Shown here one piece after another: positions 1 to 46,067 of a DNA stretch of 46,067 nucleotides. The position numbers were made by a program, and so were the translations under genes. The stretch is from a virus. Location: IMG/VR virus record IMGVR_UViG_3300044556_000176; one strand, 5' to 3'. Within the stretch, counting starts at the first letter, position 1; each line of letters starts with the position of its first letter. The notes beneath the pieces were generated by a model. That model did not search any database. It was not told the origin of the DNA and saw only the letters and a program-made list of their open reading frames with translations.

Positions 1-1504
1 CGACTTGGTCGTCGTGAGCGCCCATGGGGAAGCCGACGAGCTCATCCTCGTAGTCCCCCAGCCATGCGGCACCCATACGATGGAAGACCTTGTGGCTCTC
101 GTAACGAGCACCCATGGGGATAGCCTTGGTGACCTTGTCCTTGGTGGCGTTCAGCTCCATTACAGGCACACCAGCATTGCGCAGCATCTGGAAGACGGGA
201 CGACCAACACCATTGACCTCGATGCCCATGCACGTGGGCATGTAGCGTCTGTACTGGTCTAGCAGGAGCCTAGGCTGTTCAGCGCCTTCCATCTGTGCCC
301 TGAACACATCCCAAAGAAGCAGGTCGTTCTTCGGAGTGACGATCCATGTACTGCATACGAACCAGTCTGCTGTGGTCTTGGCAGAGGCTGTCGGATCGAC
401 GGTCTGGAAGTGCCAGCATTGCTCAGGCACGAATCGTTCATCGCCCGTGTCCCTGTGAAGCACGTACGTATGGTCGATGAGCTCCCAGTACCTGAAATCC
501 TTCCTACGGAACATGGTACCGTCTGGAGGACTGGGGTGCTGCTGATACATAGCATTGAACATGTAGCTGCCCATGGCGATTCGTGTACGATTCAGTGACA
601 CCTCATCATACATCTCTGGCCACAGCGCCTCTCCGTCAGAACGACCGAGCTGATCGGTGCCCTCTGCCAGAGCGGGAAGGCTCAGTACCTTCCACTTGTC
701 CGCACCCTTCTCCATATCCGCCAACAGACGTCCTGCAAGGTCGTCCTGATGCCAACGAGTCATAACGACAATCACGGCACCGCCTGGAGCCAAACGAGTG
801 CGCAGCGTAGTCTGGTACCAATTGTAGGCAGAGCGCCTCACCGTCTCAGAGCTAGCCTCTTCATAGTTCTTAATCGGGTCGTCAATAATGGCGATATGAG
901 CACCTTTACCAGTGATAGCGCCACCAACACCTGCTGCAACAATGCCATTGTCGTGGCTTCCTTCGAGTCCCCATCGGTCTGCACGAGCAGCATCCTCTGC
1001 GAGCTTGACTCCGAACAGTTCCTCGCTGTCTCTCATCTTGTTCCTCGTCATTCGACCGAATTCCTGAGCGAGGTCTGCCGAGTAGGATGTGAGCATCCAC
1101 GTCATCCATGGATGGTTGCCCATTCCCCACACAGGAAACTCCTGGGAGACGAGGCGAGACTTACCGTGTCGAGGCGGCATGAAGATCATAACACGCAGAT
1201 TATCGCTCTCCGACTCATTCATGCGTGCCTCGTGAATAGCGACTACGTCATTGATGGTCGCTTCGAGCTGAGCTGCAATGAGCCTGTGGTGGCGTCCGAT
1301 CTTGTAGCTCTCGTCCATGTACAATGTGTAGTCGAGAAGGTGGCGACGTGCGAGTTCCTGTCGGATACATTCGAGCTGACCGAGCATGTTAGGCACATCT
1401 TTGATGTCGAGCGGTTGAGTCCTGTCTCCATCGGACAACTGGGTGGGAAGACCTTCAGGAGCTTTTGTTCCGACATGGGACACGACCTTGTTACGTCTAG
1501 GCAT
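1..1504 (-). CDS. terL: Terminase large subunit, duplicate copy; the C-terminal part is cut by the window edge (full copy at 42531-44138)
   Basis: Same sequence as 42635-44138. ATG at 1502-1504. The ORF has no stop before position 1, so the ORF track does not list it. Confidence 0.9.
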   Translation of the reverse strand, partial: MPRRNKVVSHVGTKAPEGLPTQLSDGDRTQPLDIKDVPNMLGQLECIRQELARRHLLDYTLYMDESYKIGRHHRLIAAQLEATINDVVAIHEARMNESESDNLRVMIFMPPRHGKSRLVSQEFPVWGMGNHPWMTWMLTSYSADLAQEFGRMTRNKMRDSEELFGVKLAEDAARADRWGLEGSHDNGIVAAGVGGAITGKGAHIAIIDDPIKNYEEASSETVRRSAYNWYQTTLRTRLAPGGAVIVVMTRWHQDDLAGRLLADMEKGADKWKVLSLPALAEGTDQLGRSDGEALWPEMYDEVSLNRTRIAMGSYMFNAMYQQHPSPPDGTMFRRKDFRYWELIDHTYVLHRDTGDERFVPEQCWHFQTVDPTASAKTTADWFVCSTWIVTPKNDLLLWDVFRAQMEGAEQPRLLLDQYRRYMPTCMGIEVNGVGRPVFQMLRNAGVPVMELNATKDKVTKAIPMGARYESHKVFHRMGAAWLGDYEDELVGFPMGAHDDQV

Positions 1505-2273
1505 CTTCCACCGCCTCAGCAGTCACGGGTAAAGCGGGAAGTGCCGCATCATCCACATGATCTCCCACGGTCACTTCCACAGCTTGTGCAATTTCTTTCA
1601 CCTTGGCGCGTAATTGTTCATCTGTTAGGGCTTTCACGTCTACCTGCCAATTCACGTCTAGCTTGTGCTTAGTCTCGACGGAAATCTCCATTACCCGCTT
1701 GGCATTCCACACATCAGGCATACGACATTCGAGATATCGAATCATCGCCGAGACGTTGCCGTTAATAGCAGCAGAGAACAGAGCATTCTCGACCAATGAG
1801 CATGCGAAAATGCGAGCCTCTTCCAAGTCGCACCAGAACTTGGCATACTTGCCTTCTTGTCCTCGTGCCATTTCTTCCTTACCACGACGACGCCACTCAG
1901 TGATTGTACGAGGGTTCAGACCAACACGAGCTGAAGCAGTGGTGAATGTGTAGCCTTGCTTCACTAGCGCGACAATTTGAGGAGCCTTCTCGTCGAATTT
2001 GTGGTAGCCACCCTTAGCTGCTGCTTCCTCAATGTTAGTATGGACGGCACAATATTTGCCGTCCACCGTTGCCCCCTTTGTGCATTGCTTTCCTGTTCGA
2101 GGATTGTGTCCTTGACAACGAGGAGTCCCCCAGTAAGTCCAATGCTCAGGGTCTTCAATATGCTTAGGATGTGGGTTATTTTTGGAATACTTAGGCTTCG
2201 ACTTCTTAGATCCTGAGACCTTCTTCGAAGCCTTAGTCTTCCCATTCTCCCTGTTAGTCGTCATTATCACCAC
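1497..2273 (-). CDS. terS: Putative terminase small subunit (duplicate of 44131-44907)
   Basis: 258-aa ORF directly upstream of terL with an 8-nt overlap. Lys-rich N-terminus, Cys/His cluster CQGH..C..C..H, and HTH-like ARVGLNPRTITEWRRRG. The track start at 2273 is GTG; the ATG at 2262-2264 is an alternative start. Confidence 0.65.
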   Translation of the reverse strand: MVIMTTNRENGKTKASKKVSGSKKSKPKYSKNNPHPKHIEDPEHWTYWGTPRCQGHNPRTGKQCTKGATVDGKYCAVHTNIEEAAAKGGYHKFDEKAPQIVALVKQGYTFTTASARVGLNPRTITEWRRRGKEEMARGQEGKYAKFWCDLEEARIFACSLVENALFSAAINGNVSAMIRYLECRMPDVWNAKRVMEISVETKHKLDVNWQVDVKALTDEQLRAKVKEIAQAVEVTVGDHVDDAALPALPVTAEAVEDA

Positions 2274-2330
2274 ATTCCTATTATTTAAATATATACTCCT
2301 TATCTATTATCGCTCTTTTTCTTATAGATT
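2274..2330 (-). promoter_or_regulatory. Candidate late-operon promoter: GAGCGATAATA box upstream of terS
   Basis: The minus strand reads GAGCGATAATA at 2305-2315. This is the same undecamer as in early modules A and E. It sits 40 nt before the terS ATG and is followed by the AT palindrome TATTTAAATA. Confidence 0.4.
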
Positions 2331-2404
2331 ACCTTATCAATTTCATTATATTTTCTTATGCATTAATACGTTTTCTTGTTTTACCACATTAACGACATCT
2401 CTCG

Positions 2405-2505
2405 AAAATATTTTTATTATTTTCAAGATTCCCGATGAAAGTTGAACAATTTCGAGCGATAATAGTGTTGCAGGGAATTGACAACGACTTCGAAAGGACA
2501 CTGCA
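2405..2505 (+). promoter_or_regulatory. Conserved early promoter/leader module, copy A
   Basis: AT-rich ATATTTTT..ATTTTCAA tract, then GATTCCCGAT (2427-2436), GTTGAAC (2441-2447) and GAGCGATAATA (2454-2464). Leader stem GTTG 2467-2470 pairs with CAAC 2482-2485. AAAGGA RBS, then ATG at 2506. Confidence 0.65.
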
Positions 2506-3234
2506 ATGACCACCATGACCAACTTCTCCACTACCGCTGAGCGCATTGGTAAGACCACTTCTGAGAAGAGGGCTGTCGAGGCTATGGCGAATTCTCTTGG
2601 CTCCGTTGAGAACGCCATCGCCGACGGCGACACCCACTACGAGGGTCACTGCTTCATCGACGATGCCGAGCAGTACGCATCCGAGGGTCTCGATTCGCTC
2701 GACAAGCGCACCCTCAACCACATCTCCGATGAGCGCATCAACGAGCTCGTTCACGAGGTAGCCCTCACTTTCGATTACCTCGAAGAGTACAACGAGCCAG
2801 CCACTTCACCTGAGGCTAACAATGACAAGGAGAACGCCATGACCGCGCCCCAGACTTCTGTTTTCATCCCTTCCTCTGCCGCTTCCATGTCCTTCGAGGA
2901 CTTCATCGACGGCATGTATCTGTTCGCTAGCAAGTGGGTCGGCGAGATCGCCGTTGATCGTGTGGCTATTCGTGTTGAGTCTCTCTACAACGACATCACG
3001 TTCCGCACGATGGTGTTCGAGTATCGTCAGGCTGTGCTTTCTCGTGACACCAACAAGAAGCTCATGTTCCGCTCGATGGTGACTGGTGACGCTGTCTGCA
3101 CCGCTGACGACTGGGACAACGACATCTATTCATCCAAGGTGAATGCGTACGGCGACGTGCTCTACGATATGCTCGTTCGCCTCCCTAGGAATGCCGAGGA
3201 TGAGCGCGAATCCCTCAAGAAGTTCTGCGAGTAG
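2506..3234 (+). CDS. Hypothetical acidic early protein (242 aa), monocistronic
   Basis: ORF with an RBS, flanked by module A and the terminator at 3243-3273. Very rich in D/E. No family recognised. Confidence 0.75.
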   Translation: MTTMTNFSTTAERIGKTTSEKRAVEAMANSLGSVENAIADGDTHYEGHCFIDDAEQYASEGLDSLDKRTLNHISDERINELVHEVALTFDYLEEYNEPATSPEANNDKENAMTAPQTSVFIPSSAASMSFEDFIDGMYLFASKWVGEIAVDRVAIRVESLYNDITFRTMVFEYRQAVLSRDTNKKLMFRSMVTGDAVCTADDWDNDIYSSKVNAYGDVLYDMLVRLPRNAEDERESLKKFCE

Positions 3235-3242
3235 AATCTGTT

Positions 3243-3273
3243 GGCTGGGTGGGGAGACCTGCCCAGCCTTTTT
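3243..3273 (+). terminator. Rho-independent terminator
   Basis: Stem GGCTGGG (3243-3249) pairs with CCCAGCC (3262-3268), followed by TTTTT (3269-3273). It lies 9 nt after the stop of 2506-3234. Confidence 0.8.
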
Positions 3274-3277
3274 CTCT

Positions 3278-3371
3278 GAATATTTTCAAGATTTTCTTGA
3301 TTCCCAATAATAGTTCAACTATTTAGAGGGATAATAAGGTCGTCAGGAAGTAACGACTGAAGGGAACTGAA
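3278..3371 (+). promoter_or_regulatory. Conserved early promoter/leader module, copy B
   Basis: GAATATTTTCAAGATTTTCTT, then GATTCCCAAT (3299-3308), the palindrome AATAGTTCAACTATT (3309-3323) and GAGGGATAATA (3326-3336). Leader stem GTCGT 3339-3343 pairs with ACGAC 3353-3357. GAAGGGA RBS, then ATG at 3372. Confidence 0.65.
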
Positions 3372-3638
3372 ATGGAGAACGTCAAGGAAATCGTCAAGAT
3401 CGGTCAGAAGCTTACCGCCCACAAGGGTGAGTGCATTGGTATCAAGATTTACGAAATGAAGAAGGAAGTCGAAGTCTCCAAGGTCAACAAGAAGTCCTTC
3501 ATTGCAAGCGGCATCAAGTTCTCCCTCTGGAAGGTCACCGACAAGGATTCCTGTGGTCTTCGTCGCAAGGACGGTAAGAAGCGTGCCATCTTCACGTCTC
3601 CTAGCCGCATTGATGGCATCGTTGAAATCGAATTCTAA
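3372..3638 (+). CDS. Hypothetical basic early protein (88 aa)
   Basis: First ORF after module B, with an RBS. No family recognised. Confidence 0.65.
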   Translation: MENVKEIVKIGQKLTAHKGECIGIKIYEMKKEVEVSKVNKKSFIASGIKFSLWKVTDKDSCGLRRKDGKKRAIFTSPSRIDGIVEIEF

Positions 3639-3647
3639 GGGGGAAAC

Positions 3648-3899
3648 ATGAAGAACTCAGGTCTCGACTGGATCGACGACGAGGGATACTGCGGGTATCC
3701 GACCGCTCGTGTGAATGGCTTTGCGATCGTTATGTGCTGCGATGACGACGACAGCCTCGCAATTCAGGTTTTCGACGAGGAAGACGACCATGCCATCGAG
3801 TGTGGAGAGATCTACCAGCAGCTGAGCGGATTCGACTCTTTCGACGATATGCAGCTCGCTGCTGAGTATCTCGCATTCACCCTTTGCCACGTACGCTAA
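3648..3899 (+). CDS. Hypothetical strongly acidic early protein (83 aa)
   Basis: GGGGGAAAC ATG RBS 9 nt after the previous stop. Contains D/E runs (CCDDDDS, DEEDD). Confidence 0.65.
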   Translation: MKNSGLDWIDDEGYCGYPTARVNGFAIVMCCDDDDSLAIQVFDEEDDHAIECGEIYQQLSGFDSFDDMQLAAEYLAFTLCHVR

Positions 3900-3948
3900 C
3901 GATCATTTCGACATCAATCGCTGCATCGTCAAGTTCTAAGGAGAAATC

Positions 3949-4131
3949 ATGGCACACATTCCTGAGGCAGACCGCGCTCGCATCTACGAACTCGCAGACG
4001 AGTTCGGAGTTCACCCTTCCATCGTCCGCTCGTTGTACGACGTGATGCCGAACGAGCTTTACGATGGCATCGTCACCGCGCTGGAGGACATGGCGGACGA
4101 TCCAGACTACGAGGAACTTTTCGATGAGTAG
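3949..4131 (+). CDS. Small acidic protein with an HTH-like segment (60 aa)
   Basis: AAGGAGAAATC ATG RBS. The segment IYELADEFGVHPSIVRSLY looks like a helix-turn-helix. Acidic C-terminal tail DDPDYEELFDE. Confidence 0.6.
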   Translation: MAHIPEADRARIYELADEFGVHPSIVRSLYDVMPNELYDGIVTALEDMADDPDYEELFDE

Positions 4132-4357
4132 GCATTTTTACCGTTTGACGCTCCACAGGAACGATAGGCTTTACTTCCATGCGATCTACGAAAACAAGCT
4201 GAACGCTCGAAAAGCCTATCTGAAGCTTCGAACGAACAGAAAGTCCGATTCTAAGCGTCTAGACGAGGTGTTTTGGGACTCGTGCATTGGTCGTTGGCAG
4301 TACGTTCAAACGCTAAACCGCACAGACGGCAATTCACATGATTCAAACCAATTCTAA
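4124..4357 (+). CDS. Hypothetical basic protein (77 aa)
   Basis: The track ORF 4064-4357 overlaps the previous gene. The internal ATG at 4124 overlaps the previous stop (GATGAGTAG), which fits translational coupling. The start is uncertain. Confidence 0.5.
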   Translation: MSRHFYRLTLHRNDRLYFHAIYENKLNARKAYLKLRTNRKSDSKRLDEVFWDSCIGRWQYVQTLNRTDGNSHDSNQF

Positions 4358-4368
4358 CGTGAGCACAT

Positions 4369-4407
4369 AGAAACACCGCAGCACTTTCATGAGTCTGCGG
4401 TGTTTCT
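4369..4407. terminator. Bidirectional stem-loop terminator between convergent operons
   Basis: Perfect 13-bp stem AGAAACACCGCAG (4369-4381) pairing with CTGCGGTGTTTCT (4395-4407), with a 13-nt loop. It lies between the plus-strand stop at 4357 and the minus-strand stop at 4449. Confidence 0.75.
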
Positions 4408-4448
4408 CTCGTTAGAACCCATTCTAAGGCTCCGAAATATTTTCAGAA

Positions 4449-4943
4449 TCAGAGCTCAATCAATCCATTGGCTCCAGCATCATCAAGTAGGAATCTAGCG
4501 AGGTGTTTGGCGGCATCTTTGGCATGAACACCCTTGCCTAGGTCGCACCACGGCACGGTCTTCATCTGAGATGCCGTATGCCACACGACTTCGCATCCAT
4601 TCCGCTCAGCCACTGCAGCGCAACCACCGACCAGCTCCATAGTCATCGTGGCTTCACGACCCATAGTGACTCCGATGCGAGGAGTGTGCTTCTCGATTAC
4701 GACCACCTGAATGGATGGACCAGCATTGCGCAGAAACTCTTCCATCCACTTAATGGTCTGGTCGTGAGGCACCATTGAGTATCCGACGTTCACAGCATTC
4801 TTATAGCTCCAAGCGCACCCTGTTGTGCCTCCTGGGTCAAGGGCTAGCACACCCCTATGCGGACGTCTAAGAACACGTTGGAACACGCTCACTCCAGTCG
4901 ACTCTTTATTCTCGGAGGGCTTTTGTATCAACGACATCTGCAT
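4449..4943 (-). CDS. RuvC-like Holliday-junction resolvase
   Basis: N-terminal VLALDPGGTTG (catalytic Asp), VVIEKH (Glu) and C-terminal HAKDAAKH, as in the RuvC/RNase H-fold resolvases of phages. Confidence 0.7.
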   Translation of the reverse strand: MQMSLIQKPSENKESTGVSVFQRVLRRPHRGVLALDPGGTTGCAWSYKNAVNVGYSMVPHDQTIKWMEEFLRNAGPSIQVVVIEKHTPRIGVTMGREATMTMELVGGCAAVAERNGCEVVWHTASQMKTVPWCDLGKGVHAKDAAKHLARFLLDDAGANGLIEL

Positions 4944-5166
4944 CTTCCTTCGGTTTGAAAGTCCACGATCCTACGCACCCATCGTTTTCGTCGTATGCTT
5001 CTATGAGGCGTGGACGTTCTGGACCAATAGCTGTAAACAAAGCTACGACAGCCACTTCACAATTCGATCTATTGAGTGGTCGGAGAAACGTCAAGTTTTG
5101 AGTCTCCTGATTTTTATAGACGATCAGCAGCCTAATGGCTTTTTTCTTGTTCTGTTTCTTCCCCAT
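4906..5166 (-). CDS. Hypothetical protein (86 aa)
   Basis: Minus-strand ORF whose ATG overlaps the stop of the upstream small ORF (TAATG at 5164-5168). No family recognised. Confidence 0.5.
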   Translation of the reverse strand: MGKKQNKKKAIRLLIVYKNQETQNLTFLRPLNRSNCEVAVVALFTAIGPERPRLIEAYDENDGCVGSWTFKPKEDADVVDTKALRE

Positions 5167-5336
5167 TAGATGAGTCCACCACCAATCGCAGTCAGTATCA
5201 GTCCAGAAAAAGTCAAAATGACTCCAGCCTTATACGTGTATTCAGGATCGCCATTCAGCTTTTCGGAAGAGCAGGCGATAAGGGAGAGAGATCCGATGAT
5301 CACGAATACCATCCCGCAAACAGATATAATGTTCAT
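5166..5336 (-). CDS. Small two-TM membrane protein (56 aa); below the ORF-track size cutoff
   Basis: Hand translation gives MNIISVCGMVFVIIGSLSLIACSSEKLNGDPEYTYKAGVILTFSGLILTAIGGGLI. The ATG (5334-5336) overlaps the upstream stop as ATGA. Its own stop overlaps the next ATG as TAATG. Confidence 0.55.
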   Translation of the reverse strand: MNIISVCGMVFVIIGSLSLIACSSEKLNGDPEYTYKAGVILTFSGLILTAIGGGLI

Positions 5337-5509
5337 CGCTTCTCCTTTTCAGCTATGCGTTCCCACTTACGTTTGGCATAATCCTCGCCAGACATCTCAA
5401 CGTCAAGCATAATTGCCTCAATAACGTCCTCTACAGGCATGCAGCGGCTGGCGAGACGAGAGCCTAGGGCGACGCACCAGTCTGGTGCATTGCTGCGCTT
5501 CTTGCCCAT
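5333..5509 (-). CDS. Hypothetical protein (58 aa from MGKK)
   Basis: The track ORF runs 5333-5617. The ATG at 5507-5509 lies 1 nt after the upstream stop, with a GAGG 9 nt upstream. The alternative ATG at 5522-5524 has no RBS. Confidence 0.45.
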   Translation of the reverse strand: MGKKRSNAPDWCVALGSRLASRCMPVEDVIEAIMLDVEMSGEDYAKRKWERIAEKEKR

Positions 5510-5510
5510 T

Positions 5511-5927
5511 CTAATGCGCCTCATTTCGAATACAGATGAGCGCCTCGACCATTTCGGGCTTGTTAAGACGAGCAATGTCGTCCTCGTCAAGGTCAATGGC
5601 GAGAGCAATGAGCTCACTCTTCTTCATACGCCTGAGCTTGTTATCCGACAGATGGAGAAGGTCATCCATAGCCACTTCACGAGGAGAAGGCGCCTTATCC
5701 AAGGTCTCAGGAATGCGCATTTGCTCCTGGAGAGAACCATCGCCTGTAGCGTACAGAGACCATGCAGCTCCACATTCATCGCACACCACGTCCACGCAAC
5801 GACCCGTAGACGTGATATTCCCAAAACTCGTTCGAGCATGCTCACCACTGCCACAAACAGGACACACGCTCTTTGTGACGAGCTTGTATTCCTCGTCAGT
5901 CATTTCTCTGAGTCGAATAGTCTTCAT
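5511..5927 (-). CDS. Zinc-ribbon protein with a C-terminal HeH/Rho-N-like helix pair (138 aa)
   Basis: CPVCG..(22)..CDEC motif. The C-terminal segment MKKSELIALAIDLDEDDIARLNKPEMVEALI resembles Rho_N/SAP-type DNA/RNA-binding modules. Confidence 0.6.
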   Translation of the reverse strand: MKTIRLREMTDEEYKLVTKSVCPVCGSGEHARTSFGNITSTGRCVDVVCDECGAAWSLYATGDGSLQEQMRIPETLDKAPSPREVAMDDLLHLSDNKLRRMKKSELIALAIDLDEDDIARLNKPEMVEALICIRNEAH

Positions 5928-6367
5928 TAGTCATCGACCTCGCTTGCAGACTCGCCTGTGGAGCCGTACCCGCCACGAGAAGCGCAGCCCATGTCGTCTG
6001 TTTCGATCACGTTGATCTCGGGCATCATAGGCTGAATGCGGAACTGGGCTATGCGCGTACCAGCTGGGATGAAAGTGTCTCGAACAGCATATGCCACGAA
6101 CCCCCAGACGTCGTCGCTGCCACAGTACTCGTTCTCGATGATCCCGATGGAATTTGCCATCAGGATACCGTGCTTCAGACAAGTGGACGAGCGAGGAGCA
6201 ATGATGCCCTCGAAGCCTTCTGGCATCTTGATATTGATACCAAACGGGATGATCCGCACATCACCCTGCTTCATGGAAACGTCCTCGCTGCAAGCCAGAT
6301 CGATCCAAGCACCATGGCGCTCAAGCTTGCTAGCGCCATCCATATAACGCACAATAATGTCTTCCAT
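5927..6367 (-). CDS. dut: dUTP diphosphatase (trimeric dUTPase)
   Basis: Motifs PRSS, GIIENEYCG, RIAQ and C-terminal RGGYGSTG. The ATG at 6365-6367 has an AAGGAG RBS 5 nt upstream. The track start at 6373 is a GTG lying inside that RBS. Confidence 0.9.
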   Translation of the reverse strand: MEDIIVRYMDGASKLERHGAWIDLACSEDVSMKQGDVRIIPFGINIKMPEGFEGIIAPRSSTCLKHGILMANSIGIIENEYCGSDDVWGFVAYAVRDTFIPAGTRIAQFRIQPMMPEINVIETDDMGCASRGGYGSTGESASEVDD

Positions 6368-6381
6368 TATCACTCCTTAAC

Positions 6382-6414
6382 GAAAAATGGACGAGCCTCC
6401 GAGGAGACTCGTCC
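6382..6414 (-). terminator. Candidate internal terminator/attenuator
   Basis: On the minus strand, GGACGAG pairs with CTCGTCC (6408-6414 / 6389-6395), followed by ATTTTTCGTT (A-run 6383-6387 on the plus strand). It lies between the 6433 stop and the dut RBS. Confidence 0.5.
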
Positions 6415-6432
6415 GTGAACAAACAAGGCTGT

Positions 6433-6807
6433 TTACTTGCAGTCCTCGAAGTCATCATCGCAATCATGGCAATTGCCACAGTCGCCAGACAGGAAGTCCG
6501 TGAACTGCTCAAGGTGACGGAGGAAGCTCTCACGCTTCTCATCGTCCTTGCGCCACAGATCGAGCTTCTTCTTGGTCACCTCGTCAATCTCGCTGAGCGA
6601 CAGGAACTGGTCGTTGTCGTCAGAGTTGCACTCCTTCAGAGCACTGCGGAGAGCATCGTGCATGTCGAGAAGGAGATTGAGCTGGAACTCGGAGGGGATG
6701 TCGAAGCCATCCATCAGTCGAGCGATTGCCTCCATGCAGTCGTAGTAGCGACCACGGTCAAGATCCATAATGTTGTCAATACGGTGCTGCTTGATCTCGT
6801 TCTTCAT
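6433..6807 (-). CDS. Hypothetical acidic protein with a Cys-rich C-terminus (124 aa)
   Basis: The internal ATG at 6805-6807 has a GAAAGGA RBS and lies just after the thyX stop at 6821. The longer track ORF (to 6927) would overlap thyX. The C-terminus reads GDCGNCHDCDDDFEDCK. Confidence 0.6.
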   Translation of the reverse strand: MKNEIKQHRIDNIMDLDRGRYYDCMEAIARLMDGFDIPSEFQLNLLLDMHDALRSALKECNSDDNDQFLSLSEIDEVTKKKLDLWRKDDEKRESFLRHLEQFTDFLSGDCGNCHDCDDDFEDCK

Positions 6808-6820
6808 GATTGATTCCTTT

Positions 6821-7504
6821 CTATCGATTCCACTTCTTCTGGAGAGGGCACGGACGGTCGAACACAGACTCGAATTTGCAGCGGTGCTCATGCTCACACA
6901 CAGGCTGCAGATAGTCTGCGAAATCATCGCCCCATATGCGCCTCACTTCCTCTTTCATCTGGCGGATCACCTCACGCCATTCGCCCTGTGCTTGGAGGCA
7001 AAGCCTATCGCCAGCCAGACCGACAAGAGCACGATAATTGGTGCCAATGCCAATGCGAGTAACAACATTCGTAGGCAGAACGCCACGAGCATCCTGAGTC
7101 TCGACACCTGCATCGATGAGCTTATGATATGCATCCTCAACACTCTTCATCGTGTCGTTCCAGAGAGCCTTCTGCTCGTCTGTCTTCACGGACGGACCAC
7201 AAATCACATCCATGTCTTCGACTTTGGTGAATCGCATTGACTCCTGAGAGTAACTGAACCCGACACGATGGCGGACTGCCTGGTGCGTGAATGCACGAGA
7301 CACTCCATCCACCTGAAACACGAGTGTAATCCACTCGAACACGCCATTAAGCGCAGTTTTCTGCATCTCAGCGAAAATCTCGTCTGCCTCGGCATCGGAG
7401 ATATCGTCGAGCGAATGACGCATGTCTCCTCGCATGTTCAAGACTCCTGCAGCAATCACCTTCTTTGGCTGCGGAGTTGCAGATATGCAACTTACCTTTA
7501 CCAT
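6821..7504 (-). CDS. thyX: Flavin-dependent thymidylate synthase ThyX
   Basis: ThyX signature RHRVGFSYSQESMRF (RHRxxSxxxxSxR), and a length of 227 aa. Confidence 0.9.
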   Translation of the reverse strand: MVKVSCISATPQPKKVIAAGVLNMRGDMRHSLDDISDAEADEIFAEMQKTALNGVFEWITLVFQVDGVSRAFTHQAVRHRVGFSYSQESMRFTKVEDMDVICGPSVKTDEQKALWNDTMKSVEDAYHKLIDAGVETQDARGVLPTNVVTRIGIGTNYRALVGLAGDRLCLQAQGEWREVIRQMKEEVRRIWGDDFADYLQPVCEHEHRCKFESVFDRPCPLQKKWNR

Positions 7505-7523
7505 TTCTCATCCCTTCTGATAA

Positions 7524-7555
7524 GCTCCTGGAGAGCACACTTACCCTCCAGGAGC
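7524..7555 (-). promoter_or_regulatory. Perfect 10-bp stem-loop between genes
   Basis: GCTCCTGGAG (7524-7533) pairs with CTCCAGGAGC (7546-7555), with a 12-nt loop. No U-tract follows, so its function is unclear; it could be an attenuator or a processing/stability element. Confidence 0.4.
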
Positions 7556-7565
7556 ATGCCGTTAA

Positions 7566-7787
7566 CTACGAATTCCAGCGCTTGACGATTCCGTCAGTCA
7601 CATTGTCTGCAATCTGACCGTGACCCTTAGCGTTGGGGTGAGTCTTCTTGTACTCAACGATCGCCTCGGTGCATTCCTTGTGAAATCCAAGGTATGGCAT
7701 GTCAGACTCAGGATCGTCGGGCGTTTGAGACTCACGATAGAGAACCAGCTCGTCTCCATCGTAGTAACTAAAAACATATCGGCTCAT
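7566..7787 (-). CDS. Hypothetical protein (73 aa)
   Basis: Minus-strand ORF with a GGAGGTGAAAA ATG RBS. No family recognised. Confidence 0.6.
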   Translation of the reverse strand: MSRYVFSYYDGDELVLYRESQTPDDPESDMPYLGFHKECTEAIVEYKKTHPNAKGHGQIADNVTDGIVKRWNS

Positions 7788-7836
7788 TTTTCACCTCCTG
7801 TCTTGTCGTCAGGAGATATTATGCGCCATGATCTGG

Positions 7837-8184
7837 CTATTTTTCACCAGAATTTTCAATTTGTGGAATATTTTCGCCACCGAGCTGGGAAGGCAGATCA
7901 TCCTGATCATTGTCATCTGGCACTGAATGGGCGATGAGCTGACCGTCTTCAGTCAGATAGGCAGACTCAGTCATGATCCTGCCACCGCACGAAGCACACA
8001 GAGACAACATTGGTGCAGGACGAGATATAGACACGGGAGTGCTGAGTCCGTTCTTAAGCACTTGCAGTTTCTGACAACCAGACACTGCATACTTTAGAAT
8101 TCCAGCACCCTTGGTGAGATCAGCCCCGCAGTGAGGACACTCAAGTGGATACACGTTCCTCCGAACACCATTGACATCATTCAT
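7837..8184 (-). CDS. Zinc-ribbon protein (115 aa)
   Basis: CPHCG..(50)..CASCGG pattern. Overlaps the DnaE stop by 8 nt. Confidence 0.6.
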   Translation of the reverse strand: MNDVNGVRRNVYPLECPHCGADLTKGAGILKYAVSGCQKLQVLKNGLSTPVSISRPAPMLSLCASCGGRIMTESAYLTEDGQLIAHSVPDDNDQDDLPSQLGGENIPQIENSGEK

Positions 8185-11100
8185 CGTTTTCTCCTCCCAC
8201 GACGATCAGCTTCTTAGCGAAAAGCGTATCGTCGTTACCGCTGTTTTTGCTTGCCCTACAGAAGAACGAATTTCCGCTCTTCAGCTGATTGCCGTACTCT
8301 TCGAGGATATCCCCTCCAATGTAAACACCGATCACGCCTGTCGAATCGTTGAGCTGGATTACAGCAGACTTCTTACCGTCATGATTCTTCTTCTTGACAG
8401 ACGTGATTACACCGCGCACATAAACGGAGCCAGACTTGCCTTGCAGCGAATCGATATTCGTCCACGGGATTTCCTTGTATCCTGCAATGCGGTCAAGATG
8501 AGCCAGAGCCTGATGATTAACAGGGAGTGGATACCGATTGCGCCACGTCAAATAGTCTTCATCCCATGGGCGATTAGCAGCACCTAGCAGTCCCAACACC
8601 CGAATGGATTCCTGCACACGCTTGTTCACAACACGACGAGTCACGCGATTATACAGATCATCAAAGTCTGCATACGGTCTGTGTTCAAGGATATCATCTA
8701 CGGCTTTGTCGCCCATGCCCTTGATATGCGTTAGACCGAGCTTAATGGCTTTTACGCCGTGTTTGTTCGTGACAATACGGCTTTCACGTCCACTGTGATT
8801 GATGTCTGGCAAAAACACTTTTACACCATGCTGGATGGCGTCTGTAAGCGCAGAACGGAACTTGTCATCCTCGTGCTCACAGTTCATCAGAGCACAATAC
8901 CACTCGACTGGGTGATAATGCTTGAGCCACATGCACCAGTAGCCGATCTGAGTGTACTGGAATGCGTGGGACTTGTTGAATGCATACGAACCAAAGTGCA
9001 CCATCTCTTGGAACAGATTACGGGCATCGTACTCGCTCATGCCATGGGAAGTGGCACCTTCAAGGAATGCGGGTAGCTCCTTGTTGAACACGGCGACGCC
9101 TGGTTGACGTTTAATCATCTCACGCATTCGGTCTACGCCATGTGGGTCATAGTTGCCCAGCTGTCCGAAGATGAGCATAATCTGCTCCTGATACACGAGG
9201 ACGCCTTCAGTGTCCTTCGTGATTTCGTCATAGATAGGGTGAAGAGACGGCACCTCTTCACGACCAGCTCGACGGTCAACATACTTCTGGAACAGACCTG
9301 AGCGCATTGCTCCTGGACGGTACAGCGCATTGACGGCCACGAGGTCATCGAACGAATCGACAGGAATCTCCCTGAGCAGACCAGTCATCCCCTGAGAGTT
9401 GAACTGGAACACCCCATTAGTCTTTCCATCGTGGAAGTCTGCCAGGATTGCAGGATCTGCGTAGTCAAGAGCCAACAGATCGTCACGAGTTATGCCACTC
9501 AGGTCGCACGTTTCTCGAATGATACTGAGGGTCTTGATGCCGAGGATGTCGAGCTTCAAGAATCCCATAGCCATACATTCATGACCGTCGAACACCGAGC
9601 ACTTAACACCATTGCGAACATCAAGCGGCATGGCATCTGTGAGCGGGAACGGACTGACCAGAACACCGCTAGCATGCACACCGCGCTGTCGCTTGCGATT
9701 CAACAGAAGCTTGCATGCAGGCTCAAAGTCTGGGTACTTAGAGCACAGCTGCTTGCCAGGAATCGTACTTTCAAGAATGTCGGTAACAATAGCGAGAGAC
9801 GATGCGAGCTTCTGGCTTCCCTTGTCTCCTGGAGTGACGAGGGAAGATGCCTTGTTCACTTCTGCACGAGGAATATCCATGCATCGTGCAAGGTCTTGCA
9901 TCACCATCTTCTCCCCGAGATTGCCGTACATCCCCATCGAGGCGACGTTCGCTTCACCATACTTTTCAATGAGATAATCTTTGATCTCTTGTCGGCGCGA
10001 ATCCTCGAAGTCCAGATCAATGTCTGGCGGCTCCTCACGTCCTGGTGCGAGGAATCGTTCGAACATAAGGTCGTGAGCGACTGGGTCAGGGTCTGTAATT
10101 CGGAGAGCAGCGCAGACAAGGCTTCCACCAGCTGATCCACGACCTGGACCATAGAAGATACCACTTCTTCGAACGAATTCAAGCATGTCGTCAATGAGGA
10201 GAAAGTATCGGACGAATCCCTGTTCGTGGATGTAATTGAGCTCATATTCGAGCCGTTCGATATATCTTGAGTCATCGCGCTTCCCATCCCACTTTGGCTG
10301 AGCCATTCCAGCATACGTAAGCTCACGCAGCTTCTCATATTCCTCGTCATCAGACAGACCAGGATACGGCTGAGGGGTAAGCGACTTCCACTGTGGCATC
10401 TGGATGTCAACCATATCGCACACCTGCAAAGTGCCGTCAAGCGCACGACTAATGTCCATCTGTGTGAGATATGGATGATTCGCCAAAAGCAGACCACCCA
10501 TCTCGTTGCGAGTCATCGGGTGGAAGCAGTTGTCGTCGAATTCCCATACCTTGCCCTTTGAACCAGTACCGAGGTAGTACTTGTGGTACTGCTGCCAGTC
10601 TCGAAGGTAATGCGAGTCTGGAGTGGCGACCATAGGCAATCCGAGCGTATTCGCGACTCTAATGGCAGTCATGTTGATGGGAGTCTGCTTGTCAATTTTC
10701 GTCGGCATGATCTCCATGAAGAAGCGACCATCGAAAATCTCTGCCATCTGCATACCGAGCTTGAGAGGGTCTTTCACCTTCCCAAACATCGTATCCATGC
10801 AGCCAGACAAACAGATGACGTCCTCGCTGCACTCCTTAAGCCAACTGGGCTGAATACGAGGACGATTGTAGAAGCCATCCGTCCAGCCTCTGGTAGACAA
10901 TCTGAAAAGGTTTTGGCAACCCTTCCAGCTCTTTGCAAGCAGTGTTACATGGCTTCTGCGCTCTCCCTTGACGTGTTTGCTTGCATCGGGGACAATGTAA
11001 GCCTCGATGCCTACGATACCCTTAATTCCAGCCTTAGAAGCCGCCTTAAGCAGAGCATATCCAGAGCCCATGGCACCGTGATCTGTGATTGCGATTCCAG

Positions 11101-11206
11101 GCTGACCGTGCTCAACAACCCAATCGACATAATCCTCCACACGAGGCATGCCATCTAGCAAAGAAAACTCGCTGTGGCAATGGAGGTTCACGAAATCGTC
11201 TTTCAC
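8177..11206 (-). CDS. dnaE: DNA polymerase III alpha-type (DnaE-like) replicative polymerase, 1009 aa
   Basis: PHP motif VNLHCHSEFSLLDG, plus GIAITDHG, GPGRGSAGGSLV and ERFLAPGREEPPDIDLDF. The proposed GTG start at 11204-11206 overlaps the tmk stop (GTGA) and has a GAAGGAG RBS upstream. The track start at 11314 would overlap tmk by 112 nt. Confidence 0.9.
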   Translation of the reverse strand: MKDDFVNLHCHSEFSLLDGMPRVEDYVDWVVEHGQPGIAITDHGAMGSGYALLKAASKAGIKGIVGIEAYIVPDASKHVKGERRSHVTLLAKSWKGCQNLFRLSTRGWTDGFYNRPRIQPSWLKECSEDVICLSGCMDTMFGKVKDPLKLGMQMAEIFDGRFFMEIMPTKIDKQTPINMTAIRVANTLGLPMVATPDSHYLRDWQQYHKYYLGTGSKGKVWEFDDNCFHPMTRNEMGGLLLANHPYLTQMDISRALDGTLQVCDMVDIQMPQWKSLTPQPYPGLSDDEEYEKLRELTYAGMAQPKWDGKRDDSRYIERLEYELNYIHEQGFVRYFLLIDDMLEFVRRSGIFYGPGRGSAGGSLVCAALRITDPDPVAHDLMFERFLAPGREEPPDIDLDFEDSRRQEIKDYLIEKYGEANVASMGMYGNLGEKMVMQDLARCMDIPRAEVNKASSLVTPGDKGSQKLASSLAIVTDILESTIPGKQLCSKYPDFEPACKLLLNRKRQRGVHASGVLVSPFPLTDAMPLDVRNGVKCSVFDGHECMAMGFLKLDILGIKTLSIIRETCDLSGITRDDLLALDYADPAILADFHDGKTNGVFQFNSQGMTGLLREIPVDSFDDLVAVNALYRPGAMRSGLFQKYVDRRAGREEVPSLHPIYDEITKDTEGVLVYQEQIMLIFGQLGNYDPHGVDRMREMIKRQPGVAVFNKELPAFLEGATSHGMSEYDARNLFQEMVHFGSYAFNKSHAFQYTQIGYWCMWLKHYHPVEWYCALMNCEHEDDKFRSALTDAIQHGVKVFLPDINHSGRESRIVTNKHGVKAIKLGLTHIKGMGDKAVDDILEHRPYADFDDLYNRVTRRVVNKRVQESIRVLGLLGAANRPWDEDYLTWRNRYPLPVNHQALAHLDRIAGYKEIPWTNIDSLQGKSGSVYVRGVITSVKKKNHDGKKSAVIQLNDSTGVIGVYIGGDILEEYGNQLKSGNSFFCRASKNSGNDDTLFAKKLIVVGGENDE

Positions 11207-11757
11207 AACAGATTCATCTCCTTCAGATCTTTCACGATCGCCTTGCAGATGTTGCTCGCAGACGTCTTGCACTGGTGAAGCGTCAGCACAGGAACACCAG
11301 CACGAGCAAAGCACTCAGATGCTGCGAGCATACGGTGCTTCTGGTAGACAAGATCATCGTATCCCCAGCCAGCCTTGCACACATCAGGATCTCGCTCCAT
11401 GCAAGTGTCGACGTCTGTGTCCAGCATTACGATGACAGGCTTAACATCCTTAATCACCTGTGCAAGATACTCAAGATTTGAATCCGTACGCTGCTGATAA
11501 GCCCAGCAAGACAGCGTGGTCCTGTCGAGGATTGCGTTCGCCCCAGCTTTATCGAGAGTCTGGATTGCCACAGCTGCGACCTTCCACGAGTCTCGGTTGA
11601 AGCACGGAGCCGAGTGGCGAGACTTCCCATGAACGTACTCATACGGCTCAAGCATGTCCTTGTTCAAATCGAGAACGGGAAAGCCCAGCTCTTCACTCAG
11701 ACGAGCTGCGAGCGTAGACTTGCCTGCACCATCAATACCTTCGATAGAGATAATCAT
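11203..11757 (-). CDS. tmk: Thymidylate (dNMP) kinase
   Basis: P-loop IEGIDGAGKST and the DRTTLSCWAYQ motif (DRxxxSxxAYQ), as in Tmk. Confidence 0.8.
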   Translation of the reverse strand: MIISIEGIDGAGKSTLAARLSEELGFPVLDLNKDMLEPYEYVHGKSRHSAPCFNRDSWKVAAVAIQTLDKAGANAILDRTTLSCWAYQQRTDSNLEYLAQVIKDVKPVIVMLDTDVDTCMERDPDVCKAGWGYDDLVYQKHRMLAASECFARAGVPVLTLHQCKTSASNICKAIVKDLKEMNLL

Positions 11758-12584
11758 CGTTCATCCTTCCACGGTTCATTCATTCCAATAAAGTGGCATG
11801 CTGCATCATACAAAGTGCGAAAACGATGCACAAACGGTGCGCCAGTCCTGTTGTACGGACGGTCGACAATGTAGCACTGAATAGTCTGCTTACCTGCGAA
11901 TTTGACCAGATTCTTTGGGTCATCATCGAATATTGCCAACACGTCATTCACGTCATAATGATCATGGACGTAGTTGAACTTTTCCTTCGTGAACACGAGT
12001 TCACTGTACTGCAGGTCGTGCTGCTTAAGCCAGTACTCTGTGTCCTCTCGGATATTGTCATACTCGTCAGCAGGACGACTGGAGATGATGACCACGTCAT
12101 ACCACTGGGACAAACGTCTCAATGCGCCATGCGTGCCTGGAATCATGGTCATGTTGCGCTTATGACCTTCCACGCGCCACCGACGCTTAAGCTCAGCGTA
12201 GTCTGCATCATCGAGACACAGAATCTCGTTCAGATGGAGCGATGTCAGGTCGTTCGGAGACGGACTGAGCTGACCGTTGGTAGCCCATCGCAGGAAGTCT
12301 CCTCCGTAGTCTGCCATCACATTGTCAAGGTCAACAAAGACCTTCTTTCTGTTCTGATTCTTCACAGATGGTGCCCCCAATCCGCTTATGTAGCCGTACT
12401 CATCGATCAGTCCTCTGTACCAATCGATGAAGTGATGAACGTCTTTACCGTGACCGATGTAAATGGACGTGCTTGGAAATTCGTCCATGATGACCAGAAA
12501 GCCACGGTCGCCTTCAGAGTCAGGCTTCGACATTTTCAGCGAATAGCCTTCGTAGCAATCTACAATCGCGTACCCGTTCATCAC
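11754..12584 (-). CDS. HAD-superfamily 5'(3')-deoxyribonucleotidase-like phosphatase with an unassigned ~85-aa N-terminal extension
   Basis: HAD motif I VFVDLDNVMAD, motif II IISSRP, and motif IV FDDDPKN. This is the pattern of the NT5C family. 4-nt overlaps on both sides. Confidence 0.65.
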   Translation of the reverse strand: MMNGYAIVDCYEGYSLKMSKPDSEGDRGFLVIMDEFPSTSIYIGHGKDVHHFIDWYRGLIDEYGYISGLGAPSVKNQNRKKVFVDLDNVMADYGGDFLRWATNGQLSPSPNDLTSLHLNEILCLDDADYAELKRRWRVEGHKRNMTMIPGTHGALRRLSQWYDVVIISSRPADEYDNIREDTEYWLKQHDLQYSELVFTKEKFNYVHDHYDVNDVLAIFDDDPKNLVKFAGKQTIQCYIVDRPYNRTGAPFVHRFRTLYDAACHFIGMNEPWKDER

Positions 12585-13381
12585 TTGCCTAGACCCATCT
12601 TTTCAAGACGAGACATCGTATCATAGTATGCCATGTGAGCCATATATGTCGAGTCCCATTTTCCATACCTACCGAGAAGAAGGACATTCTCCTGGTGGTT
12701 GTAGAACTTTGCCTTACCGTCTACCTTAATGATCTTATGAGCACCTTCGACAGGTCTCAGATACTCTGTCTGCTCAACGCCATCGACCCTGCTGTAACGT
12801 GTCCAAGGGGCATCGATATCAACATTGTAGACAATTATGTTGTCTGGAGTAGAAGCCCAACTGTCGTGATTCGGATATGGACTACAGTCAGAAACATACA
12901 TCTCGCGATACAAGCACTGAGACTTCGAATGCGGATAAATCTTGTTCAAAGGAGCTGTGTTGATGACCAGGTCGAACTTACGAGACAGACCTCGCATGTC
13001 GCTAGGCATCACCTCGTCCTCTGTGATTCGCATACCTTGGAGCATGCTCCATGCGTCCATCCAGTTGTATGCCGTGACAGTTTTCATAGATCGGTGAATG
13101 GAGTTGTTCGTCTGGGAGGCTCCAGTCTTAATGGCATACAGCTCAGCCATAGCCCTCTGGTCTGCCTTGTTCCAACGCATGAACTTATCACCATAGCCCA
13201 CGAATGCAGTCTCGATCTCGATAGGCTTCAACGGGAGTCCACAATTGTCATGAAGATAGCGGACACCATGACCTGGATTCGGCTTAGTGGCAGATAGAAT
13301 GGTCGGCATAATGCCTTTGTCCATACAAGCCTTTGCTGCAAGCAAACCTGTCATGCCTGCACCGATGATTGCCACGCTCAT
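12581..13381 (-). CDS. Short Rossmann-fold FAD/NAD(P)-binding protein (266 aa), specific function unknown
   Basis: N-terminal dinucleotide-binding fingerprint VAIIGAGMTGLLAAKA (GxGxxG). ATGA overlaps with the primase-helicase stop and with the next gene. Confidence 0.6.
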   Translation of the reverse strand: MSVAIIGAGMTGLLAAKACMDKGIMPTILSATKPNPGHGVRYLHDNCGLPLKPIEIETAFVGYGDKFMRWNKADQRAMAELYAIKTGASQTNNSIHRSMKTVTAYNWMDAWSMLQGMRITEDEVMPSDMRGLSRKFDLVINTAPLNKIYPHSKSQCLYREMYVSDCSPYPNHDSWASTPDNIIVYNVDIDAPWTRYSRVDGVEQTEYLRPVEGAHKIIKVDGKAKFYNHQENVLLLGRYGKWDSTYMAHMAYYDTMSRLEKMGLGK

Positions 13382-16215
13382 TGATTCCTCATTTCTTCCA
13401 GCAATTTAATGAACATCGGCGTCTTTCGAAGCGTACCACGGCTCAGCCTTACAAGACGATGGCTTGAGAGATATCTGGTAATATTCGCCGAATCCTCTCT
13501 CGTCATGCCGCAGAAGTCTTCGATGTCCTGCCTCTTGAACTCATCATACGATGACAGGAACTGAAACACAAGAGGCTCGTCTTCCATCCACTTAATCACG
13601 TCATCCCGAGAAGCTCCAAGTGGTTCGTTCTCCTTGGCACGAGCCTCGCTGAACTGCTTGTATCGGAACGAGGACTTCTTGTAGCACTCGTTAACAAACT
13701 GTGCAGCAGCTTCGACATGCTCCTTCTTCACAAGCAGTCGATTTCCGTCATCCGTTGAGAACAAACGAGCTGCCCATGCCGCTGCCATACGAGCCAACTT
13801 AACACGGAAATCTGCACTCTCGACAAGAGGAATCTCGGAAGTGTACCCCTCACCCATCTTAACAGACAACTCGTAAATGAGCTTGCGAGCCTGCTTGGAG
13901 AACAAAACATCCTCAGGTCGACGAGACCACACCCACATAATCAGATTGTGACACAGCTCACTTGTGTACACATGCGGCACTTCTTCAGTGGTATTGCTGT
14001 TGATTACCTTTGAATCAACATCCTCGCTCGCAGAAGAAACAACCAGATCAAAGCGGGAAATATCCTCAGCCTTACCAATCAGCTGAGGTATAAACTCGAC
14101 AGGATACGTCCTACTGGAAACGTTGTCTCCGTACCTAGGATTGGAGATCCAGATAAGGCGCGTACGAGCAAGCGCACGCTCAGTCTGAATCTTCGTGATC
14201 TCTGCGACGCCACTGGAACGAATGCCAGACATGTTCGCAATCTCATCCTGAGTGAGACCAGAAGCCTCATCGATAACGACCAGTCGACGGTCGTTCAGAG
14301 GAATCTTTCCCCATGTGATCTGCCAGCGCTTGTTGACTTGTTGCAGACCACCAACAAGACCTGCATACGAGGATGCCTCGCCAGTAACGAATTCTCCGAG
14401 TCTGTAGTGTCGCATGAGCTGCTGGACAGTCTCGGTCTTTCCCGTACGAGTATCCCCGAACAGGAGAACCTCAAGCCATCCGCGCTTCAAAGGCTTGCCA
14501 TCGAAGTCAAAACGCAGCAGAGAATGATATGCCAAATCGACAGCAATGTGGACATCGTTCCTGCCATAGATTGATGTCACATTCGTAGACAGATCACGAA
14601 CGATTTCGTCCATTTTCTGTCGGACGGTCTGACCCTCTGCAGGCTGGAATACACTGAGCTCATTTTTCAGGTTATCGGACATCTCGAATGAGCTGATGTC
14701 GTCCTCGCTCCATTCCTTGTCGTAAAACAAATGAGTGGCATGCTGCGTGGAAGAGTCTGGCACGGTTATACCTGTGAACACGTAGCTCTTACCAGCCTGA
14801 ATACCGTGATCTACGATACTGACGTGACGAGTCACGTAGCTCTGGTTCTCGTCGTTCCAGCTAAGCTCAGGAATGATGACGAGATCTTCAATGTTGACAT
14901 TGTCAATCACGTCCAGATCTACGGTGCAGTCACCAAGCGCACCTGCAAATTCCTTCATTTTCGTACGCTGAACAGAGTCGCTCAGACCTCGAAGCTTCAT
15001 GAGGTTCGGAGAGTCCTTCGGAATGTTTACTTCAAGAGTGCCACCTGCTATGCCAATAGGGCAAACGGTACACTTCTTCTTGTTCGCTGAAGCGCAGCGG
15101 ACTACGTATCTATCTGGAACGATATAAGGCTCAAGATCTTTGCCTGCAACCACCGCTGCAGTACGAATACGCTTGCCAGCATACTTTGCAAGGGACGCCT
15201 CGTGAAGAGGGACGTCGTACACCTCGTTATCGTCCTCGTCCTGGAGGGTATTGCGAGGAACGGTCTTGTCGATGAGGTGTTGGAAGTCATCTCGAGTTGC
15301 ACCATAGCCGACTACCCAGTCCGTCACGTCCCCATTAGACGGCTCAGAAATAGGCAGATTCAGTATGCGAACGGATGAGACGATATGCTCAAGATTGTTT
15401 GCTACATTGACCATGCCGTTCTGACCAGCCTTGTCAATGTCGTAGCAAATATTGACCTCACGACTGTGGAACAATTGATTCCACTCAGGCTTCCAGTTAC
15501 CAGCACCACTGGTAGACGTGACCGCATTGAAGCCTAGCTGGTGCATTAGGATGCAGTCCATCTCACCTTCGCACAGGAAGATGGGGTCATCGCTCCACAG
15601 CGATGGATCTGGGAAAAGAGTAACGCCACCACGACCGCGCTCCCAGCTAATCACCTTAGATGAATCGCGCTTAGCCCAGTCGTACTGACGAATGTTATAG
15701 CAGCCCTCTTCATTGAACAGCGGGATTGTAATCCTACCATTGTGGTAGCCGAGTCTAAACTGACGAATAGTATCGTCAGTGAATCCACGCTTGTTGTGAA
15801 GAAAATCTAGCACAGCCGAATTGCACCAGAGATTGTCTACCAAACCATCGATCACGATATCGGAGATCGGAGGGAGCTTCTTCTTGGGTCGCTTTGTGAT
15901 TAGTTTGGGCTTCTTAGGCGACTCATCACCAACCAGCTCAATTTCTACATCACCAACGAAACCGTGGTCGCTAAGCCACTTACAAGCTCCCTTAAAATCT
16001 GTGTCCTCGTAAAGCTGAACGAATGTGTAGATGTCTCCCTTGAGACCGCATCCGAAACAAGTCCACAGACCCGTATTAAGATTGATAGACATCGACTCGA
16101 CGCTGTCGTTATGCCAAGGACACCTGACAGCAACTTCACCGCTGCTGTCAGGTGTCAGCTGCTGCCCAAATGCGTATTCAAAGTAGTCCTTAATGGACAT
16201 GTTCTGGGCAGACAT
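13378..16215 (-). CDS. Fusion of a DnaG-type primase (zf-CHC2 + Toprim) with an MCM-like AAA+ helicase (945 aa)
   Basis: CPWHNDSVESMSINLNTGLWTCFGCG (zf-CHC2). Toprim FLCEGEMD..YDIDKAG. Cys cluster RCASANKKKCTVCP. Walker A GDTRTGKT (14434-14457) and Walker B VVIDEA. MCM-like strings GEASSYAGLVGG and RTRLIWISNP, plus the Arg-finger motif SRFD (14047-14058). Confidence 0.8.
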   Translation of the reverse strand: MSAQNMSIKDYFEYAFGQQLTPDSSGEVAVRCPWHNDSVESMSINLNTGLWTCFGCGLKGDIYTFVQLYEDTDFKGACKWLSDHGFVGDVEIELVGDESPKKPKLITKRPKKKLPPISDIVIDGLVDNLWCNSAVLDFLHNKRGFTDDTIRQFRLGYHNGRITIPLFNEEGCYNIRQYDWAKRDSSKVISWERGRGGVTLFPDPSLWSDDPIFLCEGEMDCILMHQLGFNAVTSTSGAGNWKPEWNQLFHSREVNICYDIDKAGQNGMVNVANNLEHIVSSVRILNLPISEPSNGDVTDWVVGYGATRDDFQHLIDKTVPRNTLQDEDDNEVYDVPLHEASLAKYAGKRIRTAAVVAGKDLEPYIVPDRYVVRCASANKKKCTVCPIGIAGGTLEVNIPKDSPNLMKLRGLSDSVQRTKMKEFAGALGDCTVDLDVIDNVNIEDLVIIPELSWNDENQSYVTRHVSIVDHGIQAGKSYVFTGITVPDSSTQHATHLFYDKEWSEDDISSFEMSDNLKNELSVFQPAEGQTVRQKMDEIVRDLSTNVTSIYGRNDVHIAVDLAYHSLLRFDFDGKPLKRGWLEVLLFGDTRTGKTETVQQLMRHYRLGEFVTGEASSYAGLVGGLQQVNKRWQITWGKIPLNDRRLVVIDEASGLTQDEIANMSGIRSSGVAEITKIQTERALARTRLIWISNPRYGDNVSSRTYPVEFIPQLIGKAEDISRFDLVVSSASEDVDSKVINSNTTEEVPHVYTSELCHNLIMWVWSRRPEDVLFSKQARKLIYELSVKMGEGYTSEIPLVESADFRVKLARMAAAWAARLFSTDDGNRLLVKKEHVEAAAQFVNECYKKSSFRYKQFSEARAKENEPLGASRDDVIKWMEDEPLVFQFLSSYDEFKRQDIEDFCGMTREDSANITRYLSSHRLVRLSRGTLRKTPMFIKLLEEMRNQ

Positions 16216-16223
16216 TTTACATC

Positions 16224-16874
16224 CTATTCGAAGTCGAAATCATCATCATCGTCATCGTCTGCGACATCGGTCACAGGCAGAGGCTCCTCCTTGGGAGCTG
16301 GAGCGGGAGTCTCGTCGAACGGAGGCTGCTCCTCGTCCCCTTCCTTCACGTTCTTAGGAGCCTTATCAGCCTTCTTAGCCGACTTCTTAGGAGCAGGCTT
16401 AGAAGTGGGCTTCGGAGCATCAGGCACCTGAATCTTCGGCTTAGAGACGCCATTCGTAGGAGCAAAACCCTTGATGGCATTACGCATCTGGTCGGTAGTG
16501 CCGTCTCGATCGTTCGCGTACTCGTCAGGCTCGAGACCGACAGTCAGGATGAGCTCCTTGCCAAGCAGGTCATTCGGATTCAGCTGGAGACGACCCTTAG
16601 GTACGTCAATGCCGCATGCCTTGAGCACCTGAACAAGACGCCACTTGGCATTGTCGCTGAGGGAGGTGTTGTCCCACAGACGACGACCAGCAAACGGCTC
16701 ACCTTCACAAATCTGGAAGCACCACTTCAAATAAGGCTTACCAGAGTTCTTACCGACCTCACGAGAAATATCGAACACGGTAGCGCGATAACGACCAGAG
16801 TCAATCGGGTTGAAACCAGAACCCTCATCCTCGTTACCAGTGAACTCACCCAAATCAAGCAAATCGACAGCCAT
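16224..16874 (-). CDS. DUF669-like single-strand DNA-binding partner protein with an acidic tail
   Basis: Core SGRYRATVFDIS..GKPYLKWCFQICEGEPFAGRRLWDN is typical of DUF669. Pro/Lys-rich linker. C-terminal DDDDDDDFDFE resembles an SSB tail. Confidence 0.6.
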   Translation of the reverse strand: MAVDLLDLGEFTGNEDEGSGFNPIDSGRYRATVFDISREVGKNSGKPYLKWCFQICEGEPFAGRRLWDNTSLSDNAKWRLVQVLKACGIDVPKGRLQLNPNDLLGKELILTVGLEPDEYANDRDGTTDQMRNAIKGFAPTNGVSKPKIQVPDAPKPTSKPAPKKSAKKADKAPKNVKEGDEEQPPFDETPAPAPKEEPLPVTDVADDDDDDDFDFE

Positions 16875-16877
16875 TGT

Positions 16878-17570
16878 TTACTCCTCTCCGAAAATCATGT
16901 CGTAAACCTCAGGGAACGTAGGATTGTCGATGACAGTACCAAGCACGCCAGAACGGTCTTTGGCGTAGTAGGCTCCGACAGGCTGAACCAGCATACGACG
17001 CATAGGCTCAACTCCATCCTCGGTCTCGACATTGTCGACGTAAAGATAACCGACAATATCGACATACCCGCAGACGTCTGCTGCAAGCTTGGAACTCATC
17101 TTAGGCATGGTCTTAACGGCACCAGTGACCTCGTTCTTCTCATCCATGGCGAGTGCCGTGAGAATGACGTTCATGTCAAGGTCACGAGCCATGCGAATGA
17201 AGCGACGCATGCGCTCGGTGTTGTACCCCCAGTCTCCAACGGTGAGACCATCACCGTAGGGACGCTTCACCTCAGGATGGCTCTCTACGATATAGTCCAT
17301 GAGCTTCTTCTGGAGCTCAGTGACGGAATCGATTACGAGCGTATCTGCCTTGCCGCCACCCTTCTCGTGGAGGGTGCGGATGAAGTCCTCAATCTCGTCA
17401 AAGGTCTCAAACTTCTTCTTAACGACCTTCTTAGACTTGATGCGCGACTGAACGGAAAGGGAACCTCCCTCAACGTCCACGAAAATAGTCTTGTCGCCAG
17501 AGCAGCTGAACACGGTCTTACCGACGCCAGGGTCACCGTAAACTAGCATCTTAATGGTGTCCTTAGCCAT
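16878..17570 (-). CDS. Sak4-like RecA-fold AAA ATPase (recombination mediator)
   Basis: Walker A MLVYGDPGVGKT and Walker B LVIDSVTE. Its position between the Cas4-like nuclease and the DUF669 protein is the usual Sak4 context. Confidence 0.7.
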   Translation of the reverse strand: MAKDTIKMLVYGDPGVGKTVFSCSGDKTIFVDVEGGSLSVQSRIKSKKVVKKKFETFDEIEDFIRTLHEKGGGKADTLVIDSVTELQKKLMDYIVESHPEVKRPYGDGLTVGDWGYNTERMRRFIRMARDLDMNVILTALAMDEKNEVTGAVKTMPKMSSKLAADVCGYVDIVGYLYVDNVETEDGVEPMRRMLVQPVGAYYAKDRSGVLGTVIDNPTFPEVYDMIFGEE

Positions 17571-18495
17571 TCTTAATCACCTTCTCAATCTTGTTGTCAG
17601 GGTTCTTGTTGGACTCCGACTCCTGCTTCACGTGGAAGCCTTCAACGCCTGCGAGCTCGTGGAGGTCAGCCTCGTTCATGCGACCCTCCATCTCAGCAAT
17701 GCAAATCGGACGGTACTCGCAGTCCCAAGAGCAATCTCGAGTGGGATTGCAATAGAAGCCATAACGATCTGCATGCTTCATCGCCATGTACTGATTGTAC
17801 AACTGACGACCACACTCTTCGACCTCGCGATCGTTACGATAGACAGCCTCACGATAGTGATAGGGAGCCTTGGTGCGAGCGGAATACGGATCGCACTTCC
17901 TGAGGATATTGTAGTACACACCACACACGTCATAGCCCATCTGACGGAGAGCCCAGATATACTGGGTCACCTGGGTATCGGTGATGAGGTGCTTGGTGTC
18001 GAGCGTCTTTGCAGTCTTGTGCTCAAGAATGTACAGACGACCCTCACGTTCGACGATTGCGTCGACGTATCCGATGAACGTGCACCAGCTGAACTTTCCA
18101 TTGGGATTCGGGACACGAACCTCGACCTTCAGCTCGCTAGCGACTGGGGTGAAATCGTCGTTTGGAGCGACCTCTTCGAAGTAGTACTTGAGCATCTGAC
18201 GACCCATGAACGAATCCTTGTCAAAACGTTCAGAATCGCCACCTGCAGAGAGAACCTCCGTAGCCGCCTCAGCAACCTTGTTGTCGTACATGGCCATAGC
18301 CATAGAAGCACGAACGTTAACGTCCTTGTCGTTGTTCTCGAGAGAGTAGAACTCTGCGAGGGACTCGTGGACAAGCGAGCCTAGCATCAGTGCGGGAGCC
18401 TTGTCGTTCGCGGTCAGCTGGTCGACGTAACGATACTCGTACTTACGAGGGCAACGCCTGAAGCAAGCGAGACGACTGTTGCTTACGGTAATCAC
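17563..18495 (-). CDS. PD-(D/E)XK Cas4/RecB-like exonuclease with an Fe-S Cys cluster
   Basis: YVDAIV..LYILEHKT (D..ExK), QVTQYIWAL (QxxxY), an N-terminal Cys (CFRRC), and C-terminal CNPTRDCSWDCEYRPIC. GTG start with an AAGGAGGT RBS. Confidence 0.75.
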   Translation of the reverse strand: MITVSNSRLACFRRCPRKYEYRYVDQLTANDKAPALMLGSLVHESLAEFYSLENNDKDVNVRASMAMAMYDNKVAEAATEVLSAGGDSERFDKDSFMGRQMLKYYFEEVAPNDDFTPVASELKVEVRVPNPNGKFSWCTFIGYVDAIVEREGRLYILEHKTAKTLDTKHLITDTQVTQYIWALRQMGYDVCGVYYNILRKCDPYSARTKAPYHYREAVYRNDREVEECGRQLYNQYMAMKHADRYGFYCNPTRDCSWDCEYRPICIAEMEGRMNEADLHELAGVEGFHVKQESESNKNPDNKIEKVIKNG

Positions 18496-18659
18496 TGATT
18501 TTACCTCCTTCTTCTCAAATTAAGGTGAGCAATACAATTGGGTTATATAACCCTTCAATTAGATATTAAGTTTTATTCATGATCACCTCTCCCTGTCTGT
18601 CGTCATTGTTCCAATATTATCCTCCATTTTCAGAGGAAAATATGTAGAAATTTAAAAAT
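18496..18659 (-). promoter_or_regulatory. AT-rich 164-bp intergenic region with a degenerate early module and a 14-bp palindrome
   Basis: Minus-strand ACATATTTTC..GGAGGATAATA (18615-18625), then a GACGACAGACAGGGAGAGG leader, then a 4-codon mini-ORF ATGAATAAAACTTAA (18566-18580). Perfect palindrome GGGTTATATAACCC at 18540-18553. Confidence 0.45.
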
Positions 18660-20036
18660 TTATTTATTCGTAGCAAGAACTGCGCTTTTGATGTTCGAGA
18701 TGACGGTATCCACGGTCACTTCTTTGTCGTTGATGTAGGCTTCAATGGTCTCGTCAACGGTGTCTGCAGTGATGAGCTTATAGATGTCTGCGCCATGGAT
18801 GTCGTTCATACGAGCGTAGATTCTGTCCTCAGCCTGAGCATTGTCGTCAGGTGTCCATGCTCGGTCTGTGAAAATCATCTTGCTAGCAGCAGTAAGCGTC
18901 AATCCCGTTCCAGCTGCACCGATGGTGGCAATGAACACCTTCACCTTTGGATTGTGCTGGAACAGCTTCACAGCCAATTCACGTTGCTGCTTCGGAGTCT
19001 CGCCTGTGTATGTGACACATCCGTATTTGCGTAGTGTGCGCTCAACGGATGCCACCACTCTAGCCCAGTTGCTGAAAATGACGACCTTCTCGTCTTGCTC
19101 AACGCATATCTCCTGGACCATAGCTTCGAGTGTCTGGATCTTTCCGCTTGGTATAACCGTAGAGAATGCAGTCTCTGTCAAGCAATTGGCATCCGTGGCA
19201 ATCTGCCTGAGGCGCATAAGCCTACTGACTTCAGCAGGAGCGGTAACGAACACATTGTTCTCAACCTCAGCCACATATTCATTGAGCATCTGGGTGTAGA
19301 TTTTAGACTGCTTGTCGCTCATGCCGCACTTTATGGTATGAACGCGCTTGGGAGGTAAATCGTGGATCACGTCGCATTTCCGTCTGCGGATCATATATTG
19401 GCTGAGCTCACGAGACAGCAGATCAAGGTTCTGGTAGCCAGACGCCTTCTTGCCAAAGTACGTTTGCTCATAGATGACGTACGTAGGTATCCAACGCCAG
19501 AACGAGCTGTACTTCTTCTTGTCTATGAAGTGTAGCAATGCCCACACGTCTGCAGGATTCTCTCGCATGGGAGTGCCAGTCAACAGATACAGCTCACGAC
19601 TGCGATATGACAGCTTGTTGACTATGCCGTAGTTCGTGGCATTGCCAGCCTTGGTGCGAGCCTTGTGAGACTTGCACCTGTGCGCTTCGTCAACGATCAG
19701 GACGTCCCATTTGCGGTCGCACAGAACCTTGGCATTGCGCTCAAGCCGAGCCGCCTCGTAGTGGATGATGGTCCAACGGGACGTTCCAATCACTTGTTTT
19801 CCATCGTAGACTTCGATGTCCTGACCTTGCCCTAGCAGGTCGCATATTTCAGCTCTCCAGTTGTTCTGAAGCCCATTCAGGGTGATTATCAAGATGTGTT
19901 GGTTGGTCTTCTGGGCTGCAGCGGCTATTGCCTGTATGGTTTTCCCCAGACCCATGTCGTCTGCGAGGATGCCTCGCTTGAGTTTACGGAGACCTTTGGC
20001 TCCTGCTTTCTGATATGGAAGGAGTGTCTTCCCCAT
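18660..20036 (-). CDS. SNF2-family helicase/translocase
   Basis: Motif I LADDMGLGKT, motif II LIVDEAHRCK, and motif VI QAEDRIYARMN. Confidence 0.85.
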   Translation of the reverse strand: MGKTLLPYQKAGAKGLRKLKRGILADDMGLGKTIQAIAAAAQKTNQHILIITLNGLQNNWRAEICDLLGQGQDIEVYDGKQVIGTSRWTIIHYEAARLERNAKVLCDRKWDVLIVDEAHRCKSHKARTKAGNATNYGIVNKLSYRSRELYLLTGTPMRENPADVWALLHFIDKKKYSSFWRWIPTYVIYEQTYFGKKASGYQNLDLLSRELSQYMIRRRKCDVIHDLPPKRVHTIKCGMSDKQSKIYTQMLNEYVAEVENNVFVTAPAEVSRLMRLRQIATDANCLTETAFSTVIPSGKIQTLEAMVQEICVEQDEKVVIFSNWARVVASVERTLRKYGCVTYTGETPKQQRELAVKLFQHNPKVKVFIATIGAAGTGLTLTAASKMIFTDRAWTPDDNAQAEDRIYARMNDIHGADIYKLITADTVDETIEAYINDKEVTVDTVISNIKSAVLATNK

Positions 20037-20037
20037 G

Positions 20038-20454
20038 CTAGACCTCCTTTACCCAAACAGCGTACATCGTGGTTCCACCTGCGAAGAAGTCATTAATATC
20101 TTCAGAGAACTCAATGGTGTCGACTGCATCGATGTGGACCTTATTCGATACGACTGTGGCTTCGATCGATGAGCCACGCTCGGCATCAATACCACACCAG
20201 ATAGACACCTTTGTTCCGATGGGGAACTTGTCTGTAGCACACGTGCTTTTTTCGGTCAGAGATGTGTGGTAGAATCCGTTCATTTCTGAGTACCCGTCTG
20301 GTGCAGCTGGTGTATCGTAAACGATTTCGGCTCTGTTGATCAGTCGAGTTTTGTATGCGTCTGACTGCTGATGCGGGAACATTTGATTCCAGACCCACAT
20401 TACGAGGATCGTTGCTACGATTGCCAGGCAGATTTTCTTGAGAATGTCTTTCAT
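20038..20454 (-). CDS. N-terminally membrane-anchored protein, possibly with a 3D/DPBB-like fold (138 aa)
   Basis: TM segment ICLAIVATILVMWVW. The C-terminal string ATDKFPIGTKVSIW..IDAVDTIEF resembles 3D/RlpA-type domains, but the match is weak. AGGAG RBS. Confidence 0.5.
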   Translation of the reverse strand: MKDILKKICLAIVATILVMWVWNQMFPHQQSDAYKTRLINRAEIVYDTPAAPDGYSEMNGFYHTSLTEKSTCATDKFPIGTKVSIWCGIDAERGSSIEATVVSNKVHIDAVDTIEFSEDINDFFAGGTTMYAVWVKEV

Positions 20455-20480
20455 GGTATGCTCCTACTGGGCAGCTTTTT

Positions 20481-20675
20481 CTAGCGATACACATTCTGGA
20501 CATGCAGTCCAGCACTATCGCTTTCTGGTTCATAGTATTTACACTTTGGGCAACGGACAGAGATTATACAGCACTGCAGCCTACCATTCACTTGCTGCAG
20601 TCCGAACTCTCGCATATAGGCGCGACACACTTCACCATGGATACAAGGCGGGATTTTCTCTCTATCATTAGACAC
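20481..20675 (-). CDS. Small Cys-rich protein (64 aa)
   Basis: GTG start with a GAGGAAA RBS. Six Cys residues, including CIHGEVC and CPKC. Orientation matches the operon. Plus-strand ORFs of similar size overlap it. Confidence 0.45.
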   Translation of the reverse strand: MSNDREKIPPCIHGEVCRAYMREFGLQQVNGRLQCCIISVRCPKCKYYEPESDSAGLHVQNVYR

Positions 20676-20704
20676 ATTCGTTTCCTCTCTACAGGCTATC
20701 GCAA

Positions 20705-20735
20705 CTGACCCAGTACTGAGGAAGTACTGGGTCAG
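20705..20735 (-). terminator. Stem-loop terminator after the monocistronic ORFan
   Basis: 12-13 bp perfect stem CTGACCCAGTAC(T) (20705-20717) pairing with (A)GTACTGGGTCAG (20723-20735). It lies 10 nt downstream of the stop at 20745. The U-tract is weak. Confidence 0.6.
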
Positions 20736-20744
20736 TAAAATGGG

Positions 20745-21341
20745 CTAGTTCAGTTCGAGCTTGAAGTCTGCAGTCTTCGAGACACGATTCTTGAACTCGA
20801 CAACGTAGGTGACCTTGCCAGTGTACTTGTTGTTCTTGCGGACGACGCGCTTGATGTCATCAGCCTTGGTACGCTTGTAGCCACGGTGAGCACGAACCTT
20901 CTCGACGATCTTTTCGGGAGCAATGGCGCTCTTGGTGTTGCCGTCTTTGTGGTTGGCGTAACGAGCACGACGGAGCTCACGAGCCTCTTCAAAGGCCTCA
21001 GCATCATCGGTGTAGACGTAGCCGTTGCGGTTCTCCATGCGATACCAAACGTGGGACTCGACAACCTCGCCGTCCTGATTCCAGAGGGAGCTGAAGCTGT
21101 TGTCGGCAAAGTCCTGCTCATACTTACGGACCTCAAGAACCTCGATGCTGTTGAAGTTCTTGCTCTCGTGGAAGACGCGAATACGGTAGGTGATGCCGTC
21201 CTTGGTGAGGTCTGCCTTGAAATCGTCACCCTGAGAACCAGCCATGGTGCCGAAGTTGAAGATGAAACCGTTTGCGATGAGCTCGTTGACCTTGGCAGTG
21301 GCGATAGCGGCGATGTCGTTCATGTTCTTGACGTTCTTCAT
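20745..21341 (-). CDS. Hypothetical protein (198 aa from MKNVKN) with a basic C-terminal half
   Basis: The ATG at 21339-21341 has a GGGAG RBS inside leader C. The track start (TTG at 21395) would lie inside the promoter module. No family recognised. Confidence 0.65.
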   Translation of the reverse strand: MKNVKNMNDIAAIATAKVNELIANGFIFNFGTMAGSQGDDFKADLTKDGITYRIRVFHESKNFNSIEVLEVRKYEQDFADNSFSSLWNQDGEVVESHVWYRMENRNGYVYTDDAEAFEEARELRRARYANHKDGNTKSAIAPEKIVEKVRAHRGYKRTKADDIKRVVRKNNKYTGKVTYVVEFKNRVSKTADFKLELN

Positions 21342-21445
21342 TGTTGACTCCCTGTCGTAGTTGTTGAACTTCTTGACAACGTTATTATCCCTCAAGATTG
21401 TTCAACTTCTATCGGGAATCTGAAAAATATTGAAAATATTTTTAC
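21342..21445 (-). promoter_or_regulatory. Conserved early promoter/leader module, copy C
   Basis: The minus strand reads AAAATATTTTCAATATTTTTCA, then GATTCCCGAT (21411-21420), GTTGAAC (21400-21406) and GAGGGATAATA (21383-21393). Stem GTTGT (21376-21380) pairs with ACAAC (21360-21364). GGGAG RBS, then ATG. Confidence 0.65.
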
Positions 21446-22194
21446 ACGAGGTCGTCCCAGCCATCGAAATCGATATCTCGTCTGTTCATCTCCTGGAGGA
21501 TATTTGGATTAATGTCTATACCTCCAGACTTCTTTTTATGGGATACGCCTTCGATATCAAACGCTTCAGAGATTTTCGATATCTCGCTTTTCACGTACGA
21601 TTCGAATCCAAAGTCATCGCTGAGTTGATGCTCTGCAAGGAATGGCTCGTATGATCCAGACGCAGACAAATCGTCTCTTATACGCTTTGTCCAAGTCGAC
21701 AGGGCTTCTGTTGGTCGGTAGCTACCGACATCTTGAATGAATTGAACAGCATACCTTCGGATTTCATCATCGACTTCCAGCCACGACATTGCGAATGCCT
21801 TGAGTGTCGTGTTGTCCGCATCGACAAACTTCCATATGCCACAGCCACGACTCTTAATCAGGCGACCTTCACTGACGAGTTTATTAATTATTTGAAGTGC
21901 CGTCTGCGGAGTAACATTCGTGAATTTCACGATTCCTGTGACAGACACTGTATCGGGATAAGCAGAGAGATACCCTTCAAGCATAGGATGCTCTGCCTTC
22001 AAATCTTCGAAGGTATCTCCAGACAATTCATCAATGTCTGCGTTCTTCCATCCAATTCGAGCGCAATCAATCATAAACTTGTTGACAGATACACAGTTCT
22101 TTTTAGCTGCTGCAGCTATCTTCTTCCAGACGCTACCGTTTGCTTTGATGGTGATGCCGTACCTTCCATCGTCCTTCATCTCGTGAATTTCCAT
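21442..22194 (-). CDS. First gene of the leftward early operon: putative DNA-binding protein (RHH-like N-terminus plus a winged-helix segment), 250 aa
   Basis: ITIKANGSVWKKIAAAAKKNCVSVNKFMIDCA looks like a ribbon-helix-helix. VTPQTALQIINKLVSEGRLIKSR looks like a wHTH recognition helix. Acidic-aromatic C-terminus DIDFDGWDDLV. Confidence 0.6.
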   Translation of the reverse strand: MEIHEMKDDGRYGITIKANGSVWKKIAAAAKKNCVSVNKFMIDCARIGWKNADIDELSGDTFEDLKAEHPMLEGYLSAYPDTVSVTGIVKFTNVTPQTALQIINKLVSEGRLIKSRGCGIWKFVDADNTTLKAFAMSWLEVDDEIRRYAVQFIQDVGSYRPTEALSTWTKRIRDDLSASGSYEPFLAEHQLSDDFGFESYVKSEISKISEAFDIEGVSHKKKSGGIDINPNILQEMNRRDIDFDGWDDLV

Positions 22195-22276
22195 GTCATC
22201 CCTTTCTGTTGGAATTGTACAACATTTATATTATCGCTCTGTTTTTGTGTAATCTCATCGAGAATCACGTATTTTC
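22195..22276 (-). promoter_or_regulatory. Conserved early promoter/leader module, copy E
   Basis: The minus strand reads GAAAATACGTGATTCTCGAT (box at 22257-22266) and GAGCGATAATA (22229-22239). Stem TGTTG pairs with CAACA (22220-22224 / 22207-22211). AAAGGGA RBS, then ATG at 22194. Confidence 0.6.
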
Positions 22277-22459
22277 TTCTAATGGGAGAGTTCCCCCTCC
22301 CCCTAGGTAGACATCAATCAATTTTTCAAAAGGTGAAAACCTATTTAGATCTTCCAATCGCCCACGTGTTTTTCTATAATGAATCATACCTAAGAGAACA
22401 CTAGACTCGAAGGTGGGGAGGGGGAGGGACGTCTATCCTTAGGGGAAAATACGTGATTC
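22262..22459. repeat. Long imperfect inverted repeat spanning the late/early junction
   Basis: Outer arms GAATCACGTATTTTC (22262-22276) and GAAAATACGTGATTC (22445-22459) match 15/15. Inner arms CCCCCTCCCC (22293-22302) and GGGGAGGGGG (22415-22424) match 10/10. The spacer contains a plus-strand TTCCAA-17 nt-TATAAT (22352-22357 / 22375-22380). Confidence 0.8.
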
Positions 22460-22466
22460 CGAATAG

Positions 22467-22505
22467 AAAAAGAAAACCCCTCAGGCACGGCAAACACCCG
22501 AGGGG
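22467..22505 (-). terminator. Rho-independent terminator of the late (lysis) operon
   Basis: The minus strand reads CCCCTCGGGTGTTTGCCGTGCCTGAGGGG (22477-22505), followed by TTTTCTTTTT (22467-22476). It lies 29 nt after the endolysin stop. The palindrome CCGCATATGCGG at 22513-22524 lies in between. Confidence 0.8.
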
Positions 22506-22533
22506 TACACAACCGCATATGCGGGATGTGTCG

Positions 22534-23544
22534 TTATGCTTCAGGCTTTTTGCGGACTTTGAGCTGCCCAGACTCTGCAGCGTAAAGCTCCAGGTCTCCC
22601 GTGACCATCTTTCCGTCCTTGTCAATGACGTAATTTTCGCCATTGACATTAATCGTAGAGTCTCTTACCATTGCGCCTGAATCGTTGAGGTAGTACCAAG
22701 ACCCTTCGTACATAAGCCATCCAGTGGCCATTGCGCCTGAATCGTTGAGGTAATAACGATTGCCATCGACATCGATCCACCCTGTTGCCATAGCACCAGA
22801 GTCGTCTAGGTAATACCACTTACCGTCAACACTAACCCAACCAGTCAACATGGCACCTGAATCTGCAAGGTAATACCACTTGTCATCATCTAGAATCCAG
22901 CCAGTTTGCATCCAGCCTTCAGAATCGAAGTGATACCATACGCCATCAATCAACTCCCAGTCATTGGTGGTATAAGACCCGTCGGAATGACGATACCACC
23001 ATCGACCATCTCGATTGATCCACCCTGCTCCTTCAGTCTGCGCTCCAGTCATCACATCATACCAGTACTGAGCTCGCTCCATGTATCTGTTGTGATACGA
23101 CGTCCCCTCCTTGAGAGGTCCAGGACAACTGGTAGAGGAGAAGTGGCAATGCGGGAATACGTTCCGCATCCACTCTGGACGACCAAGACCGTAGTACTTG
23201 CAGATTGCAGCGCACAGATGCGCACCATTCTCGATACAAGCATCTGTCATGGAATTTCCCTGATTGGCATGCTCAATGCCAATGGACTTCTGATTCGCAG
23301 CCCAGTTTCCTGCGTGCCATGCTGTGTCGCCATCCCAGACGAGCTGACCTATGCGTCCAGACGATTCGACTTGGTAATGAGCAGAAGCCTCGCGAGTCTG
23401 CCACACGCTATAGCAGCCCTCTACGGTGAGGTCTCCATCATTGTAATGAACAACGACAAACTGGATGTCATTACCACCACGACCCTTGGTGAAGTGTTTC
23501 GTGAGGATCTTGTTCACGTCCGCATTGAGATTCCCAAAATCCAT
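22534..23544 (-). CDS. Endolysin: N-acetylmuramoyl-L-alanine amidase (Amidase_2/PGRP fold) plus about 7 cell-wall-binding (CW_binding_1-like) repeats
   Basis: VVHY, SAHYQV, AWHAGNWAANQKSIGIEH and HCHFSSTSCPG. The C-terminal repeats GWxxxDGxWYYLxDSGAMxT (about 22569-23028) are visible as near-identical ~60-nt units. Confidence 0.9.
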   Translation of the reverse strand: MDFGNLNADVNKILTKHFTKGRGGNDIQFVVVHYNDGDLTVEGCYSVWQTREASAHYQVESSGRIGQLVWDGDTAWHAGNWAANQKSIGIEHANQGNSMTDACIENGAHLCAAICKYYGLGRPEWMRNVFPHCHFSSTSCPGPLKEGTSYHNRYMERAQYWYDVMTGAQTEGAGWINRDGRWWYRHSDGSYTTNDWELIDGVWYHFDSEGWMQTGWILDDDKWYYLADSGAMLTGWVSVDGKWYYLDDSGAMATGWIDVDGNRYYLNDSGAMATGWLMYEGSWYYLNDSGAMVRDSTINVNGENYVIDKDGKMVTGDLELYAAESGQLKVRKKPEA

Positions 23545-23849
23545 TACTCGTTCACCTCACCAGGACGCTTAACGTTCCCCTTGAGATAATCTCGTGCGAG
23601 AGCAGACTCACTATCAGACGTACCACTGGTGGTCGGGTCAGTAATGCAAGCCCACAGGCTTGCGATCATAGAGACCACCACAACGGGATTCTGGAGCCCA
23701 GAGACGATAGTCTCTCCGAGCTTGACCCAACTGGTCATATCCTCCCACTGGGCACCAACACCCACGATAAGTGGGAGCACGATAGCACACAATACTTGTG
23801 CCCAGAAGACGGGATTCTTCAATCGCACTCCCCAGTTGATGTTCAACAT
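23544..23849 (-). CDS. Holin, phiLC3/LL-H-like family (101 aa)
   Basis: MLNINWGVRLKNPVFWAQV start, two TM segments, and the DPTTSGTSDSESAL motif. The ATG at 23847-23849 has an AGGAGGAAAA RBS. The track start at 23897 overlaps the upstream gene. Confidence 0.8.
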   Translation of the reverse strand: MLNINWGVRLKNPVFWAQVLCAIVLPLIVGVGAQWEDMTSWVKLGETIVSGLQNPVVVVSMIASLWACITDPTTSGTSDSESALARDYLKGNVKRPGEVNE

Positions 23850-23857
23850 TTTTCCTC

Positions 23858-24172
23858 CTAACAGATCTTTTCTTTTATCTCGTCGATGCGTTTCCACATC
23901 GTAGATCTTTCCTCTTCCAACTTTATGAGTCGTCGCTCATGGTCAGACATCATGTTCTTTGTTTGACGCAATTCTGCCTTGATATCGGCGACGTCGCTAC
24001 GCATCTCCTTGAGGTTCTCATCGATGCGAACGATACGCTCACGCTCGTCGCCGACACTTTTGGTTTTGCCTGAAAAAATGGCGTACAAGACTCCTGCAAA
24101 TGAGGCTATTCCAAAAAGCAGATAGAATGCGTCGCGTAGCGGAATGTTAGAATCTAGCACGCCATCTCCCAT
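23858..24172 (-). CDS. Membrane-anchored coiled-coil protein in the lysis cassette (104 aa)
   Basis: TM segment FYLLFGIASFAGVLYAIF, followed by heptad-rich LKEMRSDVADIKAELRQTKNMMSDHERRLIKLEEE. Confidence 0.6.
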   Translation of the reverse strand: MGDGVLDSNIPLRDAFYLLFGIASFAGVLYAIFSGKTKSVGDERERIVRIDENLKEMRSDVADIKAELRQTKNMMSDHERRLIKLEEERSTMWKRIDEIKEKIC

Positions 24173-24177
24173 CTGAC

Positions 24178-24615
24178 CTACTTGTACGAGTCGACAAGCA
24201 CCTTGACCTCAGCCATGTAGTCCATGGTCTTGGTGCGCTGCCAATCGTAGAATTCCTGCAGTTCTGGTGACAGATCTCCATGCTCAGAACGATAATTCGT
24301 CATGATGCGAGTCATCTGGTTGTAGAGCTTCTGGTAGTGGTCGAGTTCAGTGCGAGCTAGAGATGCGTAAACGTCTGCCAGCTCTTTGTCCTCGTCCTTC
24401 AAGTAGAACATGTCCTTTTTCTTGTCCATCAGGAGAGCCTTCGAACCGAGCGGAATGGTGCAGTTCTTAGCCTCTTCGATTCCATCGACGAATCGGACAC
24501 CTTGAATACCCTGCTGTCCTTGGGCAACCTGAGGCGTTTGTGGTTGCCAGTTTGGCGTAGGGGGCATTCCCTGCCAAGGGTATTGATATTGCCCCATTAA
24601 ATAAGGTTCGAACAT
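24178..24615 (-). CDS. Hypothetical protein with a Q/P/W-rich N-terminus (145 aa)
   Basis: ORF with an AAAGGAGAAGAC ATG RBS. An AGAGTTATAAT -10-like box lies at 24642-24652 on the minus strand upstream. No family recognised. Confidence 0.6.
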   Translation of the reverse strand: MFEPYLMGQYQYPWQGMPPTPNWQPQTPQVAQGQQGIQGVRFVDGIEEAKNCTIPLGSKALLMDKKKDMFYLKDEDKELADVYASLARTELDHYQKLYNQMTRIMTNYRSEHGDLSPELQEFYDWQRTKTMDYMAEVKVLVDSYK

Positions 24616-24663
24616 GTCTTCTCCTTTCTGTAGATAAAATCATTATAACTCTTTAAAAACCCA

Positions 24664-27552
24664 TCAAAACCAGCAATAAGGATAACAGACATAGAAATTA
24701 ACAAATTCGTTATTTCCTACAGGTCCATTAGTGTAGATCCATAGATTGTTGTCTGTTGTTTCTTTTGCACTATATCCTGCCATCCATATAGATGCGGTGT
24801 TATTGGAAGGACTTCCTCCTACTGTAGACAGCGTAGCTGGAAACCAAGTTGCAAATTCAGGACAATATTTCGATGGAATGTGCAAAGACCATGATCCTGT
24901 TATTCCCGAGACATTACCGTAGAGGAATACCATTCCAGCAAACACCCTATATTTTATGCGACCGTAAGTATGGTCATCGTAAAGCGTTTTCCAGTCTTCA
25001 AAGCGCATAGCTTTGTATACGTCTTGACTTTTTACGGAATCTCCGTTTCCACCGAAAAGATACTTGTAAGCATTTAAGACCAGGACACTATCTTCATATG
25101 TCCCCTTCACATTTTGTATATAAAGTCCCGAATTGATTCCATTTGGCGTTCCTGTGCCAGCGACTACGCCTATCCACTTTTTGCCGTGAATATTGATGCC
25201 TGCATTTACATGGTCTACAGAAGGTGCTACTGGCTCAATCCATCCTCTCGTGCTATACAGATACACTCTCGAATCGAGACTATTTGTACCGAGGTACGTA
25301 GTCTTAGAATTGAATACAATGCTACCGTTCGCTGTCAAAACTGCATCGTCATCCGTCAACGTAAGGTTTGCGAGGTTGTTGCCTACGACAGATCCACTGC
25401 TTCCCCTCAGACCGACCAACTCGCCAAACAGCGCCAGAACAGACGAATTGGAAGACGACACTGTGCCTATCTCGCCGAGTCCTCCGCACATGCGAATAAC
25501 AGACATTTGTGAATTCGAGCCAAGACCGATCTCGTCAGACCTGAAAAATGCCGTCTCGACCTTACCTTGACGGATATGGAAACCGTTTCCATCGATTAGG
25601 ATGTTCGGTCCAGTGGTGGCATCATTCGGCTGAGTCGTAACGTGAGCACCACTGCTGTCTGTCCAGAAGTAATAGTTGATCTTTTCAACTTTGTTTACAG
25701 CTTCATTCGCAGTCTCGTTCGCACCGTTAATTGCTTTGGCGAGTATGGGGGTGGTAGTCGTGATAGTATTGTCGGTCCACGTCACCTGTGAACGCGTCCA
25801 GAGGTATTTCCCCTCAGACCACTTAGGCTGATTCGTACTCCAGGATCCACCACTCTGTGTAGTGCTACTGGTGGACAGATAATACTGCTCTACGACAGCC
25901 TTAACACCGATTCCAGGGTCTCCCTTTGCACCGTCTGCTCCATCCCTGCCATCAGCGCCTTGAATCAGGCTCCAAGTGTAGTCTGAAGCCACGGAGGACT
26001 CAGTCGGGACTGCCTTGTTGTACGCTAAGCCGATATACTTCTTGCCAGACGGATTGTCAGACATTCCTCCTCCAGAGGCATTGTCTGCATACTTAATCCA
26101 CGTATATAACGTGGAACCGTCTTCACCTGCAGGACCAGGGATGCCTTGTACACCCTGTGGACCTTGTTCGCCAACGATTTTAGACCATGTGTAGTCAGAA
26201 TAGTTCGAAGACTCTGAAGGTGTAGTCTTGTTGTATGCGAGACCTATGTAGTCCTTACCGTCGGGAAGGTCAGACATGCCACTGGTGGGAGTATCTGCAT
26301 ACTTGAGCCATGTGTATCGAGGCTGACCATCCGCTCCAGGCTTACCTTGCAGACCCTGCGGACCAGTTTCACCCTTCATAGAGATCGAATAGCTGACCGT
26401 AGATTTGCCATCGGTATAAGTGATGGTCGTTCTTGTCCACAGATACTGACCAGCATCCAGAGATGGCGGTGAAGTCAACCACGATCCTGTGGGCGCTGTT
26501 GTGCCAGAATTGGAGGCTTGGTACCTTACTTCAGATCCAGATACTCCGACACCGTTTGCTCCGTCTTTACCGTCTGCTCCAGGAGCGCCTGGAGCGCCAT
26601 TGGAACCAGCTGCTCCGTCAGCGCCTTGTCGGCTTACAGAGTACCCGTAAGACACCGTAGAGTCTGTATATGTAAATTGGGTGCGAGTCCACAGATACCA
26701 GCCTTCTTGCACACTAGGAATGGCCGTAAGCCACTCTCCTGTGGGGACTGTAGTACTCGACTGCGACGATTGATATTTGACTTCAGTAGAGGCTATTCCC
26801 CTTCCAGAAGTTCCGTCTCTGCCGTCTTTGCCGTCGACACCGTTTCTGCCTGCTGCACCCTGAATACAAGTCGGATCTGAATATGAAGAACCATCAGAGG
26901 TATACGTCACAGTGCGCTGCCACATGTACATACCCTCTTGCCATTCTGGTGCCGTAGTGGACCAACCAGACTCAGGAGGCGTTGTTTGCGAATTTCCGAG
27001 GGCGTACTCGACGTCTACGCCTTGGATCGGAATCTGCGAGCCGACAACATTTATCTCGTCCGACTTTTCAGACACATTGTGATTTGGCGTGCCGTCTTCG
27101 TTACAAGTCTCATCCTCCGCAGTGGCATATACGGTGCCTTGAACACCCTCTCCGAGGCTTTTGTACGACAGATCGCCCTTTGACGTGAGTTCGCCTATCA
27201 CATGGACTTTGCCCTCTGTCTCCAGATACGCACGGACGCAGTAGAAATCTGACGGCAATCCACCTTCAAGTTCCCCACTCCAGGAGACATATAAGATACC
27301 TCCGACAGATACGGCTGAGATACCAAGAGGTCTTCCTGGTGCCACAGTGTCTCCGACATTCTTTGCGACAGAATAGCCGTCCTTGTTTAGGATTCCATAT
27401 ACGTCTTTTGAACCGTTTGAACGGTGAAAAGATATGGCGCCTGTTGGAGCGGTATTTTGACCGTTTATCTTTTTGTGAGCCTGAACAACGGAGCGAGCCA
27501 TGTTTTCATAGACGGGACTCATGCCAGGAAGAACAAGTCTGTTCATTTTCAC
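24664..27552 (-). CDS. Tail fibre / receptor-binding protein with collagen-like segments (962 aa)
   Basis: Last and largest tail gene. It has five G-X-Y runs and two families of internal repeats, then a non-repetitive C-terminal ~360 aa. GAGGGTG RBS. Confidence 0.8.
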   Translation of the reverse strand: MKMNRLVLPGMSPVYENMARSVVQAHKKINGQNTAPTGAISFHRSNGSKDVYGILNKDGYSVAKNVGDTVAPGRPLGISAVSVGGILYVSWSGELEGGLPSDFYCVRAYLETEGKVHVIGELTSKGDLSYKSLGEGVQGTVYATAEDETCNEDGTPNHNVSEKSDEINVVGSQIPIQGVDVEYALGNSQTTPPESGWSTTAPEWQEGMYMWQRTVTYTSDGSSYSDPTCIQGAAGRNGVDGKDGRDGTSGRGIASTEVKYQSSQSSTTVPTGEWLTAIPSVQEGWYLWTRTQFTYTDSTVSYGYSVSRQGADGAAGSNGAPGAPGADGKDGANGVGVSGSEVRYQASNSGTTAPTGSWLTSPPSLDAGQYLWTRTTITYTDGKSTVSYSISMKGETGPQGLQGKPGADGQPRYTWLKYADTPTSGMSDLPDGKDYIGLAYNKTTPSESSNYSDYTWSKIVGEQGPQGVQGIPGPAGEDGSTLYTWIKYADNASGGGMSDNPSGKKYIGLAYNKAVPTESSVASDYTWSLIQGADGRDGADGAKGDPGIGVKAVVEQYYLSTSSTTQSGGSWSTNQPKWSEGKYLWTRSQVTWTDNTITTTTPILAKAINGANETANEAVNKVEKINYYFWTDSSGAHVTTQPNDATTGPNILIDGNGFHIRQGKVETAFFRSDEIGLGSNSQMSVIRMCGGLGEIGTVSSSNSSVLALFGELVGLRGSSGSVVGNNLANLTLTDDDAVLTANGSIVFNSKTTYLGTNSLDSRVYLYSTRGWIEPVAPSVDHVNAGINIHGKKWIGVVAGTGTPNGINSGLYIQNVKGTYEDSVLVLNAYKYLFGGNGDSVKSQDVYKAMRFEDWKTLYDDHTYGRIKYRVFAGMVFLYGNVSGITGSWSLHIPSKYCPEFATWFPATLSTVGGSPSNNTASIWMAGYSAKETTDNNLWIYTNGPVGNNEFVNFYVCYPYCWF
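25753..27009 (-). repeat. In-frame modular repeats inside the fibre gene
   Basis: Four copies of W(S/L)T..P....(E/A)G.Y(L/M)W.R(T/S)..T(Y/W)T(S/D) at aa 196-222, 273-299, 357-383 and 570-596. Two copies of YTW(L/I)KYAD..GMSD.P.GK.YIGLAYNK..P(S/T)ESS..SDYTWS at aa 413-459 and 483-530. These are separated by G-X-Y runs at aa 232-252, 310-336, 394-410, 461-479 and 532-548. Confidence 0.9.
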
Positions 27553-27559
27553 CCTCTCA

Positions 27560-28735
27560 TTAGTAGGATACGGATCTCATAACGCTGAATGTCAGAGACA
27601 CTTTGTCTGTGCTGTCGCCTTCCATGCGAAGAATCCTTGTCGTATAGATACCGTCTGGTAAGCTGGGGTGATCTCTGATGTCTATGTCGATAAGATCTCC
27701 TGGCCATACCATCCCCATAAATTGGTCTTCAAAATCGTTAATGTGCACAGACCCCTTCATTTGGCACAGAGGGTATTTTGAAGATTCGAGAGTCCCTTCT
27801 GAGTGCCTTCTTAGAAGATCTATGTTGTCCCAACTGGTGTCTGAGACAACAGACTCTATGATAGGCCACGGGTCTCTCGTCTGGCAGAGAGACAGGTCTT
27901 GTGCGAGATGGCAAAGTGTCGAATCGTCTTGACCTGCTCCAGTTCCATATACTCTCATCGATGGTCCGATATTCGAGACCTTTAATCCTTCAATCAGACC
28001 TCTGCCATTTGAAAACCAGGTGAGTGTTCTTTTCGCGTTGCTATTGACCAGCTCATGCTCGCTGTCTGTTCCAGCTTCGAACCTCAGCCTTATGTTGTTT
28101 CTCTTTTTATAGGGAACAAACCTCATCTCGATACCGTCTTGAACATTGGTTATTTCGTTGAGGAGTTTGTCCGCTGCATTGTTAGACACATTATAGCCAT
28201 AGTAAGTCCTCTGGTGGTTTCCCGCCTCACCATCGTATTGAGTGTCTATCGGCAGTCCTCCAGAAGGCTTTTCTCGTGTGCATTTCCGTATAATGTCTGC
28301 AGCTATCCCCCTGAGGGACATATTGTTGTAAGAGATGGTGTCGTTTGTGGTTCCTCCGTAGGATTTGCCAAACACATTTTCTCTCACAAGATATCGACTT
28401 GACAATATGTCTTGGATAGACAAGAGGCTAAAATCGGTACAGTCTTCAGAGTCGACTCTGTACCCTATTGTGCCAAAAATGACAGGCGTATCGTCCCACA
28501 TTAGGACGATAGACCTTTTCATTGGATACAGAATGCTGTTTCGTCCCTCTGGTGTGTCAGAAGGAACGGAAGCCCACGGAAGACTTATCTGCGACAATCC
28601 GTCCTCGCCAACGTTTCTTCTTGTGTTGGTAGACAATGAGGAATCTGACACACTCATGTGCCACGAAAAATTCTGGATTTCTATGGGGGTAATCATGAGT
28701 CCAGATATGGTGTCACAGATGTAAGAATTCCACAT
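27560..28735 (-). CDS. Tail/baseplate protein (391 aa from MWNSY), possibly the hub (Tal-like)
   Basis: Its position lies between the Dit-proximal genes and the fibre. The ATG at 28733-28735 overlaps the upstream stop (TAATG). The track start is a GTG at 28783. The assignment rests on position only. Confidence 0.55.
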   Translation of the reverse strand: MWNSYICDTISGLMITPIEIQNFSWHMSVSDSSLSTNTRRNVGEDGLSQISLPWASVPSDTPEGRNSILYPMKRSIVLMWDDTPVIFGTIGYRVDSEDCTDFSLLSIQDILSSRYLVRENVFGKSYGGTTNDTISYNNMSLRGIAADIIRKCTREKPSGGLPIDTQYDGEAGNHQRTYYGYNVSNNAADKLLNEITNVQDGIEMRFVPYKKRNNIRLRFEAGTDSEHELVNSNAKRTLTWFSNGRGLIEGLKVSNIGPSMRVYGTGAGQDDSTLCHLAQDLSLCQTRDPWPIIESVVSDTSWDNIDLLRRHSEGTLESSKYPLCQMKGSVHINDFEDQFMGMVWPGDLIDIDIRDHPSLPDGIYTTRILRMEGDSTDKVSLTFSVMRSVSY

Positions 28736-29634
28736 TATTCTGCCACTCCAGAATCGACAACGAGCAGTCTTTGTCCTGGCCACGAACCTGCTGCGTAATC
28801 AAGCCAGATGTCTGAGGCGGGGACTGTGTCAGAACCCCACAGTCTGGCAGAGATCGAGTGAAATCCTGCAGACACCTTGACGAAATCTTCGAAACAGCTC
28901 GTTGTTGGAGTATCGGGATAATTCGTGAAGCGGAATGCCCTCTGGACAACACCATCAAGTGTCCAATCAACATACCCAGATCCAATCCAGTCGTGAGTCC
29001 TTGGATTCCATGCCCATGTGGTTTCCGTTAACTTCACAGACAAAAGTCTGTCTGTCGGCACATAGATTTGTCCACTGGCAAACGTATATGCAGAACCTGA
29101 ATGTATTCCTTTGTATGACGTATCCGTCTTGTCAAGAAGAACACCAAGAGAAGCTCCAGACGGTACGGCATATCTCCGTTCGGAGGTCATGACGGCATTC
29201 TGAGTGCTTGTCGCCCCAGCAGGAAGCATCATATATGCGATTATTGTCGCATCAGACGGAATACTCGGTGGCACGGGAGAGGACGACGGAACTCCTTGAG
29301 ACACACCAATCGTAACGAGATTGTCTCCATCTCCACTCTGGATGTCATGGGACGTCAGCCAGATAGCGTCTATGCGCGACTGACTAGAAGTGTTCGATTG
29401 GACAGAAGGCGTGTTTCCTCCTGAACAGTATGCTATGGTGTAACCATCAGATTCCCCCTTGCTGCAGATAGCCACGCCACTGTCCACAACATAATAGAGA
29501 GACGATGTGCCCTTAACACTGAGACCGTCAATGATGCCAACATTAACAAAAAGGCTACCGATGATCTTTCTCATCTCTAGTGCTGAAGTTCCGACCCCAG
29601 CATTGCTTTGAGGCACTCCCAACGCTACAGACAT
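28735..29634 (-). CDS. Tail/baseplate protein (299 aa), function unassigned
   Basis: AGGAGGTTAAA ATG RBS. Lies between Dit and the 391-aa protein. Ser/Gly-rich. No family recognised. Confidence 0.55.
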   Translation of the reverse strand: MSVALGVPQSNAGVGTSALEMRKIIGSLFVNVGIIDGLSVKGTSSLYYVVDSGVAICSKGESDGYTIAYCSGGNTPSVQSNTSSQSRIDAIWLTSHDIQSGDGDNLVTIGVSQGVPSSSPVPPSIPSDATIIAYMMLPAGATSTQNAVMTSERRYAVPSGASLGVLLDKTDTSYKGIHSGSAYTFASGQIYVPTDRLLSVKLTETTWAWNPRTHDWIGSGYVDWTLDGVVQRAFRFTNYPDTPTTSCFEDFVKVSAGFHSISARLWGSDTVPASDIWLDYAAGSWPGQRLLVVDSGVAE

Positions 29635-29643
29635 TTTAACCTC

Positions 29644-30516
29644 CTAAATGTACGAATCATGAACTACGACTTCGCACGTTCCTACACCATACGCCAAAAA
29701 AGACAGAGACAAATCGCTCTTTGGTGGAACAGAAGGGAACCCTCTCTCAGACAGATTCCTTGTTACATCGACTCCGTTTGAAGACGCCGTTCTCTTGCTA
29801 CAATTCATTATAATAGGCGATCCCCAGTTTACTGGTTCAGAATAAGATAGTTTCTCTCCTGTCTCTTGATTGGTGATCGAAAATCCGTTTGGGAAATTTC
29901 CGGACACAGTGATAATAGGATAAGAAACTATGGTGCCACTGTTGTGTGTTGTACACGTATTGTTTACTACAGTTTGCTTACCCCATTTCAAGGGAAAAAC
30001 AAGAATGGAATCCTCAAATTGCAATCCACCAGATGGGTCTGGCGACGGCTCCATGTAGCCTGAGGAGACCTCTCTAGACAGGCGTACAGGATCCTGACAC
30101 ACCACAGTGACAGAGACCTTAGCGTAGTTCACGTCCCACGATTTGTCAACGTCGAATTTGACGTAACCATCGCAATATGTACAATCCTGTGCATCATACA
30201 CATAGATTCTCACAATTTTCTTAGAATAGTAGAGAAGCTTTTTAATGCCGTCTACCACCTCAGTTCTGTCTTTCCCAATAACATAAACCGAGAAAGAAAC
30301 TGTTCTGGAATTGTACAAAACTCCAGAGTCAACCACTCTGTGAGACCCGTCTCCAGTCGTTCTTTCAGACGAGCTTACCTTTGCAGTCGGATTCGAGAAC
30401 CACCCTTCAATTCCTTCATCCGTTATGTAAAAATCGGATTTGATAGAAGGATCTCCTTGTATGGCAATGGAGTCGTCTCCGTACTCTAGGATTATTTGTC
30501 GAGCTTTATTGGGCAT
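29644..30516 (-). CDS. Distal tail protein (Dit-like)
   Basis: Immediately downstream of the tape measure gene with an 11-nt overlap. At 290 aa, the size and position are typical of siphovirus Dit. Confidence 0.6.
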   Translation of the reverse strand: MPNKARQIILEYGDDSIAIQGDPSIKSDFYITDEGIEGWFSNPTAKVSSSERTTGDGSHRVVDSGVLYNSRTVSFSVYVIGKDRTEVVDGIKKLLYYSKKIVRIYVYDAQDCTYCDGYVKFDVDKSWDVNYAKVSVTVVCQDPVRLSREVSSGYMEPSPDPSGGLQFEDSILVFPLKWGKQTVVNNTCTTHNSGTIVSYPIITVSGNFPNGFSITNQETGEKLSYSEPVNWGSPIIMNCSKRTASSNGVDVTRNLSERGFPSVPPKSDLSLSFLAYGVGTCEVVVHDSYI

Positions 30517-32809
30517 ATTGACTCCAATTCAATTCATGCATGACATTTCTGTTGAAAACTGTAGCTGCAGAATCAAAATCTTCGTCTGAACGAACGATTA
30601 TGTTTTTTACGTTTACAACAGGAGCTTCATTCACAACTGGACGAGGGTCTATAATCGACTTAGACCCATTAGAGGGCAATGTGCCATTGAAGTCTGCAAT
30701 CTTCAGCTCTGGTACGACTGGAATAGTGTAATCGCCACTGAGTGAGTCTGCAATCTCCCCTCCGATATCGCTCACTCGGTTAAATACACCCGTAACACCA
30801 TTGTTAATGCCCGTAAGGAGCGAATTCATAATAGCCTGACCGTTCGGTATCAACAGCTTAAGGTCATACGGAATCGGTCCCTTAAGGCTGGCAATGGTAC
30901 TACCAATACCGCCGACAAAGTCGAACACACCTTGAACACCACTGGTGATACCGTCGAGAAGACCCTTCATGATCGACTTGCCAGCATCAAGTAGGAGCGT
31001 GCCGAGGTCTCCGAGAGCACCAAGAATTCGTCCAGGCAGTCCTTGCATGAATCCAAGAACGCCACCGATACCAGAGCTCACACCGCTCTTGATGCTATCC
31101 CAGGCGCCACTTAGAAATGAGCTAATGGCATTCCAAGCGCCACTCCACACACCTTGAATGACTCCAAGGACGGAAGAAATTACACCCTGAACAGCCTGAA
31201 TAGCTCCGGAAATAACACCATTAATGCCGTTCCAGATGGAGCTTGCAATCTGCTGAAGACCGCTCATTACACCGCTCCAGTCGCCCTGAATGATGCCAAG
31301 AACGACCTGAATGATGCCCTGAATAACGCCCATTACCGTCGAAATAACAGCTTGAATGGCGTTCATGACACCTTGTATAGTGTTCTGAATAGATGGCCAT
31401 ACCGTGTTAACAACACCCATGATGAAATTCATGGCATTGACGATGATAGGCTGAAGCGCAGCCACAACCTGTGTGAGCAGATTGCAGATATTCGTAATTG
31501 CGGGCATCATGATTGCGGCAATGTTCGTAACCTGCTGAACAATCATCGTGCCGATTTGAATAATGATCGGGAGGATGGTGTTCAACACAGGAGTGAGCAC
31601 TGCAGTGAGCGTAGAACCCACCTGAGAGAAATACCCCACCATAGCAGTCACCATGGGCAGCACGTTAGACGCTATGGTGTCTCCTAGATTCTGGAGCGCA
31701 GACACAAACGGAGCAATATTCGACTCAACCGTAGAACCTACATTCATGATAGCCGTCTGGACTGTATCGAATAGACCAGCCACAGAATTCGCTATCGGAT
31801 TGAGCTGCTCGAACGTGAAACCCATCTTCTGGCCGATAAGCTGGATGGCATTCCACATTACGTCTCCAGCAGTAGCTGCCTGACCAGTCTCATTCTCGAA
31901 GTCTGCTATCCAGCCCTGCAATTCGGAAAAAGTGTTACCAATCGAACCGATAGCATTCGGTATAGTGGATATCGCGTCGGTGAGACCGTTGATCGCTGCT
32001 GTTGCTGCAGGCTTAATCAGATTGAGACCCTGCGCCATCAAGTTAACACATGCGGCTTCAAGGTTTCCGAATGCACCTTCCCACGTTGTGGTGGCTGTAG
32101 CTGCCTCACGTGCGACATCGGTTAGACCGAGGTTCAGAATAGCGTCATTGAACTCGTCTGCGGTGATCTCTCCAGCAGCCATTGCGTCTCGGAAATTGCC
32201 TGTGTAGGCTCCTGCTTCGAGAAGTGCTTGCTGGAGCTTACCAGAAGCTCCTGGGATAGCATCAGACAGCTGGTTCCAGTTCTCGGTAGTAAGCTTACCC
32301 TGACCAGCAGTCTGGGTAAGAACCATACCGACAGATTTATATGTATCGGCGGTACCACCAGCAACTGCGTTCAAGTTGCCAGCAGCTTCAGCCAGCTTCT
32401 CGTAGTTCGGGACGCCATTGGAAGCTAGCTGTGCCGTGATGTTTCGAATGTCAGACAGACCGTACACAGTTTCGTCTGCGTACTTCTGTGTAGAAGCGGT
32501 GAGCTCTTCAATTTTTGAAGCGTCAACACCTGCGAAGTTCAGAGTCGACGTGAACTTCTGTGTAGAGTCGGAAGCCTCAATGGCTTCAGAAGACAAATCG
32601 CTCAGAGCGCTAATAGCAGTCTGAGCCATGTCTGCAATGATATTACCGAAAGCTGAAGACTTAACCGACTGGAAGAAAGTGGAAAACTTGCCTCCCGCAC
32701 CTTCAGCAGAATCTCCAAGACCTCCGATGTCGGATTTAGCCTTGGAGGTGGCAGAGCCCAGCCCAGACGCATCGCCAGTAATCTTGACCATCAATGTATC
32801 CAGAAGCAT
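30506..32809 (-). CDS. Tape measure protein (767 aa)
   Basis: Follows G/GT. Long helical Ala/Gly/Ile-rich sequence with repeated GVIQG/WSG motifs. The ATG at 32807-32809 lies 8 nt after AAGGAGG. The track GTG at 32818 lies inside that RBS. Confidence 0.85.
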   Translation of the reverse strand: MLLDTLMVKITGDASGLGSATSKAKSDIGGLGDSAEGAGGKFSTFFQSVKSSAFGNIIADMAQTAISALSDLSSEAIEASDSTQKFTSTLNFAGVDASKIEELTASTQKYADETVYGLSDIRNITAQLASNGVPNYEKLAEAAGNLNAVAGGTADTYKSVGMVLTQTAGQGKLTTENWNQLSDAIPGASGKLQQALLEAGAYTGNFRDAMAAGEITADEFNDAILNLGLTDVAREAATATTTWEGAFGNLEAACVNLMAQGLNLIKPAATAAINGLTDAISTIPNAIGSIGNTFSELQGWIADFENETGQAATAGDVMWNAIQLIGQKMGFTFEQLNPIANSVAGLFDTVQTAIMNVGSTVESNIAPFVSALQNLGDTIASNVLPMVTAMVGYFSQVGSTLTAVLTPVLNTILPIIIQIGTMIVQQVTNIAAIMMPAITNICNLLTQVVAALQPIIVNAMNFIMGVVNTVWPSIQNTIQGVMNAIQAVISTVMGVIQGIIQVVLGIIQGDWSGVMSGLQQIASSIWNGINGVISGAIQAVQGVISSVLGVIQGVWSGAWNAISSFLSGAWDSIKSGVSSGIGGVLGFMQGLPGRILGALGDLGTLLLDAGKSIMKGLLDGITSGVQGVFDFVGGIGSTIASLKGPIPYDLKLLIPNGQAIMNSLLTGINNGVTGVFNRVSDIGGEIADSLSGDYTIPVVPELKIADFNGTLPSNGSKSIIDPRPVVNEAPVVNVKNIIVRSDEDFDSAATVFNRNVMHELNWSQYAQ

Positions 32810-32827
32810 GTCTGCCACCTCCTTTCG

Positions 32828-33429
32828 TTATCGAGAAATCGTTCCGTTTTCCCCGTAGACCTCATGGAATTTCTTCTTGTCTGGTTTAGGGTCGGAATCA
32901 GGATTGTAGAACAACACTGCTTGGCTATAGAAAAAGGCCACTTGTGGCAGTGTCAAGCAATCGAGCAGGTAGTCTAGCGTCCAGTGATAAACTAGGCAGA
33001 CCTGAGCGAATATTCTCCCCAGATCTACTTCTTCTTCATCGCTCGACGCTGGGCTCGATTCGGAGTAAAATTTGCAGGCGTCTCGCCGTCTGCCACCTCA
33101 CTGTTGTCGCCACGAATACACTCAGCAACAAAGTCAAGAATCGCAGAGAACTGAGCATTGGTGACGTTGTCCATCACCCAGTCGAAGTCTGCAGGCTCAC
33201 CGTTCTGGTCATTGCCGAGAACGTCAAGCAGAGCCTTCATCTCCTTCTCGTATGCCTCATACTTCTTGGAAGGGTCGTTCTTGATCTCGTCAGAAGTAGC
33301 CCACGCACCGATGCGAATGAGCTCGGTAGTCTTACGTGCAGGCACCTGAGAGATGTCGAACTGACGTCCCGCAATCTCAAGAATCTGCTCCTCAGGGACA
33401 ATCTTGTCCAGATTGAGGTACTTAGCCAT
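32828..33429 (-). CDS. Tail assembly chaperone GT, predicted -1 frameshift product (about 200 aa)
   Basis: The -1 frame stays open from the slippery site to the TAA at 32828-32830. It reads ..DEEEVDLGRIFAQVCLVYHWTLDYLLDCLTLPQVAFFYSQAVLFYNPDSDPKPDKKKFHEVYGENGTISR and ends 9 nt before the TMP RBS. Confidence 0.6.
33025..33429 (-). CDS. Tail assembly chaperone G (134 aa)
   Basis: Position between the major tail and tape measure genes. Acidic protein ending AQRRAMKKK. Confidence 0.75.
   Translation of the reverse strand: MAKYLNLDKIVPEEQILEIAGRQFDISQVPARKTTELIRIGAWATSDEIKNDPSKKYEAYEKEMKALLDVLGNDQNGEPADFDWVMDNVTNAQFSAILDFVAECIRGDNSEVADGETPANFTPNRAQRRAMKKK
33067..33073 (-). other. Candidate -1 slippery heptamer A_AAT_TTT
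   Basis: The minus strand reads GCA AAT TTT in the G frame, which fits the X_XXY_YYZ pattern. It lies 39 nt upstream of the G stop codon. Confidence 0.5.
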
Positions 33430-33473
33430 AGCCGTTAGCCTTTCTCTTTAAACCAATAAAATCGTTTATAAGA

Positions 33474-33527
33474 GCGCAAAATCGCGTTTTTAAGCCGATT
33501 TTCGACGTTAAAACGCGATTTTTACGC
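33474..33527 (-). promoter_or_regulatory. AT-rich hairpin after the major tail gene (attenuator candidate)
   Basis: Core arms AAAATCGCGTTTT (33478-33490) and AAAACGCGATTTT (33510-33522) match 13/13, with flanking GCG pairs. The U-rich context is on the minus strand. Confidence 0.55.
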
Positions 33528-33535
33528 TTAAAACG

Positions 33536-34333
33536 TTACATCTGGCGGTCTTCGATGACGAACAGCTGGTCACCAACGGCACGGGAAGTGTCCTCCGTAC
33601 CCACAAGGGTAATCGGCACGACATCCGTCTCGTCGGCATCGTCAGCTTGGAACTCAATCTCGATGCCAGAGTCTGCAGTAGCCTTGTACACCGTGATGGA
33701 GAACTCGCGACCGAGGCTGTCGTAGTTCGTGATACGTGCAACGGCAGCGTCGAGCTGCTGAAGACCGCCAAAGCTCAGGCGCTTATACTCTGCAGGCGTA
33801 TACTCGTAGGACACCTGGACAACGGAACCATCCGTAATCACAGAGGAGCCGCTCTTACGAGCGATGCAAGTGTAGCCGTCAGAATCGATAGCCACGACAT
33901 AGTCTGTGTCCTCGACAGCAGCAGCAGAGCTACCCTTCTTCTTGACGGAATCGATGGTGACCGCATTGCCATCACTCATACGATGATCAAGTCGAATGAA
34001 CGTGGTACCCTTGAGTGTGTGCTCCTCATTGGTGACCGTCTGCTGAGAACCTGCAACGGTCTCGAGCTTGCTTACGCCACCCATATAAACTGCAAGCGTG
34101 TCGAGGTTAATCTCCATGAGGTTCGCCTCGACCTTAGCAGTCTGGGTGCCAGCACGCTCAAGAATAACACCAGTATTATCGCTAGTAATGGTGACCTTGT
34201 CTCCAAGTTCGTGGGTGAAGTGGACGCCAGTGAGCGCACCGACGTCTACCAGGCTATCTAGAGACTTACCAATCTCCAGTCGACCAGAGCCAAAGCGGAT
34301 AGTCTCGGGATGCTGGACTGTAGTCTGAGCCAT
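33536..34333 (-). CDS. Major tail protein (265 aa)
   Basis: Position between the tail terminator and the chaperone genes. Followed by a hairpin, as is common for abundant structural genes. Confidence 0.7.
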   Translation of the reverse strand: MAQTTVQHPETIRFGSGRLEIGKSLDSLVDVGALTGVHFTHELGDKVTITSDNTGVILERAGTQTAKVEANLMEINLDTLAVYMGGVSKLETVAGSQQTVTNEEHTLKGTTFIRLDHRMSDGNAVTIDSVKKKGSSAAAVEDTDYVVAIDSDGYTCIARKSGSSVITDGSVVQVSYEYTPAEYKRLSFGGLQQLDAAVARITNYDSLGREFSITVYKATADSGIEIEFQADDADETDVVPITLVGTEDTSRAVGDQLFVIEDRQM

Positions 34334-34349
34334 GGTTGCACCATCCTTT

Positions 34350-34760
34350 CTAGTAGAACGTGACCCTAAAGGTCATAGGGGAATACGGAGTTTTAACCTC
34401 AGTATCCCATTCTGTGGACGAATTGACGTATTCGATGTAACGGATACGGTCTTTCTTGTATCTGTGGAGCAGCTTTTTTAGTGTGCCACAGGTGCTCTGG
34501 AGCTCAGACTGTGTGCTTGCGACAACCGTGAGCTGCCAGCTGGAGCGAGAAATCGGAGCAGCATCTGCCTCAATGTCATCAACGAGCGAATAGTGAATGG
34601 CTGGAAGGTCTGGCGAATTCGGCTCATATGAGGTGGTGTCTGGCAGCTCGCCAGGATACACACGTGACCCCACCTTAGAAGCCATCTTAGCGTCGCTAAT
34701 GATGATGCCTCTGAGAAGCTCTCCAACGTCAAACTGTGTAGCTGTCGCCATGTCAGCCAT
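34350..34760 (-). CDS. Tail terminator / tail completion protein (DUF3168-like)
   Basis: 136 aa, directly upstream of the major tail gene. Assignment by order in the connector module. Confidence 0.55.
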   Translation of the reverse strand: MADMATATQFDVGELLRGIIISDAKMASKVGSRVYPGELPDTTSYEPNSPDLPAIHYSLVDDIEADAAPISRSSWQLTVVASTQSELQSTCGTLKKLLHRYKKDRIRYIEYVNSSTEWDTEVKTPYSPMTFRVTFY

Positions 34761-35147
34761 TTATGCTCCTTGACTGGCAATCATCTGCTGCATTGCCCTC
34801 TGAACTCGATTCTGAATGCGCTGCTGGTTCTCAGTCAGTGCAGGTTGGAGGTACGGACGACCCTTCATCCTAGCAGTCCCCTGCTCAACGTACTTTGCGT
34901 ACTTGACGTCCGTACCAACGAGCACGCCACTGTCAGATTCAGGTTCCATGTGGATTGAACGGGAAAGCGTACCCGTCTTCTTTGGTACTCGACGCTTGGC
35001 AGAGTTGACGACAGTATTCGCTCCCGCCATCAAAGCCTTCAGCTCAGTCGGCATTGCTTGCTCACCAATATAAGTGAACTTGGAAAGCACCCGAGCGGTC
35101 TTGCCAGAGTCAAGATATACGCTCACTCCAGGTGTGTTCTTAGCCAT
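34761..35147 (-). CDS. HK97 gp10-like head-tail joining protein
   Basis: The strings RRVPKKTGTLSRSI and VGTDVKYAKYVEQGT..GRPYLQPAL are typical of the HK97 gp10 family. The ATG at 35145-35147 overlaps the upstream stop (TAATG). Confidence 0.7.
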   Translation of the reverse strand: MAKNTPGVSVYLDSGKTARVLSKFTYIGEQAMPTELKALMAGANTVVNSAKRRVPKKTGTLSRSIHMEPESDSGVLVGTDVKYAKYVEQGTARMKGRPYLQPALTENQQRIQNRVQRAMQQMIASQGA

Positions 35148-35518
35148 TAATACCACCTACTTACAGGTATCTCGCTAACATCGGCTGACTGGTTAGGAGT
35201 GCGCTCCTGAACGAGATACGGCTCACTGTCCATATGGTCAATGACCGCCTTCCAGCCGATTTTAATCTCAGGATGGGCATCTGCGATCAGGATGCGGACG
35301 AATCCCTCCTCTGAACCATAGCTGGACTGGGTATTGCTCGTCTTAGCTAGGTTTCGATTGCCAACTGCACAGGGGATATCGGTCAGAGCCTCCACTTCCT
35401 CGAACTTATCGAGAACTTGTCCTGTGGAGTCCTGCTCTTTAGTCGGCTTGTAGAACGTGACTGTGTGGTCAAAGTAGCCTTTCAGCATGTCCTGCCAGCC
35501 ATTGCCTAGGAGTTTCAT
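35147..35518 (-). CDS. Head closure protein (SPP1 gp16-like)
   Basis: FDHTVTFYKPTKEQDSTGQ..IPCAV pattern. The ATG at 35516-35518 overlaps the upstream stop (ATGA). Confidence 0.6.
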   Translation of the reverse strand: MKLLGNGWQDMLKGYFDHTVTFYKPTKEQDSTGQVLDKFEEVEALTDIPCAVGNRNLAKTSNTQSSYGSEEGFVRILIADAHPEIKIGWKAVIDHMDSEPYLVQERTPNQSADVSEIPVSRWY

Positions 35519-35883
35519 GCGAGAGCCTCCCACCACGGACGCCAATGCGTAGGCAACTGAGGAGTAACCACATTAACTACGCCACATACAATGGTGTTAG
35601 CTGCGTCCGCATCAGCCTTGGTACGGAGAGCGGCTGCGGAAGCTCGAATCGCCTCCGCAGTCGCTTGTCCGTTCGTGGTAACATCCAGAATAGTCAGCAC
35701 CTTAAGCGTGTACGCTGCATTGGCGGCAATGGCGTCGAGCGCATCAGCAGCAGCGTAGTAAACGTTGCCGTTGCTCAGCTCAAGGAACGACTCCATCTCA
35801 TCGTCAGTGAAGACGTAATCGTCAACAGCCTTGTCTCCAGTGAGAAGCCGAACCAGCTTCACCTTGTCAGCGTACTGTCCCAT
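35515..35883 (-). CDS. Head-tail connector/adaptor protein (gp6-like)
   Basis: First gene after the major capsid gene. 122 aa, Ala-rich and helical. AAGGAGG RBS. Confidence 0.55.
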   Translation of the reverse strand: MGQYADKVKLVRLLTGDKAVDDYVFTDDEMESFLELSNGNVYYAAADALDAIAANAAYTLKVLTILDVTTNGQATAEAIRASAAALRTKADADAANTIVCGVVNVVTPQLPTHWRPWWEALA

Positions 35884-35892
35884 GGTGCCTCC

Positions 35893-37026
35893 TTACGCAC
35901 CCACAGACTTGAGAGCGCACTTCGGATCAATGACCGTACCGCCCATGACGTGACGTACCTTGTAGCCGATGGCATCGTGGTCGAAGTCGCCAGCCATAGC
36001 ACCAGCAGAAGCGCCACCGACAGACATGGCATTCGGAGACTTCATGAACAGCTCAGGAGAGCGGTGACCACGGAGGAATGCAAACTCAACGGCACCACGA
36101 GCAGCGGACGGGTCTGCGAGCAGGTAGTAAGCGTCGGAGCCATGCGTCTTATCGAGGACAGGGAGGTAGTGGTTGACAACAAGCTTAAGCTTGCCCTTCA
36201 GCCAGTTGTTCGTACGCATCTGGAAGGACTCCTGGCCACCGTCCCATGCAAGGAACTCGGAAGCGTTGAGGATGTTGTTCGCAGTGACCTCAAGCGCAGG
36301 GGGAACCATGAGGATGGCAGGACCGACCATGATAGGCTCGCCATCGTCGTCCACCTTAGCGGTGAACTTCTCGATAGCCTTCTGAAGGTTCTGAACCGTG
36401 AGCGGATTGGACGACATGAGGTTGTCGTTATTAGAAGAGAAGAACGTGTTGTTCATGAGGAGCTTGGTAGCCTCTCGCTCCTCGGTACGACGAGCAGCCT
36501 TACCAAAGCGCGTAGGCTGGTCGGTAAGGAGGGACAGATCGTCATCGATCATAGCCTCCCAGGAGATGTCGAAACGAGCACCAAACTTCTTCACAGAGAA
36601 CTGGAGCTCAGACTCGCGACGACCGACAGACTTGTACTCGCCCAGCTCATCAACGGTCTTAAGCGCAGCCTCGCCACCGTCCATAGCATAACGCTTGGCA
36701 GGACGGAAGTCAGCCACCTCAGAGACCTTAGCCCACTGGGTGTAAGTCTGGGGAGCCTCAGCGTAGGAAGCGAGAATCTGACGGTCAAGCAGGTCACCGA
36801 AATAAATCGGGAAGTCGCTGGTGGTCAGTGCCTCCTGGAAGCGATACATATCCAGCTTGTTGCCACGCTGAACAAGATTCGCGACAAGATTCGCAGCCTC
36901 AGCCAGATTCTTGTTGTACTGCGGATTGTTGCGAGGAGTGATTCGCACACCCTCGCCACCAAAGAGCTTATCTGCAGTCGCAGCCTCTGCGTTGATAGAC
37001 TCTACAAGCTCAAGAAACTCAGCCAT
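35893..37026 (-). CDS. Major capsid protein (377 aa)
   Basis: Position after the scaffold and the DUF2190-like protein. Size and composition fit the HK97-fold capsid proteins of Mu-gpT-like head modules. Confidence 0.75.
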   Translation of the reverse strand: MAEFLELVESINAEAATADKLFGGEGVRITPRNNPQYNKNLAEAANLVANLVQRGNKLDMYRFQEALTTSDFPIYFGDLLDRQILASYAEAPQTYTQWAKVSEVADFRPAKRYAMDGGEAALKTVDELGEYKSVGRRESELQFSVKKFGARFDISWEAMIDDDLSLLTDQPTRFGKAARRTEEREATKLLMNNTFFSSNNDNLMSSNPLTVQNLQKAIEKFTAKVDDDGEPIMVGPAILMVPPALEVTANNILNASEFLAWDGGQESFQMRTNNWLKGKLKLVVNHYLPVLDKTHGSDAYYLLADPSAARGAVEFAFLRGHRSPELFMKSPNAMSVGGASAGAMAGDFDHDAIGYKVRHVMGGTVIDPKCALKSVGA

Positions 37027-37041
37027 TATTCACACCTTTCT

Positions 37042-37398
37042 TTACGCGCTGACAGGGTCTGCAGCACCATAGGCGAGACCGAGGCAAAGCAGCACAGGGA
37101 CAACGATGTCCGTGCTGGAATGCGTAACAGCCTCAAGCGCAAAACCAACAGGAACTGCCTTACCACCACCCTTCGGCTGAGTAGAAACAACGTCACCGAC
37201 CGTAGTGGTCGCCTTCAGCGTCAGGTTCCACACACCCTTCGTAGCGATGGTCGTGTAGTAGTTGGTACCGTCGTCGGTCTTAGCATCGGTGAGAGCGACA
37301 CCAATAATCTCGCCGACCTGAACGAGTTCACCGCTCTTAACGTCCTCGGTGACAGGGAGCGTCAGGTTCTCGCCGACCTGAACAAAGTTCTTAGCCAT
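37042..37398 (-). CDS. DUF2190-like small head protein
   Basis: 118 aa. Beta-rich N-terminus MAKNFVQVGENLTLPV..GELVQVGEIIGVAL, in the usual position between the scaffold/protease and capsid genes. Confidence 0.6.
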   Translation of the reverse strand: MAKNFVQVGENLTLPVTEDVKSGELVQVGEIIGVALTDAKTDDGTNYYTTIATKGVWNLTLKATTTVGDVVSTQPKGGGKAVPVGFALEAVTHSSTDIVVPVLLCLGLAYGAADPVSA

Positions 37399-37409
37399 TC
37401 GTTTCCTCC

Positions 37410-38435
37410 TTAGCGGCCATTAGCGGCAATCTTAGCCGCGCTCTCGGACAGACCCATAGCCTTGAAGGCATCGGTAAGGTCGACAGCCTCTGCAAGATCA
37501 TCGTCGTTCTCGTGACCCTTGGAGCCCATGCCAGTAACGTTAATGCCACCAGACAGCTTACTGATGTACTCAGCCTCAGCCTTGATAGCCTCCTGGACAG
37601 ACTGCTTCACCTTGTCCTTGTCGAGCTTCTTCTTATTGTCCTCATCCTTAGTCGCCATGAACTTACCAGCCTCCTGCTGGATACGCTCCTTGGTGACCTC
37701 AGGCAGGTCGCTCTCCTTCAGCTCTGCAGCGACGATTGCACCGCACTCAGTAAGCATATGTGCCTCGTTGAGGCGTGCAAGCTCCTGGGTGAGGGTATCG
37801 ATCTGACCCTGAGCCTCGGAAAGCTGCGTGTTCAGACCATTGATGGTGTTGTCTCGCTCACCAATGGCGTTGAGAGCTTCCTCAAGATTCATAGATTCCT
37901 CCTCATTTACGTTTTCAAGTACGTTGTATGGGCTTCGTGCAGCCTCAGCAAACTGAGCCAGAACCTTGCCACCAGCTCCAGCGCGAGTCACAAAGTCAAC
38001 AGACTGGACGAGATTAATCTCTTCCACCAGAAGACCTGCGCGACCCTCAGCTTCACCCTCGTGAACCTTGCCACCAGCGCGAATAGACACGCCAATGTAT
38101 GGTCCAATTTCGTTCAGAGTCTCACGGAAAGGTTCGAACACGATAGCATCACCGTAGATACCAGCACCATTCGCATTGGTCTCCTCATAACGGACGTTCG
38201 TGAGCACGCCTGCGAGATCTCGAAGGTCTCGCTCAGGACGCTCGTAGTTGTCGGAGGACTTTGGGTGGTTCCAGAACATCTGCGCACCCTCGAAAAGCTG
38301 TGCAGAAGCTGCAAGAACGGTCTCGGAATAGTAACCAGAAGAACCCCAACCAGGCTGAATGACCTTGACAGGGTACTTGCCTACGGCTTTGTCTGCTTCA
38401 GTGAGCAGTGAGCCCAAGAATGTGATGTTATCCAT
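37410..38435 (-). CDS. Capsid scaffolding protein (possibly a protease-scaffold)
   Basis: The ATG at 38433-38435 lies 5 nt after GGGAGG. The central and C-terminal parts are coiled-coil-like (LNTQLSEAQGQIDTLTQELARLNEA) and Lys/Glu-rich. Confidence 0.65.
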   Translation of the reverse strand: MDNITFLGSLLTEADKAVGKYPVKVIQPGWGSSGYYSETVLAASAQLFEGAQMFWNHPKSSDNYERPERDLRDLAGVLTNVRYEETNANGAGIYGDAIVFEPFRETLNEIGPYIGVSIRAGGKVHEGEAEGRAGLLVEEINLVQSVDFVTRAGAGGKVLAQFAEAARSPYNVLENVNEEESMNLEEALNAIGERDNTINGLNTQLSEAQGQIDTLTQELARLNEAHMLTECGAIVAAELKESDLPEVTKERIQQEAGKFMATKDEDNKKKLDKDKVKQSVQEAIKAEAEYISKLSGGINVTGMGSKGHENDDDLAEAVDLTDAFKAMGLSESAAKIAANGR

Positions 38436-38471
38436 GTTCACCTCCCGTCAAGCCACACATTCTTACAAAGA

Positions 38472-38511
38472 AACGTGCTGCGAGTGCTTTTCCATGCATG
38501 CGCAGCACGTT
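38472..38511 (-). terminator. 11-bp stem-loop between the MuF-ART pair and the scaffold gene
   Basis: AACGTGCTGCG (38472-38482) pairs with CGCAGCACGTT (38501-38511). On the minus strand it is followed by TCTTTGT and preceded by a GAGAGATAAT box (38520-38529). Confidence 0.55.
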
Positions 38512-38583
38512 CTTGAAGAATTATCTCTCTAGTAACAAGGCGAGAAAGCTAAGTTCCATCTGGAATAGTGAGCTTTAACTGCT

Positions 38584-38817
38584 CTAAGGCTCAAATGTAA
38601 TGCCACTATCACCTGTGTATGGAACGGTATGATCGACCTTAGCATCCCAAAACTTGTCGGGAATGCCGTTTGGAAATGCCTTGCAGTACGGCTTGGCACC
38701 TGGAGTGAAGCCTAGAAGGTACTTGCACATAAGGCACATAGGCTGCTTTGCCCTGATGGGCTCATCGACACTATGACCTGGTCCAGGTGAATCCTCGTAA
38801 TGAAAAAAGTCTGTCAT
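38584..38817 (-). CDS. Small Cys-containing protein (77 aa) directly downstream of the ART domain; immunity/antidote candidate
   Basis: The ATG at 38815-38817 has an AGGAG RBS overlapping the MuF-ART stop. Motif CLMCKY..(13)..CKAFP. The track start (GTG at 38865) would overlap the upstream gene by 40 nt. Confidence 0.55.
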   Translation of the reverse strand: MTDFFHYEDSPGPGHSVDEPIRAKQPMCLMCKYLLGFTPGAKPYCKAFPNGIPDKFWDAKVDHTVPYTGDSGITFEP

Positions 38818-38825
38818 CGTTTCTC

Positions 38826-40592
38826 CTAAGGTATAAGCTCGAGCCAGAAGTCTTTCCCGCCCCACTCATTGTCTTCAATATGATGTACTTTAAACTTCGA
38901 GTCTGGGGCGATGAGATATTCCCATTCTCTTGGGTTTTTAGACTCACCATCTACATATATCCCACATCCCTTATTCGGTGGGACATAAATATGCGCTATA
39001 TTATCTTTGCGAAAACCTGTGCTTTTCACAGAGGTCGATACGAACTCAGGAATCTGTTTAGTCTCACCTTCTTTCCATGAATCCCAGAGATCTCCATCGA
39101 ATCCTCGGTTCACAACAATCGGATGAGATGTAACTCCGTATTTTTTAATCGCATTTTCTGCATTTTCGACGTGAGTCCTGACTTTTTCATCAGAGAAAAG
39201 GCTGTTTACTTTACGACCTTTTCTGAGATACTCGTTCATTTGTAGGTAGTAAGATCCCGTGTAGGTCTGAATTGAATCCTTCAAAGGCTCTGGCATGGAA
39301 GAAAACGAGGCCTTTTTGTCTCTGAGCAATTTAACTACATCTGGAAGCTTTCCTCCAGCACAGCTTGCGAACTCAGATTCGTCGCCTTTTGCGAATGCAT
39401 CCATTGCTATATGGTAGTCTTCAGGTCTCAGCGAATTAATCTTCTCTTCTACACCTTTCAGATCCCATTTATCCCAACTGGGGGCGCTAGAAACACCGAC
39501 ACGTTTTGAAGCCGCCTTACCAGCCTTTGTTTTCTTGCTAGGAGTAACCTGTTGCACCTGAGAAGAAACGGTCTTGCTTGGCGAGCTTTTCGTGATGTTA
39601 ACAGCACTGTTGGTGTACTGCTTACCGTACAAAGCCTCGATTGGCTTGCCCAGCATGTCTTCTTCGAGGATATCCTGAAGGAAATCGCATCGGCATCCTG
39701 GGAAACGAGGCGGATGCATGTGACCACTGGGGAACTCTTTGTTAATCGGTATCCAGCCGACACGCTCGTTCTCCTTGCAGCCGTCAGACACACGGTCGTC
39801 CTCAAGCGTCTGCCATGCCTTCATCATCTTAACGCCATTGTCCTGAAGGTAGTTACCGACCTGAGCGTTTCCCTCACAGTAGGCATTCGCTAGCTCTGTG
39901 ACAGCGACCAGCACAGCACGATTCGACACATGCTTCTGGGGCATCGGGACTGCGAATTCCTCGAACTTGTCTTTGATAGCATTGGCTATATCGTTGTAAG
40001 AAGAACCAGACTTGACGCCATCGGAGACAATACGCGCGATCTCCTTGCGAGTGGTGTCGTTGATCTGCGTTACAGCCTCTGCAGCATGCTTCTTAGCGTA
40101 CTCTTGTGCTCTGAAGTTAGGAAGTGACACCCATCCAGACTTATCCGCCTTAACATTGCGGACTCTGGGTGCCTCCTGAAGAGAGGCACCATCGGGTGCA
40201 CTGGCGGATTCAGATGAAGTTGACGACTTCGACAGGGATGAGAAGAACCACCCAGTGCACCCGAGGTCACGGCATTGCTCTACAGCACCTGCAAGCCACA
40301 CTCGATAAATGTAATTCTCGATTACATGCTGCAATTCAGCAGAGTGTCGCTTGACCTCGACCCTTATTATCGCGCTATATTTGTTCTTCAGGTCACGGGA
40401 ATCACGAGGTTTTTCTGCTTCGAGGATTTCATCTCCCTCAGGCAGTCGCTCCTCAATACCTTTCCACGTAGCCCAGAACACAGCTGCAACGTCAAGAGCC
40501 ATAGCAGAAGCCCACGGCTGAATGATGGCATTGTGCTTCTTGATAGCCAATGCATTGCGATACTTGGCTATGGTGCCGTAGGGTTCTGCCAT
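38826..40592 (-). CDS. MuF/SPP1-gp7-like minor head protein fused to a C-terminal R-S-E ADP-ribosyltransferase domain (588 aa)
   Basis: The MuF core ends in HMHPPRFPGCRCDF (about 39681), followed by a Ser/Lys-rich linker. ART motifs: YTGSYYLQMNEYLR; VVNRG (Arg codon at 39105-39107); STS (39030-39038); EWE (38919-38927). The ATG at 40590-40592 overlaps the upstream small-ORF stop. Confidence 0.8.
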   Translation of the reverse strand: MAEPYGTIAKYRNALAIKKHNAIIQPWASAMALDVAAVFWATWKGIEERLPEGDEILEAEKPRDSRDLKNKYSAIIRVEVKRHSAELQHVIENYIYRVWLAGAVEQCRDLGCTGWFFSSLSKSSTSSESASAPDGASLQEAPRVRNVKADKSGWVSLPNFRAQEYAKKHAAEAVTQINDTTRKEIARIVSDGVKSGSSYNDIANAIKDKFEEFAVPMPQKHVSNRAVLVAVTELANAYCEGNAQVGNYLQDNGVKMMKAWQTLEDDRVSDGCKENERVGWIPINKEFPSGHMHPPRFPGCRCDFLQDILEEDMLGKPIEALYGKQYTNSAVNITKSSPSKTVSSQVQQVTPSKKTKAGKAASKRVGVSSAPSWDKWDLKGVEEKINSLRPEDYHIAMDAFAKGDESEFASCAGGKLPDVVKLLRDKKASFSSMPEPLKDSIQTYTGSYYLQMNEYLRKGRKVNSLFSDEKVRTHVENAENAIKKYGVTSHPIVVNRGFDGDLWDSWKEGETKQIPEFVSTSVKSTGFRKDNIAHIYVPPNKGCGIYVDGESKNPREWEYLIAPDSKFKVHHIEDNEWGGKDFWLELIP

Positions 40593-40732
40593 TAGTGATG
40601 CCTCCATTCGAACTTCTGTTCATCGACGATTCGCTTTGCGTTTTCCTCAGGGTCTCTGAACAGATCCATCAAGGCAAACGGAATAAAAGCGACCACCAGA
40701 ATAAGAATCGGCACAAAAGACTCTACATCCAT
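40592..40732 (-). CDS. Small single-TM protein (46 aa) between the portal and MuF genes; below the ORF-track cutoff
   Basis: Hand translation gives MDVESFVPILILVVAFIPFALMDLFRDPEENAKRIVDEQKFEWRHH. Its ATG overlaps the portal stop (TGATG) and its TAA overlaps the MuF ATG (TAATG). Confidence 0.5.
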   Translation of the reverse strand: MDVESFVPILILVVAFIPFALMDLFRDPEENAKRIVDEQKFEWRHH

Positions 40733-42519
40733 CAGATACCCTTCTCCCTAAGCTCAGCCACCATGTTATCGAGCAACTGAATGTACGACTCTTCGACCTC
40801 ACCAGCAGCCTTGTCTGCCTTATCCTCAGGAGTCTTGGCATTCTTGATATCGTCGCCATTCTTCTTGGCATTGTCAATTGCCCCTGCAGCCTTAGCCGCC
40901 TGAGCTGCTTGCTGATCTGCAGCGGATTGCTGCCCCATAGCAATCTCGAGAGCCTTCTGCTGCTTCTCCTCTTCGACCTCGTCCCAACTCTTCGGCTCAT
41001 CGGGGAACAGCTTATCCACAATGTCCGTGTCCTCACCGAGCGCAGTGAGCAGCTGGGTAGTAGCAGTCTTGAGATCGATGGTATTGGCAGGGGTCTGACC
41101 AGACAGGGTCACACTCTTTACGATGGCATCGATGCGCTCGTTGATATCCTCCTGGAGGATGGGCGGGAACTTGATATCGAACGTACGGTTAAGCTCGCCT
41201 GTATCAACGTAAGACTCTCCATAGTCGTTGAACGAGCGGACACCCTTGAGCTTACCACCAGGCTTCAGCGCAGACTGGTCGATGACGTAGCCCAGCACCG
41301 TGCTGAAGATGTCCGTCCACAGCTCCTGACGCTCCTGGAACATGAGGAGCATCGGCTGCTCCATCGCCTTGGCAGTAGCAAGGTTACCAGTGCTAGGGTC
41401 TCCGAAGTAGTGCTCGTAGATACCAGTCGCAGCGCATACCATCAGCAGAGCACGACGACCATCGTCCACAGCCACCGTGGCACCACTCTTAGGCATGGGT
41501 GTAAGATCGAAATTGTCTGAGGACATCCATACCTGAGCCGCTTGCCCAGGGAGATCACCATTCATAGGGTTAGAACCACCGTTAATGGCTCCTTCGAGCA
41601 CCTGCTTGGCTTGCCCCATACCCGTGGCACCAGACTTGCTCGTAGCCTTCCATGCGAACTTGGACAGGCTCTTGACAATGGTGTACCAATCCTCAAGGAA
41701 TTCCTTGTACGCCTTAGCCCAGTCGATGGCTGCGTAGATCTCAGAAACACCGTATTCCATGTCGGACAGGCAGTTCGTCTTCACATGGTATACGGGATTC
41801 ATAGCCATAACCTCGATGCCGTTGAAGTACCGAGGCAGACCTCCCTGAGGCATGTAGTTGATGTCTGGGTACATTGCCTGTCGGGTCTCGTACTTCTGCG
41901 AGCCTGCTTCCTTAGGCTGCTGCCACTGACGGAAATAGTACCACGGCTCCTTACTGTCCTCGGGATTGTAGATGATGCGAGTGATCTCGTTCAGCGGGAT
42001 GGTACGCACACGAGTGGCACCGTTGAGAGGGTCTGTGAAGAATGTGAAGAACAGATTTGCAGTCACCTGGAGCTCAGTCTCCTTGACTAGCATAGCCTGT
42101 TCGCCTGTAAGCTCAGCCTTGTTCTTGGAGTCGCCCATGAACGCATCGATAACAGACTGGACATCCTCGTCTGCAGCTACCACGTCGACACCATGACCGA
42201 ACACGTAGTTCGCCTGAGTGGCTACGGCTCGCTTGACCAGAGGATTCTTCAACCAATACACCCTTGCCATAGCGGCAATCTTGTCGATGGATGCCTTGGT
42301 GAACTGACGATTCAGCGTAGAGTCACCGATACGCTCGTAGCCCACGTCATCCAGAGCCAGCTCCAGCTCAGCGATACGCTCCTGCAGCAGCTCGTTGTTG
42401 CTGTGCTCGGTGAAAGCTATGTTGCCGTACAGCTCGACAGCCTCGCTGAGACTGTTAAGCTGTCCACCGCTCAGCCCATTGGCGATCTTCAGGAGCGGAT
42501 GATTCTTGTCCATTGCCAT
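40732..42519 (-). CDS. Portal protein (SPP1 gp6-like)
   Basis: 595 aa, directly after terL and before MuF. AGGAGG RBS. Ala/Gln/Lys-rich C-terminal tail. Confidence 0.85.
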   Translation of the reverse strand: MAMDKNHPLLKIANGLSGGQLNSLSEAVELYGNIAFTEHSNNELLQERIAELELALDDVGYERIGDSTLNRQFTKASIDKIAAMARVYWLKNPLVKRAVATQANYVFGHGVDVVAADEDVQSVIDAFMGDSKNKAELTGEQAMLVKETELQVTANLFFTFFTDPLNGATRVRTIPLNEITRIIYNPEDSKEPWYYFRQWQQPKEAGSQKYETRQAMYPDINYMPQGGLPRYFNGIEVMAMNPVYHVKTNCLSDMEYGVSEIYAAIDWAKAYKEFLEDWYTIVKSLSKFAWKATSKSGATGMGQAKQVLEGAINGGSNPMNGDLPGQAAQVWMSSDNFDLTPMPKSGATVAVDDGRRALLMVCAATGIYEHYFGDPSTGNLATAKAMEQPMLLMFQERQELWTDIFSTVLGYVIDQSALKPGGKLKGVRSFNDYGESYVDTGELNRTFDIKFPPILQEDINERIDAIVKSVTLSGQTPANTIDLKTATTQLLTALGEDTDIVDKLFPDEPKSWDEVEEEKQQKALEIAMGQQSAADQQAAQAAKAAGAIDNAKKNGDDIKNAKTPEDKADKAAGEVEESYIQLLDNMVAELREKGI

Positions 42520-42530
42520 TCAGATACCTC

Positions 42531-44138
42531 CTACACTGGTGAGATGATGTTGGGTACGTCGAGCTCGACCAGTGAAGCACCAGTCCTACGGCTGGCGAGC
42601 TCCTGAGTGAGGATAGCGGCATAGGATGCAGTGTCGACTTGGTCGTCGTGAGCGCCCATGGGGAAGCCGACGAGCTCATCCTCGTAGTCCCCCAGCCATG
42701 CGGCACCCATACGATGGAAGACCTTGTGGCTCTCGTAACGAGCACCCATGGGGATAGCCTTGGTGACCTTGTCCTTGGTGGCGTTCAGCTCCATTACAGG
42801 CACACCAGCATTGCGCAGCATCTGGAAGACGGGACGACCAACACCATTGACCTCGATGCCCATGCACGTGGGCATGTAGCGTCTGTACTGGTCTAGCAGG
42901 AGCCTAGGCTGTTCAGCGCCTTCCATCTGTGCCCTGAACACATCCCAAAGAAGCAGGTCGTTCTTCGGAGTGACGATCCATGTACTGCATACGAACCAGT
43001 CTGCTGTGGTCTTGGCAGAGGCTGTCGGATCGACGGTCTGGAAGTGCCAGCATTGCTCAGGCACGAATCGTTCATCGCCCGTGTCCCTGTGAAGCACGTA
43101 CGTATGGTCGATGAGCTCCCAGTACCTGAAATCCTTCCTACGGAACATGGTACCGTCTGGAGGACTGGGGTGCTGCTGATACATAGCATTGAACATGTAG
43201 CTGCCCATGGCGATTCGTGTACGATTCAGTGACACCTCATCATACATCTCTGGCCACAGCGCCTCTCCGTCAGAACGACCGAGCTGATCGGTGCCCTCTG
43301 CCAGAGCGGGAAGGCTCAGTACCTTCCACTTGTCCGCACCCTTCTCCATATCCGCCAACAGACGTCCTGCAAGGTCGTCCTGATGCCAACGAGTCATAAC
43401 GACAATCACGGCACCGCCTGGAGCCAAACGAGTGCGCAGCGTAGTCTGGTACCAATTGTAGGCAGAGCGCCTCACCGTCTCAGAGCTAGCCTCTTCATAG
43501 TTCTTAATCGGGTCGTCAATAATGGCGATATGAGCACCTTTACCAGTGATAGCGCCACCAACACCTGCTGCAACAATGCCATTGTCGTGGCTTCCTTCGA
43601 GTCCCCATCGGTCTGCACGAGCAGCATCCTCTGCGAGCTTGACTCCGAACAGTTCCTCGCTGTCTCTCATCTTGTTCCTCGTCATTCGACCGAATTCCTG
43701 AGCGAGGTCTGCCGAGTAGGATGTGAGCATCCACGTCATCCATGGATGGTTGCCCATTCCCCACACAGGAAACTCCTGGGAGACGAGGCGAGACTTACCG
43801 TGTCGAGGCGGCATGAAGATCATAACACGCAGATTATCGCTCTCCGACTCATTCATGCGTGCCTCGTGAATAGCGACTACGTCATTGATGGTCGCTTCGA
43901 GCTGAGCTGCAATGAGCCTGTGGTGGCGTCCGATCTTGTAGCTCTCGTCCATGTACAATGTGTAGTCGAGAAGGTGGCGACGTGCGAGTTCCTGTCGGAT
44001 ACATTCGAGCTGACCGAGCATGTTAGGCACATCTTTGATGTCGAGCGGTTGAGTCCTGTCTCCATCGGACAACTGGGTGGGAAGACCTTCAGGAGCTTTT
44101 GTTCCGACATGGGACACGACCTTGTTACGTCTAGGCAT
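42531..44138 (-). CDS. terL: Terminase large subunit
   Basis: Walker A-like FMPPRHGKS, Walker B IAIIDDP, coupling motif TRWHQDDL, and nuclease-domain acidic motifs (VDPTAS, GAHDDQVD). Confidence 0.9.
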   Translation of the reverse strand: MPRRNKVVSHVGTKAPEGLPTQLSDGDRTQPLDIKDVPNMLGQLECIRQELARRHLLDYTLYMDESYKIGRHHRLIAAQLEATINDVVAIHEARMNESESDNLRVMIFMPPRHGKSRLVSQEFPVWGMGNHPWMTWMLTSYSADLAQEFGRMTRNKMRDSEELFGVKLAEDAARADRWGLEGSHDNGIVAAGVGGAITGKGAHIAIIDDPIKNYEEASSETVRRSAYNWYQTTLRTRLAPGGAVIVVMTRWHQDDLAGRLLADMEKGADKWKVLSLPALAEGTDQLGRSDGEALWPEMYDEVSLNRTRIAMGSYMFNAMYQQHPSPPDGTMFRRKDFRYWELIDHTYVLHRDTGDERFVPEQCWHFQTVDPTASAKTTADWFVCSTWIVTPKNDLLLWDVFRAQMEGAEQPRLLLDQYRRYMPTCMGIEVNGVGRPVFQMLRNAGVPVMELNATKDKVTKAIPMGARYESHKVFHRMGAAWLGDYEDELVGFPMGAHDDQVDTASYAAILTQELASRRTGASLVELDVPNIISPV

Positions 44139-44907
44139 CTTCCACCGCCTCAGCAGTCACGGGTAAAGCGGGAAGTGCCGCATCATCCACATGATCTCCC
44201 ACGGTCACTTCCACAGCTTGTGCAATTTCTTTCACCTTGGCGCGTAATTGTTCATCTGTTAGGGCTTTCACGTCTACCTGCCAATTCACGTCTAGCTTGT
44301 GCTTAGTCTCGACGGAAATCTCCATTACCCGCTTGGCATTCCACACATCAGGCATACGACATTCGAGATATCGAATCATCGCCGAGACGTTGCCGTTAAT
44401 AGCAGCAGAGAACAGAGCATTCTCGACCAATGAGCATGCGAAAATGCGAGCCTCTTCCAAGTCGCACCAGAACTTGGCATACTTGCCTTCTTGTCCTCGT
44501 GCCATTTCTTCCTTACCACGACGACGCCACTCAGTGATTGTACGAGGGTTCAGACCAACACGAGCTGAAGCAGTGGTGAATGTGTAGCCTTGCTTCACTA
44601 GCGCGACAATTTGAGGAGCCTTCTCGTCGAATTTGTGGTAGCCACCCTTAGCTGCTGCTTCCTCAATGTTAGTATGGACGGCACAATATTTGCCGTCCAC
44701 CGTTGCCCCCTTTGTGCATTGCTTTCCTGTTCGAGGATTGTGTCCTTGACAACGAGGAGTCCCCCAGTAAGTCCAATGCTCAGGGTCTTCAATATGCTTA
44801 GGATGTGGGTTATTTTTGGAATACTTAGGCTTCGACTTCTTAGATCCTGAGACCTTCTTCGAAGCCTTAGTCTTCCCATTCTCCCTGTTAGTCGTCATTA
44901 TCACCAC
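44131..44907 (-). CDS. terS: Putative terminase small subunit
   Basis: Same as 1497-2273. Confidence 0.65.
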   Translation of the reverse strand: MVIMTTNRENGKTKASKKVSGSKKSKPKYSKNNPHPKHIEDPEHWTYWGTPRCQGHNPRTGKQCTKGATVDGKYCAVHTNIEEAAAKGGYHKFDEKAPQIVALVKQGYTFTTASARVGLNPRTITEWRRRGKEEMARGQEGKYAKFWCDLEEARIFACSLVENALFSAAINGNVSAMIRYLECRMPDVWNAKRVMEISVETKHKLDVNWQVDVKALTDEQLRAKVKEIAQAVEVTVGDHVDDAALPALPVTAEAVEDA

Positions 44908-45038
44908 ATTCCTATTATTTAAATATATACTCCTTATCTATTATCGCTCTTTTTCTTATAGATTACCTTATCAATTTCATTATATTTTCTTATGCATTAA
45001 TACGTTTTCTTGTTTTACCACATTAACGACATCTCTCG

Positions 45039-45139
45039 AAAATATTTTTATTATTTTCAAGATTCCCGATGAAAGTTGAACAATTTCGAGCGATAATAGT
45101 GTTGCAGGGAATTGACAACGACTTCGAAAGGACACTGCA
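45039..45139 (+). promoter_or_regulatory. Early module copy A (second occurrence, owing to the window wrap)
   Basis: Identical to 2405-2505. Confidence 0.65.
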
Positions 45140-45868
45140 ATGACCACCATGACCAACTTCTCCACTACCGCTGAGCGCATTGGTAAGACCACTTCTGAGA
45201 AGAGGGCTGTCGAGGCTATGGCGAATTCTCTTGGCTCCGTTGAGAACGCCATCGCCGACGGCGACACCCACTACGAGGGTCACTGCTTCATCGACGATGC
45301 CGAGCAGTACGCATCCGAGGGTCTCGATTCGCTCGACAAGCGCACCCTCAACCACATCTCCGATGAGCGCATCAACGAGCTCGTTCACGAGGTAGCCCTC
45401 ACTTTCGATTACCTCGAAGAGTACAACGAGCCAGCCACTTCACCTGAGGCTAACAATGACAAGGAGAACGCCATGACCGCGCCCCAGACTTCTGTTTTCA
45501 TCCCTTCCTCTGCCGCTTCCATGTCCTTCGAGGACTTCATCGACGGCATGTATCTGTTCGCTAGCAAGTGGGTCGGCGAGATCGCCGTTGATCGTGTGGC
45601 TATTCGTGTTGAGTCTCTCTACAACGACATCACGTTCCGCACGATGGTGTTCGAGTATCGTCAGGCTGTGCTTTCTCGTGACACCAACAAGAAGCTCATG
45701 TTCCGCTCGATGGTGACTGGTGACGCTGTCTGCACCGCTGACGACTGGGACAACGACATCTATTCATCCAAGGTGAATGCGTACGGCGACGTGCTCTACG
45801 ATATGCTCGTTCGCCTCCCTAGGAATGCCGAGGATGAGCGCGAATCCCTCAAGAAGTTCTGCGAGTAG
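45140..45868 (+). CDS. Hypothetical acidic early protein (same gene as 2506-3234)
   Basis: Identical translation. Confidence 0.75.
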   Translation: MTTMTNFSTTAERIGKTTSEKRAVEAMANSLGSVENAIADGDTHYEGHCFIDDAEQYASEGLDSLDKRTLNHISDERINELVHEVALTFDYLEEYNEPATSPEANNDKENAMTAPQTSVFIPSSAASMSFEDFIDGMYLFASKWVGEIAVDRVAIRVESLYNDITFRTMVFEYRQAVLSRDTNKKLMFRSMVTGDAVCTADDWDNDIYSSKVNAYGDVLYDMLVRLPRNAEDERESLKKFCE

Positions 45869-45876
45869 AATCTGTT

Positions 45877-45907
45877 GGCTGGGTGGGGAGACCTGCCCAG
45901 CCTTTTT
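45877..45907 (+). terminator. Rho-independent terminator (same as 3243-3273)
   Basis: Identical sequence. Confidence 0.8.
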
Positions 45908-45911
45908 CTCT

Positions 45912-46005
45912 GAATATTTTCAAGATTTTCTTGATTCCCAATAATAGTTCAACTATTTAGAGGGATAATAAGGTCGTCAGGAAGTAACGACTGAAGGGAA
46001 CTGAA
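45912..46005 (+). promoter_or_regulatory. Early module copy B (second occurrence)
   Basis: Identical to 3278-3371. Confidence 0.65.
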
Positions 46006-46067
46006 ATGGAGAACGTCAAGGAAATCGTCAAGATCGGTCAGAAGCTTACCGCCCACAAGGGTGAGTG
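46006..46067 (+). CDS. 5' fragment of the 88-aa early gene (same as 3372-3433), cut by the window end
   Basis: Identical to 3372-3433. Confidence 0.65.
   Translation, partial: MENVKEIVKIGQKLTAHKGE

Follow-up and report, generated by a model that had tools for sequence, protein, structure and literature searches.

The window, by which is meant the whole stretch of DNA analysed here, comprises 46,067 nucleotides of an IMG/VR virus record (IMGVR_UViG_3300044556_000176). When the window is compared with itself, positions 1-3433 are found again, base for base, at 42635-46067. The genome is therefore 42,634 bp long, circular or circularly permuted, and written with an overlap, and all motif counts for the window include this 3,433-bp wrap-around duplicate, such that features within 1-3433 are counted twice. 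The phage is a virulent, uncultured siphovirus of the gut, with a siphovirus gene layout revealed by PHROG and Pfam scans of the genome; across the whole genome, these scans detected no integrase, repressor, RNA polymerase or sigma factor. The genome holds no tRNAs and no Rfam match, and it has no DNA match to cultured phages, to any of which its TerL and DnaE proteins are less than 40% identical. In an endolysin scan of genomes, the nearest relatives of the endolysin came from a mixture of Clostridia and Actinobacteria. The genes fall into three blocks:

44907 down to 22534, minus strand: late block with terS, terL, portal, MuF-type head protein, protease/scaffold, major head protein, tail genes, holin and endolysin
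22194 down to 4449, minus strand: early/replication block with a 250-aa protein, a 198-aa ORFan, SNF2-type helicase, PD-(D/E)XK nuclease, AAA_24 protein, SSB-like protein, primase-helicase, Tmk, DnaE-type polymerase, ThyX and Dut
2506-4357, plus strand: small island of ORFans

An initial annotation had described one promoter/leader module at the head of four transcription units, here called A, B, C and E. All four copies are present, with every element in place, as follows:

2404-2508, plus strand: module A; AT tract at 2404-2426, GATTC box GATTCCCGAT at 2427-2436
2440-2450, plus strand: palindromic box of module A, AGTTGAACAAT
2454-2464, plus strand: -10 region of module A, GAGCGATAATA, with GAGCGATAAT at 2454-2463
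2464-2505, plus strand: leader of module A; GTTG 2467-2470 and CAAC 2482-2485, ACGAC 2484-2488, Shine-Dalgarno (SD) sequence GAAAGGA 2492-2498
2506, plus strand: ATG behind module A, which drives an acidic 242-aa ORFan
3278-3374, plus strand: module B, directly after a separate terminator at 3243-3268; GATTC box GATTCCCAAT at 3299-3308
3312-3322, plus strand: box of module B, AGTTCAACTAT, within the perfect 13-bp palindrome ATAGTTCAACTAT at 3310-3322
3326-3336, plus strand: -10 region of module B, GAGGGATAATA, with GAGGGATAAT at 3326-3335
3339-3372, plus strand: leader elements of module B; GTCGT 3339-3343 and ACGAC 3353-3357, SD 3359-3365, ATG 3372
21339-21445, minus strand: module C, whose start coincides with the stop codon of the 250-aa gene; GATTC box at 21420-21411
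21407-21397, minus strand: palindromic box of module C, followed by the -10 region at 21393-21383 with GAGGGATAAT at 21393-21384
21380-21348, minus strand: leader elements of module C; GTTG 21380-21377 and CAAC 21366-21363, ACGAC 21358-21354, SD 21353-21348
21370-21360, minus strand: box-like second copy in the leader of module C, AGTTCAACAAC, weaker than the main box
21341, minus strand: ATG behind module C, which drives the 198-aa ORFan
22192-22276, minus strand: module E; GATTC box GATTCTCGAT at 22266-22257, no palindromic (GTTSAAC) box
22239-22229, minus strand: -10 region of module E, GAGCGATAATA, with GAGCGATAAT at 22239-22230
22223-22194, minus strand: leader elements of module E; GTTG 22223-22220 and CAAC 22211-22208, SD 22206-22199, ATG 22194

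The shared architecture put forward for these copies is borne out by an alignment that runs without a gap from the AT tract through GATAAT. If GATAAT is set at -12 to -7, an AT-rich, UP-like tract occupies -66 to -44 and a box of the form ATTC-N-Y-R-AT occupies -43 to -34. A 7-bp palindrome, GTT-S-AAC, is centred near -26 in all copies of A, B and C and is absent from E. The invariant GAG-N-GATAAT is followed by a leader of 34-41 nt that ends in (A/C)CGAC, a Shine-Dalgarno sequence and the ATG. Each copy points in the same direction as a ribosome-binding site and ATG lying downstream at a fixed distance, 34-41 nt from GATAATA to ATG across the four copies, as expected of promoter/leader elements. 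In the nearest relative of the phage, copy A matches copy C at 78% over 84 nt (E 7e-13) and copy B at 71% over 80 nt (E 1e-6). PHROG and Pfam scans gave no family assignment for the genes downstream of the cassettes; the one behind module E encodes the 250-aa protein, a putative DNA-binding protein. In the window, including the wrap-around duplicate, GAGSGATAATA with at most one mismatch occurs 13 times (1.23 expected; no shuffle reached 13), AGTTSAACWAT 16 times (2.98 expected) and AAATATTTTCA nine times (0.46 expected). The module is probably a lineage-specific early-promoter/leader cassette that heads four transcription units plus a degenerate fifth.

Beyond the four full copies, the annotation had listed a terS copy, two degenerate copies and two partial upstream halves. 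Every one of these was recovered, the terS copy at 2315-2305, the degenerate ones at 18625-18615 and at 38529-38520, and the partial halves at 22455-22464 and at 4435-4445:

2305-2315, minus strand: divergent terS (late) promoter, GAGCGATAATA; the sequence upstream of it is unrelated to the module
18566-18640, minus strand: degenerate module D, with a ATATTTTC tract, GGAGGATAATA at 18625-18615 and a ACGACAGACAGGGAG leader
38520-38529, minus strand: GAGAGATAAT, between a small ORF after MuF-ART and the protease/scaffold gene, conserved in all relatives
22445-22464, plus strand: inverted partial copy of the upstream half of E, GAAAATACGTGATTCCGAAT, with no -10 element behind it
4434-4450, plus strand: AT-tract remnant AAATATTTTCA, after the terminator of cassette B (the island)

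The terS-promoter motif is kept in all relatives including the distant relative L224, where it reads GAGGGATAAT. At the end of the early block, a 138-aa ORF (5511-5927, minus strand) shows a sub-threshold match to the Ogr/Delta zinc finger (E 0.003) and has a Rho_N/SAP-like tail; its product is a candidate for activating late genes from the terS promoter. Module D is devoid of the GATTC box, of the GTTSAAC box and of the 5′ arm of the leader stem. It is followed by a mini-ORF of four codons, ATG AAT AAA ACT TAA (18580-18566, minus strand), after which come the palindrome GGGTTATATAACCC (18553-18540, minus strand), a ribosome-binding site and the GTG start of the PD-(D/E)XK nuclease gene; mini-ORF and palindrome may constitute a leader-peptide or attenuator arrangement. 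GAGAGATAAT is directly followed by a strong 12-bp hairpin with a T-rich tail, and the combined element (38472-38529, minus strand) might serve as an internal late promoter, as a terminator or as both. The inverted copy of the upstream half of E (GAAAATACGTGATTC) lies about 180 bp upstream of E (22262-22464). Just upstream of E, G/C-tract or GA/TC-tract hairpins differ in sequence among relatives while their pairing potential is kept. The AT-tract remnant is likely a scar of cassette turnover.

Relatives were gathered by pattern scans of IMG/VR and of metagenomes, and the whole records were then compared. In about 20 relatives from gut metagenomes (80-95% ANI), the four modules recur at equivalent positions. 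Fourteen near-complete genomes, most of them at 92-95% ANI and one, G013, at 80%, provide 66 distinct module sequences (17 of A, 15 of B, 18 of C and 16 of E) when taken together with further human-gut contigs and the distant relative L224. Between -66 and -7, no indel occurs in the 66 matched variants, the search pattern itself having fixed the spacing from the GATTC box to GATAAT. Nucleotide diversity (pi) was computed over 13-14 genomes, with four-fold degenerate sites as the neutral reference (pi 0.24 in the gene behind E and 0.20 in that behind C). Against this background, pi is 0 in A, C and E for GATAAT and the preceding GAG, and likewise in A and C for the GTTSAAC box, whereas the base between GAG and GATAAT, at -13, is free (0.5-0.6 in A and C). 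The GATTC box shows values of 0.06-0.11 with an invariant core, ATTC...AT, and the AT tract in A and C shows values of 0.03-0.08. Nucleotides 4-6 after GATAAT are hypervariable, and hardly any position of the leader varies past about +2. Strong purifying selection acts on the boxes and on the -10 element, and both the absence of indels and the contrast between pi of 0 and the 0.20-0.24 of four-fold sites uphold the assignment as a promoter/leader module. The result is a testable map of frozen and free bases in the transcription signals of an uncultured human-gut phage clade.

Since frozen and free positions alternate within a few bases, the conservation speaks for a sequence-specific constraint rather than mere recent copying. 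Because most relatives are so similar (92-95% ANI) and recombine with each other, recent recombination or gene conversion between copies could account for some of the conservation. A longer comparison is afforded by L224, which comes from a different metagenome and whose TerS and TerL share 70% and 78% amino-acid identity with the proteins of the window. Its module is preserved almost letter for letter (GGATTCCCGAT-gat-AGTTCAACTAT-tta-GAGGGATAAT, followed by ACGACTTCGAAAGGA), in contrast to 22-30% divergence of the adjacent proteins. At 1300-1400 of L224, shown on the minus strand, a single module has two palindromic boxes, ATAGTACAACTAT and ATAGTTCAACTAT, which lie 29 bp apart, the additional ATAGTACAACTAT box being the upstream one. 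Two further TerL relatives, P0006 and P0007, are 72-75% identical. In IMG/VR phages at 33-53% TerL identity, the motifs are absent (three chance matches in 540 kb), which marks the cassette as lineage-specific; IMG/VR contained no TerL between 78% and 53% identity.

GATAAT matches TATAAT at five of six positions, including A at -11 and T at -7, and is invariant in the 66 variants. Of the TG expected at -15/-14 of an extended -10, the G at -14 is invariant within GAG-N-GATAAT, but -15 is an A. Copy A of G013 has GGCGCATAAT in place of GAGCGATAAT, and the GAG is therefore not absolutely required. The claim that no copy carries a TTGACA-like -35 element holds for B (ATAATA, three of six matches) and C (ATAGAA, two of six) and has to be relaxed for A and E, where four of six positions match (ATGAAA and ATGAGA, 17 nt upstream of GATAAT). 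The -35-equivalent positions vary among relatives, and no canonical TTGACA-like hexamer was found 16-18 bp upstream in copies A, B, C or E; the promoter can reasonably be taken to be factor-dependent for lack of a canonical -35. Other promoter classes were compared with the alignment by eye. Spacings or key bases do not fit sigma-28 (TAAA-N15-GCCGATAA), and they are wrong for sigma-B, ECF, sigma-H and sigma-54 promoters as well as for TTGAAC read as a -35 element; a tandem upstream promoter, TTTTCA-17-AATAAT, is good in B only.

In the proposed mechanism, host RNA polymerase equipped with the primary sigma factor would read GATAAT as an extended-type -10 element with G at -14 and without a usable -35. 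The extended-type -10 is also the only element that the terS late promoter and module D share with the cassette. The GATTC box, common to the four copies, would substitute for or assist the -35 contact, either through polymerase or through a time-zero factor, and box and AT tract together would aid the recruitment of polymerase instead of a -35. Both the early timing and the use of host sigma factor are what we infer from the sequence. A dimer bound to the palindrome, which lies within the spacer, would keep polymerase out; the most likely role of the palindrome is therefore that of an operator timing or shutting off units A-C. Its features are those of an operator in that the box is symmetric, invariant (pi = 0) and fixed in position, and in L224 it is duplicated. 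GTTGAAC in A and C and GTTCAAC in B are two orientations of one 7-bp palindrome, and the flip of the central base from G to C is what would be expected of a site with two-fold symmetry. Resemblances to CodY, Spo0A and LexA boxes amount to 7-15-mers with several mismatches.

The candidate protein for binding this putative operator is encoded by the first gene of unit E, a unit that itself has no palindrome:

21442-22194, minus strand: gene of the 250-aa candidate regulator, which is RHH-like at its N-terminus and has a putative wHTH spanning roughly residues 60-125

Pfam places it near HicB (E 0.09) and MarR_2 (E 0.18), and its Atlas neighbours are IclR/MarR at 0.86. The AlphaFold model is of low confidence (pLDDT 55), and a Foldseek search with it returned no significant match (E > 0.03), although nearly all of the non-significant ones are winged-helix regulators. 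These predictions hint that the protein may bind DNA through an RHH or wHTH fold, and among the products of the phage it would be the best candidate binder of the palindrome. Naming a candidate operator together with a candidate regulator is useful for annotating the clade.

The main rival to an operator role is an activator role of the T4 MotA or MerR kind. According to this alternative, the boxes are activator sites of factor-dependent, middle-type promoters, at which a phage or virion protein replaces the -35 contact or at which the polymerase has been modified; the models are sigma appropriation by MotA/AsiA of T4 and a capsid-borne MuF-ART modifying polymerase in the manner of T4 Alt. The combination of a good -10 with no usable -35 agrees with this idea, as do invariant boxes placed exactly where sigma region 4 would sit. 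However, the cassettes fill essentially all intergenic regions able to hold early promoters, so that at least one of them must fire on naked host polymerase. In addition, a centre near -26 is unusual for an activator site other than the MerR type, a -35 spaced by 19-20 bp is absent, and Pfam and PHROG scans detected no MotA/AsiA homologue. An activator role is a minority prospect. Less probable again is a bolder proposal, namely that the cassette represents a -35-independent promoter class which needs a factor at or right after DNA entry, be it virion-delivered (the head-borne ADP-ribosyltransferase, acting on host polymerase) or the RHH/wHTH protein in contact with the GATTC box and the palindrome. 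If true, it would constitute a new scheme of transcription take-over in phages of Gram-positive gut bacteria.

The leader stem had attracted attention because GTTG(T)/(A)CAAC in A, C and E is replaced by GTCGT/ACGAC in B, and this T-to-C change with its matching A-to-G change had been read as compensatory evolution of a selected 5′ RNA hairpin, with a role as mRNA stabiliser or in translation control. Points in its favour come from copies B and C. In B, 13 of 14 variants keep the pairing, mostly via a U.G pair; their stems of 5-6 bp include the perfect GTCGT/ACGAC as well as a U.G intermediate, GTTGT/ACGAC. Full pairing is found in 13 of 18 variants of C, as GTTG/CAAC in seven and as GTCG/CGAC in six, and the covariation in C exceeds column shuffles (41/2000). 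C is the only copy in which covariation beats the shuffles, and its excess reflects one linked haplotype pair. The pooled association of Y with R at the covarying pair gives a Fisher p of 0.048, uncorrected for relatedness. In the relatives, however, the arms of A, C and E vary without compensation, which had been named beforehand as the observation that would refute selection on the stem. Copy A is fully paired in 9 of 17 variants, with a 3′ arm that reads CAAC in 16 of the 17 and a 5′ arm that reads GTTG, GCTG, GCCG, GTCG, ACTG or ATCG; in C, five variants combine GTCG, TTCG or TCCG with CAAC; and E is fully paired in 8 of 16. Broken pairs thus occur in 8/17, 5/18 and 8/16 variants, respectively, or 21/51 over A, C and E together. 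Double changes are confined to a single base pair, which is T-A in 22 variants, C-G in 18, T.G in 17 and a non-pairing C-A in eight.

Several further observations speak against a selected hairpin. No part of the module varies more than the 5′ arm, which evolves at the neutral rate (pi 0.17-0.27). It is missing from copy A of G013, from module D and from L224, yet all three keep ACGAC beside the Shine-Dalgarno sequence, reading ACGACTTCGAAAGGA in G013 copy A and in L224; since the 3′ arm is kept where the 5′ arm is absent or varies, it must be conserved for a reason other than pairing with that arm. Minimum free energies of the leader folds lie between -5 and -8 kcal/mol and their z-scores between -0.8 and +0.5, no better than shuffled sequences, and the best structures differ from copy to copy. 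Registers of the 3′ arm slid by +/-3 pair almost as well as the proposed one, owing to an RAC-type triplet repeat in the 3′ region. With standard promoter geometry (GATAAT at -12 to -7), the 5′ arm would lie at -3 to +1 in A, B and C and at about +1 to +4 in E, and in A-C it is therefore probably hardly transcribed. A selected hairpin is thus very unlikely; the idea was tempting but finds no support in the relatives and is withdrawn. The short stem is mostly a by-product of GTYGT and RACRAC-type sequence near the start site.

The cassettes also serve as junctions at which ORFan genes are inserted, deleted and replaced among relatives, and breakpoints of gene-content differences between close relatives fall in or next to them. 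Identity to the window stands at about 0.9 upstream of B and drops to 0.56-0.59 from the first bases after GATAAT through leader and gene, on account of an extra 88-aa gene situated right behind promoter B in the window genome and in four related contigs. This gene (3372-3638, plus strand) has a weak ProQ_C-like match. In G002, an extra ORF of about 65 aa lies between a full A module and a partial duplicate in which a degenerate -10 is joined to an A-type leader. A deletion in G011 runs from 2497 to about 4090 and has one end inside the Shine-Dalgarno sequence of A, and the B cassette is missing from five relatives (G011-G015). In L197, the upstream half is of the C type, whereas the leader behind it is of the A type and precedes a different gene. 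Overall, the plus-strand ORFan island at 2506-4357 is hyperplastic across G001-G015. Given that gene exchange is located at the cassettes, the cassette is also a portable homology patch, and it marks the spots at which ORFan genes, likely involved in host takeover, are exchanged.

Coincidence of cassette boundaries with recombination breakpoints and the existence of hybrids such as L197 would also be expected if the similarity of the copies were mainly historical, that is, if a portable cassette had been spread by duplication and gene conversion and the boxes beyond the -10 had no sequence-specific function. Such an explanation is improbable, as variation is specific to position: -13 varies (pi 0.5-0.6 in A and C), as do the flanking N3 positions, while adjacent boxes show pi = 0, and free positions between frozen ones make conversion alone insufficient. 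Moreover, the core in L224 is identical despite about 22-30% divergence of the TerS and TerL proteins. The least probable reading, a DNA operator for a dimeric repressor formed by a dyad GTYG-N10-CRAC over the start site, can draw on an inverted repeat overlapping +1 in all four copies, but it is hard to sustain: 17 of 65 variants have unequal half-sites (T with G), eight have mismatched ones (C with A), the 5′ half evolves neutrally, and the dyad is missing from module D, G013 copy A and L224.

Repeated promoter/leader cassettes are a common kind of phage feature, and several known systems invite comparison. The closest likeness is with the promoter-early stem-loop (PeSL) cassettes of the T4-type phages RB49 and phi1 (Arbiol et al. 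2010, PMC2839356). PeSLs are repeated intergenic cassettes of about 100 bp, present in about 50 copies, in which an AT-rich tract, an early promoter and a short inverted repeat are followed at the 3′ side by a Shine-Dalgarno sequence and start codon (PMC2839356). They mostly precede ORFans in the hyperplastic region, where they act as junctions for the insertion, deletion and replacement of gene cassettes; their promoters match the sigma-70 consensus at -35 and -10, and their stable, G/C-rich stem-loops act as terminators (PMC2839356). A further mark of the PeSL type is the excision of mini-circles by recombination between cassettes. The present module likewise repeats an AT tract, an early promoter, a Shine-Dalgarno sequence and a start codon before ORFans and is an exchange junction. 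In contrast to PeSLs, it lacks the -35 and has two other conserved boxes instead; its stems of 4-6 bp are not significant and form no stable terminator, terminators being separate; and it is found in 4-5 copies in a siphovirus of a Gram-positive-like gut host. The idea of mobile regulatory cassettes is thereby extended from T4-type coliphages to a very different phage.

T4 middle promoters consist of a MotA box, (a/t)(a/t)TGCTT(t/c)a, near -30 and an extended -10, and sigma is appropriated by MotA and AsiA. Both these promoters and the cassette have a good extended-type -10 and a conserved box in place of the -35 hexamer. The box considered here, however, is of another sequence, palindromic and centred near -26 rather than -30; Pfam and PHROG scans revealed no MotA/AsiA homologue in this phage, and the cassettes seem to be its only candidate early promoters. 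The SAS/ESAS elements of cluster K mycobacteriophages (Pope et al. 2011, via PMC12699233) are conserved motifs containing a ribosome-binding site just upstream of several starts, with the consensus GGGATAGGAGCCC and 10-20 copies per genome. They resemble the cassette in having a conserved motif linked to the ribosome-binding site, here the (A/C)CGAC-N0-5-SD element, and in the imperfect inverted repeats that sometimes precede it, to which no function is ascribed; they differ in a consensus unrelated to the cassette and in having no linked promoter core. Sigma-A promoters of Corynebacterium glutamicum have a weak or absent -35 and the extended -10 GNTANANTNG (PMC3917453). With its invariant G (-14), A (-11) and T (-7), the cassette is reminiscent of actinobacterial sigma-A promoters, in which a -35 is often unidentifiable. 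The hexamer of the cassette nevertheless starts with G rather than T. The module lacks defining features of each of these systems and is therefore best filed under the general kind of repeated phage early-promoter regulatory cassettes.

At the far end of the late block, the endolysin gene contains four 60-nt tandem repeats (22668-22907, minus strand) that encode 20-aa cell-wall-binding repeats of the choline-binding type.

Follow-up and report, generated by a model that had tools for sequence, protein, structure and literature searches.

What is an ADP-ribosyltransferase (ART) doing on the head protein of a phage? The question is raised by a gene on the minus strand of the window (the whole stretch of DNA analysed, 46,067 nucleotides), whose source is a complete 42.6-kb siphovirus genome. 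The initial annotation described its product as a minor head protein fused to a complete R-S-E ART domain, and as a candidate for delivery from the capsid. Our reading, to which we assign a probability of roughly 0.6, is that a minor head protein of the MuF/SPP1 gp7 type is joined here to an R-S-E mono-ADP-ribosyltransferase, predicted to be catalytically competent, and that the product is packaged and injected.

The two domains of the fusion and their place in the head module

The features on which this reading is built are the following, all on the minus strand:

40732..42519, minus, portal protein gene (phrog_10963 portal, E 7.4e-78), immediately upstream
40592..40732, minus, 46-aa hydrophobic ORF between the portal and MuF-ART genes
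38826..40592, minus, MuF-ART fusion gene, 588 aa plus TAG stop
39681..40043, minus, MuF (SPP1 gp7 / Mu F) domain, Pfam envelope aa 189-309, ending in PRFPGCRCDF
39468..39620, minus, Ser/Lys/Thr-rich linker, about aa 335-378, from alignment with relatives
38829..39470, minus, C-terminal ADP-ribosyltransferase domain (R-S-E class), from PF03496 and fold match
39222..39263, minus, Y-x-x-x-Y...N-x-x-L-R motif, YTGSYYLQMNEYLR, aa 449-462, helical region before the NAD pocket
39105..39107, minus, predicted catalytic Arg R501 (in IVVNRG), from residue alignment
39030..39038, minus, S-T-S motif, S524-T525-S526, aligned to the STS of CdtA
38919..38927, minus, E-x-E motif, E561-W-E563, ARTT loop, from residue alignment
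37410..38441, minus, protease/scaffold-like gene
37042..37398, minus, decoration/cement protein gene
35893..37026, minus, major capsid protein gene

The open reading frame runs on the minus strand from 40607 to 38826 (593 aa), with an alternative in-frame ATG at 40607. Judged by its context, the start is more likely the ATG at 40592 (588 aa), which has a GGAGG 8 nt upstream, overlaps the stop of the upstream 46-aa ORF (TAATG) and is of the type used by most relatives (588/591 aa). The 593-aa start was rejected, the context being better at 40592. Residue numbers are given here in the 593-aa frame, and 5 must be subtracted to obtain those of the 588-aa protein.

The N-terminal part matches PF04233 (Phage_Mu_F) at 47.3 bits (cut-off 29.6, E 3.9e-12) over aa 189-309, a segment closed by PRFPGCRCDF (aa 300-309), and it also matches the head-protein PHROGs 2662, 2468 and 115. 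The C-terminal part matches PF03496 (ADPrib_exo_Tox) at 50.8 bits (cut-off 23.4, E 1.7e-13, aa 443-581), and PF01129 (ART) also lies above its cut-off (24.0 vs 22.3). A match to phrog_595 covers both domains, and more than 100 homologue clusters contain Phage_Mu_F together with ADPrib_exo_Tox. The two-domain assignment is not due to chance, since both Pfam scores exceed the curated cut-offs. The Ser/Lys-rich linker described at the outset is indeed seen between the two domains.

The order of genes is portal, 46-aa ORF, MuF-ART, a 77-aa gene, protease/scaffold, decoration and capsid, and it is the same in related contigs; the head module from 35893 to 38441 is recognised by matches to phrog_15531, PF09956 and PF25209. 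A site in the head module beside the portal gene is what would be expected of a packaged MuF protein, and together with the PF04233 match it bears out the original MuF/gp7 assignment. The 46-aa ORF overlaps each neighbour by one base (TGATG, TAATG), and gene calling picked it up in all of the related contigs examined; it has no match in Pfam or PHROG.

An AlphaFold2 model of the ART domain (pLDDT 83.8, pTM 0.79) consists of an N-terminal helical subdomain followed by a beta-sandwich core, and aa 380-430 are modelled at low confidence (pLDDT 46-74). Foldseek returned 146 PDB matches at E<=1e-3, and all 50 of the 50 matches listed are R-S-E ARTs. The best are Plx2A (E 2.6e-13), Lmo0066 (TM 0.68/0.80), Certhrax, C3 and CDTa, the top PDB fold matches ranging from about 1e-13 to 1e-11 in E and from 0.62 to 0.80 in TM. 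Matches in BFVD include phage proteins named 'minor capsid', 'head morphogenesis' and 'ADP-ribosyltransferase domain and MuF-like fusion'. As modelled, the C-terminal domain has the R-S-E ART fold. Profile, sequence-to-PDB and fold searches thus agree on a complete R-S-E ART domain, and structure and profile searches alike placed the C-terminus among the ARTs and not in another fold, the outcome on which the initial annotation had staked its reading. Its wider class label, C3/VIP2/Alt, holds in part: the VIP2/C3/iota class is closer, and T4 Alt is more distant.

The sequence motifs that had been picked out by eye (PRFPGCRCDF, Y-x-x-x-Y..N.YLR, VVNRG, STS and EWE) lie exactly where they had been placed, and the S-T-S and E-x-E motifs align with those of CdtA and iota Ia in the PDB sequence matches. 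Among 127 diverse relatives, Y449 is kept in 125, N458 in 126 and R462 in 113; R501 is Arg in 123 of them and in 120/120 close relatives. S524 is present in 127/127 diverse relatives and the whole S-T-S in 120/120 close ones. E563 is likewise found in 127/127 diverse relatives, the position of E561 being E in 116 and Q in 11, and the 120 close relatives have the second Glu in 119, with E (113), D (5) or G (1) at the first and a middle residue that varies. From these alignments the predicted catalytic residues (Arg, S-T-S, E-x-E) are all intact and near-invariant in relatives. The ART core, with a dN/dS of 0.115, is under purifying selection; the value for the MuF domain is 0.035.

An exchangeable cassette and the small gene downstream

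Three further features belong here:

38715..39620 (approximate), minus, exchangeable cassette of ~0.9 kb: linker, effector domain and first ~34 codons of the small gene
38584..38817, minus, 77-aa gene with a CxxC...C...H pattern, also annotated in relatives, 30 homologue clusters
38815..38828, minus, coupling junction, read from the sequence

The ART occupies a sharply bounded cassette of ~0.9 kb that can be exchanged, and is one of its alleles. At the upstream boundary (~39620, directly after LGKPIE.LYGKQY) DNA identity falls from above 90% to background, and relative to three related phages (L006, L012 and L007) both flanks are 90-100% identical and the cassette 35-60%. Four cassette types occur among 32 loci, their C-terminal types sharing 18-25% identity with one another on a MuF core that is 87-97% identical; sister phages with the same MuF bear a divergent ART, an HExxH domain or an unknown domain. 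Types 1 and 4 have no Pfam, PHROG or PDB sequence match, and what can be read from their sequences is a 'YRG...YGRGMY' pattern in type 1 and an HExxH motif in type 4. Four C-terminal types on one MuF core are in keeping with the earlier statement that MuF-toxin fusions are a known polymorphic-toxin family. What is new here is that related phages trade a sharply bounded cassette which includes the start of the coupled small gene.

Judged by its junction with MuF-ART, the small gene is translationally coupled to it: the MuF-ART stop TAG (38826-38828) lies within the Shine-Dalgarno AGGAG (38823-38827), which is followed by a 5-nt spacer and the ATG of the 77-aa gene (38815-38817). In the 77-aa protein C28, C31, C45 and H63 are invariant, the C-terminal half is conserved and the N-terminal half is variable; the protein matches phrog_33375 (unknown function) and no Pfam family, and its AlphaFold2 model, made for the protein alone, is poor (pLDDT 59.5). 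The N-terminal half co-varies with the cassette type (Spearman 0.84), with 66-84% identity within types and 19-36% between them. The protein is put forward as a candidate effector partner, be it an immunity protein, a chaperone or an adaptor.

Relatives of the 77-aa protein number 229 in IMG/VR and 108 in genomes, methanogen proviruses included, and the conserved half is found with unrelated effectors (ADPrib_exo_Tox, ART-PolyVal, PARP, ATLF and Hint). Distant IMG/VR loci with a detected MuF ahead of the small gene number 27, and in every one of them MuF is longer by 102-599 residues, and a Methanoculleus virus with a short MuF is without the small gene. In the genome collection, where ORF calling was crude, the context of the small gene is heterogeneous and some loci are without detectable MuF. 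A broader proposal, which we regard as unlikely, is that the 77-aa protein is an undescribed and very widespread companion of MuF effectors, with a disordered N-terminal tail matched to each effector (as inhibitor or packaging chaperone) and a common zinc-binding half that doubles as the downstream homology anchor for cassette exchange. If it were true, effector swapping in a virulent lineage would reflect an arms race against host defences and not lysogeny-linked competition.

Proposed packaging and injection, and other possible roles

The lifestyle of the phage bears on every reading of the fusion. The ORFs scanned include no integrase, recombinase or repressor, and no close copy, prophage or named host turned up among 185,579 species-representative genomes; judged by gene content, the lineage looks virulent, which is a new aspect here. 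It is very common in metagenomes, where dozens of contigs of 40-46 kb belong to it. An archaeal virus was rejected although the best isolate matches are Methanoculleus viruses, as the lysin of the phage, an amidase with choline-binding repeats, is of bacterial type and its polymerase is of the DnaE type.

In the proposed mechanism the fusion would be made late, alongside the other head proteins, and a few copies would enter the procapsid, the MuF part binding the portal as in SPP1 gp7. At the next infection the fusion would leave the capsid with the DNA and use host NAD+ to ADP-ribosylate arginines of at least one host protein, and takeover would be helped or a defence blunted. Packaging, ejection, arginine specificity, target and timing of action are all steps that we infer; arginine is the probable acceptor because the motif is E-x-E and not Q-x-E. 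R-S-E ARTs include guanine- and DNA-modifying enzymes as well as NAD glycohydrolases, which leaves a protein-arginine target less than certain. Furthermore, a capsid contains no more than a few copies of SPP1 gp7, which implies a small dose and counts against the proposed mechanism, as does the replacement of the first Glu of E-x-E by D or G in 6/120 close relatives. As cited in PMC10083569, SPP1 gp7 attaches to both the portal and DNA, and efficient infection depends on it; according to the same citations, procapsid entry via the portal and presence in the virion are known only for this protein. Head packaging and injection of MuF-ART fusions have been proposed, as a hypothesis (PMC9503650, PMC5512222, PMC5576092), and two such fusions, the EFV toxin and Bxa, have demonstrated ART activity according to the accounts in PMC5576092 and PMC11699363.

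The fusion could instead be a classical polymorphic toxin directed against competing or superinfected cells, the 77-aa protein being its cognate immunity protein, whose N-terminal tail would block the active site until lysis. The layout speaks for it, since a small ORF follows the fusion here as it follows 89% of MuF toxins (PMC5576092), and so do the MuF-ART stop inside the Shine-Dalgarno sequence of the small gene, which indicates coupling, the N-terminal half that tracks the cassette type, the extended MuF at the 27 distant loci together with the Methanoculleus virus that has neither extension nor small gene, and the small non-enzymatic immunity proteins of Bxa and Apk2 (PMC11699363). However, the conserved half accompanies many unrelated effectors and occurs in MuF-less contexts, unlike a toxin-specific immunity family; the co-variation could merely mirror the site of the recombination crossover, and the model of the small protein is poor. 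Furthermore, a lytic phage has little need of immunity late in infection, and the failure to find lysogeny functions or prophage copies weakens the rationale of competition between lysogens. We regard this explanation as unlikely. It is even less likely that the enzyme acts late in the producer cell or particle and is not injected, modifying phage components (portal, DNA ends, scaffold), nucleic acid or NAD+ (as a NADase) for assembly or host shutdown. The gene does sit with the late head genes and is expressed with them, and the lack of an encoded reversal enzyme would mean that the producer cell tolerates the activity. Within the R-S-E class there are enzymes that modify guanine or solely hydrolyse NAD+. 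ART-fold NADases have also been described (PMC13285283). Against this, the domain's best fold matches are ARTs that modify proteins, not Scabin- or pierisin-like enzymes, and the exchange of the ART for an HExxH or unrelated domain on an identical MuF argues for a host-directed, arms-race function and not for an essential role in assembly.

Very unlikely, in our estimate, is a released exotoxin, freed by lysis and modifying animal-cell proteins in a human-associated habitat. The related contigs bear 7000000xxx sample identifiers, which we take to be those of Human Microbiome Project samples, nearby phage matches come from human faecal samples, and most of the structural neighbours (C3, CDTa, iota, C2I, Certhrax, ExoS) are toxins that target eukaryotes. 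There is also the precedent of Bxa, a MuF-ART of a Bacteroides prophage that ADP-ribosylates epithelial proteins and aids gut colonisation (PMC11699363). Yet the genome is without a signal peptide or a cell-entry (B-component) partner, an apparently virulent phage has no obvious gain from benefiting a lysogen, same-fold relatives are widespread in phages of habitats that are not host-associated, and packaging better accounts for fusion to a portal-binding head protein. Least probable is an ART domain that has lost its activity and survives only as bulk or for its structural place in the head: nothing specific favours it beyond the occasional replacement of the first Glu and the variable middle residue of E-x-E in close relatives, and it is at odds with catalytic residues that are intact and near-invariant, a dN/dS of 0.115 and an NAD-binding fold modelled with high confidence.

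If the fusion is packaged and injected, its timing gives it interest: proteins that enter with phage DNA act before phage gene expression, and are thus candidates for first-strike takeover or anti-defence. The abundance of the lineage in metagenomes may make it a tractable natural system, one delivery module with at least four effectors and sharp cassette bounds would allow a clean comparison of the action of each effector, and phage engineering for the delivery of chosen enzymes could take the MuF cassette system as its model.

Comparison with known systems

The analogy with T4 Alt, drawn at the outset, stands in part as regards the enzyme and fails as regards packaging logic. Alt is likewise an R-S-E ART that travels in the head and enters the cell with the DNA (delivery being inferred here), and the present domain has a weak partial match to the Alt-like phrog_802 (E 6.7e-6) and structural matches to Alt-like proteins (E about 4e-10). 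Alt has an N-terminal capsid-targeting sequence, is processed by the prohead protease, is present in tens of copies per head and modifies RNA polymerase. In contrast to this stand-alone protein with its own targeting sequence, the ART studied here is fused to a portal-binding MuF domain, which would serve as its vehicle. Plx2A (5urp), C3bot, Certhrax, CDTa, iota Ia, C2I and Lmo0066 (8za7, Listeria) share the fold and the R/S-T-S/E-x-E residues at 15-24% identity, but the C3-like and binary-toxin ARTs and Lmo0066 are secreted exotoxins or toxin-immunity effectors without fusion to a head protein.

The EFV toxin (UniProt Q838U8), from a prophage of Enterococcus faecalis V583, likewise joins an N-terminal MuF to a C-terminal ART; it was the first MuF1-ART to be studied, with ART activity and toxicity established by experiment, as summarised in PMC5576092. 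It resides on a Firmicute prophage, whereas the present phage shows no lysogeny genes. EFV was not among the sequence matches, and a phage tblastn search gave no ART-domain match at E<=1e-5. Bxa, from the Bacteroides stercoris phage PhiBxa, is also a MuF-ART in a head-morphogenesis region followed by small ORFs; it is arginine-specific and belongs to a family with swapped C-terminal toxins (PMC11699363). Bxa lies on a prophage of a Gram-negative host and has an ARH1-type ADP-ribosylhydrolase and a binding-type immunity protein as neighbours, whereas the fusion described here is accompanied by one Cys/His gene, and no ARH (ADP-ribosylhydrolase), macro or NADAR domain occurs anywhere in the 42.6-kb genome. 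The adjacent ADP-ribosylhydrolase typical of ART-ARH pairs (Bxa/BAH, Lmo0066 type) is thus absent among the neighbours and genome-wide, a further new aspect of this example.

Lytic Microbacterium phages of clusters EH and EJ have the same fusion, as MuF-VIP2, in proteins such as Percival gp4, which is a predicted virion component; these too are lytic siphoviruses of Actinobacteria-type lineages, and the homologue of phage Floof is without the ART, a similar presence/absence polymorphism (PMC7302621). The Percival protein is a Foldseek match of the present domain (E 2.3e-11, ~19% identity in the structural alignment). Percival differs in genome type and replication module, and neither a cassette series nor a conserved Cys/His gene is described for it (PMC7302621).

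The MuF polymorphic toxins (Jamet et al. 2017, PMC5576092; Zhang et al. 2012, PMC3482391) combine a constant MuF with a variable C-terminal toxin, a small downstream ORF and a place in the packaging/head module, and ARTs make up 14% of 191 MuF toxins (PMC5576092). The same MuF with differing C-terminal domains is found here, and the small ORF (<150 aa), proposed to be an immunity gene, may have its counterpart in the coupled, co-varying 77-aa gene, the conserved half of which is common to unrelated effectors. That family was reported solely in temperate phages and prophages, mainly of Firmicutes, whereas the present lineage is without integrase or repressor; temperate carriage is an association in PMC5576092 and not a mechanistic requirement, as the lytic Microbacterium phages carry the fusion too (PMC7302621). 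The fusion architecture and the idea that it is packaged and injected are already in print (PMC5576092, PMC9503650, PMC7302621, PMC11699363), and the fusion in itself, described several times, answers no open question. The present gene is a further example, after the EFV toxin, Jamet 2017, Iyer 2022, Microbacterium phage Percival and Bxa 2024.

The MuF-ART gene and the fold of its effector domain

The gene that joins a MuF/gp7 minor head protein to a C-terminal ADP-ribosyltransferase (ART), here called MuF-ART, lies in an open reading frame at 38826..40607 on the minus strand. The start given in the initial annotation, ATG 40592 (588 aa), is also the likelier one, because it shares a base with the stop codon of a conserved hydrophobic ORF (TAATG), a GGAGG sits 8 nt 5' of it, and the annotated length in most relatives is 588 or 591 aa. 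The motifs reported there were recovered at their exact positions, namely PRFPGCRCDF, the Ser/Lys-rich linker, YTGSYYLQMNEYLR, the Arg in VVNRG (39105-39107), STS (39030-39038) and EWE (38919-38927). Residue numbers below follow the 593-aa frame from ATG 40607 (minus 5 for the 588-aa protein).

40592..40732, minus strand, 46-aa hydrophobic ORF (MDVESFVPILILVVAFIPFALMDLF...) between portal and MuF-ART, overlapping each by one base
38826..40592, minus strand, MuF-ART, 588 aa
38584..38817, minus strand, 77-aa Cys/His gene, starting 8 nt past the MuF-ART stop

The 46-aa ORF was found in every related contig examined and is without a family match. A subset of the relatives (proteins P0095, P0102, P0108 and P0119; loci L023-L032) has an extra segment of ~100-115 aa (SSIVFLGTF..WQIGAYRSDDGKTKYVAY...), for a total of about 690-703 aa, inserted in the Ser-rich linker that connects the helical N-terminal region to the MuF domain, at a point which corresponds to window position ~40157, after aa 145.

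In Pfam, Phage_Mu_F is matched at aa 189-309 (47.3 bits, cut-off 29.6), which upholds the MuF assignment, and ADPrib_exo_Tox at aa 443-581 (50.8 bits, cut-off 23.4); PF01129 (ART) also exceeds its own cut-off. PHROG family 595 covers both domains, the C-terminus is matched by Alt-like and exoenzyme-type ART PHROGs, and a search of PDB sequences led to CdtA and iota Ia, whose STS and ExE motifs align with those of the window protein. An AlphaFold2 model of the ART domain, built from a 58-sequence alignment (pLDDT 83.8, pTM 0.79), gave 146 PDB matches at E<=1e-3 in Foldseek, of which Plx2A was the best (2.6e-13), with Listeria Lmo0066 (TM 0.68/0.80), Certhrax, C3bot, Vis, CDTa, iota-like toxins, C2I and ExoS also among the leading matches. 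The leading matches are ARTs, and the question of a non-ART fold is answered by them in favour of the ART domain proposed from the sequence. When the C-terminal 214 aa were searched exhaustively against 1.84 billion representative proteins, only 181 relatives reached E<=1e-3 and just 2 reached E<=1e-30, and this ART branch is therefore sparsely populated within the family; the nearest three representatives (65%, 46% and 35% identity) have the MuF CRC hallmark 5' of the ART as well.

When 127 of those 181 relatives were aligned, S524 and E563 were kept in all 127, N458 in 126, Y449 in 125, R501 in 123 and R462 in 113, while position 561 was E in 116 and Q in 11; all seven residues (Y449, N458, R462, R501, S524, E561 and E563) are present in the window protein. 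Among 120 close homologues (85-100% identity), IVVNRG and STS occur in every sequence and the second Glu of E-x-E in 119, the first being E in 113, D in 5 and G in 1. An established rule that separates C3 from iota/VIP2-type enzymes predicts arginine as the acceptor here, because the motif is E-x-E and not Q-x-E. A codon-level comparison of 13 distinct loci gave dN/dS values of 0.035 for the MuF core, 0.115 for the ART core and 0.23 for the N-terminal helices of the ART domain; the ART is under purifying selection, yet evolves faster than its MuF carrier, as is expected of a host-facing domain.

Cassette exchange and the 77-aa companion gene

With the conserved N-terminal 325 aa as the only probe, 26 related IMG/VR loci were collected, and they were compared jointly with six metagenome loci. 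These 32 loci have four types of C-terminal domain on near-identical MuF, with identities between types of 87-97% in the MuF core and 18-25% in the C-terminal ~270 aa.

Window's own ART, 23 loci
Type 1, domain with GIYRGV...YGRGMY, 2 loci (L006:4224-6011 and L021)
Type 3, divergent ART (PF03496, 24.7 bits), 6 loci (L005, L007, L009-L011 and L020)
Type 4, domain with an HExxH motif (VMHEFAHAF), 1 locus (L012)

The type 1 domain is without a match in Pfam, PHROGs or PDB sequences, and types 1 and 4 may represent effector domains not yet described. Relative to phages with other cassettes, DNA identity is 90-100% in both flanks and at background from about 39,620 to about 38,715; the 5' breakpoint falls just past LGKPIE.LYGKQY and the 3' breakpoint within the next gene, that of the 77-aa protein. 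The ART is thus exchanged for unrelated domains on an identical carrier, which argues for a host-directed, arms-race role and against a role in assembly.

The two genes are probably translationally coupled, as the MuF-ART stop TAG forms part of the Shine-Dalgarno of the 77-aa gene (tAGGAG-N5-ATG). The 77-aa protein has no Pfam family and matches only PHROG 33375 (unknown function); its AlphaFold model is poor and its first 23 residues are disordered. C28, C31, C45 and H63 are invariant. Its C-terminal half (CKAFPNGIPDKFW..DHT.PY.GD.GITFEP) is strongly conserved (77-90% identical between cassette types), and its N-terminal half is 19-36% identical and follows the effector type (Spearman 0.84). 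The variable tail could neutralise or chaperone the effector, or could merely hitch-hike with it, the crossover being in the conserved half.

The conserved half is very widespread, having 229 relatives in IMG/VR and 108 in bacterial and archaeal genomes. The family core reads C.AFP.GIP...DHT.PY.GD..TF.P (relatives in loci L058-L191), and the taxa include Clostridia, Actinomadura, Planctomycetes, Chlorobi, Methanosarcinales and Methanospirillum; the gene is often directly behind MuF-effector or polyvalent-protein genes.

In distant IMG/VR loci, Pfam places a MuF protein immediately 5' of the 77-aa-type gene in 20 of 35 distinct cases, and these MuF proteins often carry a fused ADPrib_exo_Tox, ART-PolyVal, PARP, ATLF-like, Hint or LPD3 domain. 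In every locus where MuF was detected, it extends 102-599 residues past the MuF match. The genome collection gave mixed contexts, and the Methanoculleus virus, whose MuF is short, is without a 77-aa-type gene. The 77-aa protein thus accompanies MuF-effector genes in general and does not form an immunity family specific to ARTs.

Genome, lifestyle and host

Bases 1..3433 of the window recur exactly at 42635..46067. The complete genome thus measures 42,634 bp, and its assembly is circular or terminally redundant; the ORFs of the terminase region (small and large subunit) lie in the repeated ends and so occur twice. Nearly all genes are on the minus strand, in the order terminase, portal (40732..42519), 46-aa ORF, MuF-ART, 77-aa gene, protease/scaffold-like protein, decoration protein and major capsid protein. 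Elsewhere in the genome are tape measure and tail genes, a holin, an amidase lysin with choline-binding repeats, an SNF2 helicase and a Cas4-like nuclease.

2506..4357, plus strand, block of 5-6 small genes without lysogeny markers (counterpart in a relative, L001:3113-5453)
5927..16215, minus strand, replication/nucleotide module, with ThyX, dUTPase, a dNMP-kinase-like protein and an NT5C-like nucleotidase
8177..11314, minus strand, DnaE-type Pol III alpha with PHP domain, in this module
13378..16215, minus strand, primase-Toprim-MCM fusion (primase-MCM helicase), in this module
24664..27552, minus strand, 962-aa tail-fibre-like protein with collagen triple-helix repeats
35545..37413, plus strand, 622-aa ORF antisense to the major capsid and decoration genes

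The replication/nucleotide module is unusual for a 42-kb siphovirus and could be a sign of modified DNA or of altered nucleotide pools. The 2506..4357 block is the sole one transcribed opposite to the rest of the genome; one of its small genes matches Lar_restr_allev (restriction alleviation) in relatives, and one in the window has a weak ProQ-C-like match. In L001, the tail gene after the fibre gene has weak ricin-B-lectin matches, which suggests carbohydrate receptors. The 622-aa ORF, of low complexity and rich in Arg/Ser/Leu, is most likely a by-product of coding-strand codon usage and not a gene.

The scanned ORFs of the genome include no integrase, recombinase or repressor, and none of 185,579 species-representative genomes has a close copy, so that the phage looks virulent, or at least non-integrating. 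ARH, macro and NADAR domains were likewise found in none of the ORFs scanned. With neither a hydrolase nor lysogeny functions, MuF-ART fits better as the effector of a lytic phage than as a lysogen's competition toxin.

The lineage is abundant in metagenomes (>100 protein clusters, contigs of 40-46 kb), and some related contigs bear 7000000xxx sample identifiers, a series which is presumably that of the Human Microbiome Project. The portal is nearest to Methanoculleus viruses (43.6% identity), then to Arthrobacter and Glutamicibacter phages (about 33%), and the lysin to that of Eggerthella phage PMBT5 (51.5%, full length), together with Bifidobacterium and Propionibacterium phage lysins; these affinities make an actinobacterial host likely. 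Among isolated viruses, the archaeal Methanoculleus viruses Blf4 and L4768 come nearest in the portal and in the MuF domain (47%), and they outrank every bacteriophage of the collection in both; in L4768 (L192) the MuF is short and without an effector.

Proposed action and comparison with known systems

The best-supported reading is that of the initial annotation, in which the protein is packaged, ejected with the DNA and active on host proteins. The MuF part would bring it into the procapsid via the portal, as for SPP1 gp7, a DNA-binding protein that enters by that route and without which infection is not efficient (cited in PMC10083569). MuF-ART would then exit the capsid together with the DNA, and the ART would modify host proteins using host NAD+ (with arginine specificity, target and timing all presumed).

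This architecture is well documented. Zhang et al. (2012; PMC3482391) listed delivery in the phage head via MuF as a route of polymorphic toxins, and Jamet et al. (2017; PMC5576092) defined MuF toxins, of which ARTs make up 14% of 191 and which include a MuF1-ART of proven activity, EFV of E. faecalis V583. Many Alt/VIP2-family ARTs are MuF-fused and likely packaged and injected (Iyer et al., 2017, 2022; PMC5512222, PMC9503650), and the fusion is described in lytic Microbacterium phages (Jacobs-Sera et al., 2020; PMC7302621), one of whose MuF-ART proteins is among the structural matches of the ART model. In Bacteroides stercoris, Bxa has been characterised as a MuF-ART specific for arginine, and it is accompanied by ARH-type and binding-type immunity proteins (PMC11699363), whereas the window phage is without a hydrolase partner. 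It is also apparently virulent, unlike the toxin-bearing MuFs that Jamet et al. (2017) place in temperate phages only. The fusion is thus real, correctly read and ordinary in kind. What differs from the documented MuF-ARTs is its divergent ART branch, the explicit four-allele cassette with mapped boundaries, and the conserved Cys/His companion gene, which the available text of that literature does not mention; the interest of the system is modest and lies in the cassette and the companion gene rather than in the fusion.
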